From the NCBI GenBank assembly GCA_045106555.1, contig JBGCET010000002.1:135752-199751 (forward strand): a stretch of 64,000 nt of DNA, given 5' to 3'. The position numbers were made by a program, and so were the translations under genes. Shown here piece after piece: positions 1 to 64,000 of the stretch. Numbering within the stretch: position 1 is the first letter of the stretch; every line of letters begins with the position of its first letter. This DNA comes from Lysobacterales bacterium. GTDB taxonomy: Bacteria > Pseudomonadota > Gammaproteobacteria > Xanthomonadales > SZUA-38. The notes below the pieces were generated by a model, which was not told the DNA's origin, ran no database searches, and worked only from the letters and a program-made list of their open reading frames with translations.

Positions 1-489
1 ACTGAGGCTAACCTTGGTGACGGTATTTTTCCCGCTCCTGATTATCTTTCCGCCGGTGGGAAGTGGGGTGTTGGGACGGATGCCAATACGCTGATTTCGG
101 TCAGCGAGGAGCTGCGAATGCTTGAACTCTCCCAGCGCTTGCGAGATCGTGAGCGAGTGGTCATGAGCAACGAACAAACCCCGTCCAACGGGCGCTTACT
201 CTATACCCAGGCAGCACAGGGTGGCGCCCAGGCGGCGGGCCGAAATTCTGGCAGTATCGAGGCAGGAAAGCTGGCGGACCTGGTGGCACTGGATGACGAG
301 GATTACTGGCTGACAGGGCTGACGGGTGACCGCGTTCTCGACACCTGGATTTTCGCCTGCACCGGTAACCCGGTCAGCGACGTGTGGTCGGCGGGTCGCC
401 ATATGGTTACCCAGGGACGGCATGTACAGCGAGATCGCATTGCCAAGCCATTTACCGAAACGATGAAATCACTCAGACAATCCCTGTGA
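1..489 (+). CDS. hutF: Formimidoylglutamate (N-formimino-L-glutamate) deiminase, C-terminal fragment; the 5' end lies upstream of the window
   Basis: Frame 1 is open from nt 1 to TGA 487-489. The translation TEANLGDGIFPAPDYLSAGGKWGVGTDANTLISVSEELRMLELSQRLRDRER...AGKLADLVALD...SAGRHMV tracks the C-terminal third of Pseudomonas-type HutF. hutC follows directly. Confidence 0.85.
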   Translation, partial: TEANLGDGIFPAPDYLSAGGKWGVGTDANTLISVSEELRMLELSQRLRDRERVVMSNEQTPSNGRLLYTQAAQGGAQAAGRNSGSIEAGKLADLVALDDEDYWLTGLTGDRVLDTWIFACTGNPVSDVWSAGRHMVTQGRHVQRDRIAKPFTETMKSLRQSL

Positions 490-1178
490 GCCAAACCTCC
501 CATTCCCAACTACGCGAATCCATCCTGACGCGAATCAAGTCGGGTGAATGGCAGCTGGGAGAACGCATCCCTGACGAAACCGCCCTGGCGGATGAGTACG
601 GCTGTGCCCGCACCACCGTCAACCGCGCGCTGCAGGCGTTGGCAAAGGAAGGGCTGCTGGTGCGCAAACGTAAGGGCGGCACCCGGGTGTGCCAAATGCC
701 GGTGCGCCAGGCCAAATTTGAGATCCCTATTGTTAGAGAACAAATTGAGGATGCCGGCAAGGATTACCGCCACAAGGTTGTGAGTAAGAAGTCCGTGGTG
801 CCGCCGGCGAACATTCGGTCCCGGCTGAAACTACCGGCGTCAGATCGAGCCTTTTACCTGGAGACGCTGTTTCTGGGTTCAGGCAAAGCGTTTGCGTTCG
901 AACAGCGCTGGGTCAACCTGCAGGCCGCACCAGAAATTCTTGAGGCTCCGCTGGACGATATCAGCGCCAATGAGTGGTTGGTGAAAAGCGTGCCATTTTC
1001 CAGTGCGCAGGTGGCGTTCAGTGCTACCAACGCTTCGGCCTGCGTAGCGAAAGTGATGGACGTAGAGCTTGGACGTGCATTGTTTACTGTCGATCGAACC
1101 ACCTGGCTGAATGAGGTTTTTATCACGGCAGTGCAGCTGCACTACTATCCGGGTTATCAGCTTACCTCGGAGGTTTAG
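486..1178 (+). CDS. hutC: GntR/HutC-family histidine utilization repressor
   Basis: GntR winged-helix segment RIPDETALADEYGCARTTVNRALQALAKEGLLVRKRKGGTRV plus a UTRA-like C-terminal domain. The likely start is GTG 486, which overlaps the hutF stop (GTGA). The ORF-track start at 384 lies inside hutF. Confidence 0.85.
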   Translation: MSQTSHSQLRESILTRIKSGEWQLGERIPDETALADEYGCARTTVNRALQALAKEGLLVRKRKGGTRVCQMPVRQAKFEIPIVREQIEDAGKDYRHKVVSKKSVVPPANIRSRLKLPASDRAFYLETLFLGSGKAFAFEQRWVNLQAAPEILEAPLDDISANEWLVKSVPFSSAQVAFSATNASACVAKVMDVELGRALFTVDRTTWLNEVFITAVQLHYYPGYQLTSEV

Positions 1179-1207
1179 CGCTTTCACGGCGCCGCCGGTT
1201 TTGGCTG

Positions 1208-2215
1208 GTGACCAATGTGTGGTGTGATGGGCGTATGCCAAAGCGCCAGCCCCATACGCCATTACAGAAGTTTATCGATGCCATGCCGGACATCTCCGGC
1301 AACACCGTGAACGGTTTGGGTGAGAATGAAAAGCGCCAGGCCTCACCCTTTTTCTGGCATCCACCTAAACGACAATCCCACGGAAAACTCCAGGCTGAGG
1401 TGATTGGGGAATTGCAATCGGTGCCAGAGCTGGCGACGATTTTCTCCCCTGACCCACCCGGTGGCCGTGGCCCGAAAGCCGTTGAGCAGGCTCAGCAGCC
1501 GCAGTCAGCCTCACCGTCACAGTGGAGCGCTCGCCTGAAGGAATTTGCGCTTGCTAACGAGGCCGACCTTGTGGGGATTGCTGCGATGGATCCAGCTTTC
1601 GTTTACGACGGTTACCAGCTCGCCGATCCCTGGGTCATTGTGGTGGGCGTGGGCATGAACTACGAGCAGCTGGCGCAAACTCCCGCCACTCGGGAAAATC
1701 CCATTGGGGCTGAAGTTGTGGGGGAAGAATACAATCGGGCGTCTCGCGCTTGCCGCAAGCTCGCCAACTTCATCCTTGAATCAGGTTTTGATGCTAAACC
1801 CTGGCCTGGGCCTTACGCTTCAGCCCTCAACATGGTGCCCGCTGCGATTGCAGCAGGCCTAGGGGAGTTGGGCAAACACGGATCCATTATTAATCGAACT
1901 CTGGGTTCACGATTCCGCCTGTCGGCGGTCACCACCTCGATGCCGCTGACGGCCGACCAGCCCGATGAGTTTGGCATTGACGACTACTGCAGCCGCTGCA
2001 ACGCCTGCACCCGGGCCTGTCCACCGGACGCTATTTTTGAAGAAAAACAAATGGTCCGGGGTGAACGCAAATGGTATGTAGATTTTGACCGGTGCATTCC
2101 GTACTTCGGCGAGACCTTTGGCTGCGGCATTTGCATTGTGCACTGCCCTTGGTCTCGGCCCGGCATTGCGGACAATATCCTGGCTAAGCTGAAGAAAAGA
2201 CAGCCAGACTCATAG
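1208..2215 (+). CDS. 4Fe-4S dicluster protein, epoxyqueuosine reductase (QueG)/reductive dehalogenase-like
   Basis: Two ferredoxin-type cysteine motifs, CSRCNACTRACPPDA and CGICIVHCPW. The core begins at LKEFALANEADLVGIA. The start is uncertain: GTG 1208, or ATG 1235 in the same frame. Confidence 0.6.
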   Translation: MTNVWCDGRMPKRQPHTPLQKFIDAMPDISGNTVNGLGENEKRQASPFFWHPPKRQSHGKLQAEVIGELQSVPELATIFSPDPPGGRGPKAVEQAQQPQSASPSQWSARLKEFALANEADLVGIAAMDPAFVYDGYQLADPWVIVVGVGMNYEQLAQTPATRENPIGAEVVGEEYNRASRACRKLANFILESGFDAKPWPGPYASALNMVPAAIAAGLGELGKHGSIINRTLGSRFRLSAVTTSMPLTADQPDEFGIDDYCSRCNACTRACPPDAIFEEKQMVRGERKWYVDFDRCIPYFGETFGCGICIVHCPWSRPGIADNILAKLKKRQPDS

Positions 2216-2228
2216 CGTAAAAACGTCG

Positions 2229-3086
2229 CTAGCCTGTGAAGGCTTGGCGGTAGTCAGCAACAAATTGCTGCAGGCTGCCCGGCGTGTGTCCCAGCAGGTT
2301 TTTCAAGTCATCGCTTTGTTCGTCCAGCGATCCTGCGGCTATTTCCCCAAACAGTTCGCACACGCCATTCAGCTGCCAGGGGTCTTTAACAAACCCTGAG
2401 AGCACTTCACGAAACTCCTCTGCCGACTGGGGTATGTACCGCACGGGCTTATCCAGCGTGTCGGACATAATTTGCGCGGCCTGTTCAAAGGTGATCAGGT
2501 CTGGACCGGTCAGCGCATAGGTTTGATTGCGGTGGGCCAAGTCGGTGAGTGAGATCGCTGCAGCGACGCCCACGTCGCGAGTATCCACCATGGCTGTTTT
2601 GGCTTGCCCCAGGGGCAATGCAAAAAGCCCGGCGTTAGCAATCGCGCCAGCATACATCAGCATGTTTTGCATATAAAAATTGGGCCGCAGAAACGTCCAC
2701 TGAAGATCAAGCGCGCTGATGTGCTGCTCGGTTTCATAATGACTGCGGGGAAAGGCCGCGGAAACCTCAGGGCCCGCTTCCATAGAAGACACTTTAACTA
2801 GGTGCTGCACACCGGCGGCGGCAGCCGCAGACGCAAACTGTCGTTCCATTGTGGGTTGTCCAGCGCTGTTGGCCACTACCAGCAACGCGCTGGTGACCCC
2901 GGCCAGGGCCTTTTGCACATCATCTTCGTTGGCCAGATCGCCAACCACCACCTCAATGTCTGCACCCGCTGAAGGTGAGAATTTGCTGGCATCACGAACC
3001 AGCACCCGATGGTCGATATGGTTTTGCGCCAAATGGGCGCTAGCTGCGCCGCCGACTCTACCCGTGGCTCCAAGTACTAAGATCAT
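2229..3086 (-). CDS. NmrA-family NAD(P)-binding oxidoreductase
   Basis: N-terminal Rossmann motif MILVLGATGRVGG. ATG 3086 overlaps the stop of the upstream MFS gene (ATGA). The longer ORF extending to 3140 is rejected. Confidence 0.8.
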   Translation of the reverse strand: MILVLGATGRVGGAASAHLAQNHIDHRVLVRDASKFSPSAGADIEVVVGDLANEDDVQKALAGVTSALLVVANSAGQPTMERQFASAAAAAGVQHLVKVSSMEAGPEVSAAFPRSHYETEQHISALDLQWTFLRPNFYMQNMLMYAGAIANAGLFALPLGQAKTAMVDTRDVGVAAAISLTDLAHRNQTYALTGPDLITFEQAAQIMSDTLDKPVRYIPQSAEEFREVLSGFVKDPWQLNGVCELFGEIAAGSLDEQSDDLKNLLGHTPGSLQQFVADYRQAFTG

Positions 3087-4315
3087 GGTGTATTCATCCG
3101 AGATTTTGAGGGGTTTGCCAACATCATGGCAGCGATACAAATTACTGCAACCATCACCACTGCGGTCATCAGGTTGAATGCAGATTGATAGTTGCCTGAC
3201 TGATCTCTAAGCAGTGCCACAATCCGGGTGCCGGCCCCGCCAGCGAGGGAGTCGAGCATCACCACGATGGCAAGAATCTTGCCGTAAGACGGTCCGGCGA
3301 AGTGCTCTGCTACCAGCAACTGAACCATCGTGAACGCGCCGCTGAAGCCGATGCCGGTAATGGCGGCATAAATGTACAACAGCGATACATCGTCAGCCTG
3401 GATAAATCGCAGCACCAGCAGTCCGGCTAACAAGGTGGCAATGGACAACAGCATCACTATCGACTTGTTCAGATAGTCGCTGAGCCCGCCAAAGCCCAGC
3501 TTGCCGACAATGGAGCAGAGAAAAAAGACCGAGAACATATCCGGCAATCGGGATCGTTCCACGCCTAAATCCCGACCTAAATAAAGGGCCTGATGTTGCA
3601 GCAGAGCAACGATGGAAAACCACAGCGCCGCGGTAGCAATCACAATGAGGTAAAACATAGGGCTTCGCAGCGCATTCGACAGGGTGACGCCTGGACCTGA
3701 TTGCGCAGACTGGGGGTCATCGATAATCGGTAGTTTGCCTGCTCCAGAGGTCTTATCACGAATCAGCCACCCTACTGCAGGCATACAAAACGCGGTGCCC
3801 GCGACAGCTACCCACAGCAGTGCCTGGCGCCAGCCTCCGGCTTCGATGCCTCGACTCAAAATTTGTGGGAACAGTGCCCCGCCCAGACTGGATGCCATCA
3901 GCAAGAGACCAGTGGCTCGCCCTCGTTGATCGTCAAACCAGCGCGTAAGGACCACCATACTGGCGGTTAATCCACACAGCGACAGGAACAGGCCAAACAT
4001 CAGGTAAACCGTCACCACCTGCCACAGGGTCTGGGCGACGCTGAACGTCAGCAGGCTGGCGAACAGGCCGACCAGGCCCAGGGTCAGAATGCGGTGAGGA
4101 GAAAATCGATCCAGCGCCACTCCCGCTGGCGGCGAGGTGACTGCGCCGAACACAAAAAACACGGTGGCAGGCAGGGTCAGCTGAGCCGTAGTCCAGCCAA
4201 ACTCATCGCCTAGCAACGGATAAATTAGCGGCAGGGTATGAACCACAATCCCGTTGGTTGTGGCGTAAACGCCCACCAGTCCCAGCAACACCCACCAGCG
4301 TTTTTGTACAGTCAT
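3083..4315 (-). CDS. MFS transporter
   Basis: 410 aa with about 12 hydrophobic segments and the typical MFS loop DRFSPHRIL. It is coupled to the downstream NmrA gene. Confidence 0.8.
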   Translation of the reverse strand: MTVQKRWWVLLGLVGVYATTNGIVVHTLPLIYPLLGDEFGWTTAQLTLPATVFFVFGAVTSPPAGVALDRFSPHRILTLGLVGLFASLLTFSVAQTLWQVVTVYLMFGLFLSLCGLTASMVVLTRWFDDQRGRATGLLLMASSLGGALFPQILSRGIEAGGWRQALLWVAVAGTAFCMPAVGWLIRDKTSGAGKLPIIDDPQSAQSGPGVTLSNALRSPMFYLIVIATAALWFSIVALLQHQALYLGRDLGVERSRLPDMFSVFFLCSIVGKLGFGGLSDYLNKSIVMLLSIATLLAGLLVLRFIQADDVSLLYIYAAITGIGFSGAFTMVQLLVAEHFAGPSYGKILAIVVMLDSLAGGAGTRIVALLRDQSGNYQSAFNLMTAVVMVAVICIAAMMLANPSKSRMNTP

Positions 4316-4435
4316 AGTGATGGCCGCAGAGTACCGGCTGGCATGGGTTCGTTGGTCCTACGCATAAGACCTCATCATTGCATTTATTCGGCAAATGGCC
4401 CAACGTCTGTCTGAATTACCGCCAGAACTTGGGCC

Positions 4436-5599
4436 GTGGCATTGCAGCAAGTAAAAATCGCGATTGTGGGCGGCGGCATTGGCGGCCTGGCAACGGCCGT
4501 AGCGTTGCATCAGCGAGGACTTACGCCCCACGTGTATGAACAGGCTCAGGCGCTTGGCGAGGTAGGCGCCGGGCTCACCATCAGCGCCAGCGCTACTTTG
4601 GCATTGAACGCCTTGAACCTAGGCGATCAACTCGCTGATCTTGAGCCCTATACGCCCCATTTCGGCGCGCTGGATCCGCAGTCGGGTGCAAGGCGCAGTT
4701 ACGAAGCGCGTGATCTTAAGGCCTATGTTGCCCGCTTTGGTGAGTCCACCCGCCACGTACATCGCGCAGACCTCCATCAGCTGTTGGCCAATGCATTGCC
4801 TGACGGCTGCGTGAGTACCCATCACCGCGTTGAGCGAATCGAAACTACCGAATCGGGTTCGCGACTGGTGTTTGCCGATCAGTCACCCGTCGAAGCAAAT
4901 CTTGTGGTGGCTTGTGACGGCTTGAAATCGGTAATTCGCGAGCAGCAGTTTTCGCCGGCACCAGCCACCTTTACCGGCTTCGTCGCGTGGCGTGGGCTGG
5001 TGGACCGGCAGGCGCTGCCAGATCTTTGTTTAGATCCGCATTTTGCGACCTTTGCCTCTAAAGATCGCTTGTTCGCCCGCTATCCCCTGCGCCGAGGGTC
5101 CCTGATTAACTATGTGGCCATTGCCCGTAAACCGGACTTCACCGCCGAGAGCTGGCACAGCCACGCGGAGATTGACGAGGTACTGGCAGAATTCGCCGGG
5201 TGGCACTCAGACGTTACCCGCCTGATTTCAGCCACGCCTGAGGGTTGCTGCATGAAATGGGCGCTTTACACCCGCCAGCCGCTGCAGCGCTGGGTCACCG
5301 ATCGGGTTTGCCTGCTGGGTGACGCCGCCCATCCCATGACGCCGTTTTACGGTATGGGCGCGGCTATGGCCATTGAGGATGGGCTGGTGTTGGCTCGCTG
5401 TCTGGCTGACAGCGTTGAGGTTGATCAGGCGTTAGCGCGTTTCGAAAAGGCACGGCTGGAACGCGGTAACCAGATGCAGCGGGTTAGCTTGGAGCGGGCC
5501 GAAACCTACATGGGGAAAAACCCTTCCCAGCGCCACAAACCGCCGGCTGCCGGGCTGCAGAACCAGATGGACTACAACCCGGCAACCGTGCCCGTCTAG
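4436..5599 (+). CDS. FAD-dependent aromatic-ring monooxygenase (salicylate/3-hydroxybenzoate hydroxylase-like)
   Basis: Dinucleotide-binding motif KIAIVGGGIGGLATA and FAD fingerprint GDAAHPMTPFYGMGAAMAIEDG. Confidence 0.85.
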   Translation: MALQQVKIAIVGGGIGGLATAVALHQRGLTPHVYEQAQALGEVGAGLTISASATLALNALNLGDQLADLEPYTPHFGALDPQSGARRSYEARDLKAYVARFGESTRHVHRADLHQLLANALPDGCVSTHHRVERIETTESGSRLVFADQSPVEANLVVACDGLKSVIREQQFSPAPATFTGFVAWRGLVDRQALPDLCLDPHFATFASKDRLFARYPLRRGSLINYVAIARKPDFTAESWHSHAEIDEVLAEFAGWHSDVTRLISATPEGCCMKWALYTRQPLQRWVTDRVCLLGDAAHPMTPFYGMGAAMAIEDGLVLARCLADSVEVDQALARFEKARLERGNQMQRVSLERAETYMGKNPSQRHKPPAAGLQNQMDYNPATVPV

Positions 5600-6684
5600 C
5601 CTCGCGGTGTGCCGATGGCCACTGGGCGAATGGGAGAGCCAGAAGCGCCTTTGGAACGCAGTGGCAATATCATTGTGCACGACAGCCAGACCTGATCTTT
5701 GGCCAGTTCGTCCAGCTTCATGTTCTGAATCTGATGAATGCCCGATTGGGTCAGGTTGTGGTGGTGGATGGCAAACGGCAGTCCTGCGGGCGTACCTTCC
5801 GGCGGTGGCGCCTTGCCCGCCAGCGCACCTTCGTTGACTGGGTCGGTGAACGGGTTATCCAACGCTACCAGCACCACCTGGCTTTCTTCAATCATCAGCG
5901 CCGCGTCATAGGACAGCCCGGGGCCTTTGGTGTAGTACTCGTCGGACTCCCAGATATCGCTCCAGCCGGTATAGATGTACAGCACGTCACCAGCCATCAA
6001 GCCTCGCCAGCCCAGACCCTGGGCCTCCAGCATGGCCTTGATGTCGTCAGCGGTAATCAGCTGGCCGGCTTTCAGCGCGTTGCCGCCGCCCAGATGAGCG
6101 CGAGCGTCCAGCAGAACGGCGCTGGTAACAATCGGTGGCACTTGCTCCATACCCAGCTTCAGCAGTGGCGATTGGGGTGTGGGCTTTACCTGCTGCTGGC
6201 TGTAGCCACCGTAGTAGCTGGCGTCGTCAGCCGGAAACGGTGGTGTGCCGTCCCAGGGCTTGCTTAAGTAAGCAAAATGGCCCAACGCGTCCATCTGGGT
6301 GCCCTGGGCGCCGGGTTCTCCAGTGGCAATCTGCTCGCCGTTAAACGCGTGCTGGGTATAAGGAATGCCGACGGTGGGGCGGTATTCATACTGCAAAGGC
6401 GCGCCAAACGGCGACTGTGTCATATCGTTGGCGCGCACATGAGACAGTTCATAGCTGCGAGCATTGGGTGCGCCAAGGTAGTGGCCGCAGCGGGCCCAGG
6501 TGCCGGCGCCAAGGGTGTTGGCCATGCCGCGTTGGTCGCCGTCAGGCCAGGGGCCGGTGTTCACCATCGCGGCAGACTTCTCGGTGACGGACGTTTCAGT
6601 GTTGCCGCCAGTGGAGCTGGCACAGCCGGCGAGCAAGGTCAAAGTGGCAGCGCCGGCTAAGGCCCAATTATTGGATAACTTCAT
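5596..6684 (-). CDS. Cyclase-family (arylformamidase-like) lipoprotein
   Basis: Lipobox LLAGC after a hydrophobic N-terminus. GTQMDALGHF resembles the cyclase-family metal motif. It is the last gene of the SDR-symporter operon. Confidence 0.6.
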   Translation of the reverse strand: MKLSNNWALAGAATLTLLAGCASSTGGNTETSVTEKSAAMVNTGPWPDGDQRGMANTLGAGTWARCGHYLGAPNARSYELSHVRANDMTQSPFGAPLQYEYRPTVGIPYTQHAFNGEQIATGEPGAQGTQMDALGHFAYLSKPWDGTPPFPADDASYYGGYSQQQVKPTPQSPLLKLGMEQVPPIVTSAVLLDARAHLGGGNALKAGQLITADDIKAMLEAQGLGWRGLMAGDVLYIYTGWSDIWESDEYYTKGPGLSYDAALMIEESQVVLVALDNPFTDPVNEGALAGKAPPPEGTPAGLPFAIHHHNLTQSGIHQIQNMKLDELAKDQVWLSCTMILPLRSKGASGSPIRPVAIGTPRG

Positions 6685-6724
6685 CGTTGTTTCTCCGGGT
6701 AACCATTAATCGTAATTTTTGGCG

Positions 6725-6838
6725 CTAGGGCTTTCTGCCAGTCCAGATCCGCCAGCAGTCAAACAACAACACGGCCAGCATTAAACCGGGTACGCCAAGC
6801 AACAGCCAGAAACTCTCCGCCGGTAATCCTAAAATCAT
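6725..6838 (-). CDS. Candidate 37-aa single-pass membrane micro-protein, below the ORF-track cutoff
   Basis: Own translation: MILGLPAESFWLLLGVPGLMLAVLLFDCWRIWTGRKP. The ATG overlaps the symporter stop (ATGA), and a GAGGA Shine-Dalgarno sequence sits 6 nt upstream. Confidence 0.4.
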   Translation of the reverse strand: MILGLPAESFWLLLGVPGLMLAVLLFDCWRIWTGRKP

Positions 6839-8277
6839 GCCGCGTCCTCAAAGTATTTATCGATGGCGTGCTGACTGACGGGTTTGGTGAACAGGGCCAC
6901 CGCCGCCATCAGCACCGCCGCCACTCCTAATCCTGCAACTCCGGGGTGCAGGCCTGCCGTCCAGGGTGCCCCTTTGAGCGTGCCGATAATCCATACAACA
7001 CAGGCCAACGTGCCACCAATGGAAGAAGTGAGGGCCGCTTCCCTGCTGAGTTTCTTCGATGTGAGTCCGATCAGCAACGGCAGGAAAAACGCCGAGCCCA
7101 CCAGGGCTATAGCGAATGACACGATGCGCAAGATGAGCGCAATGTCGGGTATCGCAAGGACAAACGCCACGGCCCCCACAACCACAATGGCCAGACGGGA
7201 AATCAACAGATACTGGCGTTCATCGCGCACCACGCCTCGGGGTTCGTCCCAGCAACGACGAACCAGATCATGGGCAATGGCAGACCCGGACATCAGTAGC
7301 AGAGAGTCTGTCGTGGACATGGCGGCGCTGGCGATGCCGGTAAGCGCGACGGCTGCCAGAGCGGGCGTTAACAGCTGGCCGACTAGTACTGGGAAAGCTT
7401 GATCTGGCGAGGCGATCTGGTCCCACACCAAAACCCGGGCAGCCGCGCCAAGATAAAAGTTGCCGTAGAGCAAAAAGACCATCACCAAACCGATGGTGAT
7501 GGGTATCGACATTCTGGCGATGCGGTCATCTCGGGCCGCAAACATTTTGGTCACCAGCTCAATCCGGGTGCTGTACGCCACAAACCAGATGAAATACCAG
7601 CTCAGCATGTAGCTGGTTGACCAGGCAACGCCGGTGGGGGAGGTCCAGCCTGGAGCCACCGCCTCCACCTGCGTGAGCACGGAGTTCCATCCACCGACTG
7701 CTTTGAAAACGAAGGGGACCAAAATCAGCAGGCCGGCCCACATGAAGAGAAACTGTGCGACATTGGTCCACACCACCGCCAGCAGGCCACCCAAGGCCAC
7801 GTAACCCACGAAGATAATGGTGCCAATCACCAAGCACAACATGAAATCCAAGCCCAACAGCTGCTCCAGAATGAACGCCATTCCGCGTAACTGGGCAATC
7901 AAATAGATGATACTGGATACCGCGACTACCAGGGCACTCCAGGCGCGCAGGCCACGGCTGTCAAACCGGTCGCCCATGTAGTCAGGAATGGTAAATCCAC
8001 CGGAACGGCGAAGTTTTTTGGCGAAGACATAAAAGATAATGGCCGCGCCACCAACAAAAGAAATGTACGGAAGGATGGCGACGCCGCCGAATTTGCCAGC
8101 AAAAGCGACCCCACTAAGAATGGCGCCGCCGTGCATGATGGCCGCCATGTTGGCCATAATCATGATCGGTAGCCCGAAGCTGCGCCCGGCTACCCAAAAA
8201 TCGGCACCGGAGGTTTGGCGACGAGATGCCACCAGGCCAATGACCACCACCAGCACAAGGTAGAGGCCAAAAATCAT
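6835..8277 (-). CDS. Sodium:solute symporter (SSS family)
   Basis: 480 aa and polytopic, with SSS-like N-terminal segments (DFWVAGRSFG..., GGFTIPDYMGDRF). Confidence 0.85.
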   Translation of the reverse strand: MIFGLYLVLVVVIGLVASRRQTSGADFWVAGRSFGLPIMIMANMAAIMHGGAILSGVAFAGKFGGVAILPYISFVGGAAIIFYVFAKKLRRSGGFTIPDYMGDRFDSRGLRAWSALVVAVSSIIYLIAQLRGMAFILEQLLGLDFMLCLVIGTIIFVGYVALGGLLAVVWTNVAQFLFMWAGLLILVPFVFKAVGGWNSVLTQVEAVAPGWTSPTGVAWSTSYMLSWYFIWFVAYSTRIELVTKMFAARDDRIARMSIPITIGLVMVFLLYGNFYLGAAARVLVWDQIASPDQAFPVLVGQLLTPALAAVALTGIASAAMSTTDSLLLMSGSAIAHDLVRRCWDEPRGVVRDERQYLLISRLAIVVVGAVAFVLAIPDIALILRIVSFAIALVGSAFFLPLLIGLTSKKLSREAALTSSIGGTLACVVWIIGTLKGAPWTAGLHPGVAGLGVAAVLMAAVALFTKPVSQHAIDKYFEDAA

Positions 8278-8432
8278 CAGACCCAGGGATTGCTGTTCCA
8301 GTGGCTTACCCTCTTTACGTGGTTCTGCAGATTACTTTATCGCTAAAGCATACCGCAAACGCGCCATGAGTTGGTGGTTACCAATCGAATCAGGATACGG
8401 GTTACAAAGGTGAACCAACACAATCCTTTTGG

Positions 8433-9185
8433 TTAGGCCGCCGTCCAGCCGCCGTCCACCCTTAAACTATGTCCGGTCACCATGGCTGATGCATCGCTGG
8501 CCAGATAAAGCGCGGCGGCGGCCACATCATTGGGTTGCCCCACTTTTCCCAAAGGAATCATGCGATTCACGAAAGTCTGAAACTCCGGGTCCGCGAGCAT
8601 GGGCCGGGTTAGCGGTGTTTCGATGAAAGTAGGGGCAACGGCATTGACCCGAATTTTGTGCTCCGCTAACTCAACGGCCATGGCCTTGGTCAGCCCCTCT
8701 ACGGCGTGTTTAGTCATACAGTAAACGCTGCGATTGGGGGATCCGATGTGGCCCATTTGTGACGACATGTTGATGATTGACCCGCCGCCGGAGGTTTTCA
8801 TCATTACCCGGGTGGCTGCTTGGGCAGTTTTAAACATTGCACTGACGTTAAGCGTCATCACATCATCCAGGGTTTCTGCATCAACTTCGACGAAGGGCTG
8901 GGGTCTATTGGTTCCCGCGTTGTTGATAAGAATATCCAGCGACGACATTTGATCTAGTTCCGCGATAAACTCGGGTTGGGTCACATCCTGCAGCCATCCC
9001 TCCACTCGGCCCCGGCTGACAGTATTAATCTCGTCAAGGTCTGACTGGGTGCGAGCGACAGCGCGCACCGAAGCGCCCGCCTGGTCCAGCAGCAAAGCGA
9101 TGGCGCGGCCAATACCTCGGCCAGCGCCAGTAACAACTGCCGTGCGGCCAGACAAATTAAACAGCTGGGTGATTGTGTCGTTCAT
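8433..9185 (-). CDS. SDR-family oxidoreductase
   Basis: Cofactor motif VVTGAGRGIGRAIA, catalytic YCMTK (YxxxK), and NNAG. Confidence 0.9.
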   Translation of the reverse strand: MNDTITQLFNLSGRTAVVTGAGRGIGRAIALLLDQAGASVRAVARTQSDLDEINTVSRGRVEGWLQDVTQPEFIAELDQMSSLDILINNAGTNRPQPFVEVDAETLDDVMTLNVSAMFKTAQAATRVMMKTSGGGSIINMSSQMGHIGSPNRSVYCMTKHAVEGLTKAMAVELAEHKIRVNAVAPTFIETPLTRPMLADPEFQTFVNRMIPLGKVGQPNDVAAAALYLASDASAMVTGHSLRVDGGWTAA

Positions 9186-9455
9186 GATATGGACTGTGTC
9201 TCAGCGATAAGACAGCCTTCACTGTCGCCGATTCGAAGTCAAATTGATGCGGCAAATCGTGGCGAATTATGCATTTTTGGTATGGGAGCTGACATTACAG
9301 GGTCAGTGGACGTGATTTATCCGGTGCATAATGAACGTTCTACGCCTGGGCTGAATTTTTAGGCCGAGGCCGCGTCCAATTTACCCAAGGGTATGACTAA
9401 AAGCGTCGAGCTAATGCAGCCGCCTTCAGCCCTCTTGAGACAGGAACATTTTTTG

Positions 9456-10745
9456 ATGATTCGTACAATGAAACACGGGATCAGTGATGACATCGCTGCA
9501 GATATGGACGCGAAGGTTCGTTCAACCGTTGAGGGCATCCTGGCCGACATCGGCAAGCGCGGCGATGTGGCCGTGGCGGAGCTTGCCCAACGTTTCGACA
9601 ACTATAGCGCAGCGTCCTTTCGTCTTAGCACCGAGGAGATTGACGCTTGCATTTCCCGCTTGCCGGAACAGACTCTGGAAGACATCCGTTTTGCCCAGGC
9701 CCAGGTGCGAAATTTTGCGCAGATTCAGCGCGATTCGATTCACGATGTCGAGCGCGAGACGTTCCCGGGCGTTGTTTTGGGTCACAAAAATATCCCCGTA
9801 TCCAGCGTTGGCTGCTATGTGCCGGGGGGACGTTACCCAATGGTTGCGTCGGCTCATATGAGTGTGGTTACCGCAAAGGTGGCTGGTGTGAAGCGCATCA
9901 TCGCCTGCGCGCCGCCTACTGACGGCAAGCCCCATGACGCGATTGTGGCTGCAATGCACTTGGCAGGGGCCGATGAAATCTACTGTTTGGGAGGTGTTCA
10001 GGCCGTGGGCGCTATGGCATTGGGTACCGATAGCATTGCGCCGGTAGACATTCTGGTCGGTCCAGGCAATGCCTACGTCGCAGAAGCCAAACGCCAGCTT
10101 TTTGGTCGAGTAGGAATCGATCTGTTTGCAGGGCCAACCGAAACCTTGGTGATTGCCGATGACAGCTGTGACGCTGAAATGGTAGCCACGGACCTGCTGG
10201 GGCAGGCTGAGCATGGCCCAAACTCACCCGCCATCCTGCTGACCGATTCCGACGTACTGGGACAACAAACCCAGGAAGAGATTGCTCGCCAGCTGACGAT
10301 ATTGCCCACCGCTGAGGTAGCGGGAAAAGCCTGGGAGGATTATGGTCAGATCATCGTCTGTGATACCCCGGAGGAGATGTTGTCGGAAGCCGACCGAATT
10401 GCGTCAGAGCACGTTCAGGTTATGACACGGAACGACGACTATTTTCTCGACAATATGCAAAATTACGGTGCGCTATTCCTCGGTCAGGAAACCAACGTGT
10501 CCTATGGCGATAAGGTTATTGGCACCAACCACACGCTACCTACCAAGCTCGCGGCTCGGTACACCGGTGGCCTTTGGGTGGGTAAGTTTATTAAAACCTG
10601 CACCTACCAACGGGTGACGCCAGAAGCCAGCGCAACGATCGGCGAATATTGCTCTCGTTTGTGTGAGTTAGAGGGGTTTGCAGGCCACAAGGCCCAGGCC
10701 GACCTGAGGGTCAGTCGTTATGGGCACCTGAAAGGGCAGGCGTGA
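9456..10745 (+). CDS. Histidinol dehydrogenase-family protein (HisD paralogue outside a his operon)
   Basis: [17 protein letters not shown] and GTNHTLPT match HisD catalytic motifs. The N-terminus aligns with E. coli HisD from about MIRTMKH. The ORF is open from 9393, so the start is uncertain (9393, 9456 or 9468). Confidence 0.85.
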
Positions 10746-10789
10746 CAGGTTAGCGGACTTGCTCAACGCGAGCCAAAAATCAGATTAGC

Positions 10790-11389
10790 TCAGGCGTCCG
10801 CTGAGCCAATGACTTTCAGGAAAAATGGTTGGCACTTTTCCAGATTCGCGCTGAGCTGTTCCTGGGAGGTTTGAATGGCCCGCGAAAACGACTCCATGGA
10901 TTCTGAAGTCAAATGGGTTTTCAGCGCCTCGTCAGTGCCGCCGTCATCGATATATTGAGCGCGTAAGTAGCCTGATATGATAAATACGGAAAACTCCGCA
11001 GCGACCATGAATAGCTTTTCCTCCTCGTCCTCAACCAGCTCAGGGTGCAGGGATACTCCACATACACCGTAATTGGCGATGGCCTGAACTATAGGGTGTG
11101 GCATCTCAGGCGTGGACAGAGTTGCTGCCACTGGCATCTCGCTAATAATATTCTCCAGCCCCCAGTTATCGATGCGGGTCGCCATTCCTGTGACGGCATG
11201 CAGCGCGCCCGCCAGCTTGTCGGTGTCTGAGCCGTCGACGCCAACCTCAAGCTGATCCATCCTGGCCAGCATTCCCCGTGCGGCGTTCAGTTTTGCCTCA
11301 TCGGGCATCCATGGGAGTTGCGCTTTTGCGACGCCCGAGATCAGAAGGGCGGCGGCAATGAGCAAGGAAAATAGATTGTTCATGAGCAT
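10790..11389 (-). CDS. Hypothetical secreted protein
   Basis: Signal peptide MLMNNLFSLLIAAALLISGVAKA. No recognisable domain. Confidence 0.55.
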   Translation of the reverse strand: MLMNNLFSLLIAAALLISGVAKAQLPWMPDEAKLNAARGMLARMDQLEVGVDGSDTDKLAGALHAVTGMATRIDNWGLENIISEMPVAATLSTPEMPHPIVQAIANYGVCGVSLHPELVEDEEEKLFMVAAEFSVFIISGYLRAQYIDDGGTDEALKTHLTSESMESFSRAIQTSQEQLSANLEKCQPFFLKVIGSADA

Positions 11390-11684
11390 CTTCAGTTAAC
11401 ACAATTGCGTAGTGATCACCTTACTACAGCTCGCAGAGTTTGGTCCGTAGTGTCCGAAAAAGCCTGTTTTTTGCCAGCTTGTCCAATATTTATGGCAATT
11501 TTGTCTAATCGCTTTGTCAACTAACTTTAAATAAGGTTAACGAGTGCAAAGCTGAGACACTGGCTCCCCCACTTGCCTCTATAGTAGCCGCTCTTCGCTA
11601 CCCAGATCAGACAACGATCGGCAAAGCGAGCACATAAAGACGGGCCCCACCAATGAGCGGTCCGCTTAGCTACTAGGGGTTACC

Positions 11685-13406
11685 ATGAAAGGATTAGGAA
11701 AGTACGGAGCGATGGCTGTTGGCCTCGGCTTCTTCTTGGTGTTCTTGCTGGCGGTGCTGGCAACCAACATTTGGTTTGCTAACACGCTGGTCGGGGATCT
11801 GGCTGCTGCCATCTCGCTGCTGCCCGCTGCCGATCAGGAGACCAGCCTGCTGGCGCAGAAGCAATTTAAGCTGCTGCAGATTGCCGCATTAATCATGGCG
11901 GTAGTCTACTTCGCCGGCATTATTTTCGCGCTGAGTCGCGACATTCAACGCAGAGACACAGAAGTTGAAGCCGCCAAAGCGGAAACCGACAACATTCTGG
12001 GTACGGTGACTGAGGGCCTTTTCCTGCTCGATAAGGATCTGGAAATCGGCATGCAGCAATCCGGTGCGTTGCGCGATATGTTTGGTGTTAAAGACGACCT
12101 GAACGGCAACTTCTTGGACTTCATCAACCGTTACGTTCCGGAGTCCACCCTGGACATCGCGCGGGACTTCATCGAACTGCTGTTTGGCGATCGAGTGAAG
12201 CAAAAGCTGATTGGTGACCTCAACCCCTTAACCGAAGTGGAAATCAGCATCGAGCGTCGCGATGGCTCGTTTGAAAGCCGCTTCCTTAACTTCCAGTTCC
12301 AGCGCGTATTGGTAGAGAAGAAGGTGTCACAGCTGCTGACCTCGGTAACCGACGTTACCCGCGAAGTGGTGCTGGCCCGTCAGCTGGAAGAAACCAAAGA
12401 GCAATCAGAAGCCCAGCTGGACCTTCTGGTTAGCATTCTCCACCTTGATCCGGCTCAGGTTCGCCGGTTTCTGGTCAACACCGAACACAGCCTGGACACG
12501 GTTAATGGTCTTCTTAAAGAGCAGACCAGTGGCCGGTCGGGAATTACCAACAAGCTGGCAGCCATCTTTAGAGACGCCCACAAGATTAAGGGTGAGGCCG
12601 CAGCATTGGAGATGCACTCCTTTGAGATTCTGGCTCACGAGTTTGAGGACAAGGTGGAAGAACTCCGGCGCAAGTCTGATACCTCAACCAAAGATCTGTT
12701 GACCTTGACGGTTCATCTGAAGGGCCTTTATGAGCACTTGGCTTCGGTACAGGACATGGTTCAACGGTTCTCCAGTCTCAGTGGTTCACACGAGCACACT
12801 CAGTCCGACGAGAACTCCGAGCCAGCGAATCCGTTGGCGCGATTGGGCAATCAGGTTGCTGAGCGCAATGGCGTGGAAGTGCGAGTTTCTCGGGTAGGCC
12901 TTGACGATGAAGAGATTCCTGAGCCCTACCGCGAGCTGGTGAACGATGCCGCAATTCAGCTGGTACGAAACTCCGTAGCCCACGGTATTGAGGGGCCGGC
13001 TCAGCGTCTGCGCCTGGGTAAGCGGGCTGAAGGTCAGGTGGTGGTAAGCGTTAACACCAGCGACGACGGCGAGCTGGTGCTTCAGGTGCGTGACGATGGG
13101 CGCGGGCTAAACATGGAGAAAATTCGCTCAACCGCCATTGAAAAGAAAATGATTACCTTTGAGCAGGCTAATCGACTGAATCACACCCAGGTTCTCGGGC
13201 TTCTGTTCCGACCCGGATTTTCCACTGCTGAGGAAGGCGGTAGAGACGCGGGTCGGGGCGTAGGCTTGGATGTAGTGGGTGCAGGCATGCGTGAGGCCAA
13301 GGGCCGGATCAGCGTGCAGCATCGCCAGGACCAGTTTTGTCAGTTCCGTCTCATTTTCCCGGCAGTCGCAGACTCCGGTGATGTCGCTGAATCAAGGTGG
13401 GGCTGA
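11685..13406 (+). CDS. Membrane-anchored CheA-like histidine kinase (2 TM, PAS-like, Hpt, CheA-type ATPase; no dimerisation or CheW-like domain)
   Basis: Two N-terminal hydrophobic helices. Hpt motif AHKIKGEAAALEMH. CheA-type N/G boxes QLVRNSVAHGIE, RDDGRGL and GRGVGLDVV. The protein ends about 45 aa after the G2 box. GGGG Shine-Dalgarno sequence before ATG 11685. Confidence 0.8.
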   Translation: MKGLGKYGAMAVGLGFFLVFLLAVLATNIWFANTLVGDLAAAISLLPAADQETSLLAQKQFKLLQIAALIMAVVYFAGIIFALSRDIQRRDTEVEAAKAETDNILGTVTEGLFLLDKDLEIGMQQSGALRDMFGVKDDLNGNFLDFINRYVPESTLDIARDFIELLFGDRVKQKLIGDLNPLTEVEISIERRDGSFESRFLNFQFQRVLVEKKVSQLLTSVTDVTREVVLARQLEETKEQSEAQLDLLVSILHLDPAQVRRFLVNTEHSLDTVNGLLKEQTSGRSGITNKLAAIFRDAHKIKGEAAALEMHSFEILAHEFEDKVEELRRKSDTSTKDLLTLTVHLKGLYEHLASVQDMVQRFSSLSGSHEHTQSDENSEPANPLARLGNQVAERNGVEVRVSRVGLDDEEIPEPYRELVNDAAIQLVRNSVAHGIEGPAQRLRLGKRAEGQVVVSVNTSDDGELVLQVRDDGRGLNMEKIRSTAIEKKMITFEQANRLNHTQVLGLLFRPGFSTAEEGGRDAGRGVGLDVVGAGMREAKGRISVQHRQDQFCQFRLIFPAVADSGDVAESRWG

Positions 13407-13786
13407 TGACCACGATGAAAATCATGGTTGTGGATGACTCCAACGTCATCCGCAACAAAATCAAAACCTGTCTGGGTGACACGCCGTTTGAGTTTGTGGG
13501 TGCTGCCACCAATGGTTTGGAGGCGGTTGAGCAGTTCAAGCTACTGAAACCCCACATGATCACGATGGACATCACCATGCCTCATCTTGATGGCATTGAA
13601 ACCATCAAACGGATTATGGCGATTGACGATCAGGTAAGAATTTTGGTGGTGTCGGCCCTGGCTGACAAGGCCACCGCTATCGAGGCCCTGAAACAGGGTG
13701 CCCATGGATTTTTGTGCAAACCGTTCAGTGATTTAGACATGGCTGAAGCGTTAGAAGAGCTGATGGAGGACCTGATCGATGCATGA
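13406..13786 (+). CDS. Single-domain CheY-like response regulator
   Basis: KIMVVDDS, ITMDITMPHLDG, VVSA and CKPF together give a complete receiver signature. The ATG overlaps the kinase stop (TGATG). Confidence 0.9.
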   Translation: MTTMKIMVVDDSNVIRNKIKTCLGDTPFEFVGAATNGLEAVEQFKLLKPHMITMDITMPHLDGIETIKRIMAIDDQVRILVVSALADKATAIEALKQGAHGFLCKPFSDLDMAEALEELMEDLIDA

Positions 13787-14219
13787 GAATGAGCTGCAGG
13801 TATTTATTGATGGTGCGGTGAACTACTTCACTACGGTTACGGACACGGTGGCTGAAGTTGGGTCTCCTTATCTGGTAGATACGCCTAAAAAATTGGAGTT
13901 CACCGGCATCATCGGAATCTCAGGGCGCAAGAAAGGAGTGGTGTATTTCACTGCGCCGCGGCCCATGTTGATTCGCCTGTTGGCCTACATGGGTGAGCAG
14001 GAAATGAACAACGATAACCTGGCGGACATGGTGGGCGAAGTGGCCAACACTCTGTCTGGAAACGCCAGAAAAGAATTTGGCAAAGACTTCATGATCTCGG
14101 TGCCCGTAGTGGTCTCTGGCGACAGCGAGCAAATCAAGGTGCCCAACGGGGTGAAGTCGTACGCAATACCGATCAGCTGGCGCAATCACTGCGCTTTCGT
14201 GGTCATCAGCATTGAATAA
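13779..14219 (+). CDS. CheX-like CheY-P phosphatase
   Basis: 146 aa with the CheX-family pattern (FTGIIGISGRKKGVVYF...MVGEVANTLSGNA...ISVPVVVSG). Overlaps the cheY-like gene by 8 nt. Confidence 0.75.
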   Translation: MHENELQVFIDGAVNYFTTVTDTVAEVGSPYLVDTPKKLEFTGIIGISGRKKGVVYFTAPRPMLIRLLAYMGEQEMNNDNLADMVGEVANTLSGNARKEFGKDFMISVPVVVSGDSEQIKVPNGVKSYAIPISWRNHCAFVVISIE

Positions 14220-14231
14220 TCGGGGAATATC

Positions 14232-15521
14232 ATGAAAAGGAATTTAGCAATAGTCGGCGCTATCGCCGGCTTAGGGTTTGTCGGCACCGCGTCCGCCAAC
14301 GAGGTGGATGCAATCAACGTCACCAATCTCATTTGGATGGGCATCTGCTGTTCACTGGTTTTGCTCATGCAGCCGGGTTTTGCGTTGCTGGAAAGTGGAC
14401 TGTCTCGATCAAAGAACGCCGTCAACGTGATCATGAAAAACTTTGCGGACCTGTGTATCGGTTCGTTAGCGTTTTGGGCCTTTGGTTACGGCCTGATGTT
14501 TGGCGATAATCCCACCGGGTTTTTTGGCATCAGCGATTTCATGGTGCAGCCAGAAAACGGTGAGGTGGCTCTGAACGTTCTGTATCAGATGCTGTTTGCG
14601 GCAACGGCTGCCACCATTGTGAGTGGCGCGGTCGCTGAGCGGATTCGGTTTATCCCCTATGTGATCGGTGCGGCGTTCATTATCGCAGTGATTTATCCGT
14701 TGTTCGGTGCCTGGGCATGGGGTGACGGTGGCTGGCTGCAAAACCTGGGTTTTGTCGACGCTGCGGGAGCCACAGTAGTTCACTCCATCGGTGGTTGGTG
14801 TGCCCTGGGAGCGGTGCTGGCACTGGGCCCAAGACTGGGTCGGTTCAGTCGCAAAGGCAAAGCGCGGGACATTCCTGGGCACAACCTGCCGATGTTTGCT
14901 TTGGGTTCATTCCTGCTATGGGTGGGTTGGTTTGGATTTAACGGTGGTGCTGCGGTGCGGGACTTCTCTAACCTGGGAACCATCTTGCTCAACACGCACT
15001 TGTCGGCAGCAGCAGGCGTGGCATCCGCACTATTTTTCATGCATCTGCTGAAGCAGCCTATTCTTATGACCACCAGCATTAACGGCGCCTTGGGCGGCCT
15101 GGTGGCGGTCACCGCTGGTTGTGCAACGATGACGCCAGGTGCGGCGTTGCTTACTGGCCTGGTGGCTGGTGGCGTAGTTGTATTTGGCACCACCGCATTG
15201 CTCAAGCTGCGTGTGGACGATGTGGTTGGCGCAATACCGGTGCACGGCATGTGTGGTGCCTGGGGAACCTTGGCGGCCGGCATGTTTTATGCCCCGGATA
15301 TGTTCTCTGTATACACCATGGTGGCGCAGATCATTGGCCTGGTAGCGGCATTCGCTTGGGCCTTCCCGCTGTCCTATGGCGTGTTCAAGTTGATTGACGT
15401 CACCCTGGGTCTGCGTGCCAGCACGCAACACGAGCAGCGTGGGATGGACTTCTCAGAGCACTACGAGACGGGCTATGCAGACTTCATCAATGCCGGTACT
15501 ACTCACCAGGCTAAGGCGTAG
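14232..15521 (+). CDS. amt: Ammonium transporter (Amt/AmtB family)
   Basis: Signal peptide followed by the Amt signatures DAAGATVVHSIGGWCALGAVLALGPRLGRF and GAIPVHGMCGAWGTLAAGMF. Acidic C-terminal tail RGMDFSEHYETGY. Starts 12 nt after the cheX-like gene. Confidence 0.92.
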   Translation: MKRNLAIVGAIAGLGFVGTASANEVDAINVTNLIWMGICCSLVLLMQPGFALLESGLSRSKNAVNVIMKNFADLCIGSLAFWAFGYGLMFGDNPTGFFGISDFMVQPENGEVALNVLYQMLFAATAATIVSGAVAERIRFIPYVIGAAFIIAVIYPLFGAWAWGDGGWLQNLGFVDAAGATVVHSIGGWCALGAVLALGPRLGRFSRKGKARDIPGHNLPMFALGSFLLWVGWFGFNGGAAVRDFSNLGTILLNTHLSAAAGVASALFFMHLLKQPILMTTSINGALGGLVAVTAGCATMTPGAALLTGLVAGGVVVFGTTALLKLRVDDVVGAIPVHGMCGAWGTLAAGMFYAPDMFSVYTMVAQIIGLVAAFAWAFPLSYGVFKLIDVTLGLRASTQHEQRGMDFSEHYETGYADFINAGTTHQAKA

Positions 15522-15523
15522 TC

Positions 15524-16240
15524 ATGACCGCTATTACAGCTAGAGCTCAGTCAGAAGAGCGTAATCAAAGGGCGGTGTTTGCCGCCCTGGCTCGAATGAC
15601 CAAAGACCGTACGTTGCTGCTGGAATGCTGGGAGTTTTTTGCCAGCAAGTTTCGCGGAACCCCGGTATTGGCGGTGAACGATTTTGTGGTGGGACTGGCC
15701 AATCATGTTGGCTTGGACTCCAATCAGAAACGTGCGATGACGGTGGCCTTATTTGCTGCCCTCAATCGTGATGTTGCCGAATTGCCGGAACTGCCGGCAA
15801 CGCTGAGGGACATGAAAGCGGATCGGCCTTCGGATGCTGAGAGAGCCACCGCTGCGGCGGAACAGGATGGGTCGTCGGCGTTCAGCCCTTCCCAGACCGT
15901 GTTTCAGGCCTTGCTGGGCGATTTTTGCTATCGCCTGGCGCGGCAAGATCCTGACGCAGCCACAGACCTGGCGGAAATTGTCGCAGAAAGCAGCCTGCCA
16001 ACCACCTTGGATGTCATGACCTACGCCAAGTTTGGCAAGTGGGCTGATGGCGGATTCGACATTGCCGCATGCCCGATTGATGTTCCGGAAGAGCACCTTG
16101 CCGATATTGTGCATCAATTTTACGTCGGTGCCTGTGAGGCGGTAGGCCCCATGGCCGTAGACCGGCTCTTAACCCGGGCGGTAGAAAATGCCAGCAAGCT
16201 TGCCGAGGCAGACCTGTTTCCGCCTGACCGATTGCTGTAG
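15524..16240 (+). CDS. Hypothetical cytoplasmic protein with no recognised domain, coupled to amt
   Basis: ATG lies 2 nt after the amt stop. 238 aa, acidic, predicted helical. Codon usage resembles the neighbouring genes. Confidence 0.6.
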   Translation: MTAITARAQSEERNQRAVFAALARMTKDRTLLLECWEFFASKFRGTPVLAVNDFVVGLANHVGLDSNQKRAMTVALFAALNRDVAELPELPATLRDMKADRPSDAERATAAAEQDGSSAFSPSQTVFQALLGDFCYRLARQDPDAATDLAEIVAESSLPTTLDVMTYAKFGKWADGGFDIAACPIDVPEEHLADIVHQFYVGACEAVGPMAVDRLLTRAVENASKLAEADLFPPDRLL

Positions 16241-16283
16241 TTCGGCCATCGGTCTGGTGGTTCTTAACGAACTGCTTCCCGAG

Positions 16284-16309
16284 TAAGGACCGTCAGCAGT
16301 GGGTCCTTA
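16284..16309. terminator. Inverted repeat between convergent operons (TAAGGACC-N10-GGTCCTTA)
   Basis: An 8-bp stem read directly from the sequence. It overlaps the HDOD stop codon. No clear U-tract. Confidence 0.3.
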
Positions 16310-17125
16310 ATCCTGGATTCCCTGAACCATCGCTTCAACGCGTTGGCGCTGTCTCGGCGTCGGCGCTGCTGCCGTGAGATCGGCGGCGATGGTTGATGGT
16401 TCGGTACCTTCGTCCTGGACGGCGATGGCCATGCGAGCGACATCGAGGGCGCAATGCAAGCGAGAGCTTGAGTGCGGCACAGGTTCATAAGCAGCCAATG
16501 TTGCTTCCGGCAATTGCCATGCCTGAGCGACGGCATACGTTACCTGTCGATGATCCATGCCAATGGCGGCCATCAGTAGACGGCCTAAGCTTTGCGGGGT
16601 GTCAGGCTGCGAATCACGTTGGGTCAACACGGCATGGGTCTGTGCCGGCACCAGGTAAGCTAACGCCAGCAGTCCGATGTTATGGCAAAGTCCCGCTTGA
16701 TATGCCAGGGTTCGTTCGTCTTCGGTGGCCTCGGTATCGCCGTCTATCACGCGACGCGTAGCATCAGCCATGAGCAGCGCGTTAATCCAGAACCGCCCGG
16801 TGTCGAAGGACTGGCAGTGAGCGGTATCGAATACGTGGTCGGCAGCCAGGGCTAGTGCCAACGAGCGGACGTTGTCCACACCCAGCACTCGGTTAACCAC
16901 TTCGTCGACACTTCCGACCGGATTACTCAGGCCAAAATAGGCGGAGTTAGCCAGCGCAACCAGCCTCGCGGAAATTCCCGGATCTTGCCCCACCACGGCG
17001 GCCACTTCTTCGCCGGTAACAAACTCGTCGTTAAGCTCGGTCAGAATCTTTTGCGCAACTTCAGGTAATGGGGGGAGTAAGTTCAGGCTTTCTGCCAGGG
17101 TGTGGGCTTTTTGTACAGCGCTCAT
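16307..17125 (-). CDS. HDOD domain signalling protein
   Basis: HDOD pattern LPPLPEVAQKIL...DPGISARLVALANSAYFGL...VLGVDNVRSLALA. The ATG overlaps the stop of the upstream GGDEF-EAL gene. Confidence 0.85.
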   Translation of the reverse strand: MSAVQKAHTLAESLNLLPPLPEVAQKILTELNDEFVTGEEVAAVVGQDPGISARLVALANSAYFGLSNPVGSVDEVVNRVLGVDNVRSLALALAADHVFDTAHCQSFDTGRFWINALLMADATRRVIDGDTEATEDERTLAYQAGLCHNIGLLALAYLVPAQTHAVLTQRDSQPDTPQSLGRLLMAAIGMDHRQVTYAVAQAWQLPEATLAAYEPVPHSSSRLHCALDVARMAIAVQDEGTEPSTIAADLTAAAPTPRQRQRVEAMVQGIQD

Positions 17126-20100
17126 CAGTTCGCTCCTGCAAGTAATGGTTTGTAGCTGTCGGACAACGGTGAAGTGTCAATCTGCGGAAAGTGGGGCATC
17201 AGAAGTTCAGGGCGGTGAATACCAAACCCCTGTCCGAAGTCTGCACCCAGGTCTCGGACCACTGCCAAAATTTCATCATTTTCGACGAACTCAACAATGG
17301 TCTTGATATTCAGAGAGTGGGCAATATCAATAATGGATTTAACGAAAATCTGGTCCGTTCGGTCTTTGACGATGTCACGAATAAACATGCCGTCAATTTT
17401 TAGGTAGTCCACGTTCAGACGTTTCAGATAGCCGAAAGAGGAAAGGCCACTGCCGAAATCGTCCAGTGCCAGCGCACAGCCCATTTCTTTGAGCGCGCAG
17501 ATCAGTTTTGCGGCCTCACTGACGCTCCGGATCACAGCCGTTTCGGTAATCTCAAAATTCACCATGCCCGGGGGCAGTTGAGAGTTCTCCATCAGGCTCA
17601 GCAGAGCCTGGGAAAACTTTGCATCACCCACGCTTGCGCCGGACAGGTTAACCCAATACCGTCGACCTTCGGCGTGGAAAGATTCGTGAACAAACAGGGT
17701 TTTCAGCAAGTTGCTTACCACCCACTCGTCAAGCTTGATGCTCAGCCCGTAGCGTTCGGCTGCGGGCAAAAAAGCACCCGGAGGCACCAGTTTCTGGGAT
17801 TCGATGTCGCGCATCCTTAGCAGCACTTCCATCCGCTCAGGTTCATTGCCAGCGCCATGCAGAGGAACAATTTTCTGCCCGAAGAGAGCGAATCGGTTGT
17901 TGTCCATGGCATCGTGAAGGCGCTGTACCCAGCGCATCTCTCCACGGTGCGCACGGGCCAAGTCTTTTTCCCCCTGTACCAGGTGAACCTGGTTTCTCCC
18001 AGCTTCCTTCGCCGCGTAGCAGGCAGCATCTGCCAACTGTTGTAACTCGTTTACATCGCCGCGTCGGCGGTCGATAGGCACGCAGCCGATACTAACGCCG
18101 ATGCGGAAAACTTGGGACTCCCACGGAAACAGCAGTTCGTCGACAACCTTACGCACCCGCTCCGCCTGATCCAAAACCTCGTCGACGGTGCGGTTGATAG
18201 CCAGGACGCCAAACTCGTCTCCACCCAACCTGCCGACGGAATCTTCGCTACCTACACATCCTTCAATGACGTTCGCCACCTCGCACAAGAGTTGGTCGCC
18301 GGCGGCATGGCCGCAGGTGTCGTTGACGATTTTGAACTGGTCCAGGTCCATGAACATCAGGTAACTTTTTGTTTTCTTAGTCGGCGCCGAGGACCAAACA
18401 TCGTTTAGGCGTTTCTCAAACGAGCGGCGGTTGAGGAGGCCAGTTAGCTCATCAAAATTCGCCTGGTACTCCAGCAGCCGATTGCTTTCCTCAAGGCGCT
18501 GGCGGGCCTCGTCAATTGAGCGCGTGCGTTCGGCAACCTCTTCGCGCAAACGACGATTGACGCTGGCAATTTGCTGAGTTCTCAGCTGAACAACAACAAA
18601 CACCAAAAGCACCGACGTGAGCGCCGCCAGACCCAGGAACCAGGGTCGCTGCCAAATGGGCGGAAGAACGGAAAATGACTGAACAACCGGTTCACTCCAC
18701 GTATTGCCTGACAGCCTGGCGCGCACCTGAAAGGTGTAGTCTCCGGCACCCAGGCTGGAGTATTGCACGCTGCTGATTTCAGTGGCGGTCGAATATCCGG
18801 CGTCCAACCCAGCCAGCATGTAGGAATATTGAACCTTGTAGGGGTCCAGCAATGACACTGCGCGATAGCTGAATGTCAGGCCGCCGTCTTCGGGTATTAC
18901 CGGTTCACCGGCAAGCAGTGCTTCGGGGTCTGATCCAACGTGGGCCTGGATAATGGCAACAGTAAGGTCTGGCGTGGTGGGCACGGGCAATGACGGATTC
19001 ATTTTTGTAGCGCCTGCAACGGTGCCAAGCCACAGGTCGCCACTACGATCGACATACGTTGCGTGGACATTGGATTCAGTGGCGACGAACCCGTTCAGCG
19101 GATAATGACGATAGATGTGCCGATTGGCCAAATTGATTTGATAAAGCCCTTCATCGGCCCCTACCAGCAGGCTGCCGTTTTCCATCGGGTGAATCAGGTA
19201 GACATTCTGACTCGCCAGTGGTGAACCTTCGCCTATGTTTTGCACATTACCCTTGCGATATCGAAATATGCCCCCGCCGCCGGTGCTGACCCAGGCCGTG
19301 CCGGGTTCGGTGACAATAACTTGGCCAATAAACGGATTGATCAGGTCATCGCTGTTGGGCAACCGCTCATGACGCAGTTGGCCTTGGCCGCCCAGGGTGA
19401 TCTGAAAAATGCCCTGGTTGCTTACGCCAGCCCAGATCTCGTTCTCGCCACTCGCGGCAATGGTGTAGATGCTGCCGTTGGCTGGAAAACTGCTGCGCTG
19501 CAGTTCGCCGGAGACAGGGTCTATGCGCAAGACGCCCGAACTCAGTGTGGACATCCACAAAGCGCCGTCAGGGGTCTCGGTCAGGTCCAGCAACTGCAGA
19601 CCCTCGGTGCCGGAAACCCGTTCAATGGACTGAAGATCCGGAGTTATCCGATATAACCCCAGCCCGCGAACCGCAGCCCACACAGCGCCGTCTTGATCGG
19701 ATAATAGGTCTCTGACAGGGCCTTTGGGCAAGTTCAATTGCGCATTCATGACTGTCAATTCGCCCTGATGCATCATCAATAACGAATCATCGGTGCCAAA
19801 CCAATAACGTCCCGCGCGATCCTGGGTGATACTCCACACCAACCGACCATCTCGGGACTCGTTCAGACTGTAGTGGGTGAATCGAAAGCCAAGAAATCGA
19901 ATCAGTCCTTTTGACGACCCCAGCCAGACGACGTCTTCACGATCGACATAAATGGACTGGATGTCGCCGGTGGGAAGTTGTTGAGTTCTTCCTTCCGGGT
20001 CGATCAGCCGGTCACCGTCGATCTGCCAGAATCCGTAGCGACTACCGGGAGATATCAGTTTGGCCTGTCGGGATAGAGGAACTTTTTTGCCGTTACTGAT

Positions 20101-20847
20101 GCCCCCGTACCACCCACTGCCGTCAGTGGTTGCGTAGCCCACCTGGCCGTCCGCCGATTGTCCAATGGTTGTTATGGAAGTATCGGTGGGCTGGAAATCA
20201 AGCGGGGTATCCCGGCGGGCCGTCCAGAGTTCGTTGCCGCTTCTCAGATAAATGGATTTGCGATCCATGATCAGTTGCTCGGTGGTCGTTGGCAGGCCCT
20301 CCAACCGTTGCCAGCGTTGGGCTGTCTGAGTCGGTGTCAGTTGCCACACGCCATTACCCAGCGTTGAGACCAGCGCAGCATTTGGGCTTAGGTTAACGAT
20401 GCCGGTGATCTGAGAGGGCGGGCCGGGCGGGGGATTAATAACCAGCATGACGCGATTATTGTTGACGATGGTGACGCCACCGGTTGAATCACCCGCCCAG
20501 ACGCGATTATCGGGGTCGATGGAAAGCGCGGTTAGGTGATTGCGTCGCATGCCTTGCGCAATCGTGAGGCTGACAAATTTAGTCCCATCGAAGCGGTTGA
20601 GTCCGCGCAGGGTGGTCATCCACAAGTAACCGTTGTGGTCCTGGGCTAGCGCGCTGGCATCAGCTTGGGACATGCCGTCGGCGGTGGAATACACACGAAA
20701 GGGCGGCGTGGGCTCGGCGCTGGCCGCCGCTTCCGTAGAGCTCAAGGTCGTCAGACCGACCCAAAAAATCGTCAGCAAACCTAACCATTCGGGTGCCAGG
20801 CTGCGTCTCGATGGCCGAATGGTTCGAGCCAAAGCCCGAGGCTGCAA
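17125..20847 (-). CDS. Periplasmic beta-propeller/Y_Y_Y sensor fused to GGDEF and EAL domains (c-di-GMP turnover)
   Basis: About 700 aa of repeated propeller blades, then a TM helix and coiled coil. GGDEF (RLGGDEFGVL) and EAL motifs (EITETAVI, LDDFGSGLSSFGYLKRL, DYLKIDGMF). The start is a non-ATG codon and is uncertain. Confidence 0.9.
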   Translation of the reverse strand: MQPRALARTIRPSRRSLAPEWLGLLTIFWVGLTTLSSTEAAASAEPTPPFRVYSTADGMSQADASALAQDHNGYLWMTTLRGLNRFDGTKFVSLTIAQGMRRNHLTALSIDPDNRVWAGDSTGGVTIVNNNRVMLVINPPPGPPSQITGIVNLSPNAALVSTLGNGVWQLTPTQTAQRWQRLEGLPTTTEQLIMDRKSIYLRSGNELWTARRDTPLDFQPTDTSITTIGQSADGQVGYATTDGSGWYGGISNGKKVPLSRQAKLISPGSRYGFWQIDGDRLIDPEGRTQQLPTGDIQSIYVDREDVVWLGSSKGLIRFLGFRFTHYSLNESRDGRLVWSITQDRAGRYWFGTDDSLLMMHQGELTVMNAQLNLPKGPVRDLLSDQDGAVWAAVRGLGLYRITPDLQSIERVSGTEGLQLLDLTETPDGALWMSTLSSGVLRIDPVSGELQRSSFPANGSIYTIAASGENEIWAGVSNQGIFQITLGGQGQLRHERLPNSDDLINPFIGQVIVTEPGTAWVSTGGGGIFRYRKGNVQNIGEGSPLASQNVYLIHPMENGSLLVGADEGLYQINLANRHIYRHYPLNGFVATESNVHATYVDRSGDLWLGTVAGATKMNPSLPVPTTPDLTVAIIQAHVGSDPEALLAGEPVIPEDGGLTFSYRAVSLLDPYKVQYSYMLAGLDAGYSTATEISSVQYSSLGAGDYTFQVRARLSGNTWSEPVVQSFSVLPPIWQRPWFLGLAALTSVLLVFVVVQLRTQQIASVNRRLREEVAERTRSIDEARQRLEESNRLLEYQANFDELTGLLNRRSFEKRLNDVWSSAPTKKTKSYLMFMDLDQFKIVNDTCGHAAGDQLLCEVANVIEGCVGSEDSVGRLGGDEFGVLAINRTVDEVLDQAERVRKVVDELLFPWESQVFRIGVSIGCVPIDRRRGDVNELQQLADAACYAAKEAGRNQVHLVQGEKDLARAHRGEMRWVQRLHDAMDNNRFALFGQKIVPLHGAGNEPERMEVLLRMRDIESQKLVPPGAFLPAAERYGLSIKLDEWVVSNLLKTLFVHESFHAEGRRYWVNLSGASVGDAKFSQALLSLMENSQLPPGMVNFEITETAVIRSVSEAAKLICALKEMGCALALDDFGSGLSSFGYLKRLNVDYLKIDGMFIRDIVKDRTDQIFVKSIIDIAHSLNIKTIVEFVENDEILAVVRDLGADFGQGFGIHRPELLMPHFPQIDTSPLSDSYKPLLAGAN

Positions 20848-20968
20848 TGACGGTTGCGCGTCGATAGTGGTGTCCTGCTTAGTTAGTCAAGCAGTTCGTT
20901 ATCGGCCACGCGGGGCGTTTCCTTTACTGGTGGTAAGGTTGAAAGCCCGCGTTTTCAGGCTGCGCCAG

Positions 20969-21688
20969 TCACCACGGGATGGTACTGCCGTCGTAGGACA
21001 GGAATTGGCCGCTAGTCTCCAGGGTCATCTCGTCAATTCTCGCCATGATTCCATCAACGGCGTCGTCCACTTCGACGTGGGCCTGGGATCCACCCATGTC
21101 GGTTTTTGCGTATCCTGGGTGCAGCGGATTAACAATAATACCCCGGGTTTTCAGTGCCAGAGCCAGATTGCGCGCGGTCATATTGGCGGCTGCTTTTGAC
21201 GCGGCATAGCCAAACATCTGGCCATGAGCCCCAGCGATGGATCCCACCACGCTGGTAATTACCACAATCTTCTTTTCTTCTGATGCCGCCACATTGTCGA
21301 CCAGCGTTTCGACCATTTTCATCGGGCCAATCACATTCACGGCATAGGGCGCGACCCAGTCTGCGGGATAGTCGGAGTTGCCAAACACCTGGTCAGCAAA
21401 CCCTGTGGTTGCTGGCGGGTTTTTGCCAAATATGCCGGCGTTATTGATGAGGATGTCGATGGGAATGGCGCCCAGGCTCTTGCCAAGATTCTCGATGTCA
21501 TTCAGGCGCGAAACATCCAACGTGTGGATGCTGATTTTTGGGTTGGTTTTTGACAGAGCCTTCAGAGCCACAGCTTCTTCAGGGTTGCGGCAGCAGGCCA
21601 GCACTTGGGTGTGCGCCATGGCAGAGAAGCGCTGGGTCATGGCCAACCCGAATCCACGGTTAGCGCCCGTTATCAAAACTGTAGACAT
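20969..21688 (-). CDS. SDR-family oxidoreductase (CsgA/C-factor-like subgroup)
   Basis: VLITGANRGFGLA and YAASKAAANM (YxxxK). Confidence 0.85.
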   Translation of the reverse strand: MSTVLITGANRGFGLAMTQRFSAMAHTQVLACCRNPEEAVALKALSKTNPKISIHTLDVSRLNDIENLGKSLGAIPIDILINNAGIFGKNPPATTGFADQVFGNSDYPADWVAPYAVNVIGPMKMVETLVDNVAASEEKKIVVITSVVGSIAGAHGQMFGYAASKAAANMTARNLALALKTRGIIVNPLHPGYAKTDMGGSQAHVEVDDAVDGIMARIDEMTLETSGQFLSYDGSTIPW

Positions 21689-21751
21689 GGCTCGATTGTC
21701 CGATTGAAGTATTGAGAGGATAACAGGCGGCCCGTGGGCCTGATACCGATG

Positions 21752-23428
21752 CTATGGCGTTCCCAGGGAATGGAGCGAGGCGTGAGCATCTAACACTTGA
21801 CGCAGCCGGTTGGCGAGATCGTGCCGGGTATAAGGCTTGCGCAGCAGGGGAATGGTTTCGTTGTTAGCGTTAGGGCCGAAGTAGCCCGAGGTCATCAGGA
21901 CGGCAATGTTGGGATGTTGATCGCGTATCCACCCGGCCAAGTGATATCCGTCAGTATTGCCGGGCATCACCTGATCGGTAAACACGGCGGAAATCGAATC
22001 GTCGGCATCGATCATTCGTTGTGCTTCCCGCGCGTTGGTCGCCAAACTGACCCGGTAACCCAGTGACTGGAGCATTTTCTGGCAGATATTTAAGAGCCCA
22101 GGTTCATCATCAACCGCCAGAACATGTTCATGGCCGACAGCCATGGTGGCAGGCTCGGTTGATAGGGCTGGCTCTTCAGCTGTCGCCCGTGCGATTTTCG
22201 GAAGCGTAATTGAAACGCGGGTTCCTTCACCGGCGCGAGAACTGAGCTGGATTTCACCCCCTGCCGTCTCGACGAAGTTCTGCACCATCGCCAGCCCAAG
22301 TCCCGACCCATTACCAACGTCTTTGGTACTGAAAAATGGCTGCAGAGCTTGCTCAAGAACCGGTTCGGTCATGCCTTCGCCGTTGTCGTGAATATCCACA
22401 TGGATGGCTTCATTGTGGGCCCATCCCGCGCCCGAACAATGCACATGGATGTGGATCTTACCGCCTTGGGGTAGTGCGTCTCTGGCATTGACACACACGT
22501 TCAGAATGGCGCTATCAAATTGGGCAGGGTCGACGCTGGCCACCGCGGCCCGGCTGTCGTCGGACAATGACAGTTCAATGCCCTTCTTGGCGACGGCGCG
22601 CCGAATCAGCGGCAGGCTCTCAGCAATCTGGGTAGCCAGGGGAATGGGTCTGGGGTCCAGCAGGCGTTGTCCTGACATGGTCTGCAGGTTATTGATGAGG
22701 TCTGCTCCGCCCAGAGTTGCCTGGCGAATATCCTGAACCAGTTTTCGCGTTGACGCTTGCTGTTCCAAACTATCTTCCAACAAATCCAGGTTGCCCATGA
22801 TGACCGCCAGTAAATTATTGAAATCATGGGCTACGCTGCCGGTTAGCCTGCCCATCAGATCAAACTGTTGTTTGCGGCTTAACGCTTCGTGGTGGGCTTC
22901 CAGGCGTACCCGAATACCCATGGCCAGTATGGTGATGGCCAGCATGGCCAGTGGCGCTTTGTATAACAGGTCTTTAACAGAGTATTCAGCGCTTAACCGC
23001 GCCGGAACCGGCAGGTCGAAATGGTAGACCAGGGCGATGCCAACCAGCGCTGAAAAACATACCAGGCAATACACCGCGCCGGATTTTCGGCCGGTTAATA
23101 TGACGGCTAACGCAGGGATGAGCAAAGCCCAGATTAGCCCGCCCGATTCCCGCCCGCCAGTATAAAAACCCAACCCCAGGACACACAGCAGCGAGCTTGT
23201 CAGCAACAAGTGTTCGGCATGGCGAATTTTCCCGCCTCTTTTGACATAAATGGGCGTGATGATGCTGGCAACCAGCGGCAGCATTACAAACCACACAAAA
23301 TCGGGTCGCCCGTTCAGGATGCCAACCAGTGAACCCCAGGTGATTACTGCGATGATGGTCAGAGCGCTGAGAAGAAAATACCGGGCGCTTTCTTTGTTGG
23401 TCAGTCGATGACTGCTGTCTCGTCTCAT
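21752..23428 (-). CDS. Hybrid sensor histidine kinase/response regulator
   Basis: Polytopic N-terminus, H-box SVAHDFNNLLAVIMGNL, an ATPase domain, and a C-terminal receiver (HVLAVDDEPGLL, VFTDQVMPG, LRKPY). Confidence 0.85.
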   Translation of the reverse strand: MRRDSSHRLTNKESARYFLLSALTIIAVITWGSLVGILNGRPDFVWFVMLPLVASIITPIYVKRGGKIRHAEHLLLTSSLLCVLGLGFYTGGRESGGLIWALLIPALAVILTGRKSGAVYCLVCFSALVGIALVYHFDLPVPARLSAEYSVKDLLYKAPLAMLAITILAMGIRVRLEAHHEALSRKQQFDLMGRLTGSVAHDFNNLLAVIMGNLDLLEDSLEQQASTRKLVQDIRQATLGGADLINNLQTMSGQRLLDPRPIPLATQIAESLPLIRRAVAKKGIELSLSDDSRAAVASVDPAQFDSAILNVCVNARDALPQGGKIHIHVHCSGAGWAHNEAIHVDIHDNGEGMTEPVLEQALQPFFSTKDVGNGSGLGLAMVQNFVETAGGEIQLSSRAGEGTRVSITLPKIARATAEEPALSTEPATMAVGHEHVLAVDDEPGLLNICQKMLQSLGYRVSLATNAREAQRMIDADDSISAVFTDQVMPGNTDGYHLAGWIRDQHPNIAVLMTSGYFGPNANNETIPLLRKPYTRHDLANRLRQVLDAHASLHSLGTP

Positions 23429-23841
23429 GTGTCGTTACCCTTCAGCGTCAGTAGCCGCGCTGCTTGGCTTGCCAAAGGCAGGCCAACACCGGGATCGCGC
23501 GCCTTTTTGCTCGCGTCAAAGGCGCTTCCGCGAGTTAACGACATGTGGAATGGATCACTGGACATTACTCATACACGACGTTTGCCTCGTTGCGTTAGAA
23601 CAAGCGTAAGTCCCAGGCGGCTACTAACAAATATTACGACACTCCCCAGTGCAAAAATAAGCGTTTTACGATCAAAATAGAATAAGGACAAAATTCGACC
23701 TTTTCGTGACTCAACGATCTTTGTCTGAGTTTTCAGTCCGAAGGACCCTGAGTGCGTACAGAAATGGCCGGCGATTCTGGGCGAAAAATAGGGGGCAAGA
23801 TCCGCTAACGCTGGCTGATGCACTTGGCGTAAACTCCCGCC

Positions 23842-25053
23842 ATGTTGGCATTTCTTCAACGTAATTTCCGCTGGATTGCTGGCGGATTTGTTCTGACGTT
23901 TTTTTCCAGTTTTGGCCAAACCTACTTTATTTCGGCGTCTGTCGCGGAATGGCAGGAGGCCTTTTCTCTGAGTCAGGGGCAGTTCGGGCGCCTTTACATG
24001 CTGGCGACGCTGGCAAGCGCCTGCTGCTTGCCGTTTGTTGGTCGTCTGGTAGACGTGGTGGCACCTCAGGTCGCCATTGTGATTGTCATGCCGTTGTTGG
24101 CCCTCGCCACACTGATGGCGGGCTTGGCCAACTCCGTGTTGATGCTGACAATATCGATTTTCCTGTTACGGCTGCTCGGCCAGGGCATGATGACCCACAT
24201 TGCGCTAACTACCACAGGCCGATGGTTTGTGGCTGGCCGAGGCCGGGCGGTATCACTGGTTGTTCTGGGCCATCAGGCGGGCGAGGCCAGCATTCCTTTG
24301 CTCTTTGCCACCTTGGCGTTGGCGTTTGGCTACCAGTGGGGGTGGGTGGCCGCGTCGTTGGCTTTGGTTATTGTCGGCCTGCCACTGGGTTACTGGGCCT
24401 TCCTGCGGCCCCGCAGCCCCCAGGCATCCCATGCCGACGACCCAGGGTCCCGTTTGCCCGCGCGTAGCTGGACCCGAGGTGAGGTCTTGCGAGACCCGGT
24501 ATTCTGGATCCTGCTGCTGGGTGTGTTGGCGCCCGCGTTTATTGGAACCACGATTTTTTACCACCAGGATTACCTGACTACGGTCAATCAATGGCCGCCG
24601 CAGCTGTATGCCACCTCGCTGATCCCCATGGCCGCCACTACGGTGGTTATGGCGTTGATAGTGGGCGGAATCATCGATGCGGTAGGCGCGGTTCGAGTGC
24701 TGCCGTTGTTTCTGATGCCTCTGGCAGCCGCGTGTTTTGCCCTTTCGGTTGCGGGCCCTCAGTGGTCCTTGTTCCTGGTGATGATCTTGCTGGGAATCAG
24801 CTACGGCGTGTCCTCGACGCTCTTGGGGTCATTGTGGCCGGAAGTTTATGGGCCGGACAATCTGGGCGCCATTCGGTCGGTGATTGTGGCAGCCATGGTG
24901 CTCGCAACGGCGGCCGGGCCAGGAATTACCGGCACTTTGCTGGACTGGGGCGTTGCTCTGTCAACGCAAATGGTATGGCTGGGGGGATATTGCCTGATTG
25001 CCACCTTGGCCATGAGTGTGGCGTCCAGAAAGCTTACCCTCAGGCAGTTGTAG
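23842..25053 (+). CDS. MFS transporter
   Basis: 403 aa with about 12 hydrophobic segments. Confidence 0.8.
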   Translation: MLAFLQRNFRWIAGGFVLTFFSSFGQTYFISASVAEWQEAFSLSQGQFGRLYMLATLASACCLPFVGRLVDVVAPQVAIVIVMPLLALATLMAGLANSVLMLTISIFLLRLLGQGMMTHIALTTTGRWFVAGRGRAVSLVVLGHQAGEASIPLLFATLALAFGYQWGWVAASLALVIVGLPLGYWAFLRPRSPQASHADDPGSRLPARSWTRGEVLRDPVFWILLLGVLAPAFIGTTIFYHQDYLTTVNQWPPQLYATSLIPMAATTVVMALIVGGIIDAVGAVRVLPLFLMPLAAACFALSVAGPQWSLFLVMILLGISYGVSSTLLGSLWPEVYGPDNLGAIRSVIVAAMVLATAAGPGITGTLLDWGVALSTQMVWLGGYCLIATLAMSVASRKLTLRQL

Positions 25054-25066
25054 GTACCCTGACGGA

Positions 25067-26485
25067 TTAAGGGTCCAGCGCAATGCCTTTGCTGAAAACT
25101 CGATGAATATTGCGGGTATTGCTGATGTTCTCCAGCGGATTGCCGTTGAGCAACACCAAGTCCGCGCGAAAGCCCTCCTGAATAAGGCCCATCTCGCTTT
25201 CCAACGAAAAAAACTGCGCAGGTCGGGTTGTTGCACTTGCCAGCACTTCCAGGGCAGGTAGGCCCGCCTCCCTCAACAGCTCCAGTTCGCGGTGCAGGCT
25301 ATAGCCGGGAATAGCGAATCCAATGGGCGTATCGGTACCCGCCGCAAATGGCACCCCGGCGCGAAACATCTCGCCGGTTAAGAACATGGCGAATTTTGTG
25401 GCAGTGAGGTCTCTGACTCTGGGGTTGGCCCGCTGGAATTGAGCGTAAGTGTCCCATTCGCCGCGGATGGGCTGGGGCATCTGAGCCAAAGCCGACTGCC
25501 AATCGCCTCGGGTGTAGGGGGGCTGCAGACCGAACGCGTTCAGGCGCAGCGTTGGTGCCTGTAGGGTATTTCGCAGAGCGTTCATCGTCTCCAGGCATCG
25601 AGCGCGGTCATAGTTGCTTATGGCTTCGGCAATCTGTTCTCGCCGTACAGCGGTGCGAAGTTCAAACCCGCTGGCATCTCCGGCGCCGGCGACCATCTCT
25701 TTACGTCGATCAAGCAGGGCCTTCGCGTTAGATGCACAATCGAGTTCTATGTTGCGCAGGTGCTGAATACCATCCACCAAAGCTCCAGATACACGGGCCG
25801 ACATAACCAGCGGCACATGGGATTCAATCGGCAGCTTATGCTCTCGCGCGGCGTCGACCAAGGCGTGGAAAATTTCCGGCGTGACCAGCTCATAGATCTT
25901 GATGAAATCAGCGCCGCTGTCTTTCAAGTGTTTCACGATCTGGCGTGCCTGGTCTGCCGACGCCACGGGTGTGCCCAGTTCTTCTCGACCTACGCCGTCA
26001 TAAACCACTCTGGGTCCATCCAGCAATGGGCCGGAGAAAAACACTCGAGGTGCCCGCGTTCCCGGGGTTCTGAGGTGATTCACTACCGGCAGCAGTTTTT
26101 CCAGCGTGCCGCCGGTGTCGCGGACGCTGGTAATGCCAAACTTTAAAAACAGTTCGGGCATCGCGGCTGTCAGACCGTCGGTATAGGTCAGGTGAACATG
26201 AAAATCCCATAATCCGGGGATCAGAAACTTGCCATCACCATCAATACGCCGACTGACCGGTGGCAATGGATCATCCACTGACTGGACGTGGGTAATGGTA
26301 TCGCCACGGAAGACCACGTTCTGACGGTCTTTTTTGCCGTTGACAGGATCAATGGTCGTGACGTTGATGATAGCGACGGCGCGACTGTTACCCGTTGGGT
26401 TTCCGGCGCAGCCAGCAACAGTGATCAGCAGGCTTATCAGCACGATGCTTAGGAAACCAACGAGCGTACAGGGCCGGTGTGACAT
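25067..26485 (-). CDS. Metal-dependent amidohydrolase-family lipoprotein
   Basis: Lipobox ITVAGC, HxH metal motif LWDFHVHLTY, and GTDTPIGFAIPGYSLHRELELL. Start chosen at ATG 26485 (AGGGG Shine-Dalgarno sequence). The ORF is open to 26554. Confidence 0.8.
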   Translation of the reverse strand: MSHRPCTLVGFLSIVLISLLITVAGCAGNPTGNSRAVAIINVTTIDPVNGKKDRQNVVFRGDTITHVQSVDDPLPPVSRRIDGDGKFLIPGLWDFHVHLTYTDGLTAAMPELFLKFGITSVRDTGGTLEKLLPVVNHLRTPGTRAPRVFFSGPLLDGPRVVYDGVGREELGTPVASADQARQIVKHLKDSGADFIKIYELVTPEIFHALVDAAREHKLPIESHVPLVMSARVSGALVDGIQHLRNIELDCASNAKALLDRRKEMVAGAGDASGFELRTAVRREQIAEAISNYDRARCLETMNALRNTLQAPTLRLNAFGLQPPYTRGDWQSALAQMPQPIRGEWDTYAQFQRANPRVRDLTATKFAMFLTGEMFRAGVPFAAGTDTPIGFAIPGYSLHRELELLREAGLPALEVLASATTRPAQFFSLESEMGLIQEGFRADLVLLNGNPLENISNTRNIHRVFSKGIALDP

Positions 26486-26537
26486 AAACCCCTGAGGTGC
26501 AATCTCAGAGCAGGCACTCCCACCGCTTTTCAGCATG

Positions 26538-27365
26538 TCAGACCCCATCATCAAGAAAACTGCTTGTGCATTGCGCTATTTCCACCGCGGCTTCATCCAG
26601 CACCGCCTGAGTAATGTGGAGCTTTTCCACCAGTTCAGCGTTAGCCAGCAGTTTCGCCGCTCGGCGAGTGGGCTTAAGCAAGATCGATTGGGTGGCAATC
26701 AACAGACATCGAGCCGACAGTTCGGCTAGCTGGGCTTCCACGTCATGACTGAAGGCGGCATAAAATGCCGCATTCATGTTCCCCATGGGGCGGAGCTGTT
26801 CCACAAAAAGCTCAACGGCCCGATCCAGACCCAGGCTGTCCAGGCGATTGGTAACATTAAAGTCCCAGGCGGGAAGCAATGCATCGAGGGATCGGGGTAA
26901 GGGGTGGGGTATGACCAATTCTTTTTTGTATTGAGCTCGGGTTTCAGGTTCGAAAGCGGGTATATCGACCAGGACTACGTTGTTGACCTGGTCAGGTCGC
27001 AGCAACGCCATCTCGGCGGCCACCAGACAGCCTGTGTGGAATCCAAGAACATCAATCGGCTGGTTGGGTGACAGCGTGTCGGAAACGGCGATTGCGGCCA
27101 GGGCAAAATCGGTAATGCTGGGTTTGTCACTGGCGGGGTCGGAAGCGCCGAAACCCGGATAATCGGGTGCAACGACGCGACGCCCCGCTATCAGGTGAGG
27201 CGCCAGCGTGTTAAACGCGGCGCCGCTGTATGGCGAGGGGTGCAGGCAGTACAAATCAGAATGGTTTGTGGAACGCTGGCCCAGGCCCCAGCCATGCCAA
27301 TGCATCTGGCCGAAAGGCCCCGGGCAATAGCCGCGTTCAGACCGCTGCCGGGCATCGGCGTCCAT
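26538..27365 (-). CDS. Alpha/beta-hydrolase-fold protein, epoxide-hydrolase-like subgroup, with His at the nucleophile elbow
   Basis: LYCLHPSPYSG / VVAPDYPGFGASD / VLGFHTGCLVAAEMA read as the alpha/beta-fold core. The ATG overlaps the IclR stop by 1 nt. Confidence 0.75.
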   Translation of the reverse strand: MDADARQRSERGYCPGPFGQMHWHGWGLGQRSTNHSDLYCLHPSPYSGAAFNTLAPHLIAGRRVVAPDYPGFGASDPASDKPSITDFALAAIAVSDTLSPNQPIDVLGFHTGCLVAAEMALLRPDQVNNVVLVDIPAFEPETRAQYKKELVIPHPLPRSLDALLPAWDFNVTNRLDSLGLDRAVELFVEQLRPMGNMNAAFYAAFSHDVEAQLAELSARCLLIATQSILLKPTRRAAKLLANAELVEKLHITQAVLDEAAVEIAQCTSSFLDDGV

Positions 27366-28120
27366 TACCGGGCCGCGCCAATTTTGAAGTAAGTTTTGAT
27401 GCCGTATTTTCGGGTGAGCCTTTTCAGATCTTTATGATGCTGTTGCTGGTTTTGCCGAATCCGTTCGCTGGGGCCTACAACTCCGATAACCATGACGTCC
27501 TGGGATAACAGCCCGGTGACCGGTGTACACACCGCCCCAATGCCCTGGATGAAAACATCACACATGGTGACGGTTCCCCGCTGGACGAGATGTTGTCGAA
27601 CATCCTTTATGCGGTCTAGCGCTGCCTGCTGAGGTTTATGCGTGTTGACGAAGTTGTCCATGCGCGCGTCGTCAAGTACTGACAGTGCAGTCAGGCCAGT
27701 CAGTGATGTTGATGCCGGCATCAACAGACCCACACGAACACTCACCCCTACCGCGTGACGACACTCCAGGCCGTGGACGATTTTCACCTGATCGCCGGTG
27801 AGGCGACTGAGGTTAATCGTCTCTTTGGTGCAGTCGTTGAGGTCGCTGACGAGGTCCAGCATGCGGCTGTCGCGCTCCAGATATTCCCGGGCCCATTCGA
27901 TGCTGGAAACCAGTTTTCTTGATGGCGTGTACGTCCAGTCCTCAGGGTTGTAATCAGCGTAACCCAGGTCATGCATGCTCTTGAGCAGGGCATGGGAGCT
28001 GGTCAGGGGGTAACCCAGCTGACGAGAAATCTCCTTCGCCGCCAGCGGCTCGCGCTGATCGTCAAACAGTTCGAGGATTTCAAACACTCGGCGTACCGAT
28101 TTGATGGTGCTGTCAGACAT
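27365..28120 (-). CDS. IclR-family transcriptional regulator
   Basis: N-terminal HTH VFEILELF...KEISRQLGYPLTSSHALLKSM and an IclR effector-domain-like C-terminus. Confidence 0.85.
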   Translation of the reverse strand: MSDSTIKSVRRVFEILELFDDQREPLAAKEISRQLGYPLTSSHALLKSMHDLGYADYNPEDWTYTPSRKLVSSIEWAREYLERDSRMLDLVSDLNDCTKETINLSRLTGDQVKIVHGLECRHAVGVSVRVGLLMPASTSLTGLTALSVLDDARMDNFVNTHKPQQAALDRIKDVRQHLVQRGTVTMCDVFIQGIGAVCTPVTGLLSQDVMVIGVVGPSERIRQNQQQHHKDLKRLTRKYGIKTYFKIGAAR

Positions 28121-28170
28121 GATGTGCCAGGAAATTCAGGTGTGCCACATGATACCGGATTCGGCGCCAA

Positions 28171-28992
28171 TCAGGCCGCCATCCGCAAGAGTGCAGACTC
28201 TATGACCTGGGCCACGTCATTGGTTTTGTAATCAAGATAGCCATGATTCCAGTCGGGCAAATCGATCAAGGTTCCATTCTTAAGGTGGCCCAAGGTTCGC
28301 GGCGTCATTTTGTAGAGGTCGTCGCCCGGATTCAGCAGGGTGACTGGATGGGGTAGTGATTCAATAGCCTCGATGAATCGCTCGTTGTAATCAAACACCG
28401 CTGACGACCCCCAGCCGTAATGTTGGTTCCAGCGCACTATTTCCGCCAGGCTCTCAGCTTTCATAGGCAGTGACATTTCTGGCGCTGAATTTGATGCCAC
28501 CATCCGCCACAGATCTTTGAATCGAGTGCCGTCATCATCAAGAGGCGCCGGCGTCATCGATTGTCGAATAGCGGTGACATCATCGGAAGACAGCGTGGCG
28601 GCAGAGGACAGGATCAACGCGCCCACGTGTTCGGGGCGTTGACGGGTCGCGGCGACAGCGAGCTTCGCGCCGGCGTGAATGCCAAACAGGTTGACCTTGC
28701 CATGGGAGCGCAGCAGGTCGAGCTGGTCTACTACCTGCCAAATAGCCGTCGCGTACTGCTCGGCAGCAATGGGCACGGGTGGTGGGCAGGATTCGCCGTG
28801 GCCAGGGAAATCCGGGGCAACAGCAATACGTGTTTCGCTGACCACTTCAATAAGACGCGAAAAATTCCGCCCAGATTGAGGAAACATGTGGAGCAACACC
28901 AGTGGCGTCTGTGATGGATTATCAGGGCCCGCAAATCGCAAATGAATTTGACCGTAATCGCCGTCGATAAAGGTTCGTTTCGCCTTAGTCAT
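28171..28992 (-). CDS. Alpha/beta-hydrolase-fold protein, paralogous type, with His at the nucleophile elbow
   Basis: LVLLHMFPQSGRNF / AVAPDFPGHGES / NLFGIHAGAKLAVA. Start chosen at ATG 28992 (MTKAKRTFIDG). The ORF extension to 29169 overlaps the upstream gene. Confidence 0.75.
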   Translation of the reverse strand: MTKAKRTFIDGDYGQIHLRFAGPDNPSQTPLVLLHMFPQSGRNFSRLIEVVSETRIAVAPDFPGHGESCPPPVPIAAEQYATAIWQVVDQLDLLRSHGKVNLFGIHAGAKLAVAATRQRPEHVGALILSSAATLSSDDVTAIRQSMTPAPLDDDGTRFKDLWRMVASNSAPEMSLPMKAESLAEIVRWNQHYGWGSSAVFDYNERFIEAIESLPHPVTLLNPGDDLYKMTPRTLGHLKNGTLIDLPDWNHGYLDYKTNDVAQVIESALLRMAA

Positions 28993-29003
28993 GTTTGTCG
29001 GCG

Positions 29004-29987
29004 CTACTGAACAAACTCGAGCTGAAAACCCTCGCTGTCTTCCACCAGCATCGATTGATCGGCTTTTATGCATGGGCTGACCGATGGGCCAGGCGGCCTG
29101 ACAATGGTCAACCCAAAGGCGGTCGCTCGCCGATGAACCTCTTCGATATTGGTGGTTGTGAATGTCCACATCACAACCCCGCGACTGCTGGCGGTTTGCG
29201 CAGCGGCCGTCGGGCGGTTCAGGTCAAAATGATCCATGAACACCAGGTAACCGGTATTGGCGCCGGGAGCAAATGCCTGTACAAAGCGTTCCTTGGCGCC
29301 TTCCGGTAACAGCAGGCCAGAACGTTCGCCGATATCGAAGGTGGCGTCGCGACGGATCTCATAACCCATTACCGTCTCCAGCATCTCAGCCATCCGATCG
29401 GCATCAGCCACGTTGCGCGCTGAGTAGGCGGCGCCCCCCAGGCCGGTTCCTTGATCAATAGGCCCAACTGGGATAAACATGTCCGGCCGTTTCACCCCTA
29501 ACAGCAAGATATTCTCCGGTGCTTTGTAGAGAATTTCGGCCGACACATACGATTGTCCGTCCGGGCTAGTGAAGGTCATTTCTTTGACCCCGATGGTGGA
29601 TTCTACGCCGATGCGTTTCATGACCTCTTCATGGGCGTAGAGATCGTTCATCGGAAAACTCACCGTCACGCCACCGAGATCGTGACCGCTGTGACTGGTT
29701 CGAACCTGGGGCCGCTCTGGAGTAACGTTGATTACTCGCAGCTGGACATTGGCACCGTCTCCCGCCTTGCCGTATCCGCGGATCTGTAACAGGACGGCAG
29801 GGTCCACACCCAAGTAATCGGCTGCATCTCCCAGGCTCGGCGCGGCGTCGTCGCAGATGGTCAGTCCGTACCCTTGAGCGAGTAGTTCATCCACCCTGTC
29901 CATCTCAGCGGTAACGTAAGTAACAGTGTGCAGCGGCCCGACCAATGCCTCAGCGGGGCGGCTCTTGGGTACAAAAATATCTTCCAT
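29004..29987 (-). CDS. Two-domain VOC (glyoxalase/extradiol-dioxygenase)-like protein, tentative
   Basis: 327-aa ORF packed between the amine oxidase and the alpha/beta-fold gene. The assignment rests only on overall beta-alpha-beta-rich pattern and context. No diagnostic motif was verified. Confidence 0.45.
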   Translation of the reverse strand: MEDIFVPKSRPAEALVGPLHTVTYVTAEMDRVDELLAQGYGLTICDDAAPSLGDAADYLGVDPAVLLQIRGYGKAGDGANVQLRVINVTPERPQVRTSHSGHDLGGVTVSFPMNDLYAHEEVMKRIGVESTIGVKEMTFTSPDGQSYVSAEILYKAPENILLLGVKRPDMFIPVGPIDQGTGLGGAAYSARNVADADRMAEMLETVMGYEIRRDATFDIGERSGLLLPEGAKERFVQAFAPGANTGYLVFMDHFDLNRPTAAAQTASSRGVVMWTFTTTNIEEVHRRATAFGLTIVRPPGPSVSPCIKADQSMLVEDSEGFQLEFVQ

Positions 29988-30010
29988 TTGGGTAAATCCT
30001 TGCTGTCGTG

Positions 30011-31507
30011 TCAGACGAGTTTTTCGAGAATTTCAAACGCCGCGCGTTCACCAGATTCCATCGCTCCTTCCATGCCGCGATTCATTACTGCGGTATGTTC
30101 GCCGGCAAAGTGAAGGCGTTTCCAGGGCGCTCTCATTTGGCGCGAGAAGCGGGTAATTTGTCCTGGTTTCCAGTAGGCATATGCGCCGCCAAAAAACGGC
30201 GAGCGGTTCCAGGAAAATACCTTCAGCAGTTTCAGTGCGCCCCGGGTTGACGGGCGAATCCGTGCGAGATCATCGACGATGAGCTGGGCCGCCTGGGCTG
30301 GCGCCATTCGGTCAAGGTATTGAGCCATGGTGCCATTCACAAAAGACAGGCAGCTGGTGATGTCGTCAGGTTTACTTGGATCGTTTTGCAACGCCATGAA
30401 ACGCCCGGGCGTGCGGTCCGTCCACATGCTGGGTGGCAGTTTGTCTTTTTCCCAGTATGGCTTGGTGGCTTTGAAGTGGGCTTGAAATACAGGGGTGTAG
30501 CCCAGTTCGTTCACAGCCTGGGCCTGCAGACCCTCAAGGTTTGGGCTGATATCTACGTGACGCAACGCGCTAAAGGCCAACGTACACAGACAGAAGCGAG
30601 CGTGATAACGGGTGCCATCGGCTGTCGTGACGGTGACGCCACCGGCCTGGGAATCAATGCCCCGTACGTGTTGGCCCAGAATCGGCGGCGACGTAAGTCC
30701 GCCTGCCATGGCTTCGGGAATGCGCTGATTACCGCCTGCCGCCGCCATGGAGCCTGCCGACGAGCCACTGTACAGCGAGCGCACCAGGTTGCTGGACTGG
30801 TATCCCATCAACGCCGACAGGTCGTGGGTGTTGCTGCCGTAGCTCATGTTGGTTCCGGCGCCCAGCTTAATGGCTTGAGGATTAATCCCTCGCTGAACCA
30901 TCAGGTCATGAACCGAGATATCGTGGGCTGCATAGGCGCCGCTTTGCCAGGCGGCCAGATCACCCTTAGGCAGCGGGTTGTGCGCTTCTCCGTAAAGCAT
31001 GAACTGCACAATATGCAGCGGTAATTGGCGCATCTCCGGTTGGGAAAACGGGTTTGCCGCATGGTCAGCCCATTGGTCCGGGGTAATGACATTTCCGCCC
31101 ACGTGGTACAGGAACTTGCCGGGCCGTCCTTCCGTTCTTGGCCGTGATTTCTGCATGGGCACCTTGTATTTTTGTGCGGCATACAGCAGGCGGGCATATT
31201 GAGAGCCAATACCGCTGCCGCCCATTTCCGGGAAGCCAGGAATTTCGCTGGCGTCCGCGGTATGCACTCGGCCGCCAATGCGCTGGGTGCCCTCGATAAT
31301 GCGTACGGAAAATCCGGCTTCCTGCAAAATCAGCGCAGCGTTCAAGCCAGATAAGCCGGCGCCAATGATCAGCACATCGTCCCGCGTTGGCTGGGCCAGG
31401 GTTTGTCCTGCTGATAGGCTGAGGGCACCGGCGGACAGTGCCATGGCTCTTAAGGCCTGGCGTCTGGACCATCCGCTACGCGGCGATTTTTGGCTTGGGC
31501 GGCTCAT
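30011..31507 (-). CDS. Tat-exported flavin-containing amine oxidase
   Basis: Twin-arginine signal SRRQALRAMALSAGAL, FAD motif DVLIIGAGLSGLNAALIL...GGRV, and C-terminal RLHFAGEHTA...GMEGAMESGERAA. Confidence 0.85.
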   Translation of the reverse strand: MSRPSQKSPRSGWSRRQALRAMALSAGALSLSAGQTLAQPTRDDVLIIGAGLSGLNAALILQEAGFSVRIIEGTQRIGGRVHTADASEIPGFPEMGGSGIGSQYARLLYAAQKYKVPMQKSRPRTEGRPGKFLYHVGGNVITPDQWADHAANPFSQPEMRQLPLHIVQFMLYGEAHNPLPKGDLAAWQSGAYAAHDISVHDLMVQRGINPQAIKLGAGTNMSYGSNTHDLSALMGYQSSNLVRSLYSGSSAGSMAAAGGNQRIPEAMAGGLTSPPILGQHVRGIDSQAGGVTVTTADGTRYHARFCLCTLAFSALRHVDISPNLEGLQAQAVNELGYTPVFQAHFKATKPYWEKDKLPPSMWTDRTPGRFMALQNDPSKPDDITSCLSFVNGTMAQYLDRMAPAQAAQLIVDDLARIRPSTRGALKLLKVFSWNRSPFFGGAYAYWKPGQITRFSRQMRAPWKRLHFAGEHTAVMNRGMEGAMESGERAAFEILEKLV

Positions 31508-31547
31508 GAATTGTTGTCCTTATGGCTGGCTTGACTTGCACATATGC

Positions 31548-31562
31548 GTGTACATTGTACAC
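31548..31562. promoter_or_regulatory. Perfect palindrome GTGTACA-T-TGTACAC in a divergent promoter region (candidate operator)
   Basis: Read directly from the sequence. It lies between the amine-oxidase start (31507, minus strand) and ATG 31587 (plus strand). TTGACT occurs at 31531-31536. Confidence 0.3.
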
Positions 31563-31586
31563 ATACGAGCAAATTCAGAGGGTAAA

Positions 31587-32852
31587 ATGAATCGATTGAG
31601 CATACCATTGGTGCTCGCTGCGAGTCTTCTGGCGTCGGGACTTGTGCAGGCAAGCTGCCAATCGGCGCCAACCCAGAAATGTCTGCTTGTTCAGGCGGGT
31701 CAAGGGCTGGAGGCCATTGATGAGTCGACAAGCCGAATTGATGGGATGATGGAGCTCGCGGCAGCGCTGGCTGCGGGCGGTGATCAGCGCGAAGCGTTTG
31801 TCCTGCTGCTGCGTGCTGCGGTGAGCGCGGGTGCTCAGCCCGAGATCAGTCGCCGAGCAGAACTCATGGCCAGCGTGAGTCAGGCGGTTTCAGATCATGT
31901 GACCCTTGGCGCTGGGCGCAGAGCTGCGACCCAGATGGCCGAAGCGGCTCTTTTGGCCGTAGACGGCGTGCAGTCCGAAGACAAACGGGTGGATTTACGA
32001 GGGAAGTCGCTGGTCGCGCTAGCCTCCGCGAGTGATCCCGGTCGCGCCCTCAAGCAGGCCCAAGCTCTGGCCGAAGGCAGCGATAACGCGGCCTCTTATA
32101 AAGCCCGCACGCTAAAAGCGCTGGCATCCATTGCAGGCCGTTCCGACCCTGACCAGGGCAAGGCAATACTGACATCGATCACGATGGGCCTTAGCTACTA
32201 TCAGGCCACAGCGTACGCCGACCTGGCACTGGCGGCGGCGCAACGCCAAGACACCCGCGGCGCCCTAGCGTTGCTGCCAACCGCGGTGGAAATTGCCCGA
32301 GCTCAGGACGAAGGATATTTTGTCGGTGGAGCCTTGCGCGAAGCCGCGATGGCTTACCTGGCCGCGGGCCAGAACGCGACCGCTGATGCGCTGTTCGACG
32401 AGGCGGTTCGGGGCGCCAAGGCGGCGGGCTCGGTGCAACAACAGGCAAGGGCCATTAGCCGAATCGCATCAGACCTGGCTGATGTACAGCGCTTTGATCA
32501 GGCCCGCTTATTGCTACCCCAGGCGGTGACGTTGGCCCGCGAGGAATCGGCCGAACCTCTCAGGATGTGGTGTTTTTACGAAATTGCCGGGTCGGCAGCG
32601 GCGTCGGGTGATCTGAATCTGGCACAGAAACTCCTGCAAGAGATTTCCCCGGAGGTGGCTTTTTCCGGCCGCCCTCTCCTCGCTGCGGCTCAGCGGGATG
32701 TGGCGTGGGGAATGGCAAGACATGGCAAGACCACTCAAGCCATCGCGCTGGCCCAGGACATCACTTCAGCTCGGGAACGGGTACAGGCGCTGTCGAGAAT
32801 CGTCCGGATGATGGCGGATCCAGCGATGACCGCGCTGCCTCGTTACCTGTGA
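31587..32852 (+). CDS. Secreted alanine-rich helical-repeat (TPR-like) protein
   Basis: Signal peptide MNRLSIPLVLAASLLASGLVQA. Recurrent ...AR(A/T)xxALxxIAxxL... helical units. The ORF-track start at 31278 overlaps the amine oxidase and is rejected. Confidence 0.6.
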   Translation: MNRLSIPLVLAASLLASGLVQASCQSAPTQKCLLVQAGQGLEAIDESTSRIDGMMELAAALAAGGDQREAFVLLLRAAVSAGAQPEISRRAELMASVSQAVSDHVTLGAGRRAATQMAEAALLAVDGVQSEDKRVDLRGKSLVALASASDPGRALKQAQALAEGSDNAASYKARTLKALASIAGRSDPDQGKAILTSITMGLSYYQATAYADLALAAAQRQDTRGALALLPTAVEIARAQDEGYFVGGALREAAMAYLAAGQNATADALFDEAVRGAKAAGSVQQQARAISRIASDLADVQRFDQARLLLPQAVTLAREESAEPLRMWCFYEIAGSAAASGDLNLAQKLLQEISPEVAFSGRPLLAAAQRDVAWGMARHGKTTQAIALAQDITSARERVQALSRIVRMMADPAMTALPRYL

Positions 32853-32859
32853 CGGTGCA

Positions 32860-33156
32860 CTAGTCGGGCATTTCTACCAGTTGGACTTCAACCTCAGCCA
32901 AGCCTTCGCGCAGTTTTTTCACCTCAGCGTATTCTTCTGAGTCCCAAAAAGCGCGGGCTGTGGCTCGGTCTGGCCACTTGGAAATAGCGATGGAGGTATA
33001 CCCCTCGAGGGTGCCCTCCAGCAGTTCTGCTCCCGGGGCCAGCACCAGGTATTGACCGCCAAATTTCTTCACCAGCGCCGCTGCAGCGCTGCCATAGCCG
33101 GTGCGAAACTTGTCTCGGTCATGGATTTTTGCCGCAATAATCATGTAGGCCGCCAT
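32860..33156 (-). CDS. DUF1330 family protein
   Basis: 98 aa. MAAYMIIAAKIHDRDKF...YGSAAAALVKKFGGQYLV...AISKWPDRATARAFWDSEEY matches the DUF1330 pattern. Confidence 0.75.
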   Translation of the reverse strand: MAAYMIIAAKIHDRDKFRTGYGSAAAALVKKFGGQYLVLAPGAELLEGTLEGYTSIAISKWPDRATARAFWDSEEYAEVKKLREGLAEVEVQLVEMPD

Positions 33157-33175
33157 AGCGTGTAATGTCCTTTGT

Positions 33176-33622
33176 TTAAGGCTGTGTTTCTACCTGTAGG
33201 TAATCGATGATAGCGCTTCGATCTGCCGCTTTCGCGACGCCGGCAAACGCCATGATGGTGCCAGGTACTTTGCCGGTTGGGCTTGTGATGAACGCATCAA
33301 TTTGTTCGCGACTCCATACGATGTCTGCGGCTTTCAACGCGTCAGAATAGCCGAAGCCCTCAGCGCTTGCTGCGCTGCGTCCGAAAAGGCCGCTGAGGTT
33401 TGGGCCCACTCGATGGCCCTGATCTTTCTTCAGGGCATGGCAGGCTTGGCACTGTAAGAACAGAATTTTTCCTCGGCGCAAAGTGGCCTCACTGACCGCA
33501 GGCGAAGTCGACGCTGCGGGATCTGGCGAGGTTTGGCCGTTGCTGCAGGCTGGTATGGCAATTAACGCCAGCAAAACAGTGGGTAGCGAAATGACGTTTG
33601 GAATCTGCATGGAAAGGTTCAC
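33176..33622 (-). CDS. Class I c-type cytochrome (c2-like), probable lipoprotein
   Basis: Haem motif CQACH, GPNLSGLFGR, distal Met region GTIMAFAG, and N-terminal LIAIPAC. Confidence 0.85.
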   Translation of the reverse strand: MNLSMQIPNVISLPTVLLALIAIPACSNGQTSPDPAASTSPAVSEATLRRGKILFLQCQACHALKKDQGHRVGPNLSGLFGRSAASAEGFGYSDALKAADIVWSREQIDAFITSPTGKVPGTIMAFAGVAKAADRSAIIDYLQVETQP

Positions 33623-33763
33623 CTTGGGGTGCTCGTCGGCCTCTGTTGGGCCATTGTTGGATTAAATCGTATCACATATGAGTCTGTATCATACTCAGAT
33701 GTAAATGCACGACGCCTGCTTTGTGTATACTGTCTGCCCCTAAAATACCTCAGGTAGATTCAG

Positions 33764-34477
33764 ATGCGAAGTTCCGACGACTTTACCCGCGGTGGTGTTT
33801 TCCTGGCTTTGGCGGTGATTTTTACGATCGTGCTGACCGCTTGCTCCAGCAATCCCAATCGCACCCCCTTGAGTAGCGCTGATCATCTTGCCCGGGTACT
33901 TGGCTGGTGGCCGGGTGACTACAACAACGATAGGCAGTTGGCAGTTTTAACAAAGGCAGGCAAACCCATTTGGCGTGAAGACGGTTCTGGCAAGCCGGGT
34001 CACATAGAGGTGACGTCCCACTATCGCGAGGTCAATTTGCCCCAATTCGGATCTCACGTTTTGTATGTGGAAGAAACTAAGCATGGCGATCCCAAGCTGA
34101 TGTTTCGCCAGCGCATATACACCTTCGACATTGATCCCCAAAGCGACGACATTACGGTCAAGCTATGGAACTTCAAAGACAAGCAGGGGTATGTTGGGGC
34201 CTATCAGGATCTGTCGATGATTGCCGACCTTCAACCGAGCGAAATGTCGCCTTTACCGGATCAATGCGATCTGACGATTCGCCAGCAGGCGGATCGTTAT
34301 CACATGACAATGCCGGCCAAGGCCTGTGCATTTGGCGGCCGATATTTTGACTATCAGGTGTTACTGGGCCCGGATACGTTCTGGTTCAGGGACCGCATTG
34401 TGGACCTGGAAACCGACGAAGTCAGGGAATCTGCTGGCGGCTTTACCTATCATGAGCTAGACCAAATCAATGGGTAG
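33764..34477 (+). CDS. CpcT/CpeT-family (bilin-lyase-like beta-barrel) lipoprotein
   Basis: Lipobox VLTAC. LGWWPGDYNNDRQ and HIEVTSHYREV...FGSHVLYVEE...MFRQRIYTF resemble the CpcT/CpeT signature. Confidence 0.6.
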   Translation: MRSSDDFTRGGVFLALAVIFTIVLTACSSNPNRTPLSSADHLARVLGWWPGDYNNDRQLAVLTKAGKPIWREDGSGKPGHIEVTSHYREVNLPQFGSHVLYVEETKHGDPKLMFRQRIYTFDIDPQSDDITVKLWNFKDKQGYVGAYQDLSMIADLQPSEMSPLPDQCDLTIRQQADRYHMTMPAKACAFGGRYFDYQVLLGPDTFWFRDRIVDLETDEVRESAGGFTYHELDQING

Positions 34478-35390
34478 TTCGTTGCCAGTTGCTGCAGCCT
34501 TCGCACTGTTTTTGCCAACGTTCGTGGCTAACGCACAAACACCGGGTACAACGTTCCAGGACTGCCAGGACTGCCCGGAAATGACGGTGATCCCCAGTGG
34601 CAAAGCCTGGCTTGGGGTGGAACCTTTCGAGGCTAATACCAAACGCGGGGATGTTGCGTTGCGCGAAGTCACCATTAGTTATGGATTGGCTGTGGGAGCC
34701 AAAGAGATTACTCGCGCGCAATATCGCACCTTCATGGAAGCGTCTGATCATCAGATGGCTACCGCGGGCTGCAATACCTGGGGCGTCAATCGAATATTAG
34801 GGTATGTGAAATCTCACACCTGGAATGCGCCGGGTTTTCCGCAAAACGAACAGCACCCGGTGGTATGCGTCAGTCATGTGGATGCAACCGCCTACGTGGA
34901 ATGGCTCAGCGAAAAAACCGGCAAATCCTATCGGCTGCTGTCCTCTACTGAATATGAGTATGCAGCCCGGGCGGGTACCCGTGGTCCCTGGTTCTGGGGC
35001 TTAAGTGCCGCCCAGGCCTGCGAATACGCCAATGTCGGTGACGACAATTTTCGACGAAGCTTCGACTACGCCCCCGTGTTTAACTGCGACGATGGCTACC
35101 TGCATACGGCTCCGGTGGGGTCGTACAAGCCCAACGCCTGGGGCTTATACGACATGCTGGGCAACGCATGGGAGTGGACCCAGGACTGCCTGCATCGTGA
35201 CACCACTAACATTCCTCTGGATGGGTCGTCGTGGCTGGAAGAAGACGGTGGTGAGTGTGATCGACGTATTCCCCGCGGCGGTGGCTGGGTCTCCGGAACC
35301 GACTGGATCCGTGCGGGCGCTCAGGCGGGCGACCTGGCCCCCTATCACAGCCAGCTGCTGGGCTTCAGAGTCGGGTTGACGCTAGACTAG
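34470..35390 (+). CDS. Formylglycine-generating-enzyme (FGE/SUMF1/PvdO) family protein, secreted
   Basis: Signal peptide. YRLLSSTEYEYAARAG, WGLYDMLGNAWEW, RGGGWVSG and LLGFRVG. Overlaps the upstream CpcT-like gene by 8 nt. Confidence 0.85.
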   Translation: MGSSLPVAAAFALFLPTFVANAQTPGTTFQDCQDCPEMTVIPSGKAWLGVEPFEANTKRGDVALREVTISYGLAVGAKEITRAQYRTFMEASDHQMATAGCNTWGVNRILGYVKSHTWNAPGFPQNEQHPVVCVSHVDATAYVEWLSEKTGKSYRLLSSTEYEYAARAGTRGPWFWGLSAAQACEYANVGDDNFRRSFDYAPVFNCDDGYLHTAPVGSYKPNAWGLYDMLGNAWEWTQDCLHRDTTNIPLDGSSWLEEDGGECDRRIPRGGGWVSGTDWIRAGAQAGDLAPYHSQLLGFRVGLTLD

Positions 35391-35440
35391 CCCGTCGAGA
35401 GATAGGTTTGAAAGGTGCTATCGCCCGATGTGCCACAAAC

Positions 35441-36487
35441 TTATAGCTCACTGAGAACCTCCCGAAACTCATATCCTTCGCGGTGACAGTGGGCGCCAAT
35501 GCCCTGGGTGTTAAAACCAAAGCGGCGTGAGTCCACGTCATGCACGGTGTACACCAACGAGCGGGGTTCGCCGGTTTTACGAAAGGAAAAGTACATGAAA
35601 TCAGGGCGGTCAGAATAAAAGGGGTATTGTTTGTCTCTCAGCAGACCGGTAAACGATTGACTGTCGGACTGACGGGTCAGTTCAAAGGTTCCGCCCTGAC
35701 TCAGCAGCCGAATGTTTGCTTGAGTCTGGGTAATGGCGCCCTGGTCATCACGGAAGCTCACCTCGCAAAAAAAGACCTTGGCGCGTCTCATTTGAGTAAA
35801 CGCCCCCGGCTTGTTGCCGGCAGCATGTTCGCCGCTGGAAACATAATAAGACCCGTCTTCACGCCAATAGGTGTCTTCAGACAGCACTAGGTTATGGACA
35901 GAATACCGGCGTTTTTCTCCCTCACCGAAGAAACACGCCCTATCGTCCATGGCGCCATGAAACTGTCCACCCACTCGACGCCACTGCACCGAGCAGTTGG
36001 CCTCCGGAAGAATGTCGCTCATGAATTGGACGTCGTCGACCGACAACGATTCCCATTTTTTGGGGTCTTCATGAGCACCCAGCCACGCGTCTTTATCCCT
36101 GAAAAACTGCTGGTGCATCAGGATATGAGGATTGCCAGGCTCGGTAGAGAATGTCACTAGCCTTTGGCGAAATACTTTCGCTGGGTTGTTGTCGCGATAT
36201 TCCTCAACGTAATAAACGTGGTCACCAAACTCCGCTGCGTGAACGCGGTGATGAATGGTGTGGACCCGGATCTGGCGATCGGACTCCGCTATGGAGACCC
36301 GTCGGTCGGCTTCAAACCAGCGCTGCTCTTCGTTATCAAATTCGCCCTCAAACCATTCGCTGAGCACCTTAATATCTCGCGCCATCGGGTCAGCGGCGTC
36401 ATCGGCAAACACCGCCTGGCCGGCAGAGAGAAGGCCGGCACCCGCTGCCAGTTGCAAAGCCATTAGCAGTCCCCGTTTCATCATCAT
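35441..36487 (-). CDS. CpcT/CpeT-like domain protein, secreted, with an extra C-terminal domain
   Basis: Signal peptide. LSEWFEGEFDNEEQ and IRVHTIHHRV...FGDHVYYVEEYRD...VFRQRLVTF. Lies 19 nt downstream of the second amine oxidase. Confidence 0.6.
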   Translation of the reverse strand: MMMKRGLLMALQLAAGAGLLSAGQAVFADDAADPMARDIKVLSEWFEGEFDNEEQRWFEADRRVSIAESDRQIRVHTIHHRVHAAEFGDHVYYVEEYRDNNPAKVFRQRLVTFSTEPGNPHILMHQQFFRDKDAWLGAHEDPKKWESLSVDDVQFMSDILPEANCSVQWRRVGGQFHGAMDDRACFFGEGEKRRYSVHNLVLSEDTYWREDGSYYVSSGEHAAGNKPGAFTQMRRAKVFFCEVSFRDDQGAITQTQANIRLLSQGGTFELTRQSDSQSFTGLLRDKQYPFYSDRPDFMYFSFRKTGEPRSLVYTVHDVDSRRFGFNTQGIGAHCHREGYEFREVLSEL

Positions 36488-36506
36488 CTCTCCTGGTTTG
36501 CTGTTT

Positions 36507-37964
36507 TCAAACGGCGCTCAATACACTGATCGCCGCCCGTTCGCCGGATTCAAAAGCGCCTTCCATGCCACGCTCCAGCAATGCGGTGTGCTCCCCGCAG
36601 AATTCGATATTGCCGTGATTATCACGCATGTGTGCGGCATATTGGGTGACCTGTCCTGGCCGCCAGAACACCCAGTCACCGGCGCCATGGACATCCCGAT
36701 GGCAGGACTGCACCAATACCGGCTCCAGAGCGCCCTTCAACGCCGGGCGCACTGCTTCGAGTTCGCGAGTGGTGTAGTCCATTACCTGTTGGTCGGTCAT
36801 GAAATTGTATTTGTACGCCTCATCGCCATTGATGAAGGCAATGGCAGAGGACGGCGCGCCCTTTTCTCCTCGGCCCAGCACCGCAAAACGTTCAAAACTG
36901 CCGTCTGCCCAGATGTTTTTGGGCAAGCCGTCGTCTTCCCAGAAAGGCCGTTTCAACAGATAGTGCACCTGGATGGAAATCCCGTAGTCGATTTCGTCGA
37001 TTGCCGCTGCCATCCGCTCGGGAAGCCGCGGAAAAAACTTCACGTCCTTCATTACCGGATAGGGCATGGAACAAACCACTTTTTTTGATCGGTAGCGTGT
37101 GCCATCGCCGCAATGGGTGATGACCTCAGATCCTCGGTCTTCGAATGCGTAAACCGTCTTGCCAGTAAGTACGCCGTTTTCCAGGCTTTCAGCCATCGCC
37201 GCAGGCATGCGTGAATTGCCGCCTTCAACCTGCAGTACGGGTGGCCGATCCTTCGCGGCGTCTGAGACTCGGGAGTTGAATTCTCCAACCGCGTATCGAC
37301 GAAGTTCATGCAGTGCCGACGTGTTGTCCAGGTGATCGGTGTGCACGATGGTGTTCATCAGGCGAATCGTTTCGTCGTTATAACCCAGGTAACGCCGTAG
37401 GTATTCGCTCTGGGGAATATCGTATTTGGCAAACTCCGGTTTGATCCAGGCGTCCAGGGGCTGGCCCGACAAGGGGTTGTCTCGATGGGACAGCTCGAAC
37501 AACATTCGGTTGGGCATCATTTCCCGGTCTTTGCCGGACAGCGGATTGAGTTCGTGGGTCGGCCAGGCTTCGGCGGAAATGTCCTGCCCACGGATGCGGT
37601 AATACCAACCAGACCTCGTGGCCAGCTGGTTGGGTTCAATCAGTTTCAGCTTGTGGCGTTTAGCGGCTTGAATCATCCGCGCATAGTTGCCGCCAATCAG
37701 TTCTCCCGCGGCTTCTGGCTTACCGGGAATATCCATCAATGTGTAAACCCGGCCGCCGATGCGTTGGCGACCTTCCAGGGTTTGCACATTCATCCCGTTA
37801 TCTTCCAGCAAGGTGGCGGCCTGGAGGCCCGAAAGGCCTGCGCCCACCACGATGACATCGTGGACCGGGGTTGCTTTGCCGAATACCGGCAGAACCGGGG
37901 TCAACGCGGCTGCCACGCTCCCCTGCAGGAGTTGTCGGCGTTTGCTGGAAATCGGTGAATTCAT
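36507..37964 (-). CDS. Tat-exported flavin-containing amine oxidase (second paralogue)
   Basis: SKRRQLLQGSVAAAL twin-arginine signal, DVIVVGAGLSGLQAATLL...GGRV, and IEFCGEHTA...GMEGAFESGERAA. Confidence 0.85.
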   Translation of the reverse strand: MNSPISSKRRQLLQGSVAAALTPVLPVFGKATPVHDVIVVGAGLSGLQAATLLEDNGMNVQTLEGRQRIGGRVYTLMDIPGKPEAAGELIGGNYARMIQAAKRHKLKLIEPNQLATRSGWYYRIRGQDISAEAWPTHELNPLSGKDREMMPNRMLFELSHRDNPLSGQPLDAWIKPEFAKYDIPQSEYLRRYLGYNDETIRLMNTIVHTDHLDNTSALHELRRYAVGEFNSRVSDAAKDRPPVLQVEGGNSRMPAAMAESLENGVLTGKTVYAFEDRGSEVITHCGDGTRYRSKKVVCSMPYPVMKDVKFFPRLPERMAAAIDEIDYGISIQVHYLLKRPFWEDDGLPKNIWADGSFERFAVLGRGEKGAPSSAIAFINGDEAYKYNFMTDQQVMDYTTRELEAVRPALKGALEPVLVQSCHRDVHGAGDWVFWRPGQVTQYAAHMRDNHGNIEFCGEHTALLERGMEGAFESGERAAISVLSAV

Positions 37965-38151
37965 GACTACTTACCCTAAGTCGATATTTACATGCGTGAA
38001 CACAATATACCGCTACGTGTAGACAATTCCCACAGTTGGCATTGTCTGTTGACGACATGTCGGCTTTTTTGTCTGATTTTGAGATTGCCGGCGTGTATCC
38101 AATGTGATCAAGCTGGAGTCCAATCAGGGACTGTTCGGATGGGTGGCGGCA

Positions 38152-38180
38152 TTGACGTTGGGGGTTGAGGCTGCTTTAAT
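38152..38180 (+). promoter_or_regulatory. Candidate sigma70 promoter of the tetR-ABC operon
   Basis: TTGACG (38152-38157), a 17-nt spacer, then TTTAAT (38175-38180). The -10 element overlaps the operator palindrome. Confidence 0.4.
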
Positions 38181-38210
38181 GACCATGGTCATTTAAAAAC
38201 CATGGTCATT
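38178..38210. promoter_or_regulatory. Tandem operator: perfect 16-bp palindrome AATGACCATGGTCATT, then a second copy AAAAACCATGGTCATT one nt later
   Basis: Read directly from the sequence (38178-38193 and 38195-38210). It sits immediately upstream of the tetR Shine-Dalgarno sequence and start codon, which is typical TetR autoregulatory geometry. Confidence 0.55.
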
Positions 38211-38221
38211 ACGAGGTGGAG

Positions 38222-38800
38222 ATGAACTGGCGTCAGCAACAAAAAGTAGAGCTGAAACAGGCCCTGTATGCGTGCGCGGTCAGACTGTTCGAAGCCCAAG
38301 GTTTTGAGTCTACGACCGTAGCTCAAATTACCACTGAACTGGGTGTGGCCAAGGGGACATTCTTCAACCACTTCCCCAGCAAAGAACATGTCATTGAGCA
38401 GTGGTACGACGCGATTACGACGGACTGCCTGGCGGCGGCGAAAACCGCTTCTTTTGCCAGCGCTGAGCTGGCAATAGCGAGCCTGTTTTCGGAGATGTCT
38501 GGGCGAGCCACGGCGTCTCCCGAACTGCTTATGGCGAAAGCTGGCAACGTGATAAACCCCCTTTTGGTTGGCGCTGAAATGCGTCAGGTAAAGCAGGTGG
38601 CGGACTATGTTCGAACCCAATGCCAGGCCGGTGTTGAGCGTGGTGAACTCAGGGCGGATACCGACATCCACTTTGTCGCTGATCTTCTGGTGGCCTTGCT
38701 GACAGGGACCTCCCGCGCTTGGGTAAGCTCTCAACCCCGTTTTGATTTCCCCGACCTCATCCGCAGGAGAGTTCAGTTCGTATTTGAGGCGGCCCGGTGA
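38222..38800 (+). CDS. TetR-family transcriptional regulator
   Basis: HTH TTVAQITTELGVAKGTFFNHFPSKE. ATG 38222 is preceded by GAGGTGGAG. GTG 38216 is the alternative start. Confidence 0.85.
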   Translation: MNWRQQQKVELKQALYACAVRLFEAQGFESTTVAQITTELGVAKGTFFNHFPSKEHVIEQWYDAITTDCLAAAKTASFASAELAIASLFSEMSGRATASPELLMAKAGNVINPLLVGAEMRQVKQVADYVRTQCQAGVERGELRADTDIHFVADLLVALLTGTSRAWVSSQPRFDFPDLIRRRVQFVFEAAR

Positions 38801-39687
38801 GCGTATTGTCGATCTGCCATTTAAGTCACACCTATGCCGGCGGCGTGCAGGCCTTGAACGATCTCAGTATGGAGCTCGGGCCCGGCATGTTCGGATTACT
38901 GGGACCCAACGGCGCTGGCAAGTCCTCATTGATGCGAATTATTGCAACCTTGCAAACCCCCAGTCAGGGCGACGTGCATTTTGGTGATATTGACGTCCTC
39001 AAACAGCCTCAGCGACTCAGGCGGGTGTTGGGCTATCTCCCCCAGGATTTTGGCGTCTATCCGCGAGGCTCTGCGATGGAGATGTTAAATCACATTGCCG
39101 TGTTGAAAGGGATAAGCTCGCGCAAACAGCGCCGGCAGCTCGTTGAGCACCTGCTGCATTTGACCAATCTATTTGACGTACGAAAAAAGCGACTGGCGGG
39201 GTTTTCCGGTGGCATGCGCCAACGGTTTGGCATTGCCCAGGCGTTGATTGGCAATCCCAGACTGTTGATTGTTGACGAACCCACTGCCGGGCTGGATCCC
39301 CAGGAGCGCCATCGGTTTCATAACTTGTTGGCGGAAGTGGCTCAGGATGTTGTGGTGGTGCTGTCAACCCACATCGTGGAAGACGTGGACGACCTGTGCC
39401 CGCGGATGGGTGTGCTCAGGGCCGGTCAAATCGTGGCTCAGGGTAAGCCTGCGGACCTGCGCAATGCCCTGGTCGGCACCCTGTGGGAAAAAGCGATTGA
39501 ACCCAAGGACCTTCAGGCAGTGGAGGCGCGTCACGAGGTGATTTCCCACCATCTATCCGCCGGTAAGCGGGTGGTCCGGGTTCGGGCGACGCAATATCCT
39601 GGCGACGACTTCCAACGCAGCGATCCGACGCTTGAGGACGTGTACTTTTGCGCCATAGCCCAAGCCACGGCAGTGGCAACGGCTTAG
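38797..39687 (+). CDS. ABC transporter ATP-binding protein
   Basis: Walker A GPNGAGKSS, signature FSGGMRQR, Walker B LLIVDEPTAGLD. The GTG start overlaps the tetR stop (GTGA). Confidence 0.9.
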   Translation: MSVLSICHLSHTYAGGVQALNDLSMELGPGMFGLLGPNGAGKSSLMRIIATLQTPSQGDVHFGDIDVLKQPQRLRRVLGYLPQDFGVYPRGSAMEMLNHIAVLKGISSRKQRRQLVEHLLHLTNLFDVRKKRLAGFSGGMRQRFGIAQALIGNPRLLIVDEPTAGLDPQERHRFHNLLAEVAQDVVVVLSTHIVEDVDDLCPRMGVLRAGQIVAQGKPADLRNALVGTLWEKAIEPKDLQAVEARHEVISHHLSAGKRVVRVRATQYPGDDFQRSDPTLEDVYFCAIAQATAVATA

Positions 39688-39690
39688 ACA

Positions 39691-42600
39691 ATGACGGGAC
39701 GCATTGCCTGGCTTGAGTGGCACTATCAGGCGCGATCCGTGGCTGCGTTGCTGGCACTTGCCGTTTCGTTGGGCTTGGGGTTTTTGCTGACCGCCAATGC
39801 GGGAGAGTTTCAGTCCTTTGCCCCCGGCGGAATGGTGCTGGCCAACTCTCCCCACGCACTTGTCGAAAATTTGATCAAAATCGGATTGTTGGCCGTGTTT
39901 GCCATGCCGGCCATCATTGGCGGTGCAGTGCTACGGGACTTGGAATCAGGTATGTCTCCGTTGATCTACAGCACACCAGTGAGCACTTGGCAGTTCTTGC
40001 TCGGACGCTTTGCCGGCTCTTTTGGTGTTCTGGCGGTGGTGGCAGCAGGCGCTCCAGTTGGTTTTCTGCTTGGCACCTTTTGGCCCTGGGCCGACCCATC
40101 ATTGCTGGGCCCCACCCGGCTTCACCACTATGGCTTTGGCTACATTGTCATCATGTTGCCGACATTGTTGTTCACCGCGGCGTTGGTTTTCGCCGTAGCG
40201 GTGATTGCTCGTCGAATGATCTACGTTTACCTGATGGTGATGGCCCTGCTCGCTTTATCGTTGATCGGCGGTGAAGCCAATCTGATTCATCCCGTGGTTG
40301 ATCCATTTTTGTACGAAGTGTTTGAGCGTCAGACCCGCTACTTGAGTGCCGCCGAGCGCAATCAACAGCTGGTTAAAATCGACACGTTGATGCTGCTTAG
40401 CCGAGCGCTATGGGGAACTCTGGCGCTGGCGGCCTTGGCGCTGGCTTGGCGGCGCTTTTCATTTTCCCCAGTGATGAGGGGAGAAAAACCTCCGGCTGAG
40501 ATGAAGGGCGAGTCCCATCAGTTCAACTCCTTGTCGGCGGACTGGAAAATCTCACCACTATGGGAGAGTGCTACCTCTTGGCGTCAACTCAGGGTCTTGA
40601 TGGTGTGGGAAATTCGACAAGTCTTAATGAGTCGGCCCTTTCTCATTCTCCTCGCGATCAGCTTCACTCTGTTGGTGTTGAGTTTAGTGAGTCGCGAGGT
40701 CCACTATGGTGTGCAGGCCCTGCCGGTAACCCGGCTGATGATTGGGTCTTTGTCGTCGCTAATCCTGGCGCTGATGGTTGTCCTGGCTTTTTACAGTTCG
40801 GAGATTATCTGGCGGGAGCGTCGCTGTGGATTCAATGGCGTGTTGGACGCAATGCCGGTCCCCAGTGTCGTTGTGATCAGCAGCAAGATCTCAGCGTTGT
40901 TGGTGGTAATGGCAATGATCGTTGGATTGGGCGTCGTGATCGCGGTTGGGGTTCAGATTGGCAGCGGCTACTATCATTTTGAGCCACTGCTTTACCTTGA
41001 GCGGGGCCTGTTTTTCAACACGCTTCCTTACCTTTGTTTGGCCGTGCTGACCTGTTTTTTTCAGGTGCTTGGCAGCCATCGCTTTGTCGGGCTGCTGATG
41101 TTTGCTGTTTTTATGGCGGCGCTTGTGGGTTCTCGAGATCTATTCGGTGTAGAACATCCATTGCTGAGTTTCGGCCTGCCAGCGGTGCCGGCGCCCATGT
41201 CGGACATGAGCGGCGCACGAGAGTTTATGGCCTTGGGATATTGGGTACGAGCCTATTGGTTTTGCCTGGCGGGGCTGTTTTTGATGGCCACCGTTGCACT
41301 TTGGCAGCGAGGTATCCTGCAGCCACTGCGGCTCAGGTTGCGCAGGCTTACGCGTCAAACCAGCGTGCTGCCGATGGTTTCGGCAGCGTTGCTGGCCCTG
41401 GGAGCCGTGGGCGTCGGCGCTGTCATCTATCACAACACCAATATTGTCAATCGTTATGTCACCAATGCGGATGCTGAGGTAATGCAGGTGAACTATGAGC
41501 GCAACTACCAGAGGTTCTCGAGCTTACCGATGCCGTCCATCACTGCGGTGACTATGGCAGTGGACCTTTACCCCTTGCAACGTCGAGTAACGGTGGCGGG
41601 GGAGCACCTCTTGCGCAACCGCCACGAACAGCCTCTGACGCGCATTGATGTGGTTTTTCCGCCCGACCTTGACCTGGTCTCCGTCACCTTGGACGTTGCC
41701 GCAGCCCAATCTCAAGCCAGTGAACTGGCTACGTATGTCACGTTCGAACTTGATCAGCCGATGCTGCCTGAACAGCAGATCACCTTGCAATTCGAGGCCC
41801 AGCTCCAGCACGTAGGGTTCGCTCATGATGCTCCCGACACCGCGCTGGTTCGTAACGGGATTTTTATCGGCAACGAACGGTTTAGCCCCCACATCGGGTA
41901 TAACCCAGATTACGTCTTAGACGATGTTCGAGACCGTCAACATTATGGATTGGCGCCGTTGGCGAGGCGGCCGCTGTTAGAGGACACCCGACAACACAAC
42001 GTCAATCCAACCCGGGCTGACAGCACCTTTATTGACTTTGAGAGCACCGTTTCAACCATAGCCGGTCAGACCGCGATTACCTCGGGCAACCTCATTGAGC
42101 GCTGGGAAGAGGGCGAGCGGGCCTATTTTCACTACAAAATGAGTGGGCCTATTCGAAACCTGTACGCCTATTCTTCAGCGCACTATGACGTTGTGCGTGA
42201 TCAGGTCAACGGCTGGGATCTGGAAGTCTTTCATCACCCTGGACATGATAAGAATGTAGGACGAATGCTGGACGCAGCGAAAGACAGCCTTGCGTATTTC
42301 AGTGAAGTCTTTAGCCCGTATCAGTACCAGAAGCTCACGATTGCCGAATTCCCGGCCTATCGGGCATTTGCCCAATCCTTTCCTGACACCATCTTTTTTT
42401 CCGAGGATCTGGGGTTCCTGGATCAGATCGGCCCTCAAGATCTGGACATGCCGTACTACATTACGGCCCACGAAGTGGCGCATCAATGGTGGGGTCATCA
42501 GTTGACCGCGGCGAATACTCAGGGAGATGGGTTTCTGCACGAAACGTTGGCGCAATATTCCGCCATGTTGGTGATGCGCAACCGATATGGGCGCGACACG

Positions 42601-43263
42601 GTCCGTCGATTTCTCAAATTTGAGCTGGATCGCTATTTGTCGGCTCGAGCCAACGATCCGCAAGGTGAGCTGCCGCTATATCGCGTGGAAAAACAAAAAT
42701 ACATCCACTATCGCAAGGGCTCTATCGTGATGTATGCGTTGGCGACGTATTTGGGTGAGGGGGTGGTCAATCGTTCGTTAGCGCAGCTGCTGCGGCTGCG
42801 CGCATTCAGCGCGTCACCCTACGCCATCTCCACGGATTTTCTGAAAATACTCAAAGCCCAGGCCAAACCAGAACAGCATGGGCTGATTGAGGACATGCTG
42901 GAAAACATCACGCTATTTGATCTTCAGCTGCATCGCGCCGATGTAAGAGCTGCAGAACACGGCGGCTTCCGGGTCACTGCGCACGTCGATGTGGCGAAGT
43001 TTTACGCCAACGGCGAGGGCGAGGAAACCGAGGCGCCGTTGGATATGGCCGTGGATATCGGCCTGTTCAGACGCAGTCCCGACGCGGCAGATTTTACCGA
43101 GGACGACCTGATTGCGCTTAAGCCTGTTGACCTGACCAGCGGCTCGTCGACCGTTGAAATTGTTGTCAGTGAGCAGCCTGCGGTTGTTGTTATCGACCCG
43201 TACTACAAGCTGATTGATCGTCAAATGGGGGACAACGAGGTGGCGGTAACGACATCAAACTGA
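39691..43263 (+). CDS. Fusion protein: polytopic ABC-2-type permease (N-terminal ~560 aa) plus M1-family zinc metallopeptidase domain (C-terminal ~600 aa)
   Basis: Uninterrupted 1190-aa ORF starting 3 nt after the ATPase stop. It has many hydrophobic segments up to about residue 560, then HEVAHQWWGH...FLHETLAQY (a gluzincin HExxH...E site). Confidence 0.85.
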   Translation: MTGRIAWLEWHYQARSVAALLALAVSLGLGFLLTANAGEFQSFAPGGMVLANSPHALVENLIKIGLLAVFAMPAIIGGAVLRDLESGMSPLIYSTPVSTWQFLLGRFAGSFGVLAVVAAGAPVGFLLGTFWPWADPSLLGPTRLHHYGFGYIVIMLPTLLFTAALVFAVAVIARRMIYVYLMVMALLALSLIGGEANLIHPVVDPFLYEVFERQTRYLSAAERNQQLVKIDTLMLLSRALWGTLALAALALAWRRFSFSPVMRGEKPPAEMKGESHQFNSLSADWKISPLWESATSWRQLRVLMVWEIRQVLMSRPFLILLAISFTLLVLSLVSREVHYGVQALPVTRLMIGSLSSLILALMVVLAFYSSEIIWRERRCGFNGVLDAMPVPSVVVISSKISALLVVMAMIVGLGVVIAVGVQIGSGYYHFEPLLYLERGLFFNTLPYLCLAVLTCFFQVLGSHRFVGLLMFAVFMAALVGSRDLFGVEHPLLSFGLPAVPAPMSDMSGAREFMALGYWVRAYWFCLAGLFLMATVALWQRGILQPLRLRLRRLTRQTSVLPMVSAALLALGAVGVGAVIYHNTNIVNRYVTNADAEVMQVNYERNYQRFSSLPMPSITAVTMAVDLYPLQRRVTVAGEHLLRNRHEQPLTRIDVVFPPDLDLVSVTLDVAAAQSQASELATYVTFELDQPMLPEQQITLQFEAQLQHVGFAHDAPDTALVRNGIFIGNERFSPHIGYNPDYVLDDVRDRQHYGLAPLARRPLLEDTRQHNVNPTRADSTFIDFESTVSTIAGQTAITSGNLIERWEEGERAYFHYKMSGPIRNLYAYSSAHYDVVRDQVNGWDLEVFHHPGHDKNVGRMLDAAKDSLAYFSEVFSPYQYQKLTIAEFPAYRAFAQSFPDTIFFSEDLGFLDQIGPQDLDMPYYITAHEVAHQWWGHQLTAANTQGDGFLHETLAQYSAMLVMRNRYGRDTVRRFLKFELDRYLSARANDPQGELPLYRVEKQKYIHYRKGSIVMYALATYLGEGVVNRSLAQLLRLRAFSASPYAISTDFLKILKAQAKPEQHGLIEDMLENITLFDLQLHRADVRAAEHGGFRVTAHVDVAKFYANGEGEETEAPLDMAVDIGLFRRSPDAADFTEDDLIALKPVDLTSGSSTVEIVVSEQPAVVVIDPYYKLIDRQMGDNEVAVTTSN

Positions 43264-43296
43264 GGTCAGTCGTTGACAGCTTGTTGTGGCCCAAAT

Positions 43297-44688
43297 TCAG
43301 GGCCTTTCAAAACCATCTTGGAATAGCGCAGGTATTTCAACGTCACCGCCAGAGATAACCAGCGGGCCGTTGTCTGCGGGGTCCAGCCAGGGTTGCAGGC
43401 GCTCAGCGTCTGTATTGCCACTGCGCCAGGCAGCGGCAAAACGGCCGTAGCAGTCAAACGAAATATTGCTGCAGGATGCCGCACCGCCAGACAGAAAGCC
43501 GATAACCCCCTTGTTATCGGGATGAAAAAGGGCCGACCCGGAAGAGCCGGGCTCGGTGGTGCCGTCTTCCCAGTTGTCGACAGTCCAGTGAGTGTTGGTG
43601 TTATCCGCAATAATGCAGTTGCTGGCGTAAGACAGGGCATCGGTATTGAAGCTGATCGCCTTTTCGTCCACTCGGGGATGATGAATGCCTACGCTTCCTT
43701 GAGGGATGGTGTCAGATCGGTCCCACCCAGCCCAGTGGACGTTGAAGGATGTGGGGGGTGTAGAGCTTAATTCGAGTAACGCCATGTCGGTTTGTCGGTC
43801 ACTGGCGCGAAACACGGCCCCCGACACAGACTCCATTCTGGAGCCTCCCGATAGCTGGCCGCAGGTGGGTGATTCATAATTCCACAAAGTGACCACGGAT
43901 GCGGCGTTGGACGGATTTATTCCACAATGAAAAGCAGTTAAGAAATAGGGCGTGAAACTCCCTTCAGCGTCCATCACCATCGTTCCCGTACACGTATCGA
44001 TGCCGCTTCGGGTGTAAGCTGCGACTGAACGGATTTCGTCTCGCCAAAGATCACCTTCGGGGCATACTACGTCGTTGTTGCATGCACCCTGCTTGCTCAG
44101 TCCAGGGCCGCCAAAAACGTTGAATACGTCGCGAAAGCCTCGGCTTACTCGAATAAGCTCCAGTTGCAACGTTGGGGTGGCACCGGTAGGAATAAAAAGT
44201 TCTACGGTGACGGTATCCCCGGGCATTGGTGGTGACCAAAACTGGCCATGGTCTGCGTTGTCATCGTCGGTGTAAGGGCCATCAAAATAGTTGGGCATTG
44301 CTTTGGTGTTGCTAATGAAATACAGCGTTGCCCCCACGGGCAACTGAAATTGTTGAAAGCCAAAATTCAAATCGGTGGCGCCCTCAGCAGCAAATCCCAT
44401 TCGCCAGAGCTGGCCACCGTCAACGACAGACCATTGTCCATGGGTGGTGGGAGAGATGTTGAGGTCCGTTGGGCGCGCAAACCGCACCGCCACGCCGCGC
44501 TTGGCATCCCGGTCCGCTGCCGCTTTTTCCAGCGCCGGGTCTAAACCCGGTAACCGGTACGGCTGGGCGCTGGGCAGCGTTAGACCAAAGCTTTTGGGTG
44601 TCTGGCCTTCTCGAGCCCCTGTAGTCGCAGGCAGAGCCAGAAGCAGGGCGAATAAAAAAAACCATGGAGTCGGCTGGAAACGGACCAC
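43297..44688 (-). CDS. Lysyl endopeptidase-like secreted S1 serine protease (Achromobacter protease I family) with pro-region
   Basis: CNNDVVCPEGD, FLTAFHCG, WAGWDR, IHHP, TEPGSSGSALF and WLDPA parallel Achromobacter protease I. GTG 44688 gives the signal peptide MVRFQPTPWFFLFALLLALPATTGA. The ORF is open to TTG 44778. Confidence 0.85.
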   Translation of the reverse strand: MVRFQPTPWFFLFALLLALPATTGAREGQTPKSFGLTLPSAQPYRLPGLDPALEKAAADRDAKRGVAVRFARPTDLNISPTTHGQWSVVDGGQLWRMGFAAEGATDLNFGFQQFQLPVGATLYFISNTKAMPNYFDGPYTDDDNADHGQFWSPPMPGDTVTVELFIPTGATPTLQLELIRVSRGFRDVFNVFGGPGLSKQGACNNDVVCPEGDLWRDEIRSVAAYTRSGIDTCTGTMVMDAEGSFTPYFLTAFHCGINPSNAASVVTLWNYESPTCGQLSGGSRMESVSGAVFRASDRQTDMALLELSSTPPTSFNVHWAGWDRSDTIPQGSVGIHHPRVDEKAISFNTDALSYASNCIIADNTNTHWTVDNWEDGTTEPGSSGSALFHPDNKGVIGFLSGGAASCSNISFDCYGRFAAAWRSGNTDAERLQPWLDPADNGPLVISGGDVEIPALFQDGFERP

Positions 44689-44790
44689 AAGAAGACCTGT
44701 AAAAAACCACGAGGAGACGATGGTAGCCCACCCGGTACGCCAAAAACCGGACCGAGTTGGCAGTCGGTCAGGCCTCAAAAGCGTTATCGA

Positions 44791-47532
44791 TCAGGCCGCG
44801 ACGGGCTTAAAGGTCTTCAGCGCCCCGCTGGTTGTTTCCACGCAGGCGGGCAGTAATTCCAGCATTTGCCTGACCTGCTCAACCTTGCTTTCTGCGGCCG
44901 CAACCTCAATGGTTTCACATAGGTTTCGGACGCTGACAGCGCCCAGGCTAGCGCTGGTAGATTTGAGTTCGTGAGCGTGTGCGGCCACCTGTTCCAAGTT
45001 CTGAGCCCTGAGCGCCTGGCGGATTTTCTTAATCCCCTCTGGCGCATCGGCGATATACGACTGCACCAGTTCATCAAGGCCTGTTCCCATCAGCTGGCAT
45101 AATTTCTGAAGTGTCGCCTCGTCCAGGTCTTTACCGGCCTCCTGTTTCAAGGACGCTGACGGCGTCACAGTTTTTGAACTGCGATGGGTTCCCTGTAGCG
45201 CATCTAGCGGGTCGGTAGCGCTCTCGCTGCCATCCTCGGCGTGGGCCATCAAGCGCCGCAGCGTTTCAGCAATAAGTTGTCGATCCAAAGGCTTGGACAG
45301 ATAGGCGTCCATACCTGCACCCAAGCACTTCTCAACATCTCCCGACATGGCGTTTGCTGTCATGGCAATGATGGGAAGGCGAGCAAGGTTATTGCGTTCT
45401 TCAATTTCACGCCATTGGCGGGTCGCCGTGTAACCATCCATGATCGGCATCATGCAGTCCATTAATGCGGCATCAAAATGCCCCTTCTCCATCGCTGCCA
45501 GCGCTTCCCGACCGTTGGTTGCGACCTCAAATTCAAGTCCAAGAGACTTCATCAGTGTGGTCGCCACGTTGAGGTTGATGTGATTGTCTTCGACTAAGAG
45601 CACCCGAGCTTTGATGGTTTGGATTTCCACATATTCGTTGGCGTCTACCGCACGCTGAGTCTGCTCTGCGGTCGCGTCAGCGGTTCGTTCCACCAGTTCG
45701 CTGATGGCCTCGGCCAATTGTTCAGTAGAGCAGCTGGCCGATACAGCGCTGATGTTGTCCAACGTTTTCAACGACTCGGGCACCTTGCCGCCCGCGTTAA
45801 GAATCAGGCAGGGTCGGCCGATTTTTGGATGATTGGATAATTTCTTTGCCAGTACCAGCCCCTGGGGTCCAGTGGAGGTAGCGTCGATGGCCAGCAGGTC
45901 AATATCGTTATAGCCACCTTCATCATGGCCTCGTTTGACTTTCCCCACGGCATCCTGAGGGCTGCTTGCCAGATCAACATTGCAGCCGCTGTTCTGGGCA
46001 AAGCGAGCGGCTCTGTTTTGAAAGACTTCGTCGTTGGTCACCATCAACATCCGCACGCCAGCGAGTTTTCGGGCCTCCGGTGCAATATCGCCAACGGCTT
46101 TTTTTAGCGGAATCTCAAACCAGAATTCAGAACCTTTGTTCTTCTTCGATACAACGCCAATATCACCGCCCATCAGCTCAACCATTTGCTTGCAGATGAC
46201 CAGCCCCATTCCGCTGCCGCCAAAGTTGCGGGTCACAGATGCATCAGCCTGCGTAAATGGCTGAAACAATTTTTCTATCGTGTCCTCATCGATGCCAACG
46301 CCAGTGTCCTTAATGCTGAATCGGAGCCGGTATTCCGCCACACTTTCACTGCGGGTGGTGACGTTGATCTGAACCATGCCGTCTTCAGTGAACTTCACCG
46401 CGTTGCTCACCAGGTTGGTGAGTATCTGGCGAAGCCGTACCGGGTCACCACGAACTGCGGCTCGAACGCCGGTGTCAATATGGCTTTTTAGCGCCACGTT
46501 TTTTCTGGCCGCAGATTGCCCCAGGAGTTTGGTAACAGAGTCCACTAATTCGTTGAGGTTAAACCCAACCGTCTCCAATTCCAGCTTGCCAGCCTGCATT
46601 TTTGAATAATCCAGCATGCTGTCAATGATCGTCAGGAGATGTCGGGATGAGCTCAAGATCGTACTCATATGAGCGCGTTGCTCTTCATTCAGTTCCGACC
46701 CCCGCATCAAATCCAGCAGCGGAAGTATGCCGTTAAGCGGCGTACGAATTTCATGGCTGACTGTAGCGAGAAATTCGTCTTTCGCTAAGCCTGCCTGTTG
46801 TGCCTGGCGACTTAACTCGCCCATCTCTTCTTTGATGGCGTTGCGTTCCCGGGCCATGCGTTGACGGGCGCCCTCAGCCTGGGCCGCCTGATCTTGGGCT
46901 TTGCCCAGTGCAACCGCCTGTTCTTCCACCTGGCGTCGAAGCCGGGAGCGGTCGTCAAACAGCCCGCCGGGTCGACTGGTGCAAAACATGACGACCAGGG
47001 CAGTCAGCAGTGCCGTCACGGACGCCGGCAGGGTCCACAGGTCGGTCACAGCAAGGGTCACAGTTAAGGGCAAAACGGCAGTCAGAGTAAACAGACATTG
47101 GGCCAAAAAAGAACAGGAAAAAAGGACCACGCCGGCGGCCATCGCTGCCAGCGTCAGGCTGGTGATCAGATAGAGAGACCGGGGGCTGTCGGGCTCGATG
47201 AACAGCAGAGCACAGGCTCCCCAGCCGGCACCGACCGCTGCGGCATACAGCAGGAAGTAGCGGCGCCAGACGGTGACGTCGGGCAATTGATCGTCGTTCT
47301 TTGCCGAAACCCACCGGACCGTCAAGACCGTTATTGTCAGCAGGCTAAAATAGCCCGCAACGACCCAACCAAACTGGGCGTTTCCGGTCATGCCCATGGT
47401 GATGGCCAATGCCAGACCGGGAATCAAAATAATCAGCTGATAAAGCGAAAGGCTCTGACTCCAGCGCACGGCGTCAAGCGCGCGTCGATCAGCCATGTCC
47501 AGCTGATCGGTTTCAGTTGCGGTCGTGTTCAA
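44791..47532 (-). CDS. Hybrid sensor histidine kinase (6 TM, HisKA, HATPase, degenerate REC, REC, Hpt)
   Basis: H-box [11 protein letters not shown], an ATPase domain, receiver [11 protein letters not shown] / [12 protein letters not shown] / LSKP, and C-terminal Hpt [14 protein letters not shown]. Confidence 0.9.
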
Positions 47533-47658
47533 GAGTCTCCCCCGAGGCTCTGAGGGCGCTTGTCATTGTCAGCGCCGGCCAGAAAATAGTTCCAGAACCT
47601 CGATCCTAGCTGTCAGCCAGTAGGGGCCGCAAGGCGGCCTAACATAGATTCACATTCG

Positions 47659-49632
47659 TCAAATGGGGTTTGTCGACGGCTCGCTTGCCTCAGACTCATA
47701 GATAATCTGGCTGTTTCGCTTAACCGTTAGCGGATGATAGCCGGGTTTGGCGGCTTCAAATATCCGCTGGGCCATTGCCTGTTGGTTATTGTCTACGAGG
47801 GCCTGATAGAGCGGTCTGAGAAATTTATTGCGGCCGATGCTCATCAGGAAATTCTCCAGTCGCCCCATGGCCGGCTGATAGTCGTTATTGATGGCGATCA
47901 TCAGCCAGCTGAAGGCTATTTCATTATTAGTAGAGGCGGTCAGTTCGAATGCGCGGTCGAGCTCGTCCAGCTGTTTTGCCGTTAACGATTGCGGCAGGTT
48001 GTCGAGAAAGTACTTCCATTCATGAGCGGTCCAATCTGTGGTGTTGATATCGGCCGCGTTGACGGTGCCTGCCTGCCAGTCAGTCAGCAGCGGATCAATA
48101 TTGGTAAAGGCGTTTGAGGTCGGCGTCGGTGCACCCTCTGGAATTCCGGGCTCGTAAATCCACTGAGCAATACGTTCACTATTGAGCTGTTCGCTGTGGG
48201 TCGTGAGAAGAGTTTTCTCCAGATGCTCTACAAAACTCTCGGTGGTCAGGCTACGAAATTGAAAGGTGTCGAAATAGCTGCGAAGGAAGGCGTCAAAATC
48301 TTCCCGCCCGACATTGTTTTCCAGTTCGTACAGGAACAACGAGCCCTTCTCGTAGGGCACGCTGGAAAACGCGTCATCCGGATCACGGTCGCGCATGTCC
48401 AGAGCCAGGATCTGGTCCGCGGTGTCCATGTCGGCCATTTCAGCCGTTAAGTCGGCCAAACCCAGCGCCATCTCCATCGCGTAACGATCATCGCCGTAGA
48501 CAAACTGCATGATTCGGTTGGTCAGATAGGTGGTGAAACCTTCGTTGAGCCACAGATCGCGCCATGTGGCATTGGTCACAAGATTGCCAGACCAGGAATG
48601 GGCCAGCTCGTGAGCAATCAGTGACACAAGAGACTTATCGCCAGCAATAACGGTGGGTGTAATGAAACTGAGACGGGGATTTTCCATCCCGCCAAAGGGA
48701 AAGCTCGGCGGTAGAATCAGCAGATCGTAACGGTCCCACTGATAGGGGCCATAGCGCGACTCGGTGGCCTCCAGCATGGTTTCCGTGTCGGCGAACTCCG
48801 CCGCGGCGGCGGCGAGAATTTCTTTTTCCGCGTAGACCCCTGTGCGTTCCCCCATGGCCTGAAATTCCAAGTCTCCCACTGCCAGTGCCAGCAGGTAAGA
48901 GGGGATGGCTTGGGGCATTTCGAAGTGATACACACCGTTGGGTGAGGCCGCGGGTGAATTGTTGGCGCTCATCACGGCCCTGAGAGCCGTCGGAACCCTG
49001 ATCGTTGCATTGTAGGTAAGCCGCACTGCCGGGGTGTCTTGCAGCGGTACAAAACTCCGCGCATGGATGGCCTGAGCTTGGGTGAACAAAAATGGTTGCT
49101 GTTTGCCGGCGGTCTGGCGTGGCGCAAGCCACTGAAGGCCTGACGCATCAGGTGCCGTCCGATAGCGAATTTCCACTACATTTGCTGCAGGCGGCAGCGA
49201 GATTGCCAGCGCAGTCCCGAGTACCGGGTGAGGGTCAGCCAATGAAAACTCCACCCTGGCCCGTTTTTCGGCGGAGCCAGCCAGTACTTCCATGACCGTT
49301 AAATCCCGGGTGTCCAGAATCAACGCCGGATTACCGCCGCCCTGGCGTTCAATGGTCAGCGTCGCTGAACCCTCCAGAACTTGGCGTTTAAAATCCACCG
49401 TAAGATCCAGGTCCACATTGCGGGTCAGGTACGCGTCAACATTGGCGAACGAGTGATAGTCGACCCCTGGCGTGGGTCCAGTATCCGGGGCGGTCGCTGG
49501 ATCCGGCATGCCCGCCGGGCTAGTTTTATCGGTTGTGGTGTTGGCTTCTGGAACGCCCGAGTCTGGGCTGTTGCAACCGCCAGCAATCAACGCAAGAAGT
49601 ATCAGTGGGAGGGAATAATTTCGGTGGCTCAC
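47659..49632 (-). CDS. M1-family zinc aminopeptidase lipoprotein (leukotriene-A4-hydrolase/cold-active aminopeptidase-like)
   Basis: FGGMENPRL exopeptidase motif and HELAHSWSGN-x-WLNEG zinc site. GTG 49632 is preceded by AAGGAG and gives the lipobox LIAGGC. The ORF is open to 49689. Confidence 0.85.
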   Translation of the reverse strand: MSHRNYSLPLILLALIAGGCNSPDSGVPEANTTTDKTSPAGMPDPATAPDTGPTPGVDYHSFANVDAYLTRNVDLDLTVDFKRQVLEGSATLTIERQGGGNPALILDTRDLTVMEVLAGSAEKRARVEFSLADPHPVLGTALAISLPPAANVVEIRYRTAPDASGLQWLAPRQTAGKQQPFLFTQAQAIHARSFVPLQDTPAVRLTYNATIRVPTALRAVMSANNSPAASPNGVYHFEMPQAIPSYLLALAVGDLEFQAMGERTGVYAEKEILAAAAAEFADTETMLEATESRYGPYQWDRYDLLILPPSFPFGGMENPRLSFITPTVIAGDKSLVSLIAHELAHSWSGNLVTNATWRDLWLNEGFTTYLTNRIMQFVYGDDRYAMEMALGLADLTAEMADMDTADQILALDMRDRDPDDAFSSVPYEKGSLFLYELENNVGREDFDAFLRSYFDTFQFRSLTTESFVEHLEKTLLTTHSEQLNSERIAQWIYEPGIPEGAPTPTSNAFTNIDPLLTDWQAGTVNAADINTTDWTAHEWKYFLDNLPQSLTAKQLDELDRAFELTASTNNEIAFSWLMIAINNDYQPAMGRLENFLMSIGRNKFLRPLYQALVDNNQQAMAQRIFEAAKPGYHPLTVKRNSQIIYESEASEPSTNPI

Positions 49633-49722
49633 GGACAACTCCTTGCGGTGAAATTCATGCATGAGAAGGATAACGACGCTGGCGATCAATGTCAGTAGAA
49701 ACGTCCGGTGTCTTATCGGTCG

Positions 49723-50928
49723 CTATGCTGGTGGCCAGGGCTCTCCGTCCGATGTGGTGACCACTATTTTGGCGGCTGCCTGCCGCGCTTTCGATCGGGC
49801 ACCGTCGACGTCGGCATCCCTGGCCAGACAAACGCCCATGCGCCGTCGTCCAACCACTTCTGGCTTGCCAAACAGTCGCAGGTCGGTGCCGGCTTCGGCA
49901 AGAGCTTCGGGCAGCCCCTGAAAGCGAGGGGCTTTTCCGTCACCTTGCACCAGAACGACGGCAGAGGCCGTGGGTCCGCGCTGCTGGATCTGGGGGATTG
50001 GCAATCCAAGAATCGCCCGAACATGCAGGGCAAACTGAGACAGATCCTGGGACATCAAAGTGACCAGGCCAGTATCGTGGGGCCGGGGAGAGACCTCGGA
50101 AAATAGCACCTCATCACCGCGAACGAACAGTTCAACGCCAAAAAGGCCGCGGCCGCCCAGTGCACCGGTAATCGTGCCGGCAATGGTCTCGGCCTGCTGC
50201 CGGGCCGCCTGAGACATTGCCTGGGGCTGCCAGGACTCGCGATAATCGCCATCTTCCTGACGATGGCCGATGGGTTGGCAAAAGGATGTTCCTGCGGCAT
50301 GACGCACGGTGAGCAGAGTAATTTCGTAATCGAAGGGTACAAAACCCTCAACGATGCACCGCCCTGCGCCAGTGCGGCCGCCGCTTTGCGCATATTGCCA
50401 GGCGGCTTCCGCCTCGGCTTCACTGTGCACGGTACTTTGGCCTTTGCCCGAGGAACTCATCACCGGTTTGATGACAAAGGGATATCCCACCTTTCCGATA
50501 GCTTGGCGATACTCGGGTTCGGTATCCACAAACTGATAAGGCGACGTGGGCAGATTCAACTCTTCGGCCGCCAGGCGCCGAATGCCTTCCCGGTCCATCG
50601 TCAAGCGGGCGGCTCTGGCGGTGGGGATTACCTGAAAGCCCTCAGTTTCCAGTGCCTGAAGCGTAGGCGTGTGGATGGCTTCGATTTCCGGCACGATTAG
50701 GGTGGGTTGTTCCTGTTCAATCACTTCACGTAGGGCAACGGGATCCAGCATGTTGATGACATGAGCCCTGTGAGCCACCTGCATGGCGGGTGCGCCGGCG
50801 TAGCGATCCACGGCAATAACCTCCACGCCCAGCCGCTGCGCTTCTATCACCACTTCTTTGCCCAGTTCGCCAGAGCCCAGCAGAAGGAGGCGAATGGCGT
50901 TGTCTGATTCAGGCGTTCCGAATTCCAT
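49723..50928 (-). CDS. purT: Formate-dependent phosphoribosylglycinamide formyltransferase (GAR transformylase 2)
   Basis: Near-collinear with E. coli PurT: [66 protein letters not shown]. The alternative start is at 50943. Confidence 0.92.
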
Positions 50929-51054
50929 ATCAATTTCTCGCAAAAGGTTGGCGGATTATACAGCCCGCAATCTGCAGTGAGGGCGTACACTATGCTGCGG
51001 CTGATCTGTCCTTTGCTGCTAGCCACCTGACCATGGCCGAGACCAGGAGTTTGA

Positions 51055-52260
51055 GTGCTAAATCGAAACCTGTCCCTACTGTTTTTCTGTCAATTGATTG
51101 CCGTTACGGGTTCCGTGGTGATGGTAACCCTTGGCAGCATTATTGGGGCTCAACTCACCACGTCGCCCGCTCTGGCAACATTGCCCATCTCTCTGACCAT
51201 TGTTACTACCGCGGTCACCACCATACCCGCGGCAATTTTCATGCGGCGATACGGTCGTCGATGGGGTTTTGCATTGGGTTGTGTCACTGCGATGGCGGCT
51301 GCGCTGCTTACCCTGGTGGCGATCGGGCGCGCGAGTTTTGTCGGCTTTACCTGCGCTATGGCGCTATTTGGGATCAATATGGCGTTTGCCCAGCAGTACC
51401 GGTTTGCCGCCATCGAAAGCGCTGAACCGTCGTTTGCGGGTCGCGCGGTGTCGTTTGTATTGTTGGGCGCGGTGGGTGGCGCGTTACTGGGCCCGACGCT
51501 GGTGAAGTACTCTTCAACGATGAGTCCCGATGCGCCGTACGGTTTGGCAATGGGCGCCATTGCCGGCTGCTATTTGCTGGCGTTGCTATTGGTGCTGGGG
51601 TTGAATTTTGCCAAATCTCAGGTCAAAGCGGAGAGAGAGTCAACGGGTAGGCCACTGTCGGCGATCGTTCGCCAGCCAGTGTTTATCGTGGCCGTATTCG
51701 GCGGCACTATTGGCTATGGAGTGATGAGTTTTCTGATGACCGCAACGCCGCTGAGCATGCATGAGGTGGATGGTTATTCACTGGCGCAGACGGCCGGCGT
51801 GATCCAGGCCCATGTGCTGGGTATGTATCTCCCTTCCCTGGTATCGGGGTGGTTAATCGATAGGCTCGGCGTCGTAAAGATGATGATTGTGGGCGCGCTG
51901 ACCCTGGTGGGCGCATTGGCCACCGGCATGGATGGCCATACTATGGGCCACTACACCGTTTCCCTAATTCTGCTGGGAGTCGGCTGGAATTTCCTGTACG
52001 TGGGTGGCACAACGATGCTGACCTTCAGCTACAAGGATTCGGAGCGGTTTCGGGCCCAGGCGGTGAACGAATTTTGTGTGTTCGGCACAGCCGCCAGCGC
52101 ATCGTTGCTGGCCGGAACAACCATGCATTGGTTTGGCTGGTTTACGACAGCGGCGGTGCCGCTACCGTTATTGGCGGTAGTATTGTTGGCCCTGTTCTGG
52201 GTGCGTACAGACCCGCTGCTGCGGCGGGCAGCCCCTGCAGCAGGTCCAGCTGCCGACTAA
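51055..52260 (+). CDS. MFS transporter
   Basis: 401 aa with about 12 hydrophobic segments. GTG start. Confidence 0.8.
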   Translation: MLNRNLSLLFFCQLIAVTGSVVMVTLGSIIGAQLTTSPALATLPISLTIVTTAVTTIPAAIFMRRYGRRWGFALGCVTAMAAALLTLVAIGRASFVGFTCAMALFGINMAFAQQYRFAAIESAEPSFAGRAVSFVLLGAVGGALLGPTLVKYSSTMSPDAPYGLAMGAIAGCYLLALLLVLGLNFAKSQVKAERESTGRPLSAIVRQPVFIVAVFGGTIGYGVMSFLMTATPLSMHEVDGYSLAQTAGVIQAHVLGMYLPSLVSGWLIDRLGVVKMMIVGALTLVGALATGMDGHTMGHYTVSLILLGVGWNFLYVGGTTMLTFSYKDSERFRAQAVNEFCVFGTAASASLLAGTTMHWFGWFTTAAVPLPLLAVVLLALFWVRTDPLLRRAAPAAGPAAD

Positions 52261-52276
52261 ATGCAAAACGGCGCAA

Positions 52277-52669
52277 TCAATTGGCAGTAATTTGATTGAC
52301 CGGAAATTCTCGCACCACCGATTCTCCCCAGCCGGCCAGCGCGCCGTCAACAAACACGAGAGGCGTGGTTTCATCGAAGGTGGTGTCGCCGTCGGAGTGG
52401 CGATGTTGGGTTCGATAGCGCAGCACGATGATCTCGCGGCCATCACTCATGAATCCTTCCGAATGATCGGGCCGTCCAAGATCCAGCTTTACCTGTTCCA
52501 GCGCTGTACCCAGCCGAAGATCGGCGATGTAGGTCTGGTTATCTTCCTGTCGATGTTCCCAAGAATTGCTGTGGTATTCCCAGTTGTCGTCCGGGTCGGT
52601 GACAATAACGCAACCGGAGAGCAGCAGCACAGAAAACGCGGCAAAGGCCAGGTGGTATCGAAGTTTCAT
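52277..52669 (-). CDS. Small lipoprotein, DUF3192-like
   Basis: Lipobox LLLSGC. LGRPDHSEGF...IIVLRYRTQ...DGDTTFDETTPLVFVDGALAGWGE resembles the DUF3192 pattern. Confidence 0.6.
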   Translation of the reverse strand: MKLRYHLAFAAFSVLLLSGCVIVTDPDDNWEYHSNSWEHRQEDNQTYIADLRLGTALEQVKLDLGRPDHSEGFMSDGREIIVLRYRTQHRHSDGDTTFDETTPLVFVDGALAGWGESVVREFPVNQITAN

Positions 52670-52763
52670 GATTGCCTCGCGGGCTTGTTAACGAAAGATA
52701 GACGGATTGTGTGGCCATAGCGCGTTCAAGGGACAGTGACGCAAGTCATGGGTCCTGCGCCGT

Positions 52764-55700
52764 TCAGGTTGGGCTGCCGGCGGCTTGCAGGTCCCAATCC
52801 TTGTCGGTGGCAGCATCTTTTGCGGATAAGAGCAGGTACACATTGGGTAAAACGAAAAGGGTGAAGAACGTCCCCAGCAGCATGCCGACGACCAAAATGA
52901 TGCCAATGCTGTTGCGCGCCTCAGCGCCAGCCCCTGATACCAGCACCAGGGGAAAGTGACCCAAGACCGTGGCGCCGGTGGTCATCAAAACCGGTCTTAG
53001 GCGAGTCGATGCTGACTCTCTGATGGCTGCGAATCGATCCATTCCGTCGGCGCGCAGCTGGTGGGCGAATTCCACAACCAAGATGGCGTTTTTCGCCACC
53101 AGCCCCACCAGAGTAATCAGGCCTACCTGGGAGTAAATATTGATCGTGGTCAAGTTGAGAAAAGAAATAACCATTGCGCCGCTCAACGCCAGCGGAACGG
53201 ATCCCACCAGTACCACCAGCGGGTCGCGAAAGCTATTGAACTGCAGTGCAAGCACCAGGAACACCACAACCAAAGAAATGGCCAGAACCCCAACCATGGT
53301 ATTGCCCTCTTTACGCAGCTGGCGGGATTCGCCGGCGTAGTCGATGCTGTACGTTGGTGGCAATAGGTCAGCTGCGGCCTGTTCCAGTGCGGACAGAGAC
53401 TGTTCTTTGGTGGTTCCGGGCATGGCGGCGCCATATACGCGAAACGCGTTGGATTGCCCAAATCGCGTGCGCGCCCGGGGAGCCACTTCATGGCTTAACC
53501 GGGCGAAAGCGCCAATCGGCACAAGGATCTCGTCAGGCGTTCGAATGTTCAGGTTCAGCAGGGCCGCAGGATCCGACCGGTCGATCGGGTCCAGCATGGG
53601 GATAACGCGAAATGCCTTGCCGTTGTCGTCAAAGCGATTAACGAAATTTCCCGACATCAGCACCCCTAGCTGCTGACTGACGCTAGCCATATCCAGCCCC
53701 AAATCGTTGATTCGCTGACGATCAAAGATCAGTCGAGTCTGGGGTAAATCGATTTTCAGGTCGGTGTCGGCATAGAGAAATTTCCCGCTGGCGTTAGCCG
53801 CGCTTACCAGCGCCCAGGCCATCGGCAACATTGCCTGGGCGCTTTCGGGCGATCGCACCACCAGTTCAATATCAAAATTACCGGCGGTGGGCAGGGGTGC
53901 CGGCAGAAAAGGAAAGGCCTTGATGCCGCTGACCGAGGTTAGCCGCGTGAAAGCCATTTGTTGGGCTTGCTGGACCGTGGTGCTGCGCTGTTCCGGACTG
54001 ACCAGCTGCTGGCCGCCAAAACCGCCGGCGGTTTGTATGATTTGCCACATATCTTGCGCGCCCGGAATTTCCCGCATGATCGACACCGCGTCGCGGGTGT
54101 GGGTTTGGGTATATTCCAACGACGCCTCGGGCGCGGACTCAATGACGACATCAACGGTGCTCTCGTCTTCCGTAGGCGCCAGCTCTTGTTGCGATAGAAG
54201 ATAAAACGGTACAACCAGCAACGAGAGGCCAAGTGCCAGAACCAGCACCTGAGCACGGGCATCCAGACAGCGGTCCAGGCACCGTAGATAGATCCGCTGG
54301 ACCCGCTCAAACAGATGATTGATGTGTTGAGTAAAGGCCCCTTCTTTGCCGCCCTCAGGCGCCAGCGCTGCGCTCATGATGGGCGACAGGGTGATGGCGA
54401 CAACGCCAGACACCAGCACCGCAGTGGCCAACGCAAAAGAAAACTCTCTGAACAACACGCCGGACAATCCGTCGACAAACCCAATCGGTGCATACACCGC
54501 GGCCAGCGTCAGCGTCATTCCCACGACAGGAGTAAGCAGCTGGCGAGAGCTGGCCAATGCGGCCTCGCGGCGGCCATAACCCTCGCGCATGTAACGACCA
54601 ACGTTTTCCACCACCACGATGGCGTCATCCACCACCAGGCCCACTGACAGCACGATCGCCAGCACCGTTAGCAGGTTCAGGGAATAACCAAACAGGGACA
54701 TGGCCGCTGCGGCGCCCAACAAAGAAATGGGTATGGCCACCAGCGGCACCAGGGCAGCGCGAAGCGAGCCCATAAACACCACCACCACCAATCCCACCAG
54801 GGCGATGGTTTCCGTCAGGGTGACAAAAATCTCTCGCAGCGCATTGCGCATATAGAGCGTTCCATCATAGGCAGTAGTAATTGCCAGGCCGCTGGGTAGC
54901 CGAGACTCCAGTGTGCTCAACACCTCGTATAGCCCGTTACCAATCTCAATTTCGTTGGCGCCGGGTAGCGGCCAGATGGAAATGAATACCGCACTGTCAT
55001 CGTTCAGGCGGGCGATGGTTGTGCCTTCTTGCTCGCCCCGTTCCACCCGGGAAATGTCGGCCAAAGTGACCTGGACGCCATCGCGCTCACGAACCACCAA
55101 AGATGCAAAATCGGCCACGCTTTGGAGCGTGGTGTTGGACAGAATGTTGATCCGCTGGTCGAGGCTTTCGCTGCGCCCCAACGTTGAAATAACGTTGTTA
55201 CGGGTGAGCGCGTTGCGTACGTCCAGAGTGCTGAGGTTGTATTGAGCCAGCCGATCCGGGTTTAGCCACACTCGCATGGCGGGTTGACGGCCGCCTTCAA
55301 GGTCCACCCGCTGTACTCCTGGTATGGCGGCAATAGCGGGGTTCACCTCGCGAACCAAATAGTCGGTTACCGAGCCACGGGTGTAGGGCGGCTCAATGAG
55401 CACATTCAGATAAAACGCAGCAAAGGGGCTGTCCGCCCGAACGACAGTAACCGCTGGATCTTCTGCGCCCGCGGGCAGTTCGAAGGCGATTTGATTTAAG
55501 CGGGCGGTGAGCTCTGCCAGTGCCGCAGAGCTGTCTTCGTTCATCTCCAGCCAAACGTTGACGGTGCTGAAGCCCGAAGTCGTTACCGAGTCGATGTAAT
55601 CCACTCCGGGCATGGTGGATGCGATGCGTTCGATCGGTTCGGTAATAAACCCTTCAACAATTTCTGAAGAGGCACCCACATAGGGGGTGGCGATGCGCAG

Positions 55701-55859
55701 CGACGCGCTCTCTATGCGGGGGAACTGAAGTACAGGTAAATCCACGGCCGCTTTGGCGCCGATGATGAGCAGTGCCAGGGAAACCACGATCGACACCACC
55801 GGACGTTGTACAAAAATGTCGGTGATTCTCGGCCTGCGCGCTGCCGTGGTGTCACTCAT
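52764..55859 (-). CDS. RND efflux transporter permease (AcrB/HAE1-like)
   Basis: 1031 aa with AcrB-type N-terminus ITDIFVQRPVVSIVVSLALLIIG, 12 TM segments and two large periplasmic loops. Confidence 0.92.
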   Translation of the reverse strand: MSDTTAARRPRITDIFVQRPVVSIVVSLALLIIGAKAAVDLPVLQFPRIESASLRIATPYVGASSEIVEGFITEPIERIASTMPGVDYIDSVTTSGFSTVNVWLEMNEDSSAALAELTARLNQIAFELPAGAEDPAVTVVRADSPFAAFYLNVLIEPPYTRGSVTDYLVREVNPAIAAIPGVQRVDLEGGRQPAMRVWLNPDRLAQYNLSTLDVRNALTRNNVISTLGRSESLDQRINILSNTTLQSVADFASLVVRERDGVQVTLADISRVERGEQEGTTIARLNDDSAVFISIWPLPGANEIEIGNGLYEVLSTLESRLPSGLAITTAYDGTLYMRNALREIFVTLTETIALVGLVVVVFMGSLRAALVPLVAIPISLLGAAAAMSLFGYSLNLLTVLAIVLSVGLVVDDAIVVVENVGRYMREGYGRREAALASSRQLLTPVVGMTLTLAAVYAPIGFVDGLSGVLFREFSFALATAVLVSGVVAITLSPIMSAALAPEGGKEGAFTQHINHLFERVQRIYLRCLDRCLDARAQVLVLALGLSLLVVPFYLLSQQELAPTEDESTVDVVIESAPEASLEYTQTHTRDAVSIMREIPGAQDMWQIIQTAGGFGGQQLVSPEQRSTTVQQAQQMAFTRLTSVSGIKAFPFLPAPLPTAGNFDIELVVRSPESAQAMLPMAWALVSAANASGKFLYADTDLKIDLPQTRLIFDRQRINDLGLDMASVSQQLGVLMSGNFVNRFDDNGKAFRVIPMLDPIDRSDPAALLNLNIRTPDEILVPIGAFARLSHEVAPRARTRFGQSNAFRVYGAAMPGTTKEQSLSALEQAAADLLPPTYSIDYAGESRQLRKEGNTMVGVLAISLVVVFLVLALQFNSFRDPLVVLVGSVPLALSGAMVISFLNLTTINIYSQVGLITLVGLVAKNAILVVEFAHQLRADGMDRFAAIRESASTRLRPVLMTTGATVLGHFPLVLVSGAGAEARNSIGIILVVGMLLGTFFTLFVLPNVYLLLSAKDAATDKDWDLQAAGSPT

Positions 55860-55867
55860 GTCTGGCC

Positions 55868-56965
55868 TTAGTCCTGGGTCGAGGGCTGAGCGACATTTAC
55901 CAGCAGTTCGTCTCGTAGCTTGAACGCGCCGGTTGCCGCAATCGTTTCGCCCTGGGACAGCCCTTCGGCAACAAAGGCTTGATTGGCGACAACACCGAAA
56001 AGCTTCACCGCCCGCCGGCTGGCGCGGTAGGCCGCATCAGCGCCCGCTTCCGCGTCTTTGAGGGTAAATACATGAACACCAAACGTGTCCTCGCGGACGG
56101 CTCGGGCCGGTATCACCAGCGCCTGTCGCGGTTCACCGACCACCACAGCCACGGTGACAATAGCGCCCGGAAGGTTTGCCAGTTGAGGGCTGTTTACGCT
56201 GGCTCGCAAGGCCAATGACCGAGAGCCAACGTCGACGCCGGGCGCTCTTGCGATCACCACGGCGGGGAGTTCACCCACCGAGTCGTCAATGATCGTGACC
56301 TCGGTATTCAGCGCGATATTGCCATGGCGCTGGGGAAGGGAAAAATCGACCCACACATCGTCACTCAGTCCAAACAGCGTCGTAATCTCGGTGCCTGCCG
56401 CCAGATAGCCGCCCGCCTCCCAGCGTTCAAGCCCAACCCGCCCGGTGAACGGCGCACGCAACTGCTTCTTGACGATGATGGCCCTGATCCGCTGGGCCTC
56501 TGCCCGCGCGGCATCCCGTTGGGCCAGCGCATTGTCCATCGCCTGACGGGAAATTGCGTTGCCGTCAATCAGGTCCTCGTTGCGAGCCAATGTGCGTTGT
56601 GCCAGTGATTCTTGGGCATTGGCCCCCGCGAGCTGCGCGCGTTCTTCCGATATATCCTGCTGGATCAGCAACTGGCCTTTAGCCACCTGGGCGCCGGCGG
56701 TGAATCCCACCTCCACAATGGCTCCGGCTAACGGGTTTCGAAGCGTAACCGTGCGAACCGGCACAACCTGGCCGACCACCTTTGCCGTTGGAGCGTATTG
56801 CGCCGCCTCAGCAACGGCAGTAACAACGGTCTCAGAGGGCTCGGGGAAGGACTCACCGAAGGCAATGGCGGCGCTGATTTGACCAAACTTAACGAACCCC
56901 AGTCCGGCAACCAGAGCAACCCAGCAGAAAAAGACCAGCAACCATCGACGCAGTGTCAGATTCAT
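55868..56965 (-). CDS. RND periplasmic adaptor (membrane fusion protein)
   Basis: N-terminal anchor, coiled-coil hairpin region, and lipoyl/beta-barrel motifs (LRAPFTGRVG). Lies 8 nt upstream of the RND gene. Confidence 0.85.
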   Translation of the reverse strand: MNLTLRRWLLVFFCWVALVAGLGFVKFGQISAAIAFGESFPEPSETVVTAVAEAAQYAPTAKVVGQVVPVRTVTLRNPLAGAIVEVGFTAGAQVAKGQLLIQQDISEERAQLAGANAQESLAQRTLARNEDLIDGNAISRQAMDNALAQRDAARAEAQRIRAIIVKKQLRAPFTGRVGLERWEAGGYLAAGTEITTLFGLSDDVWVDFSLPQRHGNIALNTEVTIIDDSVGELPAVVIARAPGVDVGSRSLALRASVNSPQLANLPGAIVTVAVVVGEPRQALVIPARAVREDTFGVHVFTLKDAEAGADAAYRASRRAVKLFGVVANQAFVAEGLSQGETIAATGAFKLRDELLVNVAQPSTQD

Positions 56966-57193
56966 CGATCAGCGCTGCCCAAAGTCATGGCCTGATGTCG
57001 GCTGGAGGTGTCGATTATCAGGTCGCTGCTTGGACAATGCATCGGGATGAGTCACCTTGTCGTCGTAGATGTGTGGAGCGTTCGGGCGGATTTCGCCGTA
57101 AGATAACGGACCCACAACGAACCGGCCACTACAATACTACAGCGTCTGTCCAAGTCACCGTTTATCCGCGACCCTGTTCTCATTCCGGGGCTT

Positions 57194-58237
57194 TTGTTGC
57201 TGCTCTCACTGCCTGCGGTTCGAGCGGCGGATCCGCCGGTCCACATTGCTATTGTTGAACAACGCATCATGGGTTCTACGGTCAGTGTGAATGGCACGGT
57301 TACCTCGCCCCGCAGCGCGTTGCTGTCCAGCCCGGTGGCCGGGTTGGTCTCAGCGATCCAGGTCGAGGAGGGTGATCGTGTTGACGAAGGCACCACGCTG
57401 CTGGCTTTGGACGATGAGTTGGCTCAATTGGCCGTGGACCAGGCTGAAGCCGAAGTTCACCAACGCACAGCGGAACTTGATGACGCAAAACGCCGTCTTG
57501 CTCAGGCCCAAACTGTTGGCGCCAAGCGGGGTATTGCTCAAAACGATATCGACGCGCTAGCGGCAGAAGTGGTATCCGACACGGCGGTGTTGTCAGCGGC
57601 CACTGTGACGTTCCGCCGCCAGCAGGCGTTAATGAGTCGACACACTATCAAGGCGCCGTTCAATGGTGCCATCAGTGAGCGCCTGGTTGAGCTGGGTGAG
57701 TGGGTGAACCCGGGTAACGGTGTATTGCGTTTGGTGATGACTGAAAATCTTCGCTTTGATTTTCAGGTGGGGCAAGATTACTACTCGCAGATTGCCAAAG
57801 GCGCTGGCATGACAATTTCCCTGGATGCGATTCCCGGCCAAACGTTTCCCGGCCAGGTTGTCGCTATTGTGCCGGTGAAAGATCCCAGTGCCAGAACGTT
57901 TCTGGTGCGTGCTCGCCTGAACCCGCTCAATGATCGCAGCAACGCCATCATTACCCCCGGAATGTCTGCTACCGGCTTGCTGGCATTGGGAGACCGCAGC
58001 CGCAAGCTGGTGATTCCGCGAGACGCCATTGTTCGATTTCCTGACGGCGGGGTGACGGTCTGGGTGGTGGATACCGAGACACAACCGCCCACGGTCAACG
58101 AACGGCGTGTGGCCACTGGCGTCAAATTCGATGGCATGGTGGAAATTCCCACGGGTCTATCCGCTGGCGAGGCTGTCGTGGTGCTGGGTAACGAGACGCT
58201 GCAGGCCGGACAGGCCGTCACCCTGGCCCCGCAATAA
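57194..58237 (+). CDS. RND periplasmic adaptor (membrane fusion protein), second system
   Basis: Coiled-coil region and IKAPFNGAISER. The stop overlaps the downstream RND start. The 5' end is uncertain: TTG 57194, with the frame open from 57107. Confidence 0.8.
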   Translation: MLLLSLPAVRAADPPVHIAIVEQRIMGSTVSVNGTVTSPRSALLSSPVAGLVSAIQVEEGDRVDEGTTLLALDDELAQLAVDQAEAEVHQRTAELDDAKRRLAQAQTVGAKRGIAQNDIDALAAEVVSDTAVLSAATVTFRRQQALMSRHTIKAPFNGAISERLVELGEWVNPGNGVLRLVMTENLRFDFQVGQDYYSQIAKGAGMTISLDAIPGQTFPGQVVAIVPVKDPSARTFLVRARLNPLNDRSNAIITPGMSATGLLALGDRSRKLVIPRDAIVRFPDGGVTVWVVDTETQPPTVNERRVATGVKFDGMVEIPTGLSAGEAVVVLGNETLQAGQAVTLAPQ

Positions 58238-61200
58238 TGTTTGAAGCCATAGTCAGAAACGGCATTCTGATGACGGTGGCCGCACTGATAGTTTGTGTCC
58301 TTGGCCTGTTGGCAGCGTTTCGTGTGCCTGTTCAGATGATTCCCGATCTAGAGGTTCGAACCGTATCGATTCGGACCGCCTGGCCGGGCGCAACGCCCCA
58401 GGACGTAGAAAAAGAAATTTTGATCGAGCAGGAAGAGTACCTGCGGGCATTGCCAAACCTGCAGCGACTAGAATCGTCCGCCAGCAGCGGCAGCGCGGTG
58501 ATCGAGCTGGATTTCCCCTTTGGCGTTGACATGACGCAGACGCTGATCGCGGTGAATAACGCGCTTAACCAGGTTCCGACTTACCCGGAAAATGTGGATG
58601 AGCCTCGGGTATTCGCCAATTCGTTTTCGGCAAACTCGTTCATGTATTTCGGTATCGGGCCGCTGCCGGGCAATCCGCAAAACGTCGACATGGACATGAT
58701 GCGGGATTTCGTCCAGGACAATGTGCGGACCCGCTTGTCAGGCGTTCCCGGGGTGTCTCTGGTCAACATTGGCGGTGGTGCAGAACGTCAAATTCGAATT
58801 CTTCTTGATGCCGTGCGTCTGGCCGACCGGGGTTTGACCATTGCCAACGTTCGAGACGCCATTCGGTCTCGCAATCGGGATATTTCCGGGGGGGATATCA
58901 GCGGCGGAAAACGCCGTTACCTGCTGCGAACCATGGGTCGTTTCGACTCTCTCGAGTCTTTACGCGAGCTGATTATTGAGCAACGGGGAGATGCGCTGAT
59001 TCGCCTACGCGATGTGGCTACGGTGGAGCTGGATCATTCCGAAGTGGACACGCTCGCATACCTGAATGGTCAGCCGGTTCTGTTTACCTCGGTGAGTCGC
59101 GAGGCCGGTTCTAACGTCATCGATATCAAATACGCCATGTTCGATGCGGTGGAAGAGGTTACACGCGATCTCCTGATTCCCAGGGGCATGACGATGCAGT
59201 TGATTGCAGAGGACGCGGGGTATGTCGAGGCGTCCATTGCCAACGTTTGGCTCAACCTGTCATTGGGGGCGCTGTTTGCCACCCTGGTGATGTTTGCATT
59301 CTTGCGTTCGGCGAAGGCCACGCTCGTTGGCGTATTGGGCATCCCGGTTTGCACCATAGCGGCGTTCCTTGGGTTGTTGGCTGCTGGTCGAACCATTAAC
59401 GTCATTTCCCTGGCGGGGGTGGCGTTTGCCATCGGCATGACGCTGGATAACAGCATCGTGGTGATCGAAGCCATTGAGCTCAAACGCCGGCAGGGCCTGG
59501 ATCGATTCAAGGCGGCGGTTGAAGGCGTGCGCAGCGTTTGGTCTGCGGTTCTGGCCTCCACCCTGACCACGGTGCTGGTTTTCCTGCCGGTGCTGTTTAT
59601 CAAGGAAGAGGCCGGTCAGCTGTATTCTGACGTGGCCATTGCGGTGTCGGCGGCGATTGCGGCATCCATGCTGGTTGCCACCACCTTGATCCCCACCGCC
59701 AGCGCTCGGCTGTCATTTGGCACTGAACATCGGTCAGCCGCCGGCAGCGGCGACGGGGTGCTTAGGATGATCAACCGCCTGATTGGGTCTGCACGTCGCC
59801 GCTGGATCACTGTTGTTACCTCCGTAACTGCCAGTCTGGCGGTGATTGTGTTGTTGACGCCATCGGCTGAATACTTGCCCGAGGGTGAGGAGCCGAAGGC
59901 ATTTGCCGTTATGAGCGCGCCGCCGGGATATAACCTGGAGACGATGCGTGAAATCGGCCTTGAACTGCAAAGCCTGTTGCTGCCGCATGTGAATGCTGAT
60001 CCGGCAAATTTTGATCGGGGAGAAAGCCCTTTTCCGCCGATCAAGTACCTCAACACCCGGTTTGTCGCAGACAGCATACGGGTGATTTCCGAGCCGGTCA
60101 GGGACAACGACATTGAAGCCCTCATGAGCGCGTTAACGGAGCGTTTTGGACAATACCCTGGGATGCGTGGGTTTGCTGCCCGTGGGTCAATTATTTCCAG
60201 CAATGATGGCGGTACTCGCAGTATCAATCTGGATGTCTCTGGCCCCAGCCTGGCGGTAGTGTATGACGCTGCGCTCACCACGTACCGCCGAGCGCAAGAG
60301 GTGCTGGGCAATCCGCGAATTCAAACCAGTCCATCGGCTCTGTCCCTGTCCCAGCCTTTGCTGGAGATCCACCCGAACTGGGCACGGGCAGCAGAGTTGG
60401 GATTGAGTGTCGGCGAGGTGGGTTATGCGATAGCGGCGCTGACCGACGGTGCATTTGTGGACGAGTACTTTGAAGACGACAACAAGCTGGACATTTATCT
60501 TTACGATTCCAGTGGCGGTAACGTTGACGTCGACAGCCTGTCCGAATTGCCTATCGTGATGCCCCAGGGCAACAGTTTGCCACTGGCGGCCATCGCTGAT
60601 ATCCGACAGACGGTGGACAGCAACACCATTCGTCGGATTAACGGCCAACGAACGGTGACGTTAAACGTGATTCCTCCCGCTTCCATTGCGTTGGAAGATG
60701 GCGTAGACATTGTTCGCCGCGATGTTGTGCAATATTTGCGGGAAACCGGCGACCTGCCACCGGAGGTCAATATGACGATTTCCGGTGCCAGCGATCAACT
60801 GGACGCCACCCGTGTCGCACTGGCAACGAATCTGCCCGTGGCGCTCATTATTGTGTTCTTGCTGTTGGTCGCCATCTTTAAACACTGGGGTTATCCGCTG
60901 TTGATCATGACGACAATCCCGCTGGGCATCGCAGGCGGTATTGTTGGCTTGGCATTGCTGAACCTGCTGGGGGCCGCCATGGGCGCATTGGGTTTACCTG
61001 CGGTGAGGCAGCCGTTTGACATGATTTCGATGCTGGGATTTCTCATCTTGATGGGTACCGTTGTCAACAATCCAATCTTGATTGTGGACCGAGCCATTGC
61101 CAACATGAAAGACAGCAACATGGGCGCCCTTGGCGCGGTTCAGGAAGCGATCCGGTCACGCCTGCGCCCCATCGCGATGTCTACACTGACCACCGTTTGT

Positions 61201-61368
61201 GGCCTTTCCCCGCTGGTTTTCATTCCGGGTGCAGGCACCGAGCTGTATCGTGGCGTCGGCGTTATTGTGTTGTTCGGCATTCTTGGCGCAGCCGTGGTTT
61301 CTGTCACCATGCTGCCAGCCCTGACGGTATCGGTGCTGAGCGCAAGCCGTCCGAAACCGGCCCGCTGA
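58237..61368 (+). CDS. RND efflux transporter permease, second system
   Basis: 1043 aa with AcrB-type topology. The ATG overlaps the adaptor stop (TAATG). Confidence 0.92.
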   Translation: MFEAIVRNGILMTVAALIVCVLGLLAAFRVPVQMIPDLEVRTVSIRTAWPGATPQDVEKEILIEQEEYLRALPNLQRLESSASSGSAVIELDFPFGVDMTQTLIAVNNALNQVPTYPENVDEPRVFANSFSANSFMYFGIGPLPGNPQNVDMDMMRDFVQDNVRTRLSGVPGVSLVNIGGGAERQIRILLDAVRLADRGLTIANVRDAIRSRNRDISGGDISGGKRRYLLRTMGRFDSLESLRELIIEQRGDALIRLRDVATVELDHSEVDTLAYLNGQPVLFTSVSREAGSNVIDIKYAMFDAVEEVTRDLLIPRGMTMQLIAEDAGYVEASIANVWLNLSLGALFATLVMFAFLRSAKATLVGVLGIPVCTIAAFLGLLAAGRTINVISLAGVAFAIGMTLDNSIVVIEAIELKRRQGLDRFKAAVEGVRSVWSAVLASTLTTVLVFLPVLFIKEEAGQLYSDVAIAVSAAIAASMLVATTLIPTASARLSFGTEHRSAAGSGDGVLRMINRLIGSARRRWITVVTSVTASLAVIVLLTPSAEYLPEGEEPKAFAVMSAPPGYNLETMREIGLELQSLLLPHVNADPANFDRGESPFPPIKYLNTRFVADSIRVISEPVRDNDIEALMSALTERFGQYPGMRGFAARGSIISSNDGGTRSINLDVSGPSLAVVYDAALTTYRRAQEVLGNPRIQTSPSALSLSQPLLEIHPNWARAAELGLSVGEVGYAIAALTDGAFVDEYFEDDNKLDIYLYDSSGGNVDVDSLSELPIVMPQGNSLPLAAIADIRQTVDSNTIRRINGQRTVTLNVIPPASIALEDGVDIVRRDVVQYLRETGDLPPEVNMTISGASDQLDATRVALATNLPVALIIVFLLLVAIFKHWGYPLLIMTTIPLGIAGGIVGLALLNLLGAAMGALGLPAVRQPFDMISMLGFLILMGTVVNNPILIVDRAIANMKDSNMGALGAVQEAIRSRLRPIAMSTLTTVCGLSPLVFIPGAGTELYRGVGVIVLFGILGAAVVSVTMLPALTVSVLSASRPKPAR

Positions 61369-61369
61369 A

Positions 61370-63700
61370 TTGCCTGCTTCTAACCCTTCAGCCACGACGC
61401 AGCGCCAGGCGCTGGATCTTTTCTACCAATGCCTTGAACGCCCGGAGGAAGATCGTCGCGGCTGGCTCGAAAGTCAGTGTCGCGAGCACCCTGAGCTGCT
61501 GGCGATTGTGCTCAAGCTGCTGGTCGCCGATCAAATCGACGATACGGTGCTGGATCACCCAGTGCGCAACACAGTCCAAGCCGCTGCCGGGGATCGTACG
61601 GGCCCCTTTGAGCTGATCGAGGAGATCGGTGCCGGCGGCGCGGGTCGGGTTTTTCGGGCGCGCCGAGCTGATGGTGAGTTTGAGCAGGAAGTGGCAGTAA
61701 AACTGTTTGAAACTCAAAGCCTTCGGGGCCCGTTGCTGGAACGGTTTCACGCTGAGCGCCAGATCCTGGCCAGTCTTGAGCATCCGGGCATCGCCCGCTT
61801 GATCGACGGCGGCACCGCGGACAACGGCTTGCCTTATGTTGCCATGGAGCTAATTCGCGGCCATCCCATTACCACCTACTGCGCAAACGAGCAGCTGGAT
61901 ATCGCGGATCGCTTGGCGCTGATTCAACGCGTGTGTGACGCGCTGGAAGTAGCCCATGGACGCGGCATTGTTCATCGCGATATTAAGCCTGGCAACGTGT
62001 TGGTCGGAGAAGACGGGGAGCCCAAGATTATTGATTTTGGCATCGCCAAAGTGATGGACCCATTGGCGTTAGGTTTGCCTGACTCCAAAACCCTCACACG
62101 ATTTCAAGCATTAACTCCGGAATACGCCAGTCCGGAGCAAGTGCGGGGCGAGACGGTGGGGTTAACCACCGACGTGTACTCATTGGGGGTGTTGGCCTAC
62201 GAGATCTTGACCGGCGTTCGTCCGTATCAAATTTCCACCTTGACGCCGGCAGAAGTTGAACGCACGGTATGTCACAGTATTCCCGATGATCCCAGCGTCA
62301 GAGTTTCGCGACGGCGCTCGGCACCACCGCTGGGCCTCAGTGACATTAGGGATCTAACAGGGAAGCTGCGCGGCGATGTGGATCGCATTGTCATGACGGC
62401 GCTGCACAAAGAGCCTGCCGGTCGTTATCGATCAGCGGCGGCGCTATCTCGAGATATAGAGCGCTATTTGTCGGGCCATCCCGTGCAGGCGCGAGGGGCG
62501 TCTAAACTCTATCGCGCTGGAAAATTTCTTCAGCGCAATCGAACGGTTTCGCTGTCGCTGGCAACAGTGCTGTTGGCGCTGTCGGTGGCTTTGGTCAGCG
62601 TCTCGCGAAGTGCCCAGAAAGCTCGCCAGGAGGCCGATAGAGCCGAAGCGGCGCGGTCATTTTTGTTTGATATGGTGGCCAAGTCCGATCCATTTACCAG
62701 TGGTGGGGACAAGACCCTGTCTGACGCCGTCGATGAGGCGATTGAGTCTATCGACAGCCAGTTTGCCGAGCAGCCGGATATTGAGGCGGAATTGCGCTAC
62801 ACCCTGGGTAATGCGCTTTCCAGCCAGGCCAAATACGACAGTGCCAAGGTTCAGCTGCAGCTTGCGCTGGACTACTTTCAGGTGCACGGGCCGATTCAGA
62901 AAGAGGCGTTGACCCTAACATCTATCGCCAGGATTTTGTGGGAAGACGGTGACTATGAGGCGGCCCGGACGCAGTATGAAACGGCCATTAAATTAGTGGA
63001 TGCTGATCCGGCGCCTGAGGCGCAGACCATTACCGTTGAGATCATGAGCGACCTGGCGGGGCTGTTGCCCCACTTGGAGCAGCAGATTGAAGCCATAGCT
63101 CTGGCCCAGGAGGCCCTCGGTCGGGTCGATCAGGGAGTCAACCTTGAACCGTTGAACCGGGCAATACTGTACAACAACCTGGCCGTCGCTTTTGATTTCA
63201 ATGAACAGTACGAAGAATCTATCAACGCCTACGAAAAGAGTATTTCTTTCCACCGGACAGCCGGCCCTGCGCACCCAGACCTGGCAATAGCGATCAACAA
63301 CGTCGCCCAGACCTACGAACTGGTGGGCAACATGGACGCAGCATTGGCCAAATCCGAAGAAGCCTACCGCATGGTTGAGGAAATCTTGGGTGACGCCCAT
63401 ACCGAAACGTTGCTGATTCGACATAACCTGGGCAGCTTGATGATTAACGCTGGGAAATTTGAAGCGGCTGCGACTCATTTGATCGAAGCGGCAAAGGGTG
63501 CGGAACTCGGCTACGGCGGGGATCACCTGTATACGGGCAGGTTCCGATACAAAGCTGCCTTGGCCCTGCACAAGCTCGGCCAACTCCATGCAGCGCGAAA
63601 GCACGCTGTCAGAGCAAGGGAAATTTACGCCATCAATGACGACGTACCTGAGTCGTGGCTGCAAGACTTGCAAGACCTGACCGTCTCGTTGAATCAGTAA
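61370..63700 (+). CDS. Hanks-type Ser/Thr protein kinase with one TM helix and a C-terminal TPR-repeat domain
   Basis: G-loop IGAGGAGRVF, VAVKL, HRDIKPGNVLV, IIDFGIAK and YASPEQ. TM helix VSLSLATVLLALSVALVSV, followed by TPR-like repeats. The TTG start lies 2 nt after the RND stop. Confidence 0.85.
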   Translation: MPASNPSATTQRQALDLFYQCLERPEEDRRGWLESQCREHPELLAIVLKLLVADQIDDTVLDHPVRNTVQAAAGDRTGPFELIEEIGAGGAGRVFRARRADGEFEQEVAVKLFETQSLRGPLLERFHAERQILASLEHPGIARLIDGGTADNGLPYVAMELIRGHPITTYCANEQLDIADRLALIQRVCDALEVAHGRGIVHRDIKPGNVLVGEDGEPKIIDFGIAKVMDPLALGLPDSKTLTRFQALTPEYASPEQVRGETVGLTTDVYSLGVLAYEILTGVRPYQISTLTPAEVERTVCHSIPDDPSVRVSRRRSAPPLGLSDIRDLTGKLRGDVDRIVMTALHKEPAGRYRSAAALSRDIERYLSGHPVQARGASKLYRAGKFLQRNRTVSLSLATVLLALSVALVSVSRSAQKARQEADRAEAARSFLFDMVAKSDPFTSGGDKTLSDAVDEAIESIDSQFAEQPDIEAELRYTLGNALSSQAKYDSAKVQLQLALDYFQVHGPIQKEALTLTSIARILWEDGDYEAARTQYETAIKLVDADPAPEAQTITVEIMSDLAGLLPHLEQQIEAIALAQEALGRVDQGVNLEPLNRAILYNNLAVAFDFNEQYEESINAYEKSISFHRTAGPAHPDLAIAINNVAQTYELVGNMDAALAKSEEAYRMVEEILGDAHTETLLIRHNLGSLMINAGKFEAAATHLIEAAKGAELGYGGDHLYTGRFRYKAALALHKLGQLHAARKHAVRAREIYAINDDVPESWLQDLQDLTVSLNQ

Positions 63701-63763
63701 GCGAAGGGTTTTTCCGTTAAGCCTCTACCTTAAGTATTTTCCTTAGACACGGACCGGGGAAAA

Positions 63764-63789
63764 CACTGCCCGCGGTGACGCGGGCAGTG
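63764..63789. terminator. Perfect 11-bp stem-loop CACTGCCCGCG-GTGA-CGCGGGCAGTG; likely terminator of the minus-strand MscS-family gene, possibly bidirectional
   Basis: Read directly from the sequence. On the minus strand the hairpin is followed by TTTTCCCC. Confidence 0.5.
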
Positions 63790-63819
63790 GGGCGTTGCTG
63801 TAGAGAGGTGACGCGTTGG

Positions 63820-64000
63820 TTAGTCCTTGTGCTCAAACACATGAACATCCCGCTGGGGAAACGGAATGCTGATGCCTGCCGCATCCAGCGCTTTCTTCAC
63901 TCGCTCATTGATGTCGTGGGATGCAGGCGGGTACTTTGCCGCCTCCACCCAAGGTCGAACGGCGAGGTTAACGCTGCTGTCGCCAAGCTCCGACACAGTG
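63820..64000 (-). CDS. MscS-family mechanosensitive channel, C-terminal fragment; the 5' end lies beyond the window
   Basis: Own translation of the minus strand: TVSELGDSSVNLAVRPWVEAAKYPPASHDINERVKKALDAAGISIPFPQRDVHVFEHKD*. This parallels the E. coli MscS C-terminus (ELGASSINFVVRVW...DAAGISFPYPQMDV). It is absent from the ORF track because it has no start codon in the window. Confidence 0.85.
   Translation of the reverse strand, partial: TVSELGDSSVNLAVRPWVEAAKYPPASHDINERVKKALDAAGISIPFPQRDVHVFEHKD

Follow-up and report, generated by a model that had tools for sequence, protein, structure and literature searches.

What does an ABC transporter do with a zinc peptidase built into its permease? 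We analyzed a 64,000-nucleotide stretch of DNA from a Lysobacterales bacterium (hereafter the window; positions are counted from its first letter), in which an earlier inspection of the letters alone (the sequence-only reading) had recognized an ABC permease fused to an M1 zinc metallopeptidase and proposed a transport-coupled proteolysis system.

The permease and the peptidase are encoded by one gene

The locus comprises three genes on the + strand. The ORF listing and translations identified tetR (38222-38800; 192 aa from the ATG at 38222, with an alternative GTG start at 38216), whose product is a TetR-family repressor with a Pfam TetR_N match of 52 bits. It is followed by a gene for an ABC ATPase, that is, the nucleotide-binding domain (38797-39687; 296 aa, DrrA/GldA/NodI-like according to translation, Pfam and NCBIfam), and by the permease-peptidase fusion gene (39691-43263; 1190 aa). 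At the tetR/ATPase junction, GGCCCGGTGAGCG, the GTG start of the ATPase gene overlaps the TGA stop of tetR (GTGA), and at the ATPase/fusion junction, GGCTTAGACAATG, the ATPase TAG and the ATG of the fusion gene are separated by 3 nt. The ORFs, the overlap and the short gap bear out the three-gene operon of the sequence-only reading.

The third gene is indeed the single uninterrupted 1190-codon ORF described there. Profile searches of its product against Pfam gave two ABC-2 matches that stayed under the gathering score, ABC2_membrane_3 at aa 65-190 and ABC2_membrane_4 at aa 317-471, and a Peptidase_M1 match at aa 860-1056 whose 44.6 bits exceed the cut-off of 27.7. An identical 1190-aa protein exists in NCBI (P0001) under the name "ABC transporter permease/M1 family aminopeptidase", a database search retrieved more than 120 full-length homologues of about 1190-1280 aa, and both halves lie in one frame at all 80 retrieved genomic loci. 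We therefore ruled out a frameshift or other artefact behind the fusion; the separating frameshift or stop that the sequence-only reading had named as refuting evidence was not found in the identical protein or at the 80 loci. Of the 150 best representatives, about 100 have the fusion, and split versions are at best rare. Among shorter relatives of about 600 aa whose contig DNA was examined, P0148, P0133 and P0258 are fragments running off a contig end, and only P0180 ends inside its contig; the next gene overlaps it by 4 nt, a possible split or frameshift.

The membrane half is predicted to contain two type V domains and a thirteenth helix

Hydropathy and the AF2 model gave 13 transmembrane (TM) helices and two connecting helices, not 12 helices, so that the doubled ABC-2 domain of the sequence-only reading holds, as two six-helix halves with one helix added. 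The first half, TMD1 (aa 1-255, 39691-40455, + strand; AF2, hydropathy, ABC2_membrane_3), comprises an amphipathic connecting helix (residues 2-14) and TM1-6. A cytoplasmic linker (aa 256-292, 40456-40566, + strand) joins it to the second half; the linker is disordered in the model (pLDDT 35-43) and is the least conserved of all segments (mean 0.35). TMD2 (aa 293-537, 40567-41301, + strand; AF2, conservation) consists of a connecting helix (293-312), TM7-12 and the conserved periplasmic loop PL6 (aa 486-510) with its P.SDM.G motif; the pLDDT of PL6 is 82 when the M1 domain is part of the AF2 model and 44 without it. TM13 (aa 559-585, 41365-41445, + strand), found by hydropathy, AF2 and conservation, is preceded by RLRLRRLTRQ and leads into the conserved exit motif G..IY.NTN.VN (576-587). 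After the active site, this exit and PL6 (502-513) are among the most conserved stretches. The AF2 model of the full-length fusion has a pLDDT of 85.6 and a pTM of 0.83, the latter value implying a fixed arrangement of the modeled domains.

The sequence-only reading had left the side of the M1 domain to topology prediction. Because of the helix count and the distribution of K/R (17 in 127 residues of the predicted inside loops, 7 in 112 residues of the outside loops), the peptidase should lie in the periplasm, with TM13 carrying the chain across.

In type V transporters the TMDs have six helices each and no domain swap; they open with a connecting helix at the N-terminus, a short coupling helix follows TM2, and TM5 and TM6 are separated by short external helices (PMC11406275). 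The AF2 model has counterparts for these elements, in the same order, in helices 2-14 and 293-312, 89-93 and 382-387, and 208-215 and 220-225. The ATPase motifs of the class are all intact (Walker A GPNGAGKS, signature FSGG, Walker B LLIVDE, H-loop TH), and Pfam matched ABC_tran to the ATPase with 101 bits. Foldseek matched the membrane half to Rv1217c, NosY, PmtCD and ABCG25 with probabilities of 0.97-1.00 at E-values that are all weak (5e-3 or worse); among solved structures Rv1217c (8K1M/8K1N/8K1O) ranked best, followed by NosY, PmtCD and ABCG25/ABCG1.

Rv1217c-Rv1218c of M. tuberculosis has two TMDs in one chain, an NBD homodimer, a hydrophobic cavity in the outer leaflet and a periplasmic gate (PMC11406275). 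As in the present system, a single chain carries two 6-TM halves that are not identical, the ATPase is separate (a homodimer there), and connecting helices stand before TM1 and TM7. The TM-score of Rv1217c to the membrane half is 0.49-0.56, yet the identity is 16%, and Rv1217c, whose substrate is rifampicin or other hydrophobic drugs, has neither a 13th helix nor a peptidase. PmtCD of S. aureus (6XJH), a type V transporter matching each half, exports amphipathic phenol-soluble modulin peptides and confers immunity on the producer; it differs in its separate homodimeric 6-TM permease, its lack of a peptidase, its Gram-positive host and its known substrate genes. NosDFY (7O0Y, 7ZNQ) also matches each half structurally and is an ABC-2 permease with a periplasmic partner docked on top, but that partner, NosD, is a separate beta-helix protein for copper-site assembly, with no peptidase and no fusion.

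Type VII mechanotransmitters (FtsEX/MacB/LolCDE) are built on a permease of the FtsX type, with four TM helices and a periplasmic domain inserted between the first two. We rejected this class for the fusion, which has 6+6+1 helices, a C-terminal peptidase and no FtsX or MacB_PCD match. Peptidase-containing ABC transporters (PCATs) likewise carry a peptidase on the same chain as an ABC exporter, but there an N-terminal C39 cysteine peptidase acts on the cytoplasmic side, the fold is type IV, the NBD is fused and genes for double-glycine precursors adjoin. The contrast with C39 PCATs that the sequence-only reading had drawn was upheld, as Pfam gave no C39 match in the fusion, the NBD is a separate gene and the fold is type V.

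The M1 domain lacks two hallmarks of aminopeptidases

The C-terminal half contains an N-terminal beta-sandwich (aa 612-850, 41524-42240; AF2 secondary structure, Foldseek), a thermolysin-like catalytic domain (aa 851-1071, 42241-42903; Pfam, invariant columns, alignments with ERAP2 and IRAP) and a C-terminal beta-sandwich (aa 1072-1190, 42904-43260) that is the M1 domain III equivalent in the AF2 model, all on the + strand. Foldseek returned IRAP, ERAP1 and PepN at about E 5e-18 for the peptidase, and a sequence search of the PDB gave distant M1 aminopeptidases only, with E-values of at least 5.8e-6. The zinc site HExxH...E is formed by HEVAH (aa 927-931, nt 42469-42483, + strand) and E951 (nt 42541-42543, + strand), separated by a spacer of 19 residues instead of the canonical 18, a one-residue insertion relative to ERAP2. 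Y1007-x-K-G (nt 42709-42720, + strand) aligns with Y-N/F-K-G of ERAP2 and IRAP and provides the catalytic Tyr of M1 aminopeptidases. The residues H927, E928, H931, E951 and Y1007, together with K1009 and G1010, do not vary among 25 homologues of 29-76% identity.

The fusion thus shares with canonical M1 enzymes (E. coli PepN, ERAP1/2, IRAP, LTA4H) the N-terminal beta-sandwich, the thermolysin-like domain, HExxH...E and the catalytic Tyr. In canonical M1 aminopeptidases the Glu of GXMEN binds the free N-terminus of the substrate, and domain IV caps the active site. Here, the GAMEN of ERAP2 and IRAP aligns with F893-A-Q-S-F897 (nt 42367-42381, + strand), and FAQSF is the family consensus. Helical domain IV is also absent: in the AF2 model the chain stops after a beta-sandwich of 115 residues, and Pfam gave no match to a C-terminal M1 domain (ERAP1_C or Leuk-A4-hydro_C) in the fusion. 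Because the Glu that clamps the N-terminus and the lid domain are both missing, the peptidase is probably not a classical aminopeptidase, judging from alignment and model. The M1 fold and zinc site of the sequence-only reading therefore stand, with the correction that the domain is no canonical aminopeptidase. A further difference from canonical M1 enzymes is the ABC permease, which is predicted to tether the domain to the membrane at its periplasmic face. The window also contains a canonical M1 aminopeptidase gene 4.4 kb away, with GGMEN and a Pfam score of 166.5 bits versus the 44.6 bits of the fusion.

The fusion belongs to a catalogued, widespread family

The M. xanthus homologue Q1D520 was assigned to TCDB 3.A.1.145 as a functionally uncharacterized protein; it was described as a chain of about 1200 aa with 13 TMSs that starts with an ABC-2 domain and ends in an M1 zinc peptidase, and export of an amino acid or amino-acid derivative was suggested (Getsin et al., 2013; PMC3924187). 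The present protein has the same features, with an ABC-2 domain of about 13 TMSs at the N-terminus and Peptidase M1 at the C-terminus of one chain of about 1200 aa. Fusions at Myxococcales/Anaeromyxobacter loci (L072, L060) share 33-35% identity with it over residues 1-1186 and 31-1187; by way of these Myxococcota loci, homology to the founding member Q1D520 is very likely. The architecture is not new, and the present protein is a family member. The sequence-only reading had called the fusion functionally uncharacterized and perhaps already annotated automatically: our literature search for a functional study of a permease/M1 fusion found none, only the 2013 TCDB assignment, and the NCBI name agrees with the second part, but the family had in fact already been catalogued. 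NCBIfam holds no equivalog for the fusion. The discovery value is small, given the TCDB entry since 2013 and the automatic NCBI name; new here are a periplasmic location predicted for the peptidase, the observation that hallmarks of aminopeptidases have been lost, the reduction of the unit to two genes and the recognition that the TetR switch is lineage-specific. The relevant passages of PMC3924187 do not mention periplasmic placement, loss of GXMEN or absence of domain IV.

Searched alone, the membrane half gave 704 clusters (50% identity) at E<=1e-30. The family occurs in Pseudomonadota, Bacteroidota, Acidobacteriota, Gemmatimonadota and Myxococcota, and its main carriers are proteolytic environmental heterotrophs, including Bacteroidota, Xanthomonadales/Lysobacterales, Sphingomonadales, Caulobacterales, Acidobacteriota and Myxococcota.

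The conserved unit is the ATPase and the fusion, and TetR is lineage-specific

An ATPase gene of 54-64% identity lies directly 5' of the fusion gene at 74 of the 80 loci. Among the neighbours scanned with Pfam, 53 upstream and 60 downstream, no family recurred, and the large downstream ORFs at three loci (L039, L060, L062) are unrelated to the fusion. The conserved unit therefore consists of the ATPase and the fusion only, without another conserved partner. The window shows no biosynthetic or RiPP context and no precursor or modification genes, and PADLOC anti-phage defence models gave generic ATPase matches only. As no substrate or precursor gene is conserved with the pair, the substrate is generic or encoded elsewhere.

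Upstream of tetR, we noted by eye a putative sigma-70 promoter (38152-38180, + strand; -35 TTGACG at 38152-38157, a 17-nt spacer, -10 TTTAAT at 38175-38180); a consensus promoter scan of this region gave no + strand site. A repeat search found a putative TetR operator (38175-38211, no strand assigned) of two tandem 17-nt units, TTTAATGACCATGGTCA and TTTAAAAACCATGGTCA. It contains a perfect 13-nt inverted repeat (TAATGACCATGGT / ACCATGGTCATTA) and overlaps the putative -10 element; its position and dyad symmetry suggest that TetR may bind there. An autoregulated TetR repressor would switch the operon in the present genome and its closest relatives, and would thereby make it inducible in these. 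Across the family, TetR lies directly 5' of the ATPase gene at 1 of the 53 loci with a scannable upstream gene and adjoins the system at 3 of 83 (L001, L083, L011); among these only L001 and L083 carry an orthologue of the present TetR (55% identity), beside related systems. TetR control is thus specific to a lineage and no feature of the family, which weakens the argument of the sequence-only reading that it favours peptide-antibiotic resistance.

A possible link between export and proteolysis

The periplasm contains no ATP, and energy-dependent proteolysis is therefore not expected there; a fusion, conserved and rigid, between an ABC motor and a zinc peptidase located there would give a direct route to it. 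Our preferred explanation, which we hold tentatively and at somewhat less than even confidence, is a self-contained two-gene type V exporter that expels a peptide for cleavage by its fused periplasmic peptidase ("extrude and cut"). Two ATPase copies would dock on the single-chain, pseudo-dimeric permease of 12 helices, and TM13 would hold the peptidase on the periplasmic face, presumably directly above the periplasmic gate. The ABC module would spend ATP on moving its substrate, a peptide of hydrophobic or amphipathic character or a compound resembling a peptide, out of the cytoplasm or inner membrane and would hand it straight to the open cleft of the peptidase. This explanation starts from the gene structure, the domain folds, the intact catalytic and ATPase motifs, the predicted topology and the conservation of the ATPase-fusion pair, and from there we infer a substrate class, a hand-off and a coupling to ATP. 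In favour of a coupling between the two halves are the retention of the fusion at all 80 loci, the conservation of the TM13 exit and PL6, and the confident modelling of PL6 only in the presence of the M1 domain. Against it, the membrane half matches the force-transmitting NosY about as well as true exporters, the Foldseek E-values are weak, TetR is lineage-specific and no substrate or precursor gene is conserved. Transport-coupled proteolysis remains a reasonable hypothesis in view of the architecture, and nothing here demonstrates the coupling. If true, extrude and cut would represent a new functional class of ABC system, in which export or extraction is coupled to destruction.

FtsEX and NosDFY operate by mechanotransmission, and NosY is among the best structural matches to each TMD half. 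Possibly, then, nothing crosses the membrane and the cytoplasmic ATP cycle moves the permease and the rigid TM13 junction, gating or repositioning the peptidase; we consider this rather unlikely, and equally so its outcome, ATP-gated proteolysis in an ATP-free compartment, analogous to NosDFY, FtsEX-EnvC and MacB-type systems. The conservation of the TM13 exit and PL6, the absence of a flexible linker between membrane part and peptidase and the fixed arrangement implied by the pTM all fit it, but genuine exporters make up the remaining top matches (Rv1217c, PmtCD, ABCG proteins), the type VII fold typical of FtsEX and MacB is not present and domain IV, whose movement gates canonical M1 enzymes, is missing. 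The same rigid, conserved junction, which is no variable tether, argues against mere co-localization, whereby the peptidase would be a membrane-anchored periplasmic trimming or nutritional enzyme, the ABC module would move something else and fusion would provide stoichiometry or proximity. The proteolytic lifestyle of the main carriers, the lack of linked substrate genes and the amino acid or derivative export suggested in PMC3924187 agree with such a role, whereas the near-universal retention of the fusion, the loss of GXMEN, which speaks against simple aminopeptidase trimming, and the GGMEN enzyme already encoded nearby make it unlikely.

Inducible resistance to a peptide or lipopeptide antibiotic, in which the pump clears the drug from the membrane, the peptidase inactivates it and TetR senses it, is really a special case of extrude and cut. 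It can draw on the translational coupling of tetR to the operon, the operator over the putative -10 element, the related TetR proteins beside related permeases at L001 and L083 and the type V precedents for immunity or resistance, PmtCD and Rv1217c; loss of the N-terminus-binding Glu would also suit substrates with blocked N-termini. We nevertheless regard it as quite unlikely, because TetR is rare at the loci and the gene pair is stable, chromosomal and widespread, and lacks the surroundings, mobile elements or biosynthetic clusters, in which resistance genes typically occur. M1-family leader peptidases exist for class III lanthipeptides, and by analogy with C39 PCATs the peptidase might remove the leader of an exported ribosomal peptide (RiPP, bacteriocin, signal peptide). 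Such maturation is highly improbable: the scanned neighbours show no conserved genes for a precursor, for modification or for immunity, the window has none either, the predicted location of the peptidase is trans, and PCATs have a type IV fold where this system has type V.

A related and rather doubtful reading is an ATP-powered protease at the periplasmic face of the inner membrane, whose ABC engine would extract membrane-embedded peptides into the fused peptidase or gate it mechanically. If true, proteolysis outside the cytoplasm would here, for the first time, draw on the energy of an ABC ATPase, and it would do so in hundreds of Gram-negative species. The question of function is testable, since culturable and tractable carriers exist (Stenotrophomonas maltophilia, Sphingomonas, Brevundimonas, Chryseobacterium, Myxococcus). 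Candidate membrane-embedded substrates of such a protease include antimicrobial lipopeptides, peptaibols and leftover signal peptides.

Gene organization and control region

Three genes share one direction in the ORF listing and translation: a TetR-family regulator gene (ATG at 38222, stop at 38800, + strand; TetR_N, 52 bits in Pfam), an ABC ATPase gene (GTG at 38797 to 39687, + strand; ABC_tran, 101 bits) and a permease-peptidase fusion gene of 1190 codons (39691-43263, + strand). The GTG start of the ATPase gene overlaps the TGA stop of tetR within GGCCCGGTGAGCG, and its TAG stop is followed by 3 nt and the ATG of the fusion gene within GGCTTAGACAATG, in agreement with the GTGA overlap and 3-nt gap reported in an earlier, sequence-only reading. 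The operon ends at 43263, since the gene that follows (43297-44778, - strand) is convergent. This convergent gene encodes a 492-aa trypsin-like serine peptidase and meets the fusion gene's end across a 33-nt gap; a hybrid histidine kinase gene follows it (44791-47532, - strand; HisKA, HATPase_c, Response_reg and Hpt). The serine peptidase/kinase pairing beside the ATPase-fusion system is not kept in other genomes.

A plausible putative sigma-70 promoter, read by eye (TTGACG at 38152-38157, 17 nt, TTTAAT at 38175-38180, + strand), precedes tetR and was not among the sites returned by a consensus promoter scan. Two 17-nt units in tandem, TTTAATGACCATGGTCA and TTTAAAAACCATGGTCA (38175-38208), are found just 5′ of tetR; the first includes the putative -10 element TTTAAT, and their region holds a perfect 13-nt inverted repeat with arms at 38177-38189 and 38199-38211. 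We infer from the sequence that the operon is probably autoregulated and TetR-repressed. In the intergenic region 5′ of this promoter (37995-38117), a 12-nt direct repeat (CGTGnAnACAAT-like) occurs three times, at 37995, 38016 and 38092. An imperfect inverted repeat of 13 nt lies at 38021-38047, and at 38048-38064 (+ strand) a hairpin precedes a T-run.

The fusion is genuine and belongs to a catalogued family

A protein from a Lysobacterales MAG (P0001, 1190 aa) is 100% identical to the fusion protein, over 120 homologues, each about 1190-1280 aa long, span 95-100% of the query, and the permease and peptidase halves share one frame in all 80 loci retrieved from species-representative genomes. 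These data rule out an assembly artefact and bear out the single uninterrupted ORF that the first reading had described; its observation as a whole (gene structure, domains and fusion) is confirmed. Three shorter membrane-half matches that we checked all run off contig ends. A fourth homologue of the membrane half, the 602-aa P0180 (JGI 3300078620, contig of 2524 nt), stops within its contig and is overlapped by 4 nt by the next gene; it could be a natural permease/peptidase split or a frameshift.

Searching 1.84 billion representatives with the membrane half (aa 1-590) found 704 clusters (50% identity) at E<=1e-30, rising to 1777 at E<=1e-10, and about 100 of the best 150 representatives were 1170-1240 aa long. 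Relatives are encoded by at least 542 species-representative matches (542 of the first 600 pattern matches), the best 80 of which come from alpha-, beta- and gammaproteobacteria, Bacteroidota, Acidobacteriota, Gemmatimonadota and Myxococcota, with Stenotrophomonas maltophilia, Sphingomonas, Brevundimonas, Massilia, Janthinobacterium and Chryseobacterium among the hosts. NCBI and UniRef name the products, this exact protein included, 'ABC transporter permease/M1 family aminopeptidase', and Getsin et al. 2013 (PMC3924187) describe a 1200-aa homologue from Myxococcus xanthus, Q1D520, which they place in TCDB 3.A.1.145. The architecture itself is therefore not a discovery, as the fusion protein belongs to an already catalogued family. 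Our literature searches turned up no work on the function, structure or genetics of this family, in line with the earlier view that such fusions are functionally uncharacterised even if some may carry automatic annotations. Every defining feature of PCATs is missing from the fusion protein, and so is every defining feature of type VII mechanotransmitters.

The membrane half resembles a type V exporter

Pfam searches of the fusion ORF gave two ABC-2 membrane matches (aa 65-190 and 317-471), both sub-threshold, and Peptidase_M1 at aa 860-1056, above threshold (44.6 bits against a cut-off of 27.7), the two domain types expected from the first reading. That reading had estimated about twice the usual six helices; the doubled ABC-2 domain holds, but hydropathy counts 13 hydrophobic segments, an odd number. 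A full-length AlphaFold2 model built with 25 homologues (mean pLDDT 85.6, pTM 0.83) places an amphipathic helix at aa 2-14, TM1-6 at aa 17-255, a disordered linker at aa 262-288 with the lowest conservation of any segment, a second amphipathic helix at aa 293-312, TM7-12 at aa 315-537, then a short helix, and TM13 at aa 559-585.

For residues 1-595 modelled alone (pLDDT 79.4), the best Foldseek matches were 8K1M/8K1N/8K1O/8K1P, labelled 'mycobacterial efflux pump' (TM-score 0.49-0.56 for 8K1O), and each permease half also matched NosY (NosDFY), PmtCD and ABCG25/ABCG1; probabilities were 0.97-1.00, yet E-values were weak (5e-3 or worse). PmtCD exports amphipathic phenol-soluble modulin peptides and confers producer immunity. 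Entries 8K1M/8K1N/8K1O are Rv1217c-Rv1218c, a type V exporter with two non-identical TMDs in a single polypeptide, a homodimeric ATPase, connecting helices ahead of TM1 and TM7, a hydrophobic cavity at the level of the outer leaflet and a periplasmic gate (PMC11406275). The membrane half has the same arrangement, whereas TM13 and the peptidase occur only in the fusion. The ATPase scored best against the DrrA, GldA and NodI models, reaching no equivalog cut-off, and its Walker A, signature, Walker B and H-loop motifs are all intact.

The peptidase half is an M1-fold gluzincin

The model divides the peptidase half into a beta-rich domain (aa 616-850), a helical/mixed catalytic domain (aa 856-1071) and a final beta-sandwich (aa 1073-1185), and Foldseek aligns about 610-640 columns with IRAP, ERAP1/2, PepN and PfA-M1 (E about 5e-18). 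H927, E928, H931, E951, Y1007, K1009 and G1010 are invariant in 25 homologues with 29-76% identity to the query. This set comprises the zinc ligands, the general base and the transition-state Tyr of M1 enzymes, so the domain should be catalytic, and the M1 fold with an HExxH...E zinc site proposed earlier stands.

Two defining features of canonical M1 aminopeptidases are absent. In HMMER alignments, the GAMEN of ERAP2 and IRAP pairs with F893-A-Q-S-F897, which puts Ser in place of the Glu to which the free amino group of the substrate binds; FAQSF is the consensus across the fusion family. Moreover, the modelled chain stops after the domain III-equivalent beta-sandwich and lacks the helical domain IV, which closes the cleft in canonical enzymes. 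An LTA4H-like M1 gene of the canonical type, located 4.4 kb beyond the end of the fusion gene (47659-49689, - strand), served as an internal control. It has Peptidase_M1_N, Peptidase_M1 (166.5 bits), Leuk-A4-hydro_C and GGMEN; it shares only 25% identity with the fused domain over 159 residues. Given this contrast and the missing GXMEN and domain IV, sequence and model identify the fused domain as an M1-fold gluzincin that is probably not a strict aminopeptidase.

Predicted topology and possible physical coupling of the halves

With the N-terminus inside, predicted cytoplasmic loops hold 17 K/R in 127 residues and predicted periplasmic loops 7 in 112, and RLRLRRLTRQ directly precedes TM13. The odd helix count and this positive-inside bias place the peptidase in the periplasm by prediction, which answers the question of helix parity raised earlier; 13 TMSs were likewise counted for the M. 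xanthus homologue by Getsin et al. (PMC3924187). The 600-residue peptidase part contains no cysteine in translation, which is weakly consistent with this placement.

Only the active-site segments are more conserved than a group of 12-residue windows that includes the TM13 exit (576-587, G..IY.NTN.VN), residues 502-513 around the periplasmic loop PL6 (P.SDM.G) and the cytoplasmic end of TM8 (367-378). In the AlphaFold2 model, no linker of low confidence separates TM13 from the peptidase. Loop 501-510 has a pLDDT of 82 in the full-length model versus 44 without the peptidase, and blocks 331-350 shift similarly; this loss of confidence suggests that both loops touch the peptidase.

Conserved neighbours and candidate mechanisms

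Of the 80 loci, 74 have an ATPase gene, 54-64% identical, as the immediate upstream neighbour of the fusion gene. Five more loci begin at the fusion gene or shortly before it, and the ATPase check left out L022. No Pfam family recurs beside this strict pair in the next gene upstream (53 loci) or downstream (60 loci), so the functional unit is two genes.

We lean, tentatively, towards a model in which the type V module would push a peptide-like substrate, hydrophobic or amphipathic, out of the membrane or cytoplasm by way of the periplasmic gate; the fused peptidase would then take it up in its open cleft and cleave it. Gating of the peptidase mechanically by ATP, without transport and in the manner of NosDFY or FtsEX, seems rather unlikely to us, and simple co-localisation, with a trimming enzyme of the periplasm placed beside an exporter that has nothing to do with it, is less probable again.

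Inducible antibiotic resistance, a special case of expulsion and cleavage, was preferred in the sequence-only reading on account of TetR. Among the 53 loci scanned for the gene next upstream of the pair, TetR occupies that position at only one, that of the closest relative (L001, 57% identity), and iterated searches of all loci found an orthologue (55% identity) only there and in L083; an Ideonella locus (L011) has an unrelated, convergent TetR downstream. Since TetR is lineage-specific, this explanation is weakened and ranks below co-localisation. That interpretation is partly supported: its catalytic-looking M1 domain, fusion and operon survive, and its TetR argument for resistance is weaker. 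PCAT-like leader removal is very improbable because linked precursor genes are absent: none were found near the operon within the window, nor any biosynthetic genes. PADLOC returned nothing specific in the window. The system would possibly amount to ATP-coupled proteolysis on the periplasmic side, testable in culturable hosts.

In L083 (GCA_039030415.1, 3272-5685), the orthologous TetR lies directly ahead of a divergent permease of the 13-TM type (28% identity). No ATPase gene separates the two, and the contig ends within the permease.

Other genes in the window

Two ORFs had no Pfam match at E<=1e-6: a 365-aa ORF (55868-56965, - strand) that is immediately followed, on its own strand, by an RND (AcrB-type) pump gene, and a 524-aa ORF (31278-32852, + strand) that overlaps an opposite-strand amine oxidase gene and may be spurious. 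The area at 30011-37964 contains two CpeT/CpcT-family (DUF1001) genes (33764-34477, + strand; 35441-36487, - strand), two flavin amine oxidase genes (30011-31507 and 36507-37964, both - strand) and an FGE-sulfatase-domain gene (34470-35390, + strand); the pairing of CpeT/CpcT with amine oxidase genes is duplicated, in a genome that is not cyanobacterial.
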